From Neocallimastix sp. 'constans' (taxonomy: Eukaryota), in NCBI GenBank assembly GCA_050613775.1, contig JBODTK010000012.1:186001-250000 (forward strand): a stretch of 64,000 nt of DNA, written 5' to 3'. The translations under genes were made by a program, and so were the position numbers. A model generated the notes under the pieces. That model saw nothing but the letters and a program-made list of their open reading frames with translations, was not told where the DNA came from and did not search any database. This document shows, piece after piece, positions 1 to 64,000 of the stretch. Within the stretch, counting starts at the first letter, position 1. The number at the start of each line of letters is the position of its first letter.

Positions 1-2671
1 GAAGCTAATAAACTAGACATAACTTCATCAGGAATACATTGATGATAGAGTTCATATCTAGTATCACAAGTACTACCTGGTTCACAACATTTTGGAGCAT
101 TAGGGAATATAGTACCACCACACATTTCAAAGACTCTTGCACACTTTATTGGTTCTGCGGCACCCGTAGTAGTTTCTTCCTCAACTGTAGTTGAATCTGG
201 AGTATCGGTAGTAGTAGCAATTGTAGTTGTAGTAGTAGTAGAGGTAGTGGTAGTAGTGGTGGTAGTAATAGTAGTTTCCTCTTGTTTTTTACAAGTGTAA
301 GGAATGGAACACCATTCTCCATTTTCGATACCCCAATCTTCTGAATCAGTGAAGACGACATCACATTTTTCACAACATTTATAACCGCTACCACTTGGAC
401 AAAGTTGAATATCGGTGATACCACACCATTCATTATTTTCAATACCATACCATTTCCCGGCACTCTGAGAAAAGTACTCTAATTTAGTATTCTTCAAGGT
501 ACAGCAACGGTAACCTAATTTTTCAGACCAACAGCCTTCAATGACCGGATTTTCAAAGAGACACCAATCTCCTCCTTCAATACCCCATTGACCAACAGCA
601 TCCGTGGTTTGGACAGTCGTCGTATCTAAAATGCAGCAGTTGTAACCAGAGTTACGACAACCACCATTCTTTTCTTCCAAGGTCACCGTATTAACTTCAT
701 ACTTGAAATCATTACCTAAATATTCCTGTGCGTAGGAGCAATCCAATTTATAGTTACTACAAATAAACTTGAATCGTTCAACGATCCAACGCTTCAAACC
801 AATAATACGATCATCATTGTAGTGATCGTCACTGGAATACTTACGAAGAATGTAAGTAGTGTATTCAGAATTATTTAAGAAATCCTCATAAGTGAAATAA
901 TCTTCAATCTTAAGGTTGACACGTTTTACTCTACCAGGAAGGTTACCACTTTCATCTGGAGTACGATCCTTTTTAACGTAAGGAGCAATGAATTCCTTTA
1001 ATTTATCGATACGTGGGAGGAGCTTTTTAGGATTGAAAGCCTTTCTCATGATTTCATCAAGATCCTTAATAAGTTCTTCATTTTCATCGTTTAGGTCGAG
1101 GATCTTGAAGAGAGGATTAGTGTCATCATAGATTTCTCGATTGAAGGTTCTTTCCGTCATAGAATCCTTGTAAGCACCAAAATCACTATCAAAATCGTAA
1201 AGTAAAGGAATCCACATATCATTACCGGAGGTGGTATCATGATACATGTAGAGACATTGATTATGAGCACTAGTAATATGATCCCAAGAACCTAATAAGT
1301 ATTTTAAGGCTTGCCATTTAATGAAGGTCTTCACATCAAAGAATTTTTCGAGTTCTTCTCGAGTTTGCGTTTGAGCTAAACGATCTTGGAAATTTTTGAA
1401 ATCTACATCATCGACAATTTCTTCATCATCGTTGATACAATTAAAGAATTTATTATTCCCGTATTCACCATCACAGGTGTAGAGATGTTTCGTCGATTTT
1501 TCTCCAAACTTTTCTTCAATCCATTGAGCCTTGAAAGCATCCCTTATGGCGAAGAGACCCATGTATTTATTGTTGAAGAAGACTTCAACAAAATTAGAGG
1601 AAAGAGAAGGTAACTCCACGACATTACAAATATCATAAGCCAACTTTTCTCTAAGGAAGGAAGGATCCACGGCTTCAGAACGTAAACGGATTTGTTTTCT
1701 ATCAAATAGCTTTCCCTTTTTCACCTTAATATTGTAACCTAACTTTTCGAAATTTTTAGTGTACTTTCCACCTACCGTAAAACGAATACTTGGAAGTTCA
1801 GTGACATCTCCATTGATGTCAAAAGTTAAACTGGCTTCATCGGTAGTATAATCTGGAATTTTTACAAAACCAAAACTTGTGGAGAGGACTTGTTCTAAGG
1901 TATAGTTCGTATAAGTTGTGAGGATATGTTCAAATTCGGATAAGGTAATATCAGTCTTTTGAGTAATTTCTAAATCCTTACTATCAGTAATCGTAGATTT
2001 TTTAATGATATCCTTATCAAGCGATTTTTTCATTAAGATATCATAATTAACCCAAGGGGCATGTAAACATTCTTCATTTCTAATAAGATATCTGACATTT
2101 AAATCACGTTCACATTGATACTTTAAGAAGAAAATATCATAATCTTCATCAGTGAAATTAATAGTAACTTTAGGAACTACAAAATCTGTTTTTTCGAAAA
2201 GTTCAGAACGAGAGATATCTCCGAAGAAGTCATCATTAGCTAAAGCACTTCCCACCACTATTTATTTATTTATTTATTTATTCATTTATTCATTCATTTT
2301 TTATACAAAAATATTAAAATAATTTTAATTTCATAGAGAAAAAAAAAAAAGATTTTTATTCAATGAATATAAAATAATAATAACAATTAAAATAGAAAAA
2401 AAAAGTTAAAATTAATATATTGATTTAAAGGTAGATCAAAAAAAAAAAAAAATAGTAATAACAATTTTACAAGATATTATATAATTTTATTTATTAACAT
2501 ATTTTAAAAATATATATATATATAATATTTAAAGATATATTAGTTTTACTTTGTTTAAAATTTTTTTTTGAAAAAAAAATTAAAAAAAAATTTTTTTAAG
2601 CATTATTATTTTACAATACAATTATTAATATACTTACATAAAGATAATAATGTAACAGTATTTATTTTCAT
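1..2671 (-). CDS. cotH: Secreted CotH-family kinase with three fungal dockerin (CBM10-like) modules, a Thr-rich linker and a CBM1-like module. Exons 2671-2638 and 2257-<1; the 3' end lies outside the window.
   Basis: Manual translation: MKINTVTLLSL, GT..AG intron 2637-2258, then LVGSALANDDFFGDISRSELFEKTDFVVPK...LGYNIKVKKGKLFDRKQIRLRSEAVDPSFLREKLAYDICN...YMGLFAIRDAFK (CotH-like). Cys-rich repeats GYNCC...WGIEGGDWC, GYRCC...WC and GYKCC...WGIENGEWC follow, then CARVFEMCGG...CCEPGSTC...YHQC. No stop occurs in the window, which is why the ORF track misses it. Confidence 0.9.
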
Positions 2672-2967
2672 CTTTAACTTTAAATAATTTTTTTAATTTA
2701 AATATTGAGTTAAATAATGATAATGTAAATTTTTTGTTATATATCTTTGTATTTATTTATTAAATAATCTATTTATATATATATATATTTTTTTTTCTTT
2801 TTCTAAAAAATATATATATAATATTTTAATGTTTTATTTTTATTTGGTTTAGATTTATTTTTTTATTTTATTTTATTAATTTTTGTTTATTTTATTTATT
2901 TATTTTATTTATTTATTTATTATTTATTTATTTATTATTTATTTATTTATTATTTATTTATTTATAT

Positions 2968-3170
2968 TTTTATTTTTGTTCTTATTTTATTTTTGTTCTT
3001 ATTTTATTTTTGTTCTTATTTTATTTTTGTTCTTATAATATTTTTGTTCTTATATTATTTTTGTTCTTATATTATTTTTGTTCTTATTTTATTTTTGTTC
3101 TTATAATATTTTTGTTCTTATATTATTTTTGTTCTTATATTATTTTTGTTCTTATATTATTTTTGTTATT
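2968..3170. repeat. Minisatellite of TTTTTGTTCTTA(T/A)-based units, about 17-20 bp
   Basis: About ten tandem copies of tttttgttctta with variable spacers are visible directly. Confidence 0.8.
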
Positions 3171-4108
3171 ATTTTTATTTTTTATAATATTCAATATTAT
3201 AATTAAATATTTTTATTATTTTCTTAAATATTATTTTATATTATTTTATATTTTTTCAGAAGTTCTATACTATATATATTAACATTGTTATTTTTTTACA
3301 ATAAAATATATATATATATATATATATTTTTTTTTTTTTAAAATATAAAATATTTCTTTTTTTTTTTTTTTTTTTTTATCTTTATATATATAAAGATAAA
3401 TAAAATATTTTATTATTGATTTTAAATTATTTTAAATTATAATATTTATTTTAAAGTAAAGATAAAAAAAATGTGTTTTTTCAAAAAATAGAAAAATTAT
3501 GGGTTTTTATATAAGTTTTTTTTTTTTTTATACATATATTTTAACTTTAATTTCATTTTAATTAAATAAAAAAAAAATTTTTTTTTCAATTATTTAAAAT
3601 TTATAATTTTTTAATTATTCTTGATTGTTTTCCAAAAATAAAGTTTTTGTGTAATACAGAAAAAAAAAATAAATAATAAAAAGATTATTTAATAATATTT
3701 AATTGAATAATGGAATAATAAATAATAAATAATGGAATAATGGAATAATGAAATAATAAATATTGAATAAATAAATTGTTTTATTTATTATTATGATCTT
3801 AATAATTATTTATAATTAATAAATAAAACAAGTTTAAATTGTATATAGATAATCTTTTCATAATATATGTAATGAAATAGGAAAAAGGACTGGCTATCTC
3901 ATTTTTTTTTCATTCCTTCATTCCTTCATTTGACCATTCATATTTCAAAATTTATCTCATTCAATTTAATATTAAATAAACTTTTTTTTTTTTTCTTGGA
4001 CTATTTTTTAATAAATTTATTTACTTTCTTTATTTAATTAAAATTTTTTTTTTTTTTTTTGAAATTTCATTTAAACCTTTTTTTTTTTGATATTTTATTT
4101 TTAATTTC

Positions 4109-4576
4109 GCCATGTTGGTCCAGTCGGTTAGGACGATACAGGTTACTGTAGAGGGCGGGGTTCGAATCCTCGGCATGGCACCAAATAATCGGATGAGGTT
4201 TCTATCCTGGGATATCATGAGACCACACGTGATGTCCATAAGGCTTTCCCTCAGAGGATTATTTCACCCAACCCTGATACTACGCTTTGAATTGAAGCAT
4301 AGACCTTGATGATTGTAAAATTTCCAATCGCCAATGATTACACCCACTAGGGAGGAGTTAATGGTTCCGTTCTGATGCTCGTGGTCATTAGAGATATATG
4401 TAGGAACGTTAGGAATGCATCTCCGGGCAGTGTGTAACGACGATTGAGAGCGGCGAAGCTGATACAGTATGCCAATAACTCATCACCTTACAGTTAATTA
4501 ATAACTGTATGGCCATATGGGAGATGGGTACCCATATGTGCAAGTCTATGTTTTTTTTTTTTTTTTTTTTTTTTTT
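4109..4576 (+). mobile_element. tRNA-derived SINE-like element: tRNA head 4109-4183 ending in CCA, structured GC-rich body, oligo(T) tail, 16-bp TSD
   Basis: Head has acceptor stem GCCATGT/GCATGGC+ACCA, A box TGGTCCAGTCGG, B box GGTTCGAATCC and a degenerate anticodon arm. T-run at 4551-4576. Direct repeat TTTTATTTTTAATTTC at 4093-4108 and 4573-4588. Confidence 0.75.
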
Positions 4577-6019
4577 ATTTTTAATTTCATATTTTTTGAT
4601 TTTAATTTAATTTGATTTTTTTTATTTTATTGATTAAAGTTTATAATTATTTAATTTAATTAAATTTAATCTTATTAAATAAATAAAAATTTTTATAATA
4701 TAAATAAAGTTTTTAAAAAAATAAAATTTGTTTTTGAATCAGAAAAAAAAGTTTAATTTTAATGAAATGAAATAAAAATAAAATAAAAAAAACTGAATTA
4801 TATAATATATATATATTATAAGAAAATGAACTACAAAAAAAAAAAAAAAAAGAAATAAAATAATTAAAATAATTAAAATAATAAAATGAAATAAAATAAC
4901 ATAAAACTATAAAATTATGTAAAATATAGCTTAATATTATCCCATTTTAAACTAATAAAAATTAAAATATAAATAAATTAATTTAAAGAATAATAATAAT
5001 AATAATAATAATTTTTATTATTATATAGAAAAAAAAAGATAATTTAAAATATAAAAGAAATATAAAAGAAACAAAAAAAAAAAAAAAAAAGAATAGAACC
5101 AATTAAAATTTTACAGAAATTTTAGAAAAAGTAATTTGAAAATCGACATAAAAAAAATGAAAGGAAGGAAGCAAGGAAAAGAAAACATAATAAATATAAA
5201 ATAATAATTAAATAATCTTTCTAATTTTAATAATAATTATATATTATCTTTAAAAAGTGTATATATGTACTGCTTTATACTTTCTATAATAATACATATA
5301 TAAATATATATATAAATATATTATTATTTAAAAAATAAAAATAAAAATTACATATTAAGAACTGAAAAAAAAAAAAAAAATTGGATAAAAAATTTAAAAA
5401 AAAAAAATAGATAAAAAATTTTTTAAAATTTTTTTCTATATTATTTTCAATTCAAAACAAATTGTGTCAGCTTCAATAGACAATATTAAAAGAATTATTA
5501 AAAAAAAAATTAAAAAAAAATTACTTTTTATTAAATAAAAAATTTTATAAATAAACAAATTATAAATAAATAAAATTTCCATTAAAATTTTATTCTATAA
5601 ATAATTGACAATTTATAAAAATTTTTAAAAAATTAAAAATCAATTAAATAATTATAGATAAAAAATAAAAAAAATAAAAAAAATAAAAAAATAAGAAAAT
5701 AAAAAGGTTAGATATATATTATTAAATATTAATATTAATAATTATTATAATAATTAATAAAAACTCTCTCTAAACTTCTTTTTTTTTATTTCACTTTAAA
5801 AAAAGAAAAATAAAGCATATTATTTCATTGAATAAATATTAAAATAAATATATAAACACTTTAGTATTTCAATTTAGAAGAAAAATTTCTTTAATTTCCT
5901 ATTTTAAAATTATATTTATTTATTTATTTAATATTTAATATTTAATATTTATTTATTTATTTTTATTTATTTATTTATTTATTTAATATTTAATATTTAT
6001 TATTTATTTATTTATTTTT

Positions 6020-6250
6020 ATTTATTTATTTATTTTGAACTTTAAATATATTTAAAAAAAAATTTTAATTTTTAATTTTAATTTTTTGTTTTTTAAATCA
6101 AAAAGTTTCAGATGAAGTAACCAATAAAAATGACAGAAATTAAAAAAAATCAAATTAATTGAAAATTAAAAAAAAAATTAAAATTAAAAATTAAAATTTT
6201 TTTTTTTAAATATATTTAAAGTTCGAAATAAATAAATAAATAAATAAATA
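6020..6250. repeat. AT-rich inverted repeat, extended outward by (TTTA)n/(TAAA)n
   Basis: ttttgaactttaaatatatttaaaaaaaaattttaattttt at about 6033-6075 recurs as its reverse complement at about 6186-6230. Confidence 0.6.
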
Positions 6251-6280
6251 ATAAATAATAAATAAATAAATAATAAATAA

Positions 6281-6315
<35 letters not shown>

Positions 6316-7565
6316 ATGAAATATTGATTTTAATATTGAATTATATGTAAAAGAAAAATAAAAAAGAGAAACTAAAAAAAAAAAAAAAATAGTAATTAAT
6401 ACTTTTCCATCAAATATGAAATATGGAAATGAAAAGAAAATAGTATAAAAAGTTATAAAATATAAAGAAAATTAAAAAAATAAAAATTGAATATAATAAA
6501 AAAAAAAAAATAAAAAAAAAAATAAAAATAAAATGAAAAGATTTATTTATATACAGAAACATTTAATTAAATATTAAAACATTTAGAAAATTTAAATTTT
6601 AAAAGAAAAAAAAAAAAGTAAAAATATTATATTAAATTTTATTTATTTTTTTATTTAATAAAAATAATAATAAGAGTTTTAATTAGTTAATAATTTATTT
6701 ATTTATTTATTTAAGAAACACTCTTATAATTATAAATATAAATAATATAAAATATTGAAATATGAAATAACGATATTAATTAAATTAATTGAGTGTAATT
6801 ATAATATTATAAATAATAAATAAATTAAATAGACATAAGAAAAATTGAAAAAATTTAAAGTTCTACTTTAAAAAATTTTTTTCTTTCTTTCAAATAATAA
6901 TAATAGAAAGTGTTTCAATCATTAAATAAAAAAAATTAAAAAAATAAAAACTTTATAATAATCTTTTTATTATTTTTATTTAATTATTTATTATTATTTA
7001 TTATGTATTATTTAAGTATTTATTATTTACTTATTATAAATCTATATATAATAATAATAAAGGTGTAAGCAATTTATATGTTTGTATATATAAAATAAAA
7101 AAAAGTTCTAATTTCTAATTACTACATATAGATATCAACATAAAAAAAAATTATATTTCATTTTTCATATTTACATTAACTAATTGATAATTTAATAGTA
7201 ATATAATCAAATAATTTATGTATTTATTTATTTATTCAATTATTTATTTTTAAATATTTTTTTTTTTTTTGATATGTAGTTATCTATTTAGTTTTATATT
7301 ATTTAATTCTTTTCTAATGATTTAATTATCCGTTATTTATTTATTTTATTCTCTACCAATTATTTAGCTGTCTGTTATTTATTTAATTCACTATTATATA
7401 TTTATTTATTTTTTTTTACTGTAACAGAAACTATAAATTTATTTATAATAATAATAATAAGAAAAATTAATAATTTTTTTTTTGATTCATTAATTAATAG
7501 ATATAACAGAAACTGTTTTAAATTGATGTCGATCTGATTTTCATAATTATTCTTTACTTATAATA

Positions 7566-7567
<2 letters not shown>

Positions 7568-7651
<84 letters not shown>

Positions 7652-7940
7652 ATAAAAAGAAAAATTAAAAAAAAAAAAAATTTTTTTTTTCTTGAAATAT
7701 TATCTAAATTTATTAAACAGAATTTGATATTTTAATATTAGTTTTAGGAATATGATTAATTATTAATTATTAATTATTAATTATATCATTTATTATTATT
7801 ATTTATTATTATTATTTATTATTATTATTTATTATTATTATTTATTATTATTATTTATTATTATTATTATTTATTATTATTATTATTTATTATTATTATT
7901 ATTTATTATTATTATTATTTATTATTATTATTATTTATTA
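7568..7940. repeat. (AAT)n microsatellite at 7568-7650 and (TTA)n-derived microsatellite at 7790-7940
   Basis: Visible directly. Confidence 0.9.
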
Positions 7941-8542
7941 TGTTTATTATAAAAAATAAAATTATGTTTACATAAATGAAATAATTCATATGTATGGAAT
8001 AATTCACTATATATTAAAAAATAAATTTTTGATATGTTGTATTCATTCTGGAATAATTTATCTTCTTTACTCAAGCATCTCTATCAAATAATAATAATAA
8101 TAATAAAAAGAAATAAAATAAAAATAGAAAAAAAGGTATGATAGAAAAATAAAAATAAAAATAAAAATAAATATATATATATAATATATATAATAAAAAA
8201 ATAAAAATAATTAATGGAAAATAAAAAACATTTTAATAATAAATAAGAATAAAATTATTATTACTATTATTATTGTTATTATTTATTTATTTATTTATTA
8301 TTATTTATAAGTTAGTTAATTTCATAAAAAAAATAAATTTAAATTAAAGAAAAAAAAAATTTTTTTTTTAGTTATATTAATTTTATTTTTTGTTCTTTCT
8401 TTTATTTTGTACTTTTAAATTTATTTTTGTATATTTTTTTTTTTTTATTTCCTTTCAATGGAATACAAAAAAAAATAAATAAATAAAAAATAAATAAAAA
8501 AAATTAATTAAAAAAGATGAAAGGACAAAATTAAATAAATAT

Positions 8543-8580
<38 letters not shown>

Positions 8581-8829
8581 AATAAAAGTACAAAATAAAA
8601 GAAAGTACAAAAGTACAAAATAAAACACAAACAATATAATAATAATAATAATAAAAATTATAATAAGTTAAGATAAAATAATAAAATTGTTTAATAGGAA
8701 TAATAAAACTCGATATTTTTTTTAAAAAATAAAATATAATTTGAAAATAAATTATTAATTTAATATTTAATATTATTAATTATTTATTATTATTTAATTA
8801 TTTTTAATTTATTATTTATTATTTATTAT

Positions 8830-10930
8830 TTATTTGCAATTTTCATGTTTTCCCATGCTTCTCAAGTGCATTGGTAGTGTCCGACAAACTTTTCCATATG
8901 TATTTCGTCATAAGATTTACTGGCATTTTCAATTGTTCTTATAGCTAAATCATAAGGTTATTGATTTTCTCTTCCGTATATACTAATTCAAAGCTTGAAT
9001 GACCTGGGAGGTTCTATTCTTAGTAGTGGTTTGAAGGGCCCATAGAGCAGAAGACAGAACCTCATCCCAAATCTTGATTTTTCTTTCCAGGTAGGCAGGC
9101 GAAGCAATTTTCACATCTCTTTATTTCGGGTTTTCTGGTAAGACTGTTTGTTTCAGGGTGGTAAGTAACGATGAATATTTATATAAACATCGTAAAGGTC
9201 AAGAAAGTTTTTTGTCATATCTGAAGTGAATTGGACTCCATTATTGGTGGTAATAACTTGGGGCACTCTGGTAAGTCTCATAGTATCCTTCGTAACCAAT
9301 ATTATGAGCTTCTAATATTAATTTGATTTTTTTTTTTTTTTTTTATTTTATTTTCATCTTTAAATTAGTTTTCTGTAATTTCTATTTCTATTATCAATAA
9401 AGAAATTTTTTCCCTCAATAACTGTAAACTTTTCGTTGATAAATTCTTTGATAACTTTAGATAACAATTCTTCGTTATTTCCATTGGTGATTTTTGTTAC
9501 TAAGACTTTCCGATCTTCCTTACTTTTCATTCTTGAGAGCGCATCAGCTAAAACGTTCGTTTTACCGGATTCATATTTTATATTAATTCCAAGCATACTA
9601 ACAGTTAGTTATCATTAGTTACTATCTTGTTTGTCTTGTATTCAAAGGTTCTTTATTCTTAATTAAACCAACTAATGGTTTATGATCCGTATAAATGGTT
9701 GTAGGTATGGAATTTCCTCCAATAAAGGATTAAAATTAAGTCATACGTTAAAACAAAGTGGTTCCTTCCAAATCAGGGATATCATAATTATTTTCAGTTT
9801 TCTTTAAACTTCTACTTATAAAGTGTATTGGATGTTCCTTATCGGTTTCTTCTTCTTTTTATAAGAGAACTCCACCAATTCCATTATAAGAAGCGTCAGT
9901 TCTAACGATAAAAGATTTGTCAAATAAAAGAAATTTTAGAATAGGTGCATTAATTGATTTTTCTTTTTAAGAGTTCGAAACTTTCTTGTTGTTCTTTATT
10001 CCATTCATACTTGGTATTTTCTTTTTCAATAATTTATATTAGGTTGAGATAATTTGAGCATACACCTAGAAATAAAATCACTGTAATATCCTAATACGTC
10101 AATTTCAGTTTGTAGAAAATGGTACTTTTCGATATTAATTTTTAACTTGTTCTCTTTAAATACTTCTAAGACTTGTTTAATATGAATTAAGTGTTTTTTA
10201 ATACTTTTGGAGTAGATTAAAAAGTTTCAATAAAGACATAAACAAATATACTAATCAAAGAGAATAGAATTTTGTTCATTTAGTTATTTTTAAACGATTT
10301 CTTCATTAATTAAAATTTGATCGGAACCAGAAAATAAATCAAAAGTTTGTAAATATTTTGACACCTCTAAGACTATCAAAAAAATTTTTTATCTATATAG
10401 AGAACTGAATAGGAATCTTTCTCTATTCATATCGTTGACTTTTCGGTAGTCAATGCACAAACGCCACTTTCCATTGTGTTTGGGAATAAGAACTAATGGA
10501 GATGACCATTCTGAGCAAGATGGCTCTATTAATCCTTTTCTTAAATAAGTTTCGTAAGTTCTTCTTTTAATATATCTGATTTTAACTTTGTTAAACCTAT
10601 AACTTCTTAATTTTACTGGTTTTACATCATCTTATGAAACAGATCTTATGTGGTGAGAGTTTAGAAGGAGTTAATTCTTCTGTTGATGTAGCAACAATGT
10701 CGATCCTTTCTTTTAATATTTTAATAATTTGTTCTTTATAATTTTTCATTTAAGGTATTTAAGTATTTCCTTGCTTTCAATGTATTCCATTGGTGTTAAT
10801 TCTTCTTCTTTTTCATTCTTCTTTTCTTCAACTTTTCTTATAATACAGATGAAACTTTCTTCATAGTATTGATTATTTACTTTAGCAATTACTTTGAATT
10901 CAGTATCTAACAAAAGTTTACATAAACTAT
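8830..10930 (-). pseudogene. Degenerate Ty3/Gypsy pol remnant (RT, RNase H, integrase)
   Basis: Minus-strand fragments WSSPLVLIPKHNGKWRLCIDYRKVN (RT), FIVRTDASYNGIGGVL and IYTDHKPL (RNase H), IKYESGKTNVLADALSRM, and PQVITTNNGVQFTS (integrase), with many stops and frameshifts. Confidence 0.85.
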
Positions 10931-11961
10931 TTGGGGTTGGATTCTGTATAATTTAATTACTAATTTTATTAATAATAATTAGTAACATAAAAATTAAAGA
11001 TTTGATCTATATAAAAATATTAATTTATTATTTAGAACCTAAATAATTAAAAATTATTTTTTTTTAAATATTTAAAGTCTAATATCTCGCATTCTAGTGG
11101 TTCAATGGAGTTGAAATTAATATATGTTATAGATCTCGATCGTAGCTTTTTAATGTATTTAAATGTGACGAGAAAATTACAGTGTAATATTTCCATTATT
11201 TGCCGAGTTATCATTATTTGAGAAAAGTATGTGTGTTTTTTATAATAAACTTTATTTATTTTTGTATTTATTTAATACATAAATTTTATTAATGTAAAGA
11301 ACTCATTTTTTTAAGATAATAAAAATAATTATTTTTTATAGTAAAAATTACATATTTAATCATGTGATAATTCTATGAATTAATACACATAGATAAATGT
11401 TACACAACATAAAAATATAAGAATAAAATATTAATATAAGAATATAATATTGATAATAATATAAGAATATAAAAGAATAATATTAATAATATAAAATAAA
11501 ATGTGATTATTTTAACATTAATTAATCGGTATATCGATGATTATTTTTATTTTTATTATTTATTATTATTTATTATTATTTATTATTTATTATTATTATT
11601 ATTTTTTAATATATGGATGCCAATTATTGGATGTTGTATTTTTTACATTATTCTATTTTATTTTATTTTATTATTTTTTAATATATTTTAAATATTTGAA
11701 ATGTTAAACCAATTAGTATTCAATGTTGTTTTCAAAAATAAAAATAAGAAGTTTTTTAAATTTAGTTATTGGTTTTAAAAAAGGTTTTTTGAAAAAGGTT
11801 TTTTAACCTATTTATTTATTTAATTATATTATTACATTCATTTATTTCAAAATATATATTAAAAAATTCATAATGTATTTACTGAATATATAAAAAAAAA
11901 TTTTTTTTTATTTCTAAAATTATATAAATTATTTTATAAAATTAAATTATATAAATAATTA

Positions 11962-14900
11962 TTATATAATAAAATAATAATTGAATACCCATTTAAAGCA
12001 TAATTCAAATAATAAATTATTTGAATTTGTAGCTTGAACTTTAATAATTATCTTTTTATTATTTTTATTTGACTGTTTTGCATTAGATATATTCTTTGAA
12101 TTATTTTGATAATTAATTGGAATATTAGAATTATTTATTGATTTTAAATTATTATTTGTATTGGAATTATTTGAGGAGTTATTATCATTATTTGAAAATA
12201 TATTTGATTTTATATTTTTGTAAATTTCTGATAAAAGTTCTTCATTGTTATATTTATTTTTAATAAAATCTTTTAAATTTTTCGTTGCCTGTTTTAATTG
12301 TTTATTAACAATTTTATTATCATTAAATTTATTATTTTTATAATCACTAATAATACCATTATGCTTTAAATTATATTGTTTAATATCTGATTTCATTTTA
12401 TTGACAATATTTGAGTCATTGTTAAATATATATTTTATTTTATTTAAATTATTCGTTAAATTGTGATTCGAGATATTTGATTTAATTGTTGAATTATTTG
12501 AATTCTTATATGAATTATTGTTTGAGTTACTATTTGATATATTATTTGAAGTATTATTTGATTTATTATTTGAGATATTGTTTGAATTATTATTTGAAAT
12601 TATATTTGAATTATTATTTGGAATATTATTTGATTTATTATTTGAAATAATATTTGAATTATTACTTGGAATATTATTTGATTTATTAGTAGAAATATTT
12701 GATTCATAATTGTCGTTGTAAATTTTGTTATTATTTAATGAGTTATTATTATCATTGTTTTGAGAATACTCATGAGAATCTTCACTTGAATAGTTACTGT
12801 CGTTGAAATTTGAAGTATTATTATTATTGAAATTTTGTTGAATTAAGAGTACATTTTGATTGTTGTTACTTTGGTGATGAACATTTGAATTATTTTCATT
12901 TGATTCATATTCTAAATCTTCGTCTTCGTCTTCATCTTCTTCTGTGTTAAGTTCTTCAGGTGTGTAATTTTCTTTATAATTTGTTTTGTTATTAAAATTA
13001 AAGTTACCAGGGATATCTTCTTCGAATACGGCATCACGAACAATATGAATTTTGCAATCATTAGTTCCAAAAATAACATATCCTGGAGAATGTTCATCAT
13101 ATCCTAAGAAAATTCCGGGTAATGTGTTATTATCAAATTTTGAGTTTTTAAGGGAAGCGTCTACATAGTAGTATGCTCTGCATCCAAAAACACGAAGATT
13201 GTCAATATTCACTTCTTTATGGTAGTATAATTCATCAGGAATTTTAAACTTTATTGCAGTTCTTGGAGTCATATTGTATATTTTAACAGCGGTTCTTACA
13301 GCATCTTCCCAAAAATGGTAGCTTAATTTTGCTTGATTTAATAATGCTTTTGTAGCATTTATTATTGTTCCATTTAATCTTTCAGCTCTTCCATTGCTTT
13401 GTGGGTTTCTTGGAACGATAAGATTTCTTTGTATACCTGCTTTGTTGCTGATATCTATGAATTTTCTTGATGTATATTCTTTTCCATTGTCACTTTGTAT
13501 TTTTGTTATTGTTAAATTTGATTCATTTGTCACCATTCATATGAAATTTTCAAAAATTTCTGGAACTTCGGATTTTCTTTTTAGTAGATATATCCAACTT
13601 TTTCTTGTGAAATCATCAAGGAAAGTTAAAATATATTTGAAATTATTCCTTGATTCTTTAAGAGGTCCAATAATGTCCGAGTGGATTAGTTCCAATGGCC
13701 TTGTACTTCTTGCGTTTAAAGTTTTTCTAAAAGGTTCTTTTTTCAGCTTTGATATTTTGCAGCCAATACATAGAGTTTTGTTAATTGTGTGTCCATTTAG
13801 GAATTTAATAAGATTATTGTTATAGAAATGGCACAGTCTTTTATGCCATATACTTAAGGAGTATTGGTCTAGATTGCTACTTTGTAAACTGTATATTGTT
13901 TTATAATTTCCTTGTTTATTATTAACGTAAATATTACAAATTTTGATTGAGTTTTCTTTTTCTATGCATAAAAGTTGACCATTCAATTTCGCTAATCTAA
14001 AGTATGCATTGTTATCAATAATGATAACATCAGCTAAGTATTGTCTTTTAAGATCGTTGAATGATATTAATGTTTTATTTTCATTAATATCTTCTGAATA
14101 TAATACATTTTTTATTATGAAGTAAATATTATTGATGTATCCCGTAAGATCTCCAATTTTTGAAACTTGTACTATTTCTTTTTCCTTTGTTGGTAGTATC
14201 ATATTAGTATGATAATCTCTAACATTACATAGATTTTTTAATGATCCCGTGATATTTGAAGATGCTCCAGAATCTATGGATATTACATATCCATTATTAT
14301 AATCTGGATGACATTTATGATTGTTAATAAATTCATATATAGTTTTTCTATTTAGGTCGTTTGTAATTATATTTGGAATCATAGGTGGAAGTGGACTATC
14401 ATGAGGTTTTACTAATTTATTTTTACCAATAAGGTTTAATTCTAGATTATTATTATTTTCTATGTTATTGATTATTATATCACGTGATTCCATAATTTTA
14501 TTTGATATATTTGATTTATGTTCATCATGAATTGATTCATTTGAAATATTATAGTTGATTGGATTTGTTTTAGGTTTGTTATAGTCCCCTAAATAATTGA
14601 TTATTAAATCATTTGATTCATAAGAGTTATTCATTGGTGGTTCAGGAGACATTTCATATGGATTTTCTATATCTAGTCAGATATTCTTTTCATGGGTTTC
14701 TTGAGATTCATCATAGTCACTGAGGGCATCAATGATTTCTAGGTTGTTGATTGTATCTTGGGCTAGGTTAATATTGCTGAACTTTCTTGCTATTTCTTTA
14801 ATTTTATTATTAGGATTCCTTGCATTAAAGTAGCAATTTCTTGTGAAATGGTCATGTTTGTCACAGATTGAACAGTACTTCTCGTTATTTCTTTTGGTCT

Positions 14901-15724
14901 TGTTCCTGTTAATTTTGCTATTTTTCTGGTTTCTTCTTCTCCGATTATTATTGTTATAGTTATTATTATAGTTATTATTATAGTTATTTTTATAATTATT
15001 ATTATAATTATTGTGATTATTATTCCTAGAATTATTTTGGGAATGATTATGATTCGCATTTTTTATAAAAGAAACTTCTTCTACTGGTTTTGGGTCTTCC
15101 GCATTTAAAGTTCTTTTGGCTATAGTTCTGATTTCATTTGCAATCTCTTGAAGATTGTCTTTATAATTGAATTTGACATAGTTTTTATATTCCCCTGGGA
15201 GTCCCTTCAGGAGTAATTTGAATTTTTCATCTTCGTCTATTGTTTTTCCTAATTCTTTGAGTAGATTACAAAGATGTTCGAATTCTGTAGTAAATTTGAT
15301 TACTTCTTTGTCCGTCTTGGCTCTTAGATTTTTTAAACGGTCGTATAAATCTGGAACTTTGTTGATATTTATTATTATATTCGCTTTCTAGATATTTATA
15401 CATTTCGTAGGCCGATTTTAATCGAAGGCCTATCAACGTGGCTTTGGTTTCTTTGGAAACCGAGCATAAGATTTGTTGGCGAGCTCTACCGTCCTTTTCT
15501 TTAATTAGAGAAATTGAATTTTCAATATTCTTCTTATCTTCTTTTTTAGATTTGAGTTTATCATATAACTCATTTAATTCTTCGTTGGCGTTGAATTGGA
15601 TGTATTTGTCTATGTGATTTATTTCGAGATTGGTTCTCAATTCGTACGCCCAAATGTCAAAGTTCTCTTCATTTAATATCTCTCTTGGAGTTGAAGATGA
15701 ATCTAAATTGTTAGAAGTATTCAT
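11962..15724 (-). pseudogene. Copia-1 gag-protease-integrase, interrupted
   Basis: gag ENFDIWAYEL; zinc knuckle CSICDKHDHFTRNC (about 14835-14880); protease ISIDSGAS; WHKRLCH...CIGC; integrase LELIHSDIIGP...IQSDNGKEY...PQSNGRAERLN. In-frame TGA at 13537-13539 plus frameshifts. Ends at CFKWVF, the start of RT. Confidence 0.88.
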
Positions 15725-15780
15725 ATTTATAAGAAAGGCGGTTTTAAATAACGGATATATTTTTATAAATAAGAGCTAAT

Positions 15781-15794
15781 TGAGACTCTTAATC
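15781..15794 (-). promoter_or_regulatory. Copia-1 PBS complementary to the anticodon arm of tRNA-Lys(CUU)
   Basis: Plus-strand TGAGACTCTTAATC abuts the 5' LTR and equals the conserved tRNA-Lys(CTT) anticodon stem-loop sequence as I recall it. Confidence 0.75.
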
Positions 15795-16884
15795 TGAGAA
15801 AAGTATGTGTGTTTTTTATAATAAACTTTATTTATTTTTGTATTTATTTAATACATAAATTTTATTAATGTAAAGAACTCATTTTTTTAAGATAATAAAA
15901 ATAATTATTTTTTATAGTAAAAATTACATATTTAATCATGTGATAATTCTATGAATTAATACACATAGATAAATGTTACACAACATAAAAATATAAGAAT
16001 AAAATATTAATATAAGATAAGAATATAATATTGATAATAATATAAGAATATAAAATAAAATGTGATTATTTTAACATTATTTTCCTTTGAATTATTTTTA
16101 TTAATTTCTTAAGGGTTAGTTTAAATTAAATTAAATTAAATTCACTTTAATAAATTAGTTCAAACCCTTTTGTTTTTAAATATTAAATATTCCTAGTAGT
16201 TATTTTTAAAATTAAAATTGTCAATAACGAAATTTAATTTCAATTATAAATCTACTAATATTCTTTATTATCCAAATGGGACGAAATGCTCAAATAAGAT
16301 GTAAAATTTTATATTACTTTTATTTATTCATTTTCTTTTTTCTCTCTCCTCTTTTTATTAAGGGTTAATTTGTTATTAATATTACTTTTACATACAATTG
16401 GAATTTCTATTTAATTTAATATACATGTTGATTTTTAATTATTTTACAATAAATAATTTATTTCAATTAAAAATTATATACTAACTTAATAACATAATTG
16501 TTTTTAGCTTTAATATCATTAATTAATTATATGCATGATAATTTTATTTATTTTAAATAATTATTTCAATTAAAAAAATAATTTATAATTTAGTTGTTTA
16601 TAACTTTAATAACATCAATTCATTATGTACATACATGACATATTCAATTAATAGTATTGAAAATGGTAATCATCAGAAAACTAGTATCAATAGTGAAATT
16701 ATTCATGAATTATACAATGCTATAGCTAATAAAATTAGTATTGAAAGTTCATCTACATTTTAATTATTTTTTTTTATTTATTTAAACTATTAACTTAAAT
16801 ATTTTTATTTTTGCTTATTTATTAATTTGACTCCGAAAATATTAAATTTTTTTTATTTTTTTCTGAAGGTAACTTACCGTGACA

Positions 16885-17645
16885 TCCCTCCTTAAGAGAA
16901 AACTTCCTCCCTTGAAGTCTGTTCAAGCATTTATAATTCAGAAAAATAAGGAATTACATTCTTTAAATGAATGTTTTTTTTTTCCGCAACTTCTCCTGAA
17001 ATGGGCTCACAAACTGTAATGGTATTTAAGTTCCTTTTTATACTATTTTTAAGGGTTAAGTAAAGTATGGATCCAGTTTCCTTCTATTAAAAACTTTAAT
17101 TTATACTAGATCCCCCAACCTTATATTCGACACGCATTCTTCAAACAAATTATTTACGTCTATCACTCCAAAGCTTATTTGCGGTTTCAATATTGTCGAT
17201 TGCTTATCATATCCATTTATGATGTTGTATAAATTTTTACAGCCAATCTTCTTTTTTCGTATTTATCTCTCCATTCTTTATTCAATATTAATTCCATTGA
17301 TAGTGAATCCTGTCTTCCATATAACAATTTAAAAGCTACTGAATTTATACATGTTCTCACCCCTCACAAATCACTTGGTAATTGTTCATCCCATTCTTCT
17401 TCTAAGTTTGCCAAGAGTTTTAAGATAAACAATTTCTTTGTTTCTATTCTCGATTTCAGCCGTTTGTTAAAAGGATGGTAAGTTGTTTCGTAGTTTACAT
17501 AGACATCGTGGAGGTCGAGAAACGCTTTTAGTTTTTATCAGCATAGAATGGTGGACCATTGTCAGTTATCAACACTTTTAGAGTACCATGATGAACGAAA
17601 ACCTTCTTTAAGAACTTTATCACTTCATTAGAGCTCTCGTTTCTT
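16885..17645 (-). pseudogene. 3' part of a Gypsy integrase (outermost host element), followed by PPT AAGGAGGGA and a TGTCACGG LTR start at 16884
   Basis: FLKKVFVHHGTLKVLITDNGPPF...EEWDEQLP...FKLLYGR. Contiguous with 43535-43880 across the TTCTT TSD. Confidence 0.8.
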
Positions 17646-18171
17646 TGTTAGATGGTCAAATGTGATGTATTTAATTATGTTAACTTTATTATTGTAACGA
17701 GAGGAACACTCAAATAAGAGAAAACAATAGGCAGCACTGAATATTAATAATAAGTAAAAAATTGTTTTGTTAGAAATTGTATTATTTAATATTTTTATTT
17801 TTTTTTTTTTAAAGATAAATTTATTTAAAATATTTAATTATTAATTAATTAATATTGTAATATATCAAATTACTTATTATTAATTAATCAATTAATAAAA
17901 GCACGAATTAAAAATATTTCTTTTGTGAAAATTTACTCATATTTATACTTTTTACGGAAAAACAGTTTGTATGATTTTCAAAAATTTTAGAATCTTAGAA
18001 AAATCGTTTAAAACTGATTTTCTCGGTTAATTTAGAAACTAATGGAAAAAAGGATAAAATAAAATAAAAAATTCAATTTAATTATTAAGAATTTCTATGA
18101 AATTCTTAAAGAAAATATAGAAAGAATTAACTAGAACAATGAAAATAAAATATTCAAAAAGTAGGTTTAAT

Positions 18172-18233
18172 GGTGAATTGAACTCGAATAGTTTGATTCA
18201 TGGCTATAGCTCTAACGACTATACCAAGATTTC
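18172..18233 (-). promoter_or_regulatory. tRNA-type (type 2) Pol III promoter inside LTR U3
   Basis: Minus-strand A box TGGTATAGTCG starts at 18226. B box GTTCAATTC starts at 18183, 43 nt downstream, which is tRNA-like spacing. Confidence 0.6.
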
Positions 18234-18248
18234 TTTTTACAAATTGTT

Positions 18249-19100
18249 TGATACGGGGTGTCACTAAATACCTTGTATTTCCTATTAAATACTCTTAATA
18301 ATAATAAAATAAAATTATTATTAAATATTCTTATTAAAATCTTTTATTAATATCAAATCTAATAAAAATAATTATTAAATATTTTATTAATATTAAATAT
18401 AATAAAAATTATTACTAAATATTCTTATTAAAAATTATATAATATTTAAATCATTACTAATTCTTATTTTTATATTAAGAATAATAAAAACCTATTTCAA
18501 TAAATATTTGATGTAAAATACAGAATTATAAGTTTCTGTATAATATTTTCTAAAACCTTTGAAATAAACTAAAAATAAAACAAAATTAAAAATAAATTAA
18601 ATCTTTATTAAAATAAAAATGAACTAAAATACAGAAGAATTCCAATAATAAAAATGATCTAAAATACAGAAAATATCAATTCTGTATAATTTTCTCTCTG
18701 AATAACAATATCATGAAGAAGCTACCGCCTGGAATGCCCTTCGTGATACAAGCTCCAAATTAATTTTTTTATATTTTTATTTAATAAATGTTATTTTTTT
18801 TTTTTTTAAAAAATAATTTAAAATAATAGTTAAAAATTAAAATAAAATAGTTATAATAGTTTTTTTTTTATAAAGAATATATTAATAATAAATAAAATGT
18901 ATTAAAATAAAAGTATAAAAAGAAGAATAAATTTCTTTCTTTTTAATACTTGGAACAAATAATTTTAATTTTAAATTTAAATAAAGAATATTTTAAAATT
19001 TAATTTTTTTCTTGTTTCCAAATTTATTTTTATAGTTATGTGTTAATATTTATTTTTTTTTGTTTTGAATATCTTAGTGTTTCAACCCCAGCCCGTATCA
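18249..19100. mobile_element. Stack unit A: solo-LTR-like element, 4-bp TSD TGTT
   Basis: Perfect 9-bp terminal inverted repeat TGATACGGG...CCCGTATCA. TGTT at 18245-18248 and 19101-19104. Confidence 0.75.
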
Positions 19101-20408
19101 TGTTTGGTAAAGAATGAATTAATAACCTTTATTTTATTATTGTACTTTCCTATATTGTTAAAAAGTAAACAGGTTGAATTTAACGAGGAATCAGGTTGAT
19201 ATATCTATATAATATAACTATATAGATATAAGTAAATTACTAAAATAAAAGAGTTATAAAGTTAAATTTGTTAATTTAACACTTAATTAAAACTAATAAT
19301 TGGTTTGATATGATAAAAATTTTTATTTATTAATAAAAATATATAGTTATATTATAATAGGTTAACTATAACCTTACAAAGGACAAAAAGATAAATTTGA
19401 ATTTTCTTTTTATACTTTGTAGGTTTGAGAATATTGATAATAATAATATAAAGTTGATAATAATAATATTTAGTATAAGAATATGTTTAATATAAATAAA
19501 TTATATTTTTTAATCTAATATATTAGCTAATATATATAATATAATATTAAATTTAAATATTTAATATAGTAATTAATAATTAATAATTAATTAAATCAAT
19601 ATAACATAAATTAATACATAAACATTAATTTATGAATCAAGGATGACATGACCAAATGATTCATGTTAATAAATATTTTATTTATTAATAATATTTAAGT
19701 TTAATATGATATCATTAGAATCAGTAGGCCTAAGCTGGTCCTAAGATGATCAAATAACTTATAATATTATAAAATAAATAAAATTTAAAGAATAATTAAT
19801 GAATTATAAATTTTTATTAATTATTTTGTTTTTAATAATTTTAATTGAAATTAATTGAAATTGAAATTTAATTCAGTTGTAATTTCGACAACGCCCTTCC
19901 ACAAAAATCGGATTCCAGACGATTTTGTGTAACGTTACATAAAGAAATTATTATATTTATAAAATTGTATATTTTAAAAAATTTTTTTTTTTTTTTTTTT
20001 TTTGAAGTAAAAAGGTCACATGAGTCCTTTAAAGAACACATTACAAGTGGCCATTTCATGGAAATTTCGAAATTGTCAAAATTTACTGAAATTAAAATTT
20101 TGTTATAAAATTAAATATCGAGAAATATAATGGTGTGAATTTTATTAAAAATTTCGTTGAAAAAATGTAAAATTGAAATTTTGAAATTGAAATTGAAATT
20201 TCATCTTAATTTTATGCATTAAATTGAAAATTTTTAAATATAGTGAAAATTTATAATTTAATGAATATAATAATGTAAAAATAAATAAAGTATTATTAAA
20301 TTTCGATTTTTTAAAAATTTTTGAAATTTTGAAATGTAAAATTTTAAATTAACTAATTTAATTTTGAAATATTATTATTTAATATACTATTTATAGCTTA
20401 AGTATAAT

Positions 20409-20458
<50 letters not shown>

Positions 20459-20464
<6 letters not shown>

Positions 20465-23400
20465 ATAAGAAAGAGAAGTGAATTTTCTATTATTCTTTAA
20501 ATATTCTTGATATATTCTTTGATTCCTTGGATTATTTTCAACTTCATAAGAAGGCACCCAATTACTTGAACTTTTATATTTGTATCTAACTCTATATTCG
20601 TAGCAGTTTTTCTTGTAGTTTGTCCTAAATCCAGAAATTTCAATAATATCATTAATGGATTCATTGTGCGAACTTCTATTTAAAAACTTTTGCGGAGTTG
20701 GGACATAAGGTTCCAATTCAGAGATATGAAAGATTGGATGATGTTTTGGAAAAGGTGACTTTTTAAGATCAATTTTATAATTATTATTCTCTAAAACATC
20801 GATTACCTTGTAAGGTCCATATTTGCAAGGAGCGAGTTTAGAACAATCTTCAATATTTAAGGAAGGAGGTGCTTGAATCCAAACCAAGTCACCTTCTTTT
20901 ATTACAGGAGGTGGCATCCTTTTCTTATCCGCATAATTTTTATATAATTCTTTAGATCTTAATAAGACATCTTTAATATGATTAAAACTTGTACTTACAT
21001 TTTTAATAAATTTACTATTAGTATCAACTTGGGGTAGTAAGAAATATTCGTCCATAGATGGATGAAATCCATAGTTAATAAAGAAAGGTGTTTCTTTTGT
21101 AGATTCATTGACTGAATTATTATAAGCGAACTCTGCAAGATAGATCCAATTAATCCAATCGTCGTGATAATAAGATCTTGAATAAGCTCTTAAATACTGT
21201 TCAATAAAGGAGTTACATCTCTCAACTTGACCAACAGTCTCATGATGATCTGTTGTAGCTAATTTGGATTTAATATTAAGTAATTTCATGAATTCTTTCC
21301 AAAGTGCACTTGTAAACTGAGGACCTCTATCTGTATACATATCATAAGGAAGGCCATGTAATTTATAAACATTATTCATAAATGCTTTGGCAGTTTGTTT
21401 TGCATCAGGAATTTGTTTGAAAGGTATTAAGTGAATCATTTTAGAGAAACGATCCACTACAACCATTATTACCGTATATCCCTTTGAATCCGGGAGGCCA
21501 CATAAAAAGTCAACTTCTATAGATTTCCAAGGTCTATCAGGTGTTTCCAACGGTTGTAGAAAGCCATATTTCCTATGTCTATTAATTTTATTTCTTGCAC
21601 AACATTCACAGGAATTGACAAATTTTATAACATCATCTTGCATTTTGGGCCACCAAAAGTTTCTTGTAATTAATTCAAGAGTTCTTTTAATTCCAAGATG
21701 ACCAGCGGAAGGCTTTTCATGATATTTAGTTAAGATTTCTAATCTTAAAATTTCAGGAATATAAATTAAATTATTATATAATATAATATTATCCTTTATT
21801 TTGAACTTATTCATTTTCCTAAAGGGTTTATAGGACATATCATTTTTAATATTCTGTGGGCTAAAATAGAGTCTAATATCATCAGCTGTGGCATCTGTTT
21901 TTGTAGCTTCTATAATTCTTTCTAAAAGATCGCTAACAACACCAATAAAACATGGAACTTCCTTTACATTTTTTATGTCAAGAATATTTTCGGTTTTAGT
22001 TTCTTCATTATTTTTTATATAATCTGGTCTTCTTGAAAGAGAATCAGGTTTTCCATTATTGGAACCTTGTCTATAAATTAATTCAAAATTATATTCTTGG
22101 AAGAACATATGCCATCTATGTTGCCTTTGATTACCAATTTTACCACCAAGGGTATATAATAAGTTCCTATGATCAGTATAAACAGTTACTTTGTATTTCG
22201 CACCAAGTAATAAATGTCTCCATGCCAAAAAGGCTTCTCTAATAGCTAACAACTCCTTGTCTGTAATAGTATAATTAATTTCTGCACCTTGTAAGCTTCT
22301 TGAGAAATATGCAACTGGATGTAATTTATTATTATCATCCTTTTGTGATAAAACAGCACCAAGGGCAAAGTTACTTGCATCACATTCAACAATAAATGGT
22401 TTATTATTATCCGGATGGAATAAAACTGGAGAACTGGTTAATCTTTTCTTTAATTCTGAGAATGATTCTTCACATTTGTTATTCCAATTAAATTTAATAT
22501 TTTTTCTGGTTAAATTATGTAAAGGTTTTGCAATTTTTGCAAAATCTTTAACAAATCTTCTATAATAATTGCAAAGACCTAAAAACCTCTGTACGTCCTT
22601 TAAGTTATTTGGTTGAGGCCAGTCTTTAATTGATTCTATTTTCTTCGGATCGGTAGTGACACCTTGACCTGATAATACATATCCAAGGAATTCAACTTTC
22701 TCTTTATCAAATTCGCATTTTTCTAATTTTGCATATAAGTTATTATTAATTAATGCTTGCAAAACCTCCCTAACTTGTTTATGATGTTCTTTTAAATCTT
22801 TGGAGTAGATTAAAATATCGTCTAAATAAAGAATAACACTTTTTTCTAAATATGGTCTTAGTACCGAATTAATAAACGATTGAAAAGTAGCTGGTGCGTT
22901 TTTTAAACCAAATGGCATAACTAAGTATTCATAGTGACCATATTTAGTTCTGAAAGCTGTCTTGTATTCATCCCCTTCCTTAATACGGATTAAATTATAG
23001 GCTGAACGTAAATCTAATTTTGTAAAATACTTTGCTCCTTTAACCTTTTCAATAATTTCATTAATAAGAGGTATGGGGTACGAGTTTCTTATAGTAACAG
23101 CGTTTAACTTCCTATAGTCTACGCATAACCGAAGTGTACCATCTTTTTTCTTTTGGAATAGAACTGGATAACCTGCAGGTGATTCAGATGGTCTAATAAA
23201 TCCTTTTTTTTAGGTTTTCTTTTATATATTCCTTCAAAACTTTATTTTCCTCTTCGGTTAAGGGATAGATTGGACCATAGTGAAGGGAAGCGTCCTTCTC
23301 CAGCACTATTTTGCAGTCGGTTAAACGATGTGGGGGAAGTTTATCGGCTTCGGCTTTACTAAAAACAATAAATAGATCGCGATATTGAGGCGGAATATCT

Positions 23401-24362
23401 TCAATATTTGGATCTTCATTGTCATTTTTATTAATTTCTTTATTTGATAAGAAGGAATATATTAAAAAATTGTAATTATAGTCATTGTTTAAATTAAAAT
23501 TGTTTTTTAAATATTTATTTTGTTTTTTGAAATAATATTTATATTTATTAATAAAATAATGATTTTTATTAAAAAATTTTTTATAATTAAATTTATCACA
23601 AAATTTTGAAAATTTATTAAGGTTAAGGTTATTAAGTTTTTTATTAAAAAATTTTTTATTATAATTAAACTTCTGATCAAATTTTTTTAAATTTTTTGAA
23701 AAATTTTTATAATTAAATTTTTTTATTGATTTATTAAAAAGTAAATAATTTTTTAAAATTTTATTTTTCATCGACTGTAGATATAAATTGTTTTTGCAAT
23801 ATTTATTAGGATTTTTGTTATTTTTATTTGAAAAATAATAATTTAAGTAAGAATATAATATATTCTTATCATAATTATAGTGAATTTTGAATTTTCGCAT
23901 GAATTGATTACCAAAAAGTAGATCAGTTGGTATGCAATTTGTTATTAGAAATTTTTCATTGTAATTTTTAAAATAAAATTTTTTATTCTTTTGTATTTTT
24001 ATTTGAAATTTTAGCCAAACGTACTGATCTATCTTAGTAGTAGAACCAGATATACCTTTGACTGAAATTTTATTTTTTAAATTATAAATTTTTAAATTTA
24101 GTTTTTGAACTAAATTTTTTGTAATAAAATTACAAAATGATCCAGAATCTAGCATAGATTCAGATGTAATTTTTTGGTTATTTTTAATTTTTAATTTATT
24201 ATTATTAATTGGTAGTCTTGTTGGAATGTAGCAATGGAATAAAAGAAAAGTTGAAGGTAGTTTTTGGGTTGTGATGTTATCAAATGAAGGAAAGTTATAA
24301 TAAATTGTTTTTACATTTTTTGATGAATTGGACTCCGAGTGAAGTCCTTCATTTAGTTTTTT
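20459..24362 (-). CDS. pol: Chromovirus Pol (protease, RT, RNase H, integrase, chromodomain), with one frameshift in an 8-nt homopolymer at 23204-23211
   Basis: LDSGS (protease); LPPHR...[17 protein letters not shown] and YLDD (RT); ECDAS (RNase H); H..H..C..C and DRGPQF (integrase); GPY motif; C-terminal YEYRVRYKYKSSSNWVP chromo-like domain. Confidence 0.92.
24323..24362 (-). promoter_or_regulatory. -1 programmed ribosomal frameshift signal at the gag-pol junction
   Basis: A_AAA_AAC immediately before the gag TAA, followed by stem-loop ATGAA-GGACTTC-ACTC-GGAGTCC-AA-TTCAT. The -1 frame is open into the protease. Confidence 0.8.
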
Positions 24363-25432
24363 GAATTATTATTATTTGTACTATTATTACTGTTATTATT
24401 AATTTTATTAAAGTTATTATTATTATGGACTTTATTATAATTATTATTATAATATTTGTTATAATTGTTATTATTATTATATTTATTATTATTGTTGTTG
24501 TTGTTATTGTGGACATTAGAAGGCTTTTTCTTTAAATTTTTATTACCATTAGATTTTAATTGACCTTTAGATTTCAAGGAATTTTCGTAAAGAATACATC
24601 TAGTATAAATAGTACTAAGATCAGAAGGAAATTCATCCATTTTTTCTATTTCTTCCTGGAACCTTGGGTGCAATCCATTATAAAAGAATAAAACTAAAGC
24701 TTCTTCATTCCAATTCAAACATGTTGTAAGGGTTCGAAATTCATCAATATAATCATTAATTTTCCCAAATGTGTGAGAAATTTTTGCGAGTTGGATCATG
24801 GCTAATTTCTTACTGGCAACATTATTAAAAGCTTTCCTTAATTCTTTAATCAATTCTTCTAATGTTGCTAGACTTCTATCTTTATATTTGGCATAATACC
24901 AATTACGAGCACCATCTCTTAAGCGTGACTTAACATAATTAATTTTTACATCCATAGTAGATTCACAGTTAGGATAAGTCTTAAAAGTATCTTCACAGAG
25001 CTGACAAAAGAGATCGGTTTTCTTAGTATCCCCAGTGAAAAATCCAGGTTCTGGGACTTCTTGAAGTGTATTGGGAATAGTATTCCTCATTATTACATCA
25101 TTGTCTGCCTCTCTTCTTGTTGATATAGAAGCGTTATCATCTTGATTTTGAGAAGCATTAACATTAGGAATAAAATCGAATTTCTGATTTAAAATGCTGG
25201 TAATAGAAGAAAGTTGTTTTATGATATTCTTGTTATCCCTATTTAAAGTAAAAAGTTTCTTTTGAAGATCTTCATTATATTTATTAAAATCTTCTCTTGA
25301 TAAGAATGTAACTTCTGCATCTTTTGCCAGTTCAGAGACAGTAATCTGAGCGTCTGTTCTTAGCTTATTTACTTCCGACATAGGAGCAAAGTCAGGATAG
25401 GAGTTTGCCCACACGTTATTATAAAGGGACAT
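24353..25432 (-). CDS. gag: Chromovirus Gag, 359 aa
   Basis: PEPGFFTGD...KINYVKSRLRDGARNWY...YIDEFRTL...FYNGL retrotransposon capsid motifs, located just inside the 5' LTR. Confidence 0.9.
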   Translation of the reverse strand: MSLYNNVWANSYPDFAPMSEVNKLRTDAQITVSELAKDAEVTFLSREDFNKYNEDLQKKLFTLNRDNKNIIKQLSSITSILNQKFDFIPNVNASQNQDDNASISTRREADNDVIMRNTIPNTLQEVPEPGFFTGDTKKTDLFCQLCEDTFKTYPNCESTMDVKINYVKSRLRDGARNWYYAKYKDRSLATLEELIKELRKAFNNVASKKLAMIQLAKISHTFGKINDYIDEFRTLTTCLNWNEEALVLFFYNGLHPRFQEEIEKMDEFPSDLSTIYTRCILYENSLKSKGQLKSNGNKNLKKKPSNVHNNNNNNNNKYNNNNNYNKYYNNNYNKVHNNNNFNKINNNSNNSTNNNNSKN

Positions 25433-27197
25433 ATCAAGGTGATTCTCTTTTCTAAGGTAAGGTTATTGTTAAAAAGTAAACAGGTTGAATTTAACGAGGA
25501 ATCAGGTTGATATATCTATATAATATAACTATATAGATATAAGTAAATTACTAAAATAAAAGAGTTATAAAGTTAAATTTGTTAATTTAACACTTAATTA
25601 AAACTAATAATTGGTTTGATATGATAAAAATTTTTATTTATTAATAAAAATATATAGTTATATTATAATAGGTTAACTATAACCTTACAAAGGACAAAAA
25701 GATAAATTTGAATTTTCTTTTTATACTTTGTAGGTTTGAGAATATTGATAATAATAATATAAAGTTGATAATAATAATATTTAGTATAAGAATATGTTTA
25801 ATATAAATAAATTATATTTTTTAATCTAATATATTAGCTAATATATATAATATAATATTAAATTTAAATATTTAATATAGTAATTAATAATTAATAATTA
25901 ATTAAATCAATATAACATAAATTAATACATAAACATTAATTTATGAATCAAGGATGACATGACCAAATGATTCATGTTAATAAATATTTTATTTATTAAT
26001 AATATTTAAGTTTAATATGATATCATTAGAATCAGTAGGCCTAAGCTGGTCCTAAGATGATCAAATAACTTATAATATTATAAAATAAATAAAATTTAAA
26101 GAATAATTAATGAATTATAAATTTTTATTAATTATTTTGTTTTTAATAATTTTAATTGAAATTAATTGAAATTGAAATTTAATTCAGTTGTAATTTCGAC
26201 ATATATTCTTGATAACCTAAACTTAATAATAAAATTTAATTTATTTTGATATAAATTAATTTTAACTTGTAAATAATGTAAATAAATTTTAATTAATTAT
26301 TTTATTGTTATATTATTAAATATATGTATATTAAAATACAATTGTAAATATTAAAATTATACTTTTAAGATACTAAATTATTAAAACTATTAATTAAATA
26401 TTATTATAAAAATTATTATAAAATTATTAAAATTATTAATTAAATATTATTATAAAAATTATAAAATTATTAAAATTATTAATTAAATATTATTCTAAAA
26501 ATTATTATAAATTATTAATATTATAAAATTATTAAAATTATTAAATATTATTATAAAAATTTATTTATTATAACTATTAAATATTATTATAAAATTATTA
26601 AGATTATTAATTAAATTTATTATTAAAAATTATTATTAAAAATTTTTACTTATTATAAAAATTATTATTTAAATATTATCAAATTTATTAATTAAATATT
26701 ATAAAAATTTTATTTTATTTTGAAAATAATTACAAGTATTATTTAAAATAATTAAAGATTATTAAATTTATTATATTAATCTTTAAAAACAATTTATTTA
26801 ACTTAAAAATATCAAAGAAAATAGTAAAAACTATTTTCTATATATTTATTTTATAATTATTTTTAATTAAATTATATTTGAATATTATATTATTATATTT
26901 ATAAAAATTAAAACAAAAATGAATTATTGATATAAAATTAATTCAATAATTCTATAAAATTACTTAAATTATAAACAACTAATTATACCTTAAATTCATA
27001 AAAAATTATAAATATTGTAAATATTTCTTAAAAATTAAATATGTGTACTTTAAATAATAAAATTTTATATTAATAAATAATAAACGCTTTTTAATAAAAA
27101 AAAAAAAATTTTTCTTTGTTAAAATCAAAGCAGGGTAATACCCGTCCCCCCCTGCTTGATTTTAAATCAATAAGAATCACCCCGAGTCTACCATGTT

Positions 27198-28029
27198 TGT
27201 TACGGTACAATTAAATAAAGAAAAATTAAACTATTTAAAGAAAATATTAAAGTAAAAAATATCATTAACAATTATAAATAAATAATAAAAAATTGAATAT
27301 TAAAATATTAGTTATAGAATATTATAAAGTTAAATAAAAATAATTAGATGTATTAAAAAATCATGTATTAATTATATTATTTAATATTGTAAAATTTTTA
27401 TATAATATTTTAATAATTTAGAAAATTTAAGTTTATTATATTTTTATTACTATATTTTTATTATTAAATTTTTATTATTAATTTTTTTATTTTTATTTTT
27501 AATCCAATCAAATAAATATTTTATTAGTATAAAAAAGAACAAAGTAACACAATACTTTTGTTCTCTCCCTTTTTTTCTTACGACTTTATTATTATATTAT
27601 TTTTTTAATATTTTCTAAAAGTTAAATAATAAATTAAATAGTTTAAAATAAATTAAAATTTATTAAATAGTTTTTTCTAAATTTAATGTTTTAAAAGTGT
27701 TTAATTAATAGTTTTTTGTGTTTAGTGTATAATATTAAGATAAATATAGTATAAAATTAGTTTAGTAATAGATTAGTTGTATTAAACATTTTATAGAAAT
27801 AGTAATAGATTTAGAGAAATTGTTTAGTTTAGATTAGAATAGTTTAGATTAAGATATTAGTTTAAGTTATTTTAACTTAGTTTAAATTCTTTTAGATTAG
27901 GATAGTTTAGACTAAAATTAGAGTAGTTTATTAATTAATTTAGGTTTAGAATTAGAGAATAATATTTTAAATTTTTCCTTATTATTAGAATATATTATTT
28001 TATTAATAAAATCTTCAGATCTTGTACCA
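27198..28029. mobile_element. Stack unit C: solo-LTR-like element, TSD TGTT
   Basis: TGTTACG...GTACCA termini. TGTT at 27194-27197 and 28030-28033. Confidence 0.7.
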
Positions 28030-28032
28030 TGT

Positions 28033-29758
28033 TGGTGTAATAATTCTATTAAGAACTAACTCAAAATAGAATTATTAACTACAACTTAACGACTAATTCA
28101 TTAAGTTGAGAAAATAAAATAAAATAAATTTTTTTACCTTTAGAGTAGAGTTTATTATAAAATTAATTATAATAATAACACAAAAAGTAAGAAAAGAATT
28201 GTTTGTATAAATTGATTTTAAAAATATGTTTTTGAATAAAATATTTTTATTAATTTATTAAAGTTAAAAATATAAAATTGTTACTATTATAACTATGTTT
28301 TTTATAATAATAACTCTTGATTTCTCAAAGAGAACTCAAGAGCCTTATTTATATTTTTTTATGAAAATAAGGTTAAATAAGAAAGGGTTTTCTAATCTTA
28401 ACAAATCTCTTATCTAGGAAAAGATTAGATAGAAAAACCTAGATAAGTTTCCGATCGATATTCTATCCATATCGATCATCGCATTAATTAAGTAAAACCG
28501 ATTACTTCTAAAAAGTAATTGGAAAAAATCTTAATTAACCGATTTTCCAATCTAATGATCGAAAATAAAAGAATAAAATAATAAAAGATATTTCGATCAT
28601 ATAATTTATCCTTATATTAAAAATATAAAATTAAATAGTTAATAAAATACAGAATACATTATAAAATACAGAATACATTATAAAATACAGAATAAAATAC
28701 AATACAAAATACATTAGTTACAGTAGAGAATTTAGCATATTGTAAATATATTATTTAAAATTAATTAAATAAATTTTGTTAAATTAATGAATATTTAAAA
28801 TTAAATTAAATAATTTAATAAATATTATATGTAATTAAATAAAGTTATAGTTATAATAACTTAACTAAGAAAATATAATTATTTGCTAACAAATAATTAT
28901 AGATTCTTACAGTTGGTAAAGAACGAACATATAATGGATTATTAATTAGAATTTCAACTTACTTTAGAATCCATTATATTATTCTTTACTTAATATTACT
29001 TTACTATATTTTCTATACTAAAATATTTTCTAAATATATTTTTTTTTTTTTATATTTTTATTAAAAGTTTCTAAAATATTATCAATAATTTTATATTTTT
29101 ATTATTAATATCAATATCTATAATTTAATCTTAAATTTTATTATTTTATTAAAGTGTTTATTATCAATATTAATATTTTATTTTTATTTTCAAATATATT
29201 ATTATATTATTATTATATTGTATCAATATTAAACTTGTATTCTTTTTAGTATTTTATTTTATTTTTAAATTGATTATTTTATATTTTTATTCCCCACAAA
29301 TAAAATCAAATCTTAATTGATTAATAATAAATATTAAATATATTATAGTTTTTAAATTTATTTTATATAAAATATAAGAATATTATATTAACATTCTTGA
29401 TTAAAATAACTTTATTTTTCTGTAAAATCTTTTTAAATTTTGTTTGTTACTTTTCGTATATATTAAATAATTTAGTTTTAGTATATGAAAAATAATATAA
29501 AATTATGTAAACAAAATTTATTAAAATAAAAATACTTATGAATTAGTTAATTTAAATTAATATAAAATTTTAAGTAATTAGTAATAGTAAATATTTTTTT
29601 TTAAATATGATAATAAAATGTAGAAAGGCTTTACATATTTATTTTTTTTTTTTCAAAAAGTATAAATAAGTGAAGTTTTTCAATAATTAAAATGTAGACA
29701 GAAAAATATTAAAAATAAATAATTAAATAAAAATTCTAATAAAACCCGAACCATAACA
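28033..29758. mobile_element. Stack unit D: solo-LTR-like element (TGGTAAAG...CATAACA), TSD TTGT, interrupted by the solo LTR at 28036-28911
   Basis: Removing the nested LTR restores TGGTAAAGAACG. TTGT at 29759-29762 matches host sequence 18244-18247. Confidence 0.6.
28036..28911. mobile_element. Solo LTR, 876 bp, TSD GTTGG
   Basis: TGTAA...TTACA ends. GTTGG at 28031-28035 and 28912-28916. Inverted relatives at 29767-30600 and 38441-39284. Confidence 0.85.
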
Positions 29759-29766
29759 TTGTTAAT

Positions 29767-30688
29767 TGTAAGAATCTATAATTATTTTTAAATAAAATAA
29801 TTATTTTTTCTTAGTTAAAGATATAATTATAACTTTATTTAATTATATAAAATTTATTCATTTAAATATTATTAATAATTTATTTAACCCATATTAAATA
29901 AATTTAATACAACAAAATTTATTTAATTAATTATTATTTATACATTTATTAATAATTATAGTTTATTTAATTATACATTTAATTATTAAATTTATTAGTT
30001 TTAGTTTATTTATTTAATTAAATTGTAAACAAATGTATTATGTATTCTAATATGTATTTTAATAATGTATTCTGTATTTTGTTTATTAATATCATTATGT
30101 TATTTTCCTTATTTGTAAATTTATAATTTTATGATCGAAATATCTTTTATTATTTTATTCTTTTATTTTCGATCAATTACATTAGATTAACGAATCGGTT
30201 AATTAGGGTTTTTTCCCAATTACTTCTTAAAAGTAATTGGTTTTACCTAATTGATACGATGATCGATATGGATAGAATATCGATCAAAAATCTTATCTAG
30301 GTTTTTCTCTCTAATCTTTTCCTAGATAAGAGATTTGTTAAGATTAGAAAACATTTTTTAATTTAACCTTATTTTTCAAAAAAGTATAAATAAGGCTCTT
30401 GAATTCTCTTTGAGAAATCAAGAGTTATTATTATAACAATTATAATATAGTAATAACATTAATAAATATTTTATATTTCTATTTTAATAAAGCAAGTTTT
30501 AATAAAACAAATTTAAAAATAAAATAAAATAAAATAATCTTTTTCCTTTGTCAATTCTGTGTTATTAGTTTATTATAATTAGTTATAATAAACTCTTTCC
30601 TATAGAAGATAAGTATATTCCCTACTGTTATCGTCCAAATAAAATAAAATAAATATTGATATTGATGTTTAATAAAAATATCGTATCA
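29767..30688. mobile_element. LTR related to 28036-28911 in opposite orientation; right boundary uncertain (stack unit E)
   Basis: Reverse-complement similarity, e.g. the cgatatggatagaatatcgatc and ctctttgagaaatcaagag blocks. Region ends CGTATCA before TTAG. Confidence 0.6.
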
Positions 30689-30692
30689 TTAG

Positions 30693-31661
30693 TGGTAAAG
30701 AATGAATTAATAACCTTTATTTTATTATTAATAATTCTTTACTAAATTGTACTTTCCTATATTCCTGATAACCTAAACTTAATAATAAAATTTAATTTAT
30801 TTTGATATAAATTAATTTTAACTTGTAAATAATGTAAATAAATTTTAATTAATTACTTTATTGTTATATTATTAAATATATGTATATATTAAAATACAAT
30901 TGTAAATATTAAAATTATACTTTTAAGATACTAAATTATTAAAATTATTAATTAAATATTATTATAAAAATTATTATATACTATTAATATTATAAAATTA
31001 TTAAAATTATTTAGTATTATTATAAAAATTTATTTATTATAACTATTAAATATTATTATAAAATTATTAAGATTATTAATTAAATTTATTATTAAAAATT
31101 ATTATTAAAAATTATTACTTATTATAAAAATTATTATTTAAATATTATCAAATTTATTAATTAAATATTATAAAAATTTTATTTTATTTTTGAAAATAAT
31201 TACAAGTATTATTTAAAATAATTATAGATTATTAAATTTATTATATTAATCTTTAAAAACAATTTATTTAACTTAAAAATATCAAAGAAAATAGTAAAAA
31301 CTATTTTCTATATATTTATTTTATAATTATTTTTAATTAAATTATATTTGAATATTATATTATTATATTTATAAAAATTAAAACAAAAATGAATTATTGA
31401 TATAAAATTAATTCAATAATTCTATAAAATTACTTAAATTATAAACAACTAATTATACTTTAAATTCATAAAAAAAATATAAATATTGTAAATATTTCTT
31501 AAAAATTAAATATGTGTACTTCAAAAATAAAATTTTATATTAATAAATAATAAATACTTTTTAATAAAAAGAATTTTTTTTTTTGTTAAAATCAAAGCAG
31601 GGTAATACCCGTCCCCCCCTTCTTGATTTTAAATCCATAAGAATCAACCCCGAGTCTACCA
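30693..31661. mobile_element. Stack unit B': solo-LTR-like element, 969 bp, 4-bp TSD TTAG
   Basis: TGGTA...TACCA ends. TTAG at 30689-30692 and 31662-31665. Confidence 0.85.
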
Positions 31662-32070
31662 TTAGTATTCGTTATATGGTCCTCCTCAAGGATTCGGATA
31701 CCAAACGAATCTTAAATTTAAATTATTTTTAAAATAATAAAAAACTAATCTATATTAATAATATATCAAATAAATTTTTAATCAAAGAATTATACAAGAG
31801 TAAATTTTCAAATACATCTTAATAATAAAATACATGAAATATTTAAATTTAAAAATAAAGTATATAAAAAGAAACTATCTAAGATACATGTTTTTAATTA
31901 TAAAATAAAAATAATAAACTTTAAGTAATAATAATAATAATTAATTAAACTAAATTATAACTAAAACTAAACTATAAAAATATTAGATTATTAATAAAAG
32001 TTAAAGTAATATATATTAATATTAAAATTATTGATTATTTGAAAAAAGTAAAAGGTAGTGAATTGTAGTT

Positions 32071-32776
32071 TTAGGGAGGTTTATTTTCATACGGAAGAAA
32101 AGTATCATATTTAAATATTTTAAATTGATAATGTTTTTTCTTAACTTTTGCAATGTTTGAATTATGGATTACAAGAAATAAAAAGTGATTTATATTTTTC
32201 TTTTTAATTTGAAATAATAAATAAATATTGATTGTTTGATTACTTGGATAAGTGGAAGAAAAATTTTGACCATTTGAAATAAAATTTTTAAAAGATTTTG
32301 AATTTTGATTAGTCTGAATAAGGTTTTCATGAAAATTTGAATTTAGTTTAACAAAGGAGTTCACCCTCTCCTTCGGAAAATTAGAATTATTATTTAAAGA
32401 TTTAGAGTTCTGAGTATGAATATATTTATTAATAGTGGGGTTGTTTGTACTAAAGGATTTATTAATTTTACTATGAAAAGAATCGGATATTGATATTTTA
32501 GCAGATTTGATAAAAGAATTATTGGATTTTCTAATAAATTTTTTGTCTTCATTTTCTTTAATATATTTCTTTAAGGCTAGAGATTCTTTTTCTGTTAGGG
32601 GATAAATAGGGCCATAATGAATTTTTTGCGTTTGGCTTTAGTTTAATTTCGCAATCATAAGGACGATGAGGTGGTAATTTATTAACAGATTTTTCGTCAA
32701 ATACATCCTTGTATGGAAGAAATTTTGCAGGTAGTATTTTTTGAATATCATTATTTATTTCATTAGTTTCATTATG
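32071..32776 (-). pseudogene. N-terminal RT fragment of the non-autonomous chromovirus-like element, running on into unrelated low-complexity coding sequence
   Basis: YKDVFDEKSVNKLPPHRPYDCEIKL...[10 protein letters not shown]...FIRKS, then non-RT sequence to the stop at 32071. Confidence 0.75.
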
Positions 32777-33847
32777 TGTAAAAATAAGAAAAATAAAATT
32801 AAAATAAAAGTTGGAATTACTTTTAAAATTATTAATTTCACAATTAGAAAATAATAAATAAGAAATTATAATAAATTAAAACTTTAAAATAAATATTCGT
32901 CTAAAAACGAATATATTAAATTAATGAAATAAATAAATAAAGTTAATAAAAAAATGGGCTTTAACTTTAAAAGTCCATAACTCCCCAAATCGCCGCGATG
33001 GAGGGTTAAAAATAGGCGAAGAGAAAAATAATTTCGTCATCATACGAGGTCTCAAAGCCTCCTAGATGTCGAGATATTTACATTTAAAGTTTAAGGGTGT
33101 TAATTAAAATTAACTAGAATTTTTTATAATTATTTTTATTATAATTTAATTATTAAAATATAAATAACATATATCAAATATAAAATATACCCTTATTAGA
33201 TTAGGAAATTAATTACAAAATAATTAATATTTTAATTTTTTAATTATCTAGATAATATTAAAGAAAACTTAAAACAAAATAAATAAGGGATCCAATTTAT
33301 TATTAAATAATTAAAATAAAAATTTATTTAGATTAGGAATTAATAATAGAAATATAGTGTAAAAATTTTATAAGCCATGTAAATATAGTTTAGGAAAAAT
33401 ATAAATAGTTTAGTTTTTATTTTAAATTAATCTTGGAAAAAGATTATTGAAAAATTATCTCTGACAATTTATCTTTAATTGAAAATTTTATTATAGAAAT
33501 TATAATTAAGACTTTCTATTTTATAAAAATTATATTGAACTTTTTATTATTAAACTTTTATATCAATAAATAATAAATAAAATTAATTTAATTTTAAAAA
33601 ACCAAAGTTTCTTTATTATACATTAATTACGTGTTACCAAATAAAATTTATATGAATTATTTATTCGGATTATATTCTAATTAAATAATCTATTGATTCA
33701 TAAAATAATTATCTTGTTTTAATAATAAAAGAACCCTAACCAAATAACAAATAAAATACAGAGTAAAAATTTTTCTAACCTAGTTATTCTAATCTTTAGT
33801 CTGTGTAACCTTGTATACGTATCCCAATCAGACTAAGTCTCTTTACA
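32777..33847. mobile_element. Solo LTR, 1071 bp, TSD TTATG, inserted between protease and RT
   Basis: TGTAAA...TTTACA ends. TTATG at 32772-32776 and 33848-33852. Confidence 0.8.
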
Positions 33848-33852
33848 TTATG

Positions 33853-35100
33853 TTATTCGTTTTTACTTGGGTTATGTTCTTCAGTACAAATAGAAACAGT
33901 AAAATTTGATGGGATAACAAGACAGTTATCAATACAATGATTTGATTTAAAAGAAAGTTTATTAGAAGTAAAGTCTATAGTAGGATTATGAGTAATAAGC
34001 CATTCAGTTCCAAGAATAGCACAATATGATGGAAGGTCAACTACATAAAATTTAGTTTTGCAAATATGGTTTTCATGCTGAATAGAAATTGATGAAGTTT
34101 TTCCTAAGATTTGTTGATTGTCTCCGATTCCAGAGACTCTAGGAAAGTCAGATTGAGAAGAATAAGGAATATTATTTTCTTTAACAAAATAGACATCAAT
34201 TAGGTTTAATTGAGATCCTGAATCAAGGAGAATTTTAATTTTTGTTTTAGAATTATTAACTTTAATAGTAAATTCATATATTGGAAGGTTTACATTTGGT
34301 AGATCGGAAATCCTTGGTCTAGTAATAGTTTTAGGTTCTAGATTGCTGATATGAACATTGCTTGAAGAGCTTTTATATTTATTTCTTAAAGGACAGTTGT
34401 TAAGTGAATGTTCAGAAGAACCACAGTACATGCATAGATTTTCTTTTCTTCTTTTATCTTTTTCTTCTTTCGATAATGAACTGCGAGTTTGAAATTTTGG
34501 TTTTCCTTTGGGTGGAGGTCTTCTGCTATTGTTATTTTTATTTGAATGATTTTGATGATTGAAAAATTGCCTCCTAGTTGAAAGTCGAGAATCAAGTCTA
34601 GCAGCAATTGTTTGTAGAGCAAAAAGAGTTTGTGGTCCAGGGAACATTTCAAGTATCTTGGTAGCTACTTGATCCTGTAGACAAATGAATGCATCCATTT
34701 TAGCTTCTTCATTCCAAGAAGACTCATCAGCATACTTGTTGAATTCCAAAATATAGCTTCTTATATCTCCAAGTCGCTTTTGTTTTATTGTTCGTAACTT
34801 TTGATTTGCTACGAAGGTAGCATCATTGTTCCCAAACATAGCTTTAAGTCTTCCAACAAAGGCTTCATAATTATTCAAGCATGGATTTTGGTTTTCTATT
34901 AAAGATGCGGCCCAATTCATAGCAGAACCATAGAGTTGAATTATTAAATATACAATTTTTGTTTTATCGTCAGCAAATTTGTCGGGATAGAGCATAAAGA
35001 CTAACTCTATCTTAGCAAGAAAACCTTTAAAGAAACGACGGTCTCCAGAAAAACCAGTTTTAAAAGTAGAATTATTATCAGTAAAATTGTCTTGTTCCAT
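33853..35100 (-). CDS. Gypsy Gag-protease, 415 aa
   Basis: FSGDRRFFKGFL...LYGSAMNWA (capsid), CMYCGSSEHSLNNC (zinc knuckle), LLDSGS...ILGTEWL (aspartic protease). Confidence 0.9.
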   Translation of the reverse strand: MEQDNFTDNNSTFKTGFSGDRRFFKGFLAKIELVFMLYPDKFADDKTKIVYLIIQLYGSAMNWAASLIENQNPCLNNYEAFVGRLKAMFGNNDATFVANQKLRTIKQKRLGDIRSYILEFNKYADESSWNEEAKMDAFICLQDQVATKILEMFPGPQTLFALQTIAARLDSRLSTRRQFFNHQNHSNKNNNSRRPPPKGKPKFQTRSSLSKEEKDKRRKENLCMYCGSSEHSLNNCPLRNKYKSSSSNVHISNLEPKTITRPRISDLPNVNLPIYEFTIKVNNSKTKIKILLDSGSQLNLIDVYFVKENNIPYSSQSDFPRVSGIGDNQQILGKTSSISIQHENHICKTKFYVVDLPSYCAILGTEWLITHNPTIDFTSNKLSFKSNHCIDNCLVIPSNFTVSICTEEHNPSKNE

Positions 35101-36086
35101 CTTTATGTATGTTTTAATTTAAAATTATTTTCAAATAGTAATGAAATAATAAATCAATTTTTTACAGGAATAATAATTAAGTAACTAGAATATAATCACA
35201 ACAATAAAAAACAAATTCTGTTACTTATAACAAGTAGGCGAACAAATTTATAAAAGCCTAAAATAAAAAATAAAAACTATATAATTTTAACGTCACTTCG
35301 CAAGAATGACAAGGGTTTTATCAGGGATCGAACCTGACCCACCTCTTATTTTATGCGCGAGTGAACAAACTATCACCTGTTGAAGTGTGTAGTAACCCTC
35401 AAGCGTTGAAGGTTTTACATTTCTAGGTGTTATAAACCTAATTGTCAAAGGTTGGCTCCTTTGAGATACCCGCATTTACTATCTACAAAATTTTGCAAAA
35501 TAGTAAATAAGAGTATATGAAATTAATATTTGGCAAGCCGACACTGTCTATACTCAAATATTAATTTCGTAAATTTGTTTACTTTTTACAAATATTTTTA
35601 AATTGATTTATTATTTATTTTATTATTCGTTAAAGAATAATATAGCAATTAAAATTAACTTTAAAAAAATATAAAGTATTAAATCTTTTGTTTCTTTTCT
35701 TTTCCGCACCGCTGTTCATTCAGTTTATCAACCGAAGAGCTGCAATATAGGACTTACGCCTCAGCCTACCAGCGAGGGTCGGTAACGTACTTAGAAAAGT
35801 ATATAAACAAAAGGTTTAAGATTTAAAAATAAGGAAGTGTTATACAAGACTTTCCTTGATTATATTAATTAAGTATTAACGTAATAATTTCTTCTATTAT
35901 TAGGAGAACTACGTATTTAGTTCCAAGATTTATTATACGAATTCCGAGGATGACTGTTTGAATAAAGAAAGTAGTAATTAAAACGAATAATAGGTAGAGT
36001 AATCTAAAGTTTTCTTTTAAGATATTAAAATTCATGTATAATTTTGAAAGAGTACTAAAAAAGTTATGATTCCAAAATGACAGAGT

Positions 36087-36270
36087 TCCTTAACAGGGTT
36101 TCCTTAACAGGGGTTCCTTAACAAGGGTTCCTTAAGTAGATATTTCCAAAAAGTAGATTCAAAGAGATAAATACTTCCAAAGGATAGTAGATCCAAGAGG
36201 TAAAAATTTCCAAAAAAATAAAAGATCCAAAAGGTAGATATTTAAAAAAAAATAGTAGATCCAAAGGGTT
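36087..36270. repeat. Tandem repeats in the retroelement 5' leader: four TTCCTTAACAGGG-like units, then TCCAAA...GTAGA units
   Basis: Visible directly. Confidence 0.7.
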
Positions 36271-37265
36271 CATGAATTCAGTGCCAGGTATTGTATGGTA
36301 GTAATAGGTGCTTTTATTGTAACGGAAACCTGGGTGTTCCAATACTAAAAGGACACTTAGAATAAGTAAACTAAACACAAGAATTAGTAAACACAAAATA
36401 TTAATATTGGAGCACTTGATTCCTTTGTTGATTAGGAAGGTCGGTGCTGAAATATTAGTAATATTGGTTTTATTTATTATTTTATTTATTTAATTATTTA
36501 TTTAAAAATTGTTTTATTAGAAAGATGTTTTATTACTAATAATAATAAACTACGTTAAAATACGATAAAAGCACGAAGAGAAATATTTTCAAGTGAAAAT
36601 TCATACCTATTTATACTTTTTACAGAAAAACAGTTTGTATGATTTTCAAAAATTTTAGAATCTTAGAAAAATCGTTTAAAACTGATTTTCTCGGTTAATT
36701 TAGAAACTAATGGAAAAAAGGATAAAATAAAATAAAAAATTCAATTTAATTATTAAGAATTTCTATGAAATTCTTAAAGAAAATACAGAAAGAATTAACT
36801 AGAACAATGAAAATAAAATATTCAAAAAGTAGGTTTAAGTGAATCAAACTCGAGTAGTTTGATTCATGGCTATAGCTCTAACGGCTATACCAAGATTTCT
36901 TTTTACAAATTTTAGTATTCGTTACAATTATATGAATATTATAATATAAAGAGTACATTTATTTAATAATATGGTTTACATGCAATTTATATATATCAAA
37001 TGTGGCTTTTATCCTTTAGACACTAACGTAATGTAATGTACATGATTAATGTATACATAGAATATTCACATATTCTAACATTCCCCCTCAAACCTAGTTA
37101 TTTTTATAGAATAAATTGGTTTGTTGATGAATATGTATATTTACATATTATGATAATTATTATTTAAATCTAAATTTTCTAAGACTAAATTTTCTCTAAT
37201 TTAGACTATTTTAATACATAAATTTCGAAAAATTATAATATATTATATAATTTCTTTTATGTAAA

Positions 37266-39294
37266 TGTAACGGTTTACACCCAATAGGTCTACACTAATA
37301 AGTAATTCGTTTTCTTAAAAAATTTGTTTTATTAATATTTTTTATTAAAATATAAAATTTATTATTATTCTTTATTATTAATTAGTTATTGTAATATTTC
37401 GAATTACTTTTAACTAGTTAATAAAAGCACAAAGAAAAATTATTTTTTATTGAGAAATTCACGCTTATTTATACTTTTTCGGAAAAATAGTTTCGGAAAA
37501 AGTTAAGATTAACGAAAGTTCGAAAAATTAAGTTTTCTTTCTAGAAAATGAATCTTATAGAAAAATGATAAAATAATTATTAAAATAGAACTTTCTAGTT
37601 TCATTTAGTTATATAATATTAACCAAAGAAACTCTAGAACTTTCTACAATAATTTAATTAATTAACTAAAAATAATTTAGATTGGGAAAGGGTGTGAGTC
37701 AAACCTAAGAAGTTCAGCTTCATTGTCATGGTGTATTACCACCAGACTACAACAACAATTTTACTAACTTTAGGATTCGTTACATTGTAAAATAAAATAA
37801 TAGCTTAGGTCGGCGAGGACAGACTATAATTTATTTTACACTATTTTATTATATCAACACTAATATTAATTATTAACTAAAACACTAAAACTAAAAAACT
37901 AATTTAATTTTTTGTTTTATAAAAAAAATCCTTTTATTAATATTTCTTATTTGTTGAATTTAACTATTCTAAAATCAACAATCACTTAACTGGGTACCGT
38001 AGGGTCCTTTACCGGAAAGCCTACTAGCAGTTAAGATTTTAAAATAAAATTTAAAATAAAATTTGCTTTATAAAAGATAACTATTCTAATAATAGTTATA
38101 ATACTAATTAATAAAATATAAAATTTGTACTATCTATCTTATCTATAATATTTCCTATACTATTCTATTTTCTAACTAAATTATACTATTTTCTATACTA
38201 TTTTCCAACTATCGTTCAATAGTTGAAAATTAACTCTTTTTATACTTTTTGAAAATTAAAATTTAAATTGAATAGATTGTAATAAACTAACTAAAATATT
38301 ATTATATATTTGTAATTACATTTAATAATAAATTACATGAATTTTTATGAGTTATTTTAATATAAAAACTATTTAAAACTATCTAATATTTCTAAAAATA
38401 AATAAACAAAACGGCAAGTTTTTGTAAACAAACGGATTCGTGTAAAGAATTATAATTATTTTTCAAAATAATTATTATTCTTTATTAAAAAATTAATATT
38501 TAAAGTTTATTATTTTATAAAATTTTATGAATAATTTTATTAATTATGTCACATAGTAATTATTAATTAATGTTATTGTTTTAAAATTTATTTACATTAA
38601 ATTAAATTATCAATAATTAATATATTAAATTATAATAATGTATTATTGTATTAAAATAATGATAAATTCTATTTAATTAAGAAAAATTAAATTGTATTAA
38701 AATGATAATTCTATTTAATCAAGAAATAATTAAATTATATTATTTCTTGGACTTTTAATTAAGATAATTAAAAGAATTAATTATTTAATTTTACTTGTGA
38801 TTAAATATTAATAAAATTAATATATAATTAGTTAATAAGTTTTCTCCCTTATTCGGGTTTTCTTATTAACTAAAGATTGATGTAATTAAACACCAATCGA
38901 GATCTATCTAGTTTTTTCTTCTAATCTTTTTCTAGATAGAGATAATTTTCCAAGATTAGAAATCAAATTAATATAAATAGGACTCTTGATTCTTCTAAAA
39001 ATAATCAAGAGTTATTATTATAAGAAATTATAATAATTAACACAAATATTTAAAATTACTTTTAAATAAAAAATTTTTATAATAAAATAATTTCTAAAAT
39101 TCTCTTAACCTACTTTTAGTGTTGTTTATTATAATCTTATAATAAACTCTAAGTTTTTAAATTTTCGTTTTCAATTTTTATATTATATTTTTTAATTTTA
39201 TCTCAATTAATAATATTTTTTATTATTAATTGTAGAAAGAATTAATTATTAATATAATTAAATATTTTAAATTAATTCTTTACAATTCGTTACA
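37266..39294. mobile_element. Two abutting LTRs (37266-37784 and 37786-39294) inside a single GTAAA TSD; the second is interrupted by solo LTR 38441-39284
   Basis: Both end GGATTCGTTACA. GTAAA at 37261-37265 and 39295-39299. Confidence 0.65.
38441..39284. mobile_element. Solo LTR, 844 bp, TSD ATTCG
   Basis: TGTAAAGAAT...ATTCTTTACA ends. ATTCG at 38436-38440 and 39285-39289. Confidence 0.85.
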
Positions 39295-40995
39295 GTAAAT
39301 CTATTTAAATAATTTATCTTTAATATATTAAAAGTAAATGTTATTCCCCCTTAAACTAACTTTTCTTTTTTACACCTAAAATTAATTCTAATTTTGGATG
39401 AATCTCTATCATCTCAATAATTATTATTTATGGTTTAATATACCATTTATATGATGGAAACCTTTATCTTGAAGGGTGATATTATACCATCTTTATTTGT
39501 GTGAATACCTCTTATATATTGGGTTTTACATCACTTTCAATTAGAATCCGCTTTGTAGATTAGAGCTAACTTTTATATTTATTTCGCTTTGTAATTTTAG
39601 CGATAACTTTTATATAATATTAAGTATTTTATGGTGAATAATCTTGTTAGTTTCAGGAAAGTTATAGTTTCTCTTTTTATATTTAGCATCGTTATTTTCA
39701 ATATTTTTAAATAATTAAAATCATATATTTAATTTCTTTTATTATTTTCTTTACTTTATATATTAACTTCATGTTATTTATTTAGAGTTTCATTAATTTG
39801 AGTCTCATTAAAATTTCTATTTTTCTTTAGCTCAATGTTTCTTTATCTCGATATTTTTGCTAATGTAAATTCGTATAATTGTAGTTCCTTTGACTTCGTA
39901 AGTATTGATTCGCTCGTTTTCATATTTAGTTTCACATGTTATTAGAAATTTCAAAACTCTTCACTTACTGTAAAGATATTATTAATATCTTTAAATAATT
40001 TTAATTAAATTTAATCATAAATTTAAGTAAAATTAAAATAAATTTATTTGAAATCACGTGTATAAAATTATTGAAAATATTTTTAACATAATTTCGATTT
40101 TTTCCCAATCATACTAATAAATTAAAAATTTCTCTTGTGAAACTAGTATTTGAAAATCATTTCTTTTTATGTAATTTAATTTAAATAATAAGAGTTAAGG
40201 TTTTTCACAAGATAAATTAACAACATGAAACTATGCAATTAGTCATGTTGAAACTTACGGCATTTTATGCTAAATTTATATTAAATAATTATGACAACTT
40301 TTATATTATTTTTAAATAGAAAATATATAATAAATTTACTAATAATATTTAAATAATAAATAAATAATAAATGAACTCAATTAGAATTGATTATATTTAT
40401 TTTAGTTATTAATTATAATTCTCTTTATTTAGTAATAGTTAATTATTTATTATTAGTTTAGGTTAGTATTGTTTTTAAATAAATAGCTAGATAATATAAT
40501 TCAATAGGAATTATATATTATAAATGTAATAAGATAAAAATATAAATAGTTATCAAATTTCATGTATTTTAATCGATGTAATTGTTATTAACGATTTCTT
40601 GTTAATAACACTTTAAAATAAATAAAGATTTTAATATTTAAAAAATTAATAAAACTTGTTCTTTAAAACTATTATTTTGTGTTTTAGTGTTATTATTGAA
40701 GTGTTGATTTATAATCTATTTTTTTACCAAAACTTTATACTTACTTCTTTATACTTCCTTACTACTTCCCCCTAAAATCCAAATATTTAATTTCAATTAA
40801 ATTTTGGATTTTCATAATCACATAGATTAAATGTAGAATTTAGATATTCTAAAAATCAAATACAAATTGAAATATTTATTGAAGGAATTTCATATTTAAT
40901 AACTCATAGGTTATATTATAATGTCTTAAATACGACAAATTTGCAATCATTTAATGTGAATGAATAGTCTTCGGTTATTACATCATTCTTTGTAT

Positions 40996-41219
40996 GTGGC
41001 AACACTTTGGTTTACTCTTAGGTTTTACGCCAATAAATTAATATAGATATAGACAACACATATGGATTACTCTTTGGTTTTAAGTCTATACTTTGTGACA
41101 ACTCTAAGGTTTACGTTATTATGTTTCACGTCACCTATAGTGACAACCCTAGGTTAACATTTAGTTTTACGTCTATTTGTGACAACTCTTAGGTTTACCT
41201 TTTCGGTTTTACGTCTATT
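40996..41219. repeat. Five degenerate tandem repeats of about 40 bp (GTGACAAC.CT.AGGTTTAC...GTTTTACGTC)
   Basis: Visible directly; one copy is separated by a short spacer. Confidence 0.7.
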
Positions 41220-41805
41220 ATTGTGCTTTTTACAGTTTAGCAATAACTGATGTTTTTAAGATTAACAATAACTTTATGATTGCATATATTATACAACAAA
41301 TTATTTATATATTACTTAAATATATTTAAAATTAGTATTGAAATCACACTTTTAAGTTACTTTATATTGGAGAAGTTTTAATTTTTCATAAATCACGCAT
41401 TTTAAAGATTGTATTGTTGTAATGTTGAGTATTCTTAAATGCTAGCAGAAATTTTAGACTTGTTTCATTATAAAAATAGCAAAAATATTTTCCCTTGTTA
41501 GTTGGAAATAATTTTCTATAAGATTTAAATAAATTCTGGTATATAATTGATATATAATTGGACTATGGATTAAGGTTTAAAGTTGAATAATGATATCATA
41601 ATTTAGGTTAACATAATGGTAACTCTTTATTATTTATATATGTTGGAAATTCTAAATATAATATGTAATGAATAATGTATAACTCAAAATATTGACAAGT
41701 TATAGTGCAAGTATTATTCCTAAGTTCAAGATTAAAATCCATAGACATGACTTAATCTTATAATTAATTTGGCTTCCACTTATAACTTCATGGTCTCCAT
41801 CCATA

Positions 41806-42291
41806 TCAGAATCGTTCCCTTCCAAGTTTAAAGCCTTTAACTTCTTGACAATATTTATCATAATTCTCAATGCTACAAAATGATTTATTTCCTCCTGAAT
41901 GTTTACCACTCATAGAAATTGCATGTGCCCATTCTCCAGGTTCAGCACAGACTCTTCCAGATTTAGTTTTTCCCCATGCAGTAACAGTATGAACTTTTGT
42001 ACTGTGGTAATAAAAAGCATGTACTTGTTCGTTAGTAAGTACTGTTAAAATTGTACCACCTTCACAACCGTCCGGTGTACCTATTGTATAGCCTATTGGC
42101 CTTAACTCTTCATTTATTGCATTTAGTAAATTTTCAAAATCAGCTGATGTAATGGACCCATTTACATCCAAATTAAAACCTCGACGATTCAAAGCATTAT
42201 TTTTTATATTATTTCTTTTGAGAATATTAGTAGCATTAATTCCGAAATACTATATAGTAATAAATATGATAATGAATTATAATTGTTTCAT
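41806..42291 (-). pseudogene. Secreted lactococcin-972-like (bacteriocin family) preproprotein with two stops in the signal peptide
   Basis: In-frame ATG at 42291 gives MKQL*FIIIFITI*YFGINA-TNILKR...NRR. C-terminal domain EGGT...VHAFYYHSTKVHTVTAWG...GEWAHA...GGNKSF fits the Lcn972-family pattern as I recall it. Confidence 0.65.
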
Positions 42292-43064
42292 TTTAATATT
42301 GATACTTAAAATAAATTGATAATATTATTCAAAGCATAAGTGAAATAATTAGTATATATATTAGTTGTATGAATTAGGGTTATTAACATTAGTAAGTGTT
42401 TAAATTAAATTGAATTGATCTTTTTATTTTCCGAATTAACTAAGTTCAAATTTGAGTTATAAGTTGCTTTATTTATTTTCATATTTTAAATCTGAATTGC
42501 TTATTCTATTTAAAATTAAAATTGTTTTATTTAAATTCAAATTATTTAATTTATTTAAATATTCTAAATTATTTGTTTATTCTTGATAACAATATTTTCA
42601 ATATCGTAGATTTTTAAATTTAAAATTGTGTTCCTCATTTTATAAATTTAAATTAATTTAAATTTAAATTTTTATGTTTATTTTTAAGAAAATTTAAATT
42701 TAAATGTTTATTTATTTATATTTAAAAATTTTTTTTTTGTTTATTTATTTTAAATTTAAATTTATCATTTTTAAATTTAATGTTTATTATTATCGGTATT
42801 TTAAATTTTAAATTTTAAATTCAAATTATTATCATAGAAAAATAATTATTTTTAGCTTCAAAATATCAATGTTTTCATTAGTGCAAGGGAAGTTTATTTT
42901 TTGCCAATCTCATCATTTCAATTTCAGTTTTTCAAAATTTCAAATATTGAATTTCGAGATCTTAAAAATAATTTTCATACATAATTTTAATCCTGATTGG
43001 TAGCTTAATTCGGTAGATCACAAAATAATGATAATATTATTTTGTTTTCATGATTAGAGTAATC

Positions 43065-43077
43065 GAGGCTCTTAATC
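43065..43077 (-). promoter_or_regulatory. Copia-2 PBS, tRNA-Lys(CUU) anticodon-arm type
   Basis: Plus-strand GAGGCTCTTAATC abuts the 5' LTR and shares CTCTTAATC with the Copia-1 PBS. Confidence 0.7.
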
Positions 43078-43534
43078 TGTTAGATGGTCAAATGTGATGT
43101 ATTTAATTATGTAAACTTTATTATATGAATATTGATGAAAATTAAATGTAAATTGATCAAATGAAATTACTTTATTAACTTCATTTTATTAAAAATAATA
43201 TAATATACATCTTAATATATCATAACAATAACATTACATGAATCATAAATGTATTATATAAATATTTATAATGTAACAAGCCACATTTTACATACATAAA
43301 TTTACTTAATAAATTTTACTATATATAAATTTGTATAACTATATAATTAATAATGAAATAGGAATAATATTAAACTTTATTTTCAACAAATATTATAATA
43401 TAAAAAGTACATTTATTTAATAATATGGTTTACATGTAATTTATATATATCAAATGTGGCTTTTATCCTTTAGACACTAACGTAATGTAATGTACATTAT
43501 TAATGTATACATAGAGTATTCACATATTCTAACA

Positions 43535-43880
43535 TTCTTTTAGTGGTTCCGCTTCTACCCACTTGGGTTAGGTAATTCACTAAAACTTTTTAAAAATCTA
43601 TTTCGTTTCTTTTTGTTCTTGGTAGAAGTCCCAAGTCTAATCCATTTCTCGAGAAAGGGTAACCTGATTTGATTGGTAGATTTTCTAAGGTTTCATTTTT
43701 GTTTCCTGCCTTTATACCTTTGACATCTTGGGTAACATGATGTACATTTGAATTTCTTTTTTTATTCATTCCCTTCCAATACGAATTAGGTTTCAACCCC
43801 ACCGAATGCAATCTATTGGTTGAAACCTTTCTTTTTGGTCATCAATTATCTTTCAAAGTTTACCATCTTGTTTATAATTT
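43535..43880 (-). pseudogene. 5' part of the Gypsy integrase interrupted by Copia-2
   Basis: YWKGM...PIKSGYPFSRNGLDL and WVEAEPL, joining the sequence at 17645. Confidence 0.7.
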
Positions 43881-44199
43881 TTTTTTTTTTTACAATACTA
43901 TGATTCCTTGATGAATTGTAACAAAAATCTTTTAACTGGTACAATTAGCACGAATTTCTTAAATTTGTAATTTAATGATTTAAAAAAAAAAAAAAAAAAT
44001 TGGAAAAAAATTTTTTTCTTGAATTTTCTTTTAGCGTTAATTATTTATAAATATATGTTGTTTTATATTTAGCTAATTTCGTTATTTAAAACTTGAAGTT
44101 GTTTCTAGTATACTCTTTATAGATAGTTTTTAAATTTTGAAATAATTTTAAATTCCTAGTTTTATTTAATCTTTAAATATATTTATATAAAAATGTATT

Positions 44200-47100
44200 A
44201 GAGTTAATTTGATTGAAATATGTTTTAATTTTGGATTTAATTCCCCATTTTCCATTGAAATTTTACTTGCATTATTATCAGTGAATAATGTTAGTGGTTT
44301 GTTAAATTTGAATAATTCATAAGATATTTTTAATTCTTAATAATTTCTTTATACATACTGATGCACTTATGTATTCAGCTTCTGCTGTTGATGTGGCGAC
44401 AACTGACTGTTTTTTCGAAGTCCAGGATATTGGATTATTTCCCATTAAGATAATATTACCTGACGTTGATTTTCTGTCAGTAACATCACCAGCGAAGTCT
44501 GAATCTGTGTAACCTACAATGTTACCAGTGCCATCATATTTAATTTTATAATTTTTAGTGTCTTTTAAATATTGTAATATAGCTATAACTTTGTGCCAGT
44601 CAGATACTGTTGGATTTTCTGAATTTCTAGCGGCTTTATTAACTGAAAATGCAATGTCGGGTCTGGTACATTTTGATAAATATATTAACATACCAATTGC
44701 ACTTTTATATTTGGTTTTGTCGAATGGTTGATTATTTTCAGATTTAGTATTGTCACCAACACATGGTGTTCTTCTTACTCTTTGGTTGTTAATATTAAAT
44801 TTTTTTATAATATTGTTTATAAATTGAGTTTGTGATAATGAATATGTTTTATTATTATTTTCGACTTTAATTCCTAATAAGTAGTCAATCGGTCCAGATT
44901 TTGAGATTTTAAATTTATTTTTAATTTTATTGAAAATTTTGTTAATTTCTTCCTTTTCGCCAGTAACAATCATATCATCTACATATAAGCCTATTATACA
45001 AACTAATTTTCTGTTAATAACTTTCTTAAAAACACAACTTTCGGATTTTAGTTGCTCCATTCCTTGTTCTATTAAAAATTTTGAAATAGTTTTATACCAC
45101 TGTCGGCCAGATTGTTTTAAACCGTACAGTGCTTTGTTTAGTTTCCAATATCCCCTCCCAAAGTTAGGATCTCCAGGGGGAATTTTAACGTAAATGTCCT
45201 TGTCTAAATTCGCGTTGAGATACGCAGCTTTGATATCTAATTGTAGAATATCCCATTTAAATTTAGCAGCGAGAGCGATAAGAAGCTTAAGACAATCAAT
45301 ATTTAAAGTAGGTGAGAAAGTCATTTCGTAATCAATACCATATTTTTGAATAAAGCCTTTAGCAACAAAGCGGGCTTTATGTTTAATTACATGTCCAAGG
45401 CCATCGGTTTTAATAGCGTAAACCCATTTGGAAGGAATAGGTTTCTTACCATCTGGAATAGTATTAACAAAAGTCATAATTTTATTGGTGTAAAGATTAT
45501 CAAGTTCATTATCCATAGCTTTTTCCCATAGAGCATGGTCTTTGCAATTTGTGGCTTGGAAAAATGATTGTGGCACAAAATATTCCAAGGAAGCAATAAT
45601 TTTAGAATTAAAGTTTGATCTACGAAATTTTTGCGATTGGGAAGGTGTTAAATCGTCTGAAAGTGACCTTTTATGAAAATTAAAATTAAAATGATTTTTA
45701 TCATGTAAAAAATTATTTTTCTTAATTTTATATTGATTATTTGAAAATAAATAATCGATATTTCCATTTTCAAAATTTTTATTATTTTTGAAATGAAAGT
45801 TACTCCTATGATGAGGTAAATTAATTCTATTGAAAGGATTAGTATTAAAAGAATTTTGGTTATCTATGTGTAATTCTTTAACACTTCTTCTGCCGTTAAA
45901 AGGGAACTTTTTGTCAATGTAAGAAGAGATAATATTATTTCTATTAAACATAGTGTTTCCTTGAGAAGAAGAAGGAAAATTATAATAATTTGAGTTTGAT
46001 AAATTTTTTGATTGCAATATATTGTTAGTAGTACTGGTAGATATATTATTTTTAATATTTGTTTCAGAAAAATTTTTATTAAAATTATCTATATATATAT
46101 TAGATTTATTAGAAGACATATTGGTTTGTTCATTGACTTTTTCTTGATTATTAAATTTCATATTAATTAAGGTTTCGTCATTAATATCAAAAAATTTTTC
46201 TTCATCAAAAATTTCATTATTATTTTGAGTTTTAGAAATTCTAACTTTATTATTATTTGAATTTCCAGAAAAATTTTTCTCATGATTAAAATTATTATTT
46301 GATAAGGTTTCATTTAAATTTTTGTCTTTGATTATTGAATTTTCTTCATTTTTGAAAAATTTTTATTATCAGAAAAATTTTCATCATTTGAATTTTTGAA
46401 ATTATCTTGATTTTTGACATTTTGGTCCTCTTCTTCTTGAATTTTTGTAGGAATGTCCTTACCGATATTATTAGAAATATTGGTATCATTTTGATCCTCA
46501 GTTGCTGGGCTTTTACCTTTGTCTTTTTTGGGTAAATGTTCGTTATTTGAATTTTTATGAATTTGTTCATTAAGTCCAGTAGGTAATTTCTTTGAAGAAG
46601 GTCCCAAATTTTTGTTATTTTTCTTGAAATTTCCGTTATATTTATTTTCAGAAGATTTGTCATTGTGATGGCTATGATCTAGATTGTCTTCCCCAGAAAA
46701 TTGTGGTGAATTTTTTTGAAAAATAGAAATCAAAGGCTAGAAAGTCTTGGTCCCCATATTGATTAATTTTATTATTTGCTAATTTAATATTAGCAGGAGT
46801 ATCCTCAAGACAGTATATTTCTCTACAGTAGTGGATTGAATAATCGTGAAAATCCATAATGATGTAACTGTTTGATTTTTCACTAAACCCAAGAAAAATT
46901 CCTTTCTTGGAATTAGGTGAAAATTTTGATTTGTTTTGACTTCTGTCAATATAAAAAGAGATGCATCCGAATACTTTGATATGATTAATTTTTACTTTAT
47001 TCATATAGAAGATTTCATCTGGAATTTTATTATGAATTCCAGAATGAGGAACTTTGTTGTATATATAATTGGCAAATAATATCGCGAAGTCCCAAAAATT

Positions 47101-48560
47101 TTCACTTAGTCCACTCCAATATAGCAAGGTTTTTGCGCAGGAAACAATAGTTAAGTTAAATCTTTCGCATAATCCGTTATTTTCTGGATTATACGGGGGA
47201 GAAAAAACCTTTTCTATTCCATTTTCATTGCAAAAGTAATCAATTTTCTTGTTTTTATATTCCTTTGCGTTATCAGATTTAAAAACTTTTATTTTATAAT
47301 CTTTGTATTTATTATTTAACATTCTTAAGGTATTAATGATAATGTCTGTAGCTTCTGATTTACTCTTCATAATAAAGACCCATGATTTTCTTGATACTTC
47401 ATCTAGGATAGTTAGTATAAACCTTTTTCCTGTGTATGATGTGTTAATTGGACCAATAATATCCGAGTGGATAACTTCTAATATTTCTTTGGCTCTGGGA
47501 GGAATTTTATTGTGTGGATTGCGTTTCATTTTCGCGATTCTGCAATCGTCACACTTATCTAAGTTAATTTCATGATGGTTTAGGAAGTTTTTCAAATCTT
47601 CTTGGTAGAAATGGCCAAGCCGTCGATGCCAAATTAGTTCTTCAGCATTACGAAAATTTTGAATTGCCATAATATTATTCTTAGAGTTTCTTTCGTTTTC
47701 AATATTGAAATGAGTAACTACAATTTTAACTTCATTGTTATTATTAGCTTGGAATGTGGCAATAATATTATAATTGTTATCTAAAATTCTGAGGATAATA
47801 TTATTGTGTTTATCCTTTTCTGTCAAGGTTTTAACATCTTGTTTTGCCCATTCTATTCCACTAATAATATTTTTAGCTACTTCTTTTGAATATAATACTT
47901 TGTTAAATTTAAAATGATAATTATTAATAGTAAATTCAAATTCACCATGGCCTTCAAAATAGCAATAAGTATTATTTGCACATCTTAACTTTATTTTTTC
48001 TTTTTTAAAATTTTTAAGCAGACTTAGATCATTAGTTATATGTTCACCAGCACCTGAATCATATAACCATTCTGATGTTTCTTTTTTATTGTAATTAATA
48101 TTAAAAATTTCATTTGTATTATTTGTATTTATTTCCTTTTTATTAATATTATTTATAAAAATTTCTTTAGCTAAATTTAATTTATTTTCTACTCGTGTTA
48201 TTATATTATTTTTAATTAAAACTTCATTTTTAACGTCTTCTTTATCATAATTTATGAAACAATTTGATTTTTCAGATTCTTGATATTCATCTGAATCATC
48301 ATCATCCACAAATTTTCCTTTGCTTTTAGGATTATAATATTTATAAAACATTGGGCGGATATCATCATACGATACATTTTCGTTGTGTTCGTTGTTTAAA
48401 TTAATGTATCTAACGGCTCTTCCATTTTGCCCATTATAATGTGGATGATTCTTTTGAGTCTGGTTATTTTCATTAAGTTCTAATCCATCACGGAACCTTT
48501 TAATTCCTTATTTAATAACTAATTGAAAAATTTGACCAATGGAATACCCATTTGTAATAT
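44200..48560 (-). mobile_element. Ty1/Copia element 3: pol (protease, integrase, RT, RNase H) with frameshifts; LTRs not identified
   Basis: WLYDSGAGEH, WHRRLGH, IHSDIIGP, SDNAKEY (46672-48351); KWVY, KARFVAKG, LDIKAAYLN, LYGLKQSG, LYVDDM, YTDSDFAG, STAEAEY (44317-46161). Confidence 0.92.
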
Positions 48561-48846
48561 TTATTATTTTGTTTTTATAATTTATAATTAATTTTAAAAT
48601 ATTATTAGCAATGATAGATGATAATTTCATGTGTTTATATCGGCAGTAGATTTTTATTTATTGTTATTTTACTAATAACTTTTCTGAAAATCTAATTTTG
48701 TTGATTTCGATTTTGATCAATTTTTATTAATTTTTAAAATTTTACAAAATCTATTTTTATTTTCTTTATTTATTACATATTAGATTTTAAGAGCCTTATT
48801 TACACTTTTTTTGTAACGATTTTAGTGATGTTGCTCACTAAGGTCG

Positions 48847-50096
48847 TTGTAGATGAAATAAATAAATATATTGAAAAAATAATAAAATTATATATTTTAT
48901 GGTTTTAATATTATATTTTATTTATTATTCACGTTAAACAATATTGACTCGAAGAGTCAAAATAAAATAATAATACATGATATTTATATTCAAAGACAAA
49001 AATTATTCTTTAAATAGTTTATAAAAATAGTTTTGAATTGTAAATATATAAACATTAGTATTAATAATATTTATATAATAAATAGATAATAAATGAGTTC
49101 TTATTAAATTTAGTTATTGTAAATAAATTGAAAGTTTATTGAATTAATTATGGTTTAGTTTTAGTTAATTATTATTTAATAAAATTATTAATAAATATTT
49201 TGTTTATAAATAAATAGTAATATATGTAAATTAGATAGGAATAATATATAATATAATCATGAAAAAAATAAATACATGTAAATTTTATTATTTAAATCGA
49301 TGTATTAGTTATTGACTATTATATTTAAATAAGTTTTAATTATAACTTGTTTATAAAACTTATTTTAAAAATAATTAAAATTAAAGTTTTAAAAATAAAT
49401 ATTAATTATTATAAGATTAAAGGGAATTTAAAACTATTTAATAATAAAATTTTAAAATATGTTTGTTTATAATGATTGTTTACAAGAGTTTATATAAAAA
49501 TTTTTTATTATTTACAAGTTTATTATTTTATATGTTTATTAAATATAAGGATATTAATTATTAATTAATTTTGGTTTTTAATTAAAATAGTTAATGATTG
49601 TTATTTTTATTTTAATTTATGTTTATTTAATTAATTTTTTTTTCTAAAATGGAATTTTGTTTTAGAAAGAATTAATTTTTAGGTTAAGTTAATAAGAATT
49701 GTAAAAGTTTTTGGGTTTTTTGAGAAAGGTTACGAGTTGAGTTGGGTAAAGATTCTCAAATTTGGGTTAAACTGGTCAGGTCAATATGTTTGTATTAATT
49801 ATAACAATTAATTAAAATTAAATAATTAACGATACAAAGTTTTATAATTAAGAATTCAATCTTTTAAGATTTATGTTTTATTAGAACTTTATTTAATATA
49901 TTTAAATAATAAATTTTACTAAGATTAATATTAATTTTTCTTCCAGTTATTTTTGGCAATTTCTTAAGGATTAAATTAAATTAAATTAATTATCTTTAAT
50001 AAATTAGTCCAAACCCTTTGGTTTCTAATTATTTAATATTTCTAATATTTATTTTTATAATTGAAATTGAATTTAAAATAATTTTTGTCAATAACA
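48847..50096. repeat. LTR-like repeat. Block 49015-49320 recurs inverted at about 55139-55453, and block 49960-50095 resembles 16105-16230.
   Basis: Direct sequence comparison; TG...CA ends; no TSD found. Confidence 0.55.
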
Positions 50097-50377
50097 ATCA
50101 CCACTTTTAGAATAATTTCTAAATTAAGGTAATTGTTACTTTTTATCAATGTTAAGGCTTGGAGAGAGAAAACAAAAATAAGTAATAGTATAAACAATAA
50201 AAATAAATAAATTAACCAACTAAAAAAAATTATATTTTTTATAAATATTTTATTTAAAAATTATTAGAAATTACAATATTTAAAAAAAATACAATAATAA
50301 TTATTTTTTTCTTAATTTTTTTACGCTTATTTATATTTTTTTTTACAATAATTGATATGGTAAAGCTATTTCTTTAC

Positions 50378-50396
50378 AGGGTTAGGGTTAGGGTTA
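50378..50396 (+). repeat. Short interstitial telomere-like tract (AGGGTT)3
   Basis: agggttagggttagggtta. Confidence 0.6.
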
Positions 50397-53300
50397 ATCC
50401 TAAATAATGAAGAAATTAAAGAACTAATAAAGTTAAGATATGATCCAGATAATGATGGAGATTTATCTATATTCATATCTGATATGAATTTAAAATTCAA
50501 GGAATTAGAAAATCTTAAAGAAAAATTAGAATATCAAAATAAATTTAATTATTTATATAGTGCTATTCAAGAAGATTTAGCTATAAAATCAAATATCTTG
50601 AGTTGTGAACCTAACTGGGAAGAAACAACTTTACATCTAATTAAAGTTTCTCAACAATTAAAGAGCATACAAGAAATTATTATTAAAAAGGAAGAAAGAA
50701 CCTCTACTTCACTAAATGTTAAAACAAAAATTAACTCCAATAATATTTGTGGCAATCAAAATAATAATAATAAAACGCGTAATAATTATAATCAAAATCA
50801 AAAAGGTAATTATTACAGTCAAAATCAGAAAAGAAATACCTATTATGATAATAATAAATCAAGAAATTATAATAATAATAATCAACAAAATAAGTTAAAT
50901 AAAAATAATATTAAATGTTGGAATTGTGGAAGGTTTGGTCATTTTTCTGATGAATGCAGATTTAAAGATAATAGTTAAAAAATAATAATAAAAGAAATAA
51001 GAATCAACAAAAACGAAATAACTACAATAGAGGGAGGCACCATATAAACAAAATACAATGTAAAAATGCCGAAGTAAATAACGTAAATGAAAATTATATT
51101 GATAAACACGAAGAATATTTCTTCGAAGATTATAATGATTCTTATAATTTTGAATCGAATAATATTTTTGGCAATTATTCAAAAAACCTTTTGCCAATGC
51201 AAAAATTAAAATATTACACGTGCAGTAATTCATCAGAAGATAAGAAAAACAATAAAAATGATAAAAACAAATTGAACGTGTGGACACTTGATTCCTGAAC
51301 TACCTACCATATGACTGGAGATTTAGAATGTCTATCCAATATAACAAAGTTTAATAAAAGAATATATTTCGCAAATGGAAAAAATGTAAAATCAAAATTT
51401 ATAGGAACATATAAAGGATACATTAATGATAATAAAATAAATTTAAAAAATGTCTTATATATACCTGTATTCAAGAGGAATTTAATATCAATAGACTGTC
51501 TTAGTGATCAATATTTCAAAACAATTTTTCAAAAGATTAACAATAAAAATAATGTAACTATTTACAACAAAAACAATAATAAAATATACAGTACCAGTGT
51601 TAATGAATCCAGGACTTACACTATATGGACCTCTAAAAGAAAAATTGAATTTACAAATGACTTACTATGTAATAATATTTCTTCTGAATCTGAAAAAGAT
51701 GATATTATGAATACATAGCATCGGAAATTAGGTCACTTTAATATTAATAGTTTAAAAAATATTTTATCAAAAATTGAAAATAAAAGCAAATGTAAAATAT
51801 GTGCCCACTCCAAATTAAAAAATTTTCCGTTCCATACTAATAAAAGAAGAGCTTCTGAGCCATTTGAGAGTGTCCATATGGATACAGTCTCCCTGAAGCA
51901 AAGTTCACTTTATGGAAATAAATGTTTTTTAACTATTCTGGATGACTATTCTAGATACGGATGGGTCATCTTTTGTAAATCTAAGAGTGAAGTTTTTAAT
52001 ATTTTTCTAAATTGGTATAATAGAGTTAAAAATATTTTTAATAAAACTATAAAATATTTACATTCGAATAATGGAACCGAATTTATAAATAGTAAATTTA
52101 ATGAATTTTGTAATATGAACGGTATTATTTTTGAACATACTATTCTTAACAACCCGCAACAAAATGGTAGAGTTGAATGTCTTCATGGAACTTTATTACC
52201 TAGTGCTAGAGCAATGTTAGAAGACGCTCATTTAAATCATGTGTTTTGGGAGGACGCTATTACTATAGCTAATTATATACATAATAGAATCCCCCATAAA
52301 GGTAATAATAATAATATTCCTTACGAACTTTTATATAATGAAAAAGTGGACTTAAAAAATTTAAAGTTTTTGGATGTCAGGTTTTCTATTACGTTCCTAA
52401 ACAATTCCGTAAAAAATTGTCAAACTTTGCTCTTCCAGGTAGTCTTATCGATTATAATCAAAATCCCTCTGCTTACAAAATATACGATATTACTAATAAT
52501 AAAGTTATCCTTTCCCGTTCGGTTGTCTTTTTTGAGGATACTCCGGGTAATTGTAACTCTCCTTCTATTCCTGAATTTATAAATTTTATTCCATATTATG
52601 AAATCGGGGGAGACAGTAATGATGATGACTTTGACTTTCATTTAAATACTGATAATACTGATAATACTGATAATAACATTAATAATAACATTAATAATGA
52701 CAATAATAATATTAATAATATTAATAACGATAATGATACTAATAATTATAATAATAATAATAATAATATGAATGCTAATAATAATAATGATTAAGTAACA
52801 CAAATAATAATATAAATAATTTTATAAATGAAAATAATAATAATATAAATAATTTAAATAATTTACCATATTACTATAATAGTAATATAAATTATTATGA
52901 TCCTTCTATTTATGGTAAAATTTTTTATGGCCAATATAATTATAATATTCCAAATTATTATTTGCCATATTATAATTATAATAATTTAAAACAAAATTTT
53001 TCTTCTCCTGTTTTAAATTATCCTCATTTAAATTTTCAAAGTGGCCATTTAAATAATTTAAATGTAAATTTTGAAAATGATAATAATTTAAAGGATTATA
53101 ATAATAATAATTTATTTTCTGAAAATGATAAAATTAAAAATAATAATTTAATTAATAATAATAATTCTAATTTAAACATAAACAATGAAAATTTAAATTT
53201 AAATTTAAAATTTAAAAATAATCAAAATAAAATTCAGGAACATACAATAAACAGTTCAGGAAATAATACCAATTTAAATAAAAATCAGGAAAAATTAAAT

Positions 53301-54445
53301 AACATTGATAATAATAATAATATTATTATTAATAATAAAGGTAATTATTTTGAATAAAAAAATTTAATTTAAGATAATTTAAATAAAGTAAATAATAATT
53401 TAAGAAATGTAAACAAAGAATTAAATTTAAATAACAAAAATGTAAGGAGTTAAATTTTAATAATAATGGGAATAAAATTAATAATTATAATAGTAAAAAT
53501 GACGAAATTGTAAGTGAAAATACAAATTTGCATAATGAAATTAACTCTGTAAATGAACAATTAAATTCAAAATTAAAAAATAATTTAAATTCAAATAAAC
53601 AATTAAATGTAAACAAATATTTAAATTCAAAAATTGAAAATTCCGAAAACAAAAATTTTAATAAACTTAATGCTGCTAAAAGAAAATTTAATGGAGAAAT
53701 TGAAAATGAAAATGATATTAGTAAAAAAATAAAAAATTTAGCTAATTTTGAATTATTTTCATGTAATAAAGAAATATTAAAACCTCCTTTAAGTTTTAAA
53801 GAAATTTATGGACTACCTGATGAAGAATTATGGCTAAAGGCTGTGGAGAACGAATTAAATAATATGAAAAATAAAAAAGTATATAAATGTGTCCCTTATA
53901 TTCCAAAAGATAAGAATGTAATATCCTGTAGATGGGTATTTACATATAAATAAATAAATAAATATAAAGCTAGATTAGTTGCAAGAGGTTTTTCACAAAT
54001 ACTAGGTATAGATTATAGAGAAACCTTTTCGCCAACATTAAAACAAGACTCATTAAGAATAATAACAACTTTAGCTGTTTATTACAATTTTAATATTTAT
54101 CAATTAGATATAAAGGCTGCTTACTTAAATGCCGATTTAGAAGAAGAACTATACATGGATATTCCACAAGGTGATAAAAATTATAATAATAGATTCTGGA
54201 AATTAAATAAAGCTATATATGGACTTATACAGGCAGGTAGAATGTGGAGTTTTAAAATTAACGATACATTACTAGAATTAGGATTTAATAGATGTAAAAG
54301 TGAACCTTGCGTATATATAAAAAAGGATAGAAATAATAATATTATATGTATTTTAGCTATTTATGTATATGATATTTTAATAGCTGGTAAAAATAAAGAA
54401 ATAAATAAAATTAGAGAAAGAATTAAAAATAAATTTGAATTATTT
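50397..54445 (+). pseudogene. Degenerate Ty1/Copia element 4 (gag, protease, integrase, partial RT), truncated at both ends
   Basis: CWNCGRFGHFSDEC; WTLDS*TTYHMTG; LDDYSRYGW, SNNGTEF, PQQNGRVE; CRWVF, KARLVARG, LDIKAAYLN, AIYGLIQAG. Confidence 0.9.
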
Positions 54446-54449
54446 AATA

Positions 54450-54545
54450 TTTCTAGTGTTTTAGCACTCTACTTTCTACTGTTTTTGGACTCTACTTTCT
54501 ACTGCTTTGGGACTCTACTTTCTAGTGTTTTAGGACTCTACGGTT
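54450..54545. repeat. About four copies of a 22-bp tandem repeat (GGACTCTACTTTCTA.TG.TTT)
   Basis: Visible directly; marks the junction to the next element. Confidence 0.7.
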
Positions 54546-54999
54546 TCTGGCTTCTATTGTGGACTTTTATTATTTTTAGGCATTGTTAACTTTAATCATT
54601 GATTTTGGGCTCTTATTATTTTAATTTCTACCATCCAGGTTGGAATATTAATAATAATTAAATTATTCTATATTTTTCATTTTACTAGTTTGACACCTTT
54701 ACAAGTGGATAGAGTCTGAGTAATTACGATATTAAATATAGAAATAATAATAATTTGTATTATTAATAATAAAAGGTCAAAAAAAAAAATAAATATATAT
54801 ATATATATCAGTATATGAACATTTCACATATGTACTTTGGATAAATATAGTAAATAAATTCTAATAGATAAAAACATAATAATTTGAAGTAAATCACATA
54901 AGTGCATATATAAATTAATTATTAGCATTAACAATCTGGAAGAACTAAATCACATATTTCAAAACCTTAACCTTGATGATAACATGGAGGGTCATTACC

Positions 55000-55756
55000 T
55001 GTAAAAAGTTTAGAAGAAACTGATTACAAATAACAAAATACACAAAATAGTTTAAAACACGTAATAAAAAATTCCTTTTTTAGTAATTAATCTTTTATTA
55101 ATTTTAAAAATAAATCTCTTATTGTTATTAACTATTTGATAGTCAATAACTAATACATCGATTGAAATAATGAATTTTACATGTATTTATATTTTTTCAT
55201 GATTATATTTTAATATATCAAACCTATTTAATATACATATATTACTATTTATTTATAAACAAAATATTTATTAATAATTTTATTAAATAATAATTAACTA
55301 AAACTAAACAATAATTAATTCAATAAACTTTCAACTTATTTACAATAATAATTGAATTCAATAAGAACTCATTTATTATTTATTTATTATTTAAATATTA
55401 TTAATACTAATGTTTATATATTTACAATTCAAAACTATTTTTATAAACTATTTAAACTAATTTTAACTATTTAAAACTATTCCGAAATTAATTTTAAAGT
55501 ATTTTAAACTAACTAAACTAAATTAACCAACTTAAATAAAATAACTAAATTAAATAAACTAAATTAACTAAATTAAATAAATTACTTAGATTAAATTTAT
55601 TACCCAAAATTATTTAAATAATAATTTATCCTTTATGAAAAGTTTACAAAAATTTATAATTAATTTTCATATACGTAAATCATAAATTTATGTAATTTTA
55701 TTACATTAATTAATTATTATATAATTAATAATTAAAGATTTTATTAAATCTTTACA
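55000..55756. mobile_element. Probable solo LTR inserted near the start of a Gypsy gag
   Basis: TGTAAA...TTTACA ends; shares a 310-bp block with 49015-49320; flanks match only partly (TTACC/ACACC). Confidence 0.55.
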
Positions 55757-58352
55757 ACACCAAATTCAACAACCACACCAACAACAGAACCCCCCGCAAC
55801 ACAACTGAAAATTATAAACGATCCACCTTTATTATCTGGATCTATCAAGGATCTTGAATCCTCATAGATTCCCCGATGATAGGAGAAGAGTAATTTTTGT
55901 AATTTCCAATTTACGGGAAAAGCTTTAAATTGGGCTTCATGCCTTAGAAGAAATAATAATCCTGTTTTGGGGAATTATGGAAATTTAATTGCCAAACTAC
56001 GTAGAAATTTCGGAGACCCTGATGTAGAATCTGTTGTTGCTAACGGAAAATTATGTAATATACGCCAGTTTAAATATGGACATGTAGTAGAGTATATCTC
56101 CGAGTTCCAAAAAATTAGTCAATATTCTGACTTTAATGAATCGGTCAAGATATACATGTTTATAAAAGGGTTCCATTACAGAATGAGAGAAAAACTTGCA
56201 ATTGTTAATCCGAACTCAAGCAATATGGAAAACCTATTTAGAGAAGCCGTAATGATTGAAAATTTGACAAAAAGAAAAGATGGTAGAGAATATTACCTCA
56301 CTCATCAAGACAGAAGGAATTAAAAATAAGATCACCCCATGGATGTCGATCTTCACCGAATTAAAAAGGGTCAAACTGCTACTAGATACTTCCCCTCTCA
56401 CAACAAAAATTATAATGAACAAAATAATCCTTTGTAGGGAAGAACAAAAAAGAAAGGTCTTATGCTTTGTTTGTGGTAAGGCTGGGCATATGCAGTTTAA
56501 TTGCCCTATCAAGAAAAGACCATAAAATATAAAACTCATCAATAGAACATCGGATACAGAAGCAGATACAACTTTTTCCTTTACCTCAACTTCCTCTGTC
56601 AGAAGAATTAAATTAATTGATGATAATGATAGCATTAATAGAATTTTGTAAATTATTGAATTTGAGAATAACAGCTTTAAAGGAAAAACTAATATCCTTG
56701 ATTTCTATATCAAGACTAATGATTCTGAAGAAGAAATAGTGAAAGTTCTTATTGATTCTGGTTCTGATATTAATTGTATTCACCCAGAATTTGCAAGAGT
56801 TAATAATATAAAACTTATGAAGGCCGAAAATCCTTTCAAACTTGCTGGTCTAGGATATGGTTTATCTGTTTATCTACAGTCAAAAAGATAACTGAAAAAT
56901 GTATACTCCGTTTCAAGAACCATTTTGAGATCATCCAGTTATATGCCCTTCGTATTCCTGATGTCGATATCATTTTAGGACTCCCTTGGATCGAAAAGCA
57001 TTGTCTAATAAACTACCATGAATCAAAAAAAAAAAATTGCTTTCAGCTCTGGATTCTGCGCTAAACACTATAATGTTGGAAAAAGGAATAGAAAGAATAA
57101 GAAAAAACTAAACAAAGTTTCTATTAAATCAAAAGAACCAATTAATGAACCCAAAAACGATATGAATGAAAATTATAACAACAAACGTAAGTATTCCTTT
57201 GATGATGAATCTGACTCTGATTGTACTGAAGAAATTTCAATTAGAGGTCGCTATACTTGTGTATAAACTTGTTGTGAATCATTCGATCGAAAACAAAGGT
57301 GAAACTAACATTTTTATTATTAATTATGATAGTAATAGTAATAACTCCTCTATGTATGATAGAGATGACGAGATTGTTTAGTGATAGTAATAATATTAAT
57401 TTAGATAAATTATATACTATTTGCAATTTAAGTAATTCATGTAATAATATAGTTAATAAATGTAATAATAAAGTAAATAAAAATGATGATGTAACAAACT
57501 ATATTAAAACAAAAAAGTGTTTTAAAAAATTTGTGTAATATTTGTAAGTGTTTATATATTAATAATATTGAAAACGACTTAAATCAAAAAACTATTGGAG
57601 TACCTCCTATTTATAAAGACTTCATTGAAGTGCTTAATGAAAGAAATTGTAATATATATGACCACCTCATCGTGAATATGATTGTGAAATCAAGCTAAAG
57701 GATAATTCAAATTTATTTTATGGTCCTATATATCCTCTAACTGAAGCAGAACGAGATGAAGTAAAAAAGAATATAAAAGAAAATTTAGAAAAAGGTTTCA
57801 CTAGGAAATCTATGTCCCCTGCTGGTGCACTTGTACTATTTGTTAAAAAAAAAGATGGTTCATTGAGATTATGTGTTGATTATAGAAAGTTGAATTAAAT
57901 GACCATCCGTAATTCTTATCCTCTTCTCTTAATAAGTGAATTATTAGATGGAGTTGAAGGTGCAAAATATTTTACAAAGTTGGACTTAAAGTCTACTTAT
58001 AATTTGGTAAGAATTAAAGAAGGCGATGAGTACAAGACTGCATTTCGTACTCGATATGGTCATTTTGAATATTTAGTCATACCTTTTTGGCTTAAAAAAA
58101 TGCTCCAGCCACCTACCAGCATTTTATAAATGATGTTTTTAGAGATTACTTAGAAGATTTTATTATTTCTTACATAGATGTTATATTAATTTATTCGAAT
58201 AGTTTAGAGGAACATCATGAACACGTTAAAAAGGTACTTAAAAAATTATTAAAAAATAACTTGTACATTAAATTAGAGAAATGCGAATTCGATGCCACTA
58301 AAACCACTTTCCATGGTTACATATTATCAAAAGACGGTTTGAAAGTTGATCT
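55757..58352 (+). pseudogene. Degenerate chromovirus-like Gypsy gag-protease-RT, truncated
   Basis: YISEFQKIS...FIKG; CFVCGKAGHMQFNC; VLIDSGS...[48 protein letters not shown]. Confidence 0.9.
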
Positions 58353-58959
58353 GTAATACCTTGTATCTTGATCCAAAGTTTTAATTCAGTAGCCCAGGAC
58401 TTAAAATCTAAATTGTCCTTGCTAAGTTTCACAATATCTCTTAATTCTATTTTTAATTCCTTGAAGCTTAAAGTTGATTCCTTGGACATTTTTGTTTTTA
58501 ACTAATAATTTCTTGTTATAAATTAGTGAAGAGAATAAATACGTATAAACTTGGAGGTCCAACTTAAAAAAAAAATATAATTTAATAAGTAATTCAATAT
58601 CGAATCAATTTTAAAACAATATATTTTAGTAACTTTTGAAAATAATAATTTTATTTGCTTTCTTTAGTAGGTATAAGCTCGATAACTTAGTAGAAATTAT
58701 AAAGCTCGAAGTTCTTTTCGACCACTTTATTAAGAATGATTTTAAGTTCGAAATCTTTACAATAATATAATATAAACAATAAATTAATTAATTAAGATTG
58801 ATTTAAAATTATTTACAAGATTAAATTTAATTTATATCAAAATAAATTATTTTTATAATTAGGTTTAGGTCATCAAGAATATAGGAAAGTACAAATAACT
58901 AAAGAATAATTAATAATAATTTTATAACAAAATAAAGGTTATTGATTCATTCTTTACCA
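58353..58959 (-). mobile_element. Fragment: partial copy of the unit-B terminus (about 58780-58959) upstream of a gag-like ORF start at 58489
   Basis: Reverse complement TGGTAAAGAATGAATCAATAACC matches the unit B/B' end. MSKESTL...DFKSWATELKLW is gag-like. Confidence 0.5.
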
Positions 58960-59603
58960 AAAATGGGATGGTCCAAGGTTGTTATAAAATTATTCAATAA
59001 TTATAAATAAAACTAAAAATAATAAGAGTAAAAATAAATAAAAGAAAATTTTTGTTTTATTAAAAATCTTTATTAAAATTTATTTATTAAATTTTTTTTT
59101 TTTTTTTACATGAACAATATTTATTAATTCATAATTATTTTATTTCCTAAACTATCTTTTTTTATACTGTTAAAATTAATTAGAAATGGGAAAGCCATTT
59201 CTTATCTTTAATTCTTTTTAATAATAATTGTAATTTTTAAATTGTATCTAATAAATTTATATTTAGTATTTTCTAAAATATATATAAATTTATCCTAATT
59301 AATTATTAATGTAATATTAATATATTGAAAACATAATTTTATCAACTTTGCAGAACTTAATAATGTAGTTTAGTAATTATAACTTACTAAATGTTTCATT
59401 TATATGTAAAATAATATTAATTTTAAATTATATAATACAATTATTATATTTAATTCTTAAAAGTATAACATTATCGATTATAATAAACATATATTAATCA
59501 TATATAATTTTATTTTTTGTATTATTATATATTAGTAATATTATTTAGAAATTAATTTTTATTATTAATATAATGAATAACTATTGGTTAAAATTTTTCA
59601 GAA

Positions 59604-59675
59604 GGGGAATTAACTCAGCGGTAGAGCAATTAACTGCAGATAAATAGGTCTTCGATTCAAATACGGAATGCCCCT
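59604..59675 (+). tRNA. tRNA-Cys(GCA), probably a pseudogene
   Basis: 72-nt cloverleaf GGGGAAT...CTGCAGA...TTCAAAT...ATGCCCTA followed by an oligo(T). One mismatch in each of the four stems, and the B box G is changed to A. Confidence 0.75.
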
Positions 59676-59729
59676 ATTACTTTTTTTTATTTTTATTTTT
59701 TATTTTTTATTTTTTAATTATATATATAT

Positions 59730-59840
59730 ATATATATAAATTAATAGGACTCATATATACATATATAAATTAATAGGACTCATATATACATATATAAATT
59801 AAAAGGACTCATATATATATATATATAAATTAATAGGACT
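59730..59840. repeat. About four copies of a 31-bp tandem repeat (TATATAAATTAATAGGACTCATATATACA)
   Basis: Visible directly. Confidence 0.8.
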
Positions 59841-61581
59841 ACAAACTGCACTATTTCTTTGCCGTATTGATAGATATGGCGTTGGCACTCTTGGTAATGA
59901 AAGTGTTTCTTGCTAAACCTCTCAAAAAAAAAAAAAAAAAAGGATAACTCAAGAGAGCTACTGATAATCGGTATTGTATTTAGCAAGCTATTCCGAAAGC
60001 CCCCACAATATACGGAACAATAGACCCCTGTGAACTTTTTAAGGGTTGTTTCACTTGAATGCTTCCGTTCGCCCCAGTATCGAACTATAGCATATCTAAA
60101 ACTGAAATTCCACAAAGAAAAGACGGAATATATATAAATATATAACCTGTTTATGAAATTTCCATATTTTAAACTATTAGAATAAGAAGGAAATATGGAA
60201 AGATTTCTTACTTTATTGGCAAATAAAAATTAAAAAAGGTCATCGATAAAATCTAAAGATTTACCTCGACATGGAAAAAAGGAAGAGCATTCACTTTAGA
60301 AAGGATTAACATGGGAATTACAAAAGAAAACTGTCATTAATACACTTGATATAGGCAATTCTTTTTCCATCAACCCTTTGTGGACCTGGAAAAATAGTCC
60401 ATATCATTGAAGTTAAGATAAAAAAAAAGAATATATATAAAATGTTTCAAATAAAAAAATATTATAAAAAAAATTTAATAAAAATTTCTGATTTAAATAA
60501 AAAAAAAAATTTTTTTTTTTTTTTAACAGCAGCAAATAATTGTTTCATCTTTATTAATTAAATAGTTAATATAATACATGTAATAAAAATAAAATAAAAT
60601 AAGAAAAAATAAAATAATAAACAAAAAAGAAAAAAAAAACACACACACACACACAAAATAAAATATATAATGGTATAATGTAATCTAGTTTTATTTAATT
60701 AAGACTTCACATAAGCATCATAATACTGCAGTATAATAATTATTTTTAACTTCATAATGTAAATCGTAATTTTAAGAAACGAAATTATGACCAAGAAGGA
60801 AATTAAATATATATATTTATTATTTTAAGGAATGAATATATACTGTTGAAATATTTCAATATAAAAAGTAAAGAAATCAACTTGAATTTTTTTTTTTTTT
60901 TTTCATCATAATTCAAAATTATATAAAAATGATAGTATTCAGTTAATAATAAAATATGGGATAATTATTAAATAAAAATAAAATTTAAAAATAAAAATAA
61001 AAATAAAAATAAATAAAAAGTAATTAATAATAATATTACTATAATAAAATGTACTTTTAACAAAATTTATAAAATTTTTTTTTATTATATTATAATTTCA
61101 TTTTAATTACATTCTTTTTATTATCAACAACTTTATAAAGTTTAATAGGATAGTTAAGATTTTTTTTTTCTCATATAGTAATAAATCTTTTATAAGATAT
61201 TCTCATATAAATTGATTAATAATACTAATTACATTATATTATATATATTATTATAAAATATATTTAAATATATATATATATTTATTATATATAATAATTT
61301 TTTTTTTTTTCATTTTTAATTTTTTTTTCTTAATTTTTTCCTTTTATAAAATAATTATATCATACTTTATATATATAAATATTATACATATATAATTATA
61401 TATATGAATACTATAAAAATATATTTATATATATATAGGTTATAAGATTATACATATATATTTATTTTATATATATGAAGATTATATGTATATGAGGATT
61501 ATATATATATATATATTTATATATTTATATATAGTCTTTTAATAAACAAAAAAAAAAAAAAAATATTCAATTCTGTTAACC

Positions 61582-63865
61582 TTAATATATGGAACACTTC
61601 TTTTCTGGGTTCATTGGTGAATTTGATTTACATTTAAAAGCTTTTGCAAATTCTTTGGAATTACTAAGTGAACCGTTTACACGAACTTTACTAGGAGAAT
61701 GTGGATCTGTATGAACTTGATTATTAAGAAATTCTGGTCTAAATTTACCACACCAAGATTGTCCAAATGAAATAAAGAATAATTGATCTTTGGAATACTT
61801 TGTAAGATTTGGAAGAAGTTGATTATTATTATTTTCACTTTTCTTTTTACTTAAAGAAAGTTTATAGGCATCATAGCTACGAGCTAATCCTCCATTATCT
61901 GCAAGATTTTCTCCAAGTGTTAATTTTCCATTAATATTAAGTTTAATTCCATTAGCACCATCAATTGTATAGTTTCCATATTGTTCAATATAACATTGAG
62001 TTAATTTATTAAATTCTTCTGTAGTAGAATTTGTCCACCAATTTGATAATTTTCCATTTTTATCAAAATTTTTACCTTCATTATCGAAAGCATGAGTTAT
62101 TTCATGACCCATTATAGATCCAATTGCACCATAATTTATGTAACTTGGATTAGTAGAACTAAAAAATGGATCTTTTAAAATACCTGCTGGGAAACAAATC
62201 TCACCATTCATTGGTTGATAATAGGCATTTACAGTAAATGGAGTCATTTCCCATGTAGATTTATCTGTTGGTTTATTTATTTCCATTAAAAGCTTACTTA
62301 CTTCATGTTTAGATGAATTAATCATATTAGTAAAGAAATCATTATTTACAATTTCTAATCCTTTATACTTTTCATCAAGCTTTATTGGATCCATAATAAA
62401 ATCAGGATATCCAATTTTTTGATTTATGGCATCGACTTTTTCAATAGCTAATTTACTTGTTTGTTTATCGATCCATGACATTTTTGGTATTCTTTCTTTT
62501 AAAACCTCTCTAATATTTACCAAAAGATCTTCAGCCATTTTTCTACTATTATCATTAAATACTTCATCAATAAAAAATCTACCTAATGCCATACCCATAG
62601 AATTATCCACTATATTAACACAATATTCATATCTAGCTGGTTCAGATTCAACACCTATAAATTAATTTAATATTTTATAAAGTTATTATTTATAATTTAA
62701 ATCAATTCATTAAAAAAAATAATAATAATATAATTCTTTTCAAATTTTACCATTAAGAAGTTTATCCATAATTTTTAATGGTTCTTTAAATTCATCACTA
62801 ATATAATTACCATATGCATTAATTACTATCCTAAAATTAAATAAAAATATTATTTTATTATTTTTTTTTTTTTTTATTTTTTAATTATATTTAAATTAAT
62901 AAAATTTATCTAAATTAATTTAAATTTAAATATAAATTATTTTTAGAATTTTACCATTCTGCATAAGTAGCTAATGTTTCAACATCGGTTTCTTTTAGAA
63001 TATTATTTAAGCTTTCAAAATAGGATGGTCCATAAACAAGAATTTGAGAATTTTCATTTACAGTATTTTTCATATTAACTAATCCAAATATTGTTTCGAA
63101 ATATAAAGACCAGTTAATATATGGAAATTTTTCACTCAATGATTGGATATTAAAATTTTGAACTAAAGAAATATCATACATCTGTTCACTTTAAAATATT
63201 GAATTATTAATTTTTAATTAATAATCAAATTAATATATATAAAAAATATTAAATATTAAATATTAAATATTATAAACATATATTTATAAATAAAAATTTA
63301 CTTACGGTGGAATAGCAACATTTACTAATTTCTTTTCTAATTCAACAATAGAATTAGCTAATTTATCAAAATCTCTTGTATCACTTCCACCAAATAATTT
63401 AGTGAAAAAGTTTCCAGAATCTTGATTTTCATCATTGAGAATATTACTAAGCATTCCTTTTATAATTTCTTTATATTTAGTTACCGCTTCTTCTTTTTCA
63501 TAATATTCTTTACTTGGTAAACCCAATTTAGTTTGTTTAAGGAGAATTTCTTTATCAGTAGAATTCCATAAATCAGTCAAAGTATCAATATCAAAAAGAA
63601 TTGGAGCTTTATAAAGTCCTAGTTTAGAAACTAAAGTGGTCAATCCATTTACATCTTTATAGGTATCTTTATTTTTATAAATTTCTAATTGATTTAATAA
63701 ATCAACTAATGGCTTTTTGCCTTTAGATTTGATATTTTGTTCATCCATACAACTATTATATAAACTTTTTAATTGGTTGAAAGTTTTTTCATCTAAATTT
63801 TGTTGCTCCGATGTTGAATTATTAATTCCTTTATATTCTCTTTCAAGAATACTACGTGTAATATT
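61582..63865 (-). CDS. M13-family (neprilysin/ECE-like) zinc metallopeptidase. Exons 63865-63306, 63188-62955, 62830-62751 and 62654-61582; the 5' part lies outside the window.
   Basis: GT-AG introns that preserve frame. Motifs LGLPSKEYY, KIGYP, VNAYY, HEITH, GENLAD and DPHSP. Confidence 0.93.
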
Positions 63866-64000
63866 CTAAAAAAAAAAAAAAAAAAAAAAAATATTTAATT
63901 TTTTTATATATTATTAATTAATATTTATAAAGAGATAAAAATAAAATAAATAAGTTTAATATATAAAAAAAAAAAAAAAAAAAATACATTATTAATATTT

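What the first reader, a model, noticed from the sequence alone, without database searches (positions are those of the whole stretch)
18172..31676. Ordered stack of elements inserted repeatedly at one site upstream of a Pol III promoter inside an LTR
Seen: at least five TG...CA units lie end to end, separated by 4-bp duplications: TGTT at 18245, 19101, 27194 and 28030; TTGT at 29759 (host copy at 18244); TTAG at 30689 and 31662. All map within about 1 nt of the same position, roughly 11-16 nt upstream of the +1-equivalent (18233) of a tRNA-like A/B-box promoter. The overlap of the TGTT target with the first T of unit D shows that D came first. If each new unit lands next to the promoter, the order is B', (E), D, C, B, A. 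The sister LTR (36318-36926) has its B box changed to GTTTGATTC and carries no insertion. Known: Ty3 integrates at Pol III start sites through TFIIIB, and the C of GTTC is critical for TFIIIC binding. Inference: one retroelement's LTR acts as a Pol III landing pad for several site-specific families and leaves a chronological array.
Basis: partly seen in the sequence, partly recalled or inferred. Interest (0 to 1): 0.87.

Follow-up and report, generated by a model that had tools for sequence, protein, structure and literature searches.

The report
Seven retrotransposon ends stacked at promoter
In what is likely an anaerobic gut fungus, seven short mobile-DNA units (one family shown to be a retrotransposon end) sit end to end within a 4-base window inside another retrotransposon, just upstream of a tRNA-type promoter motif, likely because they home on RNA polymerase III start sites as yeast Ty3 does.

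Summary
The stack has seven units, not five or six: unit D is two insertions. Removing the units restores the host LTR end, with one mismatched TSD base. The promoter-side edges fall at -11 to -14 from the +1-equivalent of an A/B-box motif. Only two such strict motifs occur in the 64 kb (0.1-0.15 expected); the other is a tRNA gene. A metagenome contig (L007) shows unit B is the solo LTR of an intact, chromodomain-less Ty3/gypsy element from a gut-fungal clade outside the sampled chromoviruses. A third B copy lies 645 nt upstream of a decayed tRNA gene, in the same orientation. This works like Ty3, DGLT-A and Tj1 targeting. New here are the host lineage, the 4-bp-TSD clade, the depth of the stack and a target inside a chromovirus LTR. 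Not shown: genome-wide targeting (no genome held), promoter activity, and most of the chronological order. The scan earlier noted a two-LTR stack at a yeast tRNA gene.

The parts
17693..36926 (-). Host element: deletion-derived chromovirus-type Ty3/gypsy (gag-protease ORF 33856-35100, most of pol missing), 5-bp TSD ATTAT, itself inserted in an LTR of element K
   Evidence: closest gag-PR relatives (49-68% identity) are mostly chromodomain (PF00385) gag-pol proteins
17693..18248 (-). Main part of the host 3' LTR; carries the A box, B box and T5 run near its U3 5' end
18216..18226 (-). A-box-like TGGTATAGTCG (+1-equivalent at 18233); resembles the D-arm of the window's tRNA at 4109
   Evidence: consensus recalled, one mismatch
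18175..18183 (-). B box GTTCAATTC, 43 nt after the A-box start; a T5 run (possible Pol III terminator) follows at 18160-18156
18249..19100 (+). Unit A, 852 nt, TGATACGGG..CCCGTATCA, 4-bp TSD TGTT (-12 to -15); likely solo LTR, orientation from TATA at nt 665
19105..27193 (+). Unit B, solo LTR (1038 nt without G), TGGTA..TACCA, TSD TGTT; 880/898 aligned bases identical to B'
   Evidence: LTR identity shown by L007
19156..26201 (-). Element G: young full-length Ty3/gypsy of the chromovirus side of the tree, nested 51 nt into B, 5-bp TSD TATAT, identical LTRs; not at the shared site
27198..28029 (.). Unit C, 832 nt, TGTTAC..GTACCA, TSD TGTT; likely solo LTR, orientation and clade uncertain
28036..28911 (-). 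Unit D1, 876 nt, E-family LTR-like unit in reverse, 5-bp TSD GTTGG (-13 to -17), inserted after D2
28914..29758 (+). Unit D2, 845 nt, TGGTAAAG..CATAACA, 4-bp TSD TTGT (-11 to -14); shares its first 10 nt with B
29767..30688 (+). Unit E, 922 nt, related to D1 (663/746 aligned bases) with a different last ~85 nt; 5-bp TSD TTAAT/TTAGT with one mismatch (-14 to -18)
30693..31661 (+). Unit B', solo LTR of the B family, 969 nt, TSD TTAG (-14 to -17); 230/238 identical to the L007 3' LTR
31662..31676 (-). Displaced 15-nt 5' tip of the host 3' LTR, with the polypurine tract next to it
36318..36926 (-). Host 5' LTR: same A box, B box GTTTGATTC, no insertion
37266..37784 (-). Distantly related solo LTR with A/B-like boxes at the same place (B box GTTTGACTC), no insertion at -11 to -14
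58760..58959 (-). B'': truncated third B-family LTR (176/194 aligned bases to B'), preceded by TTTT, facing away from the tRNA gene at 59604
58964..59589 (-). Unit Z: decayed LTR-like unit (TATA, CA end, no intact TG start) between B'' and a TTTT at -11 to -14 of the tRNA gene; a candidate second stack, not proven
   Evidence: no significant similarity to the stack units
59604..59675 (+). Decayed tRNA gene (GCA at the anticodon position, both boxes mutated)
   Evidence: Rfam RF00005 39.2 bits; fails the A/B scan

Best explanation
Seven LTR or LTR-like units lie end to end at one 4-nt site 11-14 bases upstream of an A/B-box motif inside a chromovirus LTR, likely because integrases that dock on the Pol III initiation complex (TFIIIC/TFIIIB) inserted there repeatedly, each element likely collapsing afterwards to a solo LTR. 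The motif is internal to the Pol III unit, so each insertion would leave it intact and the site would be regenerated for the next one. Shown: the geometry, the TSD chain, that B is the LTR of an intact chromodomain-less gypsy with its U3 end facing the motif, and a partial order (D2 before D1, D2 before A/B/C, B before G). Inferred: that the motif binds TFIIIC, that A, C, D1, D2 and E are solo LTRs, that new units always land next to the promoter, and that the 5-bp-TSD family (D1/E) uses the same cue.
For: TSD edges at -11, -12, -12, -12, -13, -14, -14, and removal of the units restores the host LTR end. Strict A+B motif: 2 in the window, one being the tRNA gene at 4109; 0.1 expected (30 dinucleotide shuffles) and 0.15 (60 local shuffles, maximum 2). 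Published windows: Ty3 1-4 bp upstream of the TSS (about 15 bp from the mature tRNA), Tj1 5-11 bp, DGLT-A 13-33 bp, Tca8 6-30 bp (PMC5911963, PMC5006619, PMC4600332, passages). L007 has gag, a 1352-aa pol, a polypurine tract and then the B LTR; its integrase ends 41 aa after the GPY/F motif, like DGLT-A's 32-aa tail. All 3 B-family copies in the window face away from a Pol III-type unit, one 645 nt upstream of an unrelated tRNA gene. The 2 related LTRs with T in place of the B-box C carry no insertion. The four other insertions whose ends I checked (G, host, K, one copia) have 5-bp TSDs and lie elsewhere.
Against: No genome is held and no second intact insertion site with flanks was found: 1 of 11 metagenome hits was real and it ends inside the LTR; 0 hits in five further scans. 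The host segment does not match the Rfam tRNA model even in a 141-nt search. With one B-box mismatch allowed the motif is common (6 seen, 3.5 expected). The intact tRNA-like gene at 4109 has no insertion upstream. The second locus is decayed: Z lacks a TG start, and TTTT is a common word. All seven targets share the same left-hand host sequence, so sequence or structure preference is not separated from promoter docking at this locus. Two units have 5-bp TSDs and probably come from another clade.
Confidence: 0.7

Rival explanations
1. A sequence or structure hotspot. The integrases prefer the DNA at the host LTR's 5' tip (ACAAATTGTTAG, next to two hairpin-forming inverted repeats), and the A/B boxes are incidental.
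For: All TSDs are drawn from the same TTGTT(A)G stretch. The stacked LTR has a G there that the empty sister lacks, so occupancy tracks this base as well as the B-box C. The region folds into two hairpins (z -4.7 in the sister). No Rfam tRNA match.
Against: The right-hand context changes with every insertion while the position stays within 4 nt. The TSDs differ (TTAG, TTGT, GTTGG, TGTT). B'' sits after TTTT upstream of a tRNA gene with no sequence similarity to the host LTR. The hairpin is better in the empty sister than in the stacked copy (z -4.7 versus -1.1).
Confidence: 0.15
2. Self-homing. One insertion landed by chance, and later elements target junctions of existing LTR ends, building the array in no fixed order.
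For: Every unit abuts another LTR end. The order of A, B and C, of C versus D1, and of D2 versus E/B' is not fixed by the TSDs. D1 lies three bases inside D2. The window is a dense nest of elements.
Against: It leaves the fit to a rare A/B motif at the Ty3 distance as a coincidence (roughly 1 in 100,000 by the rate for a 10-nt window; the motif was chosen after the fact). The nested elements I checked (G, host, K, copia) sit inside LTRs or ORFs, not flush at LTR tips.
Confidence: 0.1
3. Some units (A above all, with 9-bp terminal inverted repeats and a 4-bp TSD) are non-autonomous DNA transposons that share the site, not solo LTRs.
For: A has perfect TGATACGGG/CCCGTATCA ends. No internal region was found for A, C, D1, D2 or E.
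Against: B is shown to be an LTR (L007). D2 shares B's first 10 nt. TATA-like boxes lie where an LTR has them. This would change the identity of some units, not the site specificity.
Confidence: 0.05

Closest known systems
Ty3 and its sigma solo LTRs (Saccharomyces cerevisiae, Metaviridae)
   Same: Gypsy order RT-RH-IN; insertion in a window of a few bases about 11-17 nt upstream of the mature-tRNA +1, leaving the internal A/B promoter intact (PMC5911963; bioRxiv 10.1101/2021.07.27.453949, passages).
   Different: Ty3 makes a 5-bp TSD and contacts Brf1 through a chromodomain-like tail. The B clade has a 4-bp TSD and no such tail. Its pol scores 370 bits against Ty3 (integrase part 80 bits), against 478 for the untargeted element G. 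The target here is inside an LTR.
DGLT-A (Dictyostelium and relatives)
   Same: Chromodomain-less gypsy with a CCHC gag and a short integrase tail (32 aa versus 41 aa here). Mostly solo LTRs, on average 15 bp upstream of tRNA genes; several elements at one tRNA gene are noted (PMC5006619, passages).
   Different: DGLT-A has a single ORF and either orientation; L007 has gag and pol in separate frames, and all 3 B copies face away from the promoter.
Tj1 (Schizosaccharomyces japonicus) and Tca8/beta (Candida albicans)
   Same: Gypsy elements inserting 5-11 bp (Tj1) or 6-30 bp (Tca8) upstream of the mature tRNA; Tj1 has a fixed orientation (PMC4600332, PMC5911963, passages).
   Different: [quoted passage not shown]
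Helenus / TRIMp3 (LTRs carrying a tRNA-derived Pol III promoter; PMC10886601)
   Same: A and B boxes inside an LTR, 5-bp TSD, no functional cloverleaf.
   Different: Helenus are TRIMs of 311-1263 bp without proteins, found in rust fungi, agarics, animals and plants. The host here has a 4.6-kb internal region with a chromovirus gag-protease and its own TATA box. In the parts read (1, 2 and 4 of 6, plus passages) the paper does not report such LTRs as integration targets and does not mention Neocallimastix or Piromyces.

Membership tests
Pol III start-site-targeting Ty3/gypsy retrotransposons (Ty3, Tj1, Tca8, DGLT-A as a functional kind) | Unit is the LTR of a Ty3/gypsy element (RT-RH-IN) | tested here: met
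   B and B' match the 3' LTR of L007. Shown for the B family only.
Pol III start-site-targeting Ty3/gypsy retrotransposons (Ty3, Tj1, Tca8, DGLT-A as a functional kind) | Insertion within a few bases, about 10-17 nt upstream of the mature +1 of a Pol III unit | tested here: met
   7 of 7 stack units at -11 to -14, at one locus; the +1 is inferred from the A box.
Pol III start-site-targeting Ty3/gypsy retrotransposons (Ty3, Tj1, Tca8, DGLT-A as a functional kind) | Genome-wide enrichment at independent Pol III genes | tested here: inconclusive
   One further B copy 645 nt upstream of a decayed tRNA gene; no genome; collection scans gave no flanked copy.
Pol III start-site-targeting Ty3/gypsy retrotransposons (Ty3, Tj1, Tca8, DGLT-A as a functional kind) | Integrase contact with TFIIIB/TFIIIC and dependence on an intact B box | not testable with these tools
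   Only correlation: 1 of 1 GTTC LTR stacked, 0 of 2 GTTT LTRs.
Ty3 lineage proper (chromovirus branch) | 5-bp TSD and chromodomain-like integrase tail | tested here: not met
   B family has 4-bp TSDs; integrase ends about 36-48 aa after GPY/F in the 16 B-clade proteins printed (read from the tails).
Ty3 lineage proper (chromovirus branch) | RT-RH groups with chromoviruses | tested here: not met
   Quick ML tree, 56 selected rows: 18 B-clade rows form one clade (SH-aLRT 99) apart from fungal and plant chromovirus-type rows. Ty3 itself was not in the tree; midpoint root.
DGLT-A lineage | Phylogenetic grouping with DGLT-A | not tested
   No DGLT-A, Tj1 or Tca8 protein was available among the session's sequences.
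Helenus / TRIMp3 (host element) | tRNA-derived A and B boxes in the LTR | tested here: inconclusive
   Boxes at tRNA spacing in 3 related LTRs (43, 43, 45 nt) and D-arm resemblance to the tRNA at 4109, but no Rfam tRNA match in the two segments searched.
Helenus / TRIMp3 (host element) | Short non-coding TRIM (under about 1.3 kb) | tested here: not met
   4.6-kb internal region with a gag-protease ORF related to chromodomain-bearing gag-pol proteins.

The most novel reading that the evidence does not exclude
A family of gut-fungal chromoviruses carries a working Pol III promoter at the tip of its LTR and so spreads mobile landing pads or decoys. An independently evolved, non-chromoviral gypsy clade with 4-bp TSDs, and a second family with 5-bp TSDs, both integrate at its start site. 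One base in the B box switches the pad on or off, and the stack is a time-ordered record of which families were active.
Probability: 0.35. Interest if true: 0.8.

Novelty: new variant of a known kind. Interest (0 to 1): 0.6.

Why it matters
Pol III start-site targeting is known from budding yeasts, fission yeast and dictyostelids, and is explained as a safe-harbour strategy in compact genomes. If confirmed, this adds an early-diverging fungal lineage with repeat-rich DNA and a gypsy clade whose integrase lacks the tail Ty3 uses to contact Brf1, so a probably independent solution. It would also show one retroelement's LTR steering other families' integration. A genome-wide test needs only an existing assembly. 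An intact element of the B family exists (L007), which makes its integrase a candidate site-specific integration tool for anaerobic gut fungi, whose genetic tools are poor (my own knowledge). Nine literature searches of the open-licence library found no report of tRNA-targeted elements in Neocallimastigomycota or of an LTR-borne promoter serving as a target. Subscription journals, Repbase and supplements were not seen.

Tried and rejected
No whole genome is held and no sequencing-run data were obtained, so copy mapping, dating and expression stay open. Collection scans: the B-end pattern gave 0 hits in viral contigs and 0 in genome contigs. A looser pattern gave 11 metagenome hits, of which 10 match only the 22-24-nt word in 37-66% GC DNA and were dropped as chance. 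Host-promoter and D1/E patterns gave 0 in viral contigs. The L007 pol found no relative in viral or genome contigs; its alignment found 4 distant, GC-rich elements with no tRNA nearby. A motif scan for TG..CA units with 4-bp TSDs was at chance level and is not used as evidence. Rfam found no tRNA match for the LTR promoter segments. Dating B against B' failed. CpG decay as the cause of the GTTC/GTTT difference is weakly supported at best. I tested whether Z is a copy of A, D2 or the LTR of the old element X and found no significant alignment (the and A-Z matches are low-complexity). Rejected: tandem duplication or assembly collapse (units are unrelated or 2-11% diverged and carry TSDs); G as part of the site-specific series; D as a single unit. 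The careful tree did not finish; only the quick tree is cited. Earlier-findings look-ups by place and sequence were empty.
Full report
Setting. The window is 21% GC and full of LTR retroelements. Its gypsy proteins have named close relatives from Orpinomyces sp. (71-83% for the inner element G) and a Neocallimastix lanati protein in a B-clade cluster, so the source is very likely an anaerobic gut fungus (Neocallimastigomycota). No whole genome is held.

The observation. Re-parsing gives seven units inside the host's 3' LTR: A 18249-19100 (TSD TGTT), B 19105-27193 (TGTT), C 27198-28029 (TGTT), D1 28036-28911 (5-bp GTTGG), D2 28914-29758 (TTGT), E 29767-30688 (5-bp TTAAT/TTAGT, one mismatch) and B' 30693-31661 (TTAG). 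B carries a 7-kb gypsy, G, 51 nt from its start, with a 5-bp TSD and 735/735 identical LTRs. Removing each unit with one TSD copy restores the host LTR tip. It then differs from the other LTR by one extra G, the terminal TG read as TA, and the one mismatched TSD base. The promoter-side edges of the TSDs lie at -11 (D2), -12 (A, B, C), -13 (D1) and -14 (E, B') from 18233. Single TG..CA units with 4-bp TSDs are at chance level in this DNA (20 seen, 19.6 expected), so the case rests on the chain as a whole.

The host. It runs 17693-36926 on the minus strand with TSD ATTAT, and the empty site is visible in the other LTR of the element it split. It keeps a gag-protease ORF whose 33 longer relatives are mostly chromodomain-bearing gag-pol proteins and has lost most of pol. 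Its two LTRs agree at 297 of 303 aligned bases in U3 but only 182 of 230 in R-U5, so one is a recombinant or converted LTR.

The promoter motif. On the minus strand there is an A-box-like TGGTATAGTCG, a B box GTTCAATTC 43 nt later, and a T5 run about 15 nt after it. With recalled consensus boxes (one A mismatch allowed, spacing 40-50) the whole window gives two matches, this one and a tRNA gene at 4109. Expected numbers are 0.1 (30 shuffles) and 0.15 (60 local shuffles, maximum 2). With one B mismatch allowed there are 6 against 3.5 expected, so the relaxed motif means little by itself. Two of those six are the sister LTR and a related solo LTR at 37266-37784, both with GTTTG and both empty. 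The segment has no cloverleaf: Rfam gives no tRNA match, though its A-box region resembles the D-arm of the 4109 tRNA. Which B-box state is ancestral is open. CG decaying to CA and TG would explain both, but CpG depletion is weak, and the GTTTG form is shared by 2 of 3 LTRs and completes an 11-bp hairpin. That the C of GTTC is critical for TFIIIC is recalled; a passage of PMC5911963 says box B mutations abolish targeting of TRE5-A as they do for Ty3.

What the units are. One of 11 metagenome hits, L007, holds gag (CCHC), a 1352-aa pol, a polypurine tract and then the first 238 nt of the B LTR, 230 of them identical to B'. B, B' and B'' are therefore LTRs, with U3 facing the promoter motif. The pol belongs to a large clade: about 110 of the 120 listed hits are at 44-100% identity, the named ones from Orpinomyces. 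In a quick tree of 56 chosen RT-RH rows (18 B-clade, 18 G and chromodomain-type, 7 arachnid, 13 mostly plant) this clade stands apart from the chromovirus-type rows (Ty3, Tj1 and DGLT-A absent; midpoint root). Its integrase stops about 40 aa after GPY/F and is a poorer match to Ty3 than the untargeted G. A, C and D2 have TG..CA ends, 4-bp TSDs and TATA-like boxes but no internal region was found. D1 and E form a separate family with 5-bp TSDs and a distant relative at 38.9-39.2 kb.

A second locus. B'' (58959-58760, minus) begins after TTTT, 645 nt upstream of a decayed tRNA gene at 59604 and in the same relative orientation. Between them lies an LTR-like unit Z that ends in CA and starts after another TTTT at -11 to -14 of the tRNA. 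Z lacks a TG start and matches no stack unit, so this is suggestive only. Against the model, the intact tRNA-like gene at 4109 has nothing upstream.

Order. The TSD overlaps prove D2 before D1, D2 before A, B and C, and B before G. They do not order A, B and C, which share TGTT, nor D1 against C, nor E, B' and D2 among themselves. B and B' differ at 18 of 898 aligned bases, with one derived substitution each in the part that L007 covers. The full chronology is a prediction of the model, not an observation.

Mechanism. Most likely (0.7) TFIIIC binds the LTR's A/B boxes and places TFIIIB, and integrases that dock on this complex cut at the start site. The internal promoter survives, each element is later reduced to a solo LTR, and the next one lands between it and the promoter. 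Ty3 integrates at -2/-6 from the TSS with TFIIIB as the tether (bioRxiv 10.1101/2021.07.27.453949, passages); DGLT-A averages 15 bp from the mature tRNA (PMC5006619, passages); Tj1 inserts 5-11 bp upstream (PMC4600332, passages). Rivals are a sequence or structure hotspot (0.15), self-homing on LTR junctions (0.1) and DNA-transposon identity for some units (0.05).

Novelty. The behaviour is a known kind, and stacks at tRNA genes are known in yeast and Dictyostelium; this scan noted a two-LTR yeast case (not checked). LTRs with tRNA-type promoters are known as Helenus (PMC10886601; parts 1, 2 and 4 of 6 and passages read), but those are short non-coding TRIMs. I found no report, in nine searches of the open library, of tRNA-targeted elements in anaerobic gut fungi or of an LTR-borne promoter as a target; supplements and Repbase were not seen and may bear on this. 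Verdict: a new variant of a known kind, interest 0.6, limited by resting on one clear locus and one decayed locus.

Noticed in passing
window 4109-4552 (+): A tRNA-like gene with perfect A/B boxes, a 6-nt anticodon loop and an encoded CCA (Rfam 38 bits) runs into about 370 nt of GC-rich sequence with no T4 run and then a long T tract. It may be a tRNA-headed SINE or a Pol III tRNA-ncRNA transcript. No credible Rfam match for the body; fold z -1.1.
   Followed up: partly
window 17646-43534 (-): Element K: LTR element with TSD TTCTT that splits an old integrase gene. Its internal region holds an intact ORF (41809-42249) with a Lactococcin_972 bacteriocin Pfam hit (E 1.9e-5, above the curated cut-off); possibly a captured, horizontally acquired gene.
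   Followed up: no
window 8826-11006, 16937-17641, 43563-43796, 58349-58477 (-): Decayed gag and pol fragments of the B clade, all on the minus strand. The integrase pieces at 43.6-43.8 kb and 17.6-16.9 kb are continuous across K. They may belong to old full-length members of a stack upstream of the tRNA gene at 59604.
   Followed up: partly
window 17693-17939 versus 36318-36607: The two LTRs of one insertion are 98% alike in U3 but about 79% in R-U5 with many gaps; D1 and E likewise share U3-R and differ in the last ~90 nt. This suggests LTR mosaicism between subfamilies.
   Followed up: partly
window 23193-23209: Element G has identical LTRs but a frame break between protease and RT, whereas a 100% identical database protein (P0001) is longer at 1189 aa; this is either an assembly indel or a recent mutation.
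   Followed up: no
window 11219-16076, 44317-48507, 49009-55456: Three copia-type elements nested in the region; the first has TSD TTATT and lacks a detectable RT ORF.
   Followed up: no
window 61585-63865 (-): Peptidase M13 gene fragments at the right edge of the retroelement nest.
   Followed up: no
window 35330-35345 (-): A perfect-looking B-box word (GGTTCGATCCC) in the host's 5' leader, with no matching A box in the scans.
   Followed up: no
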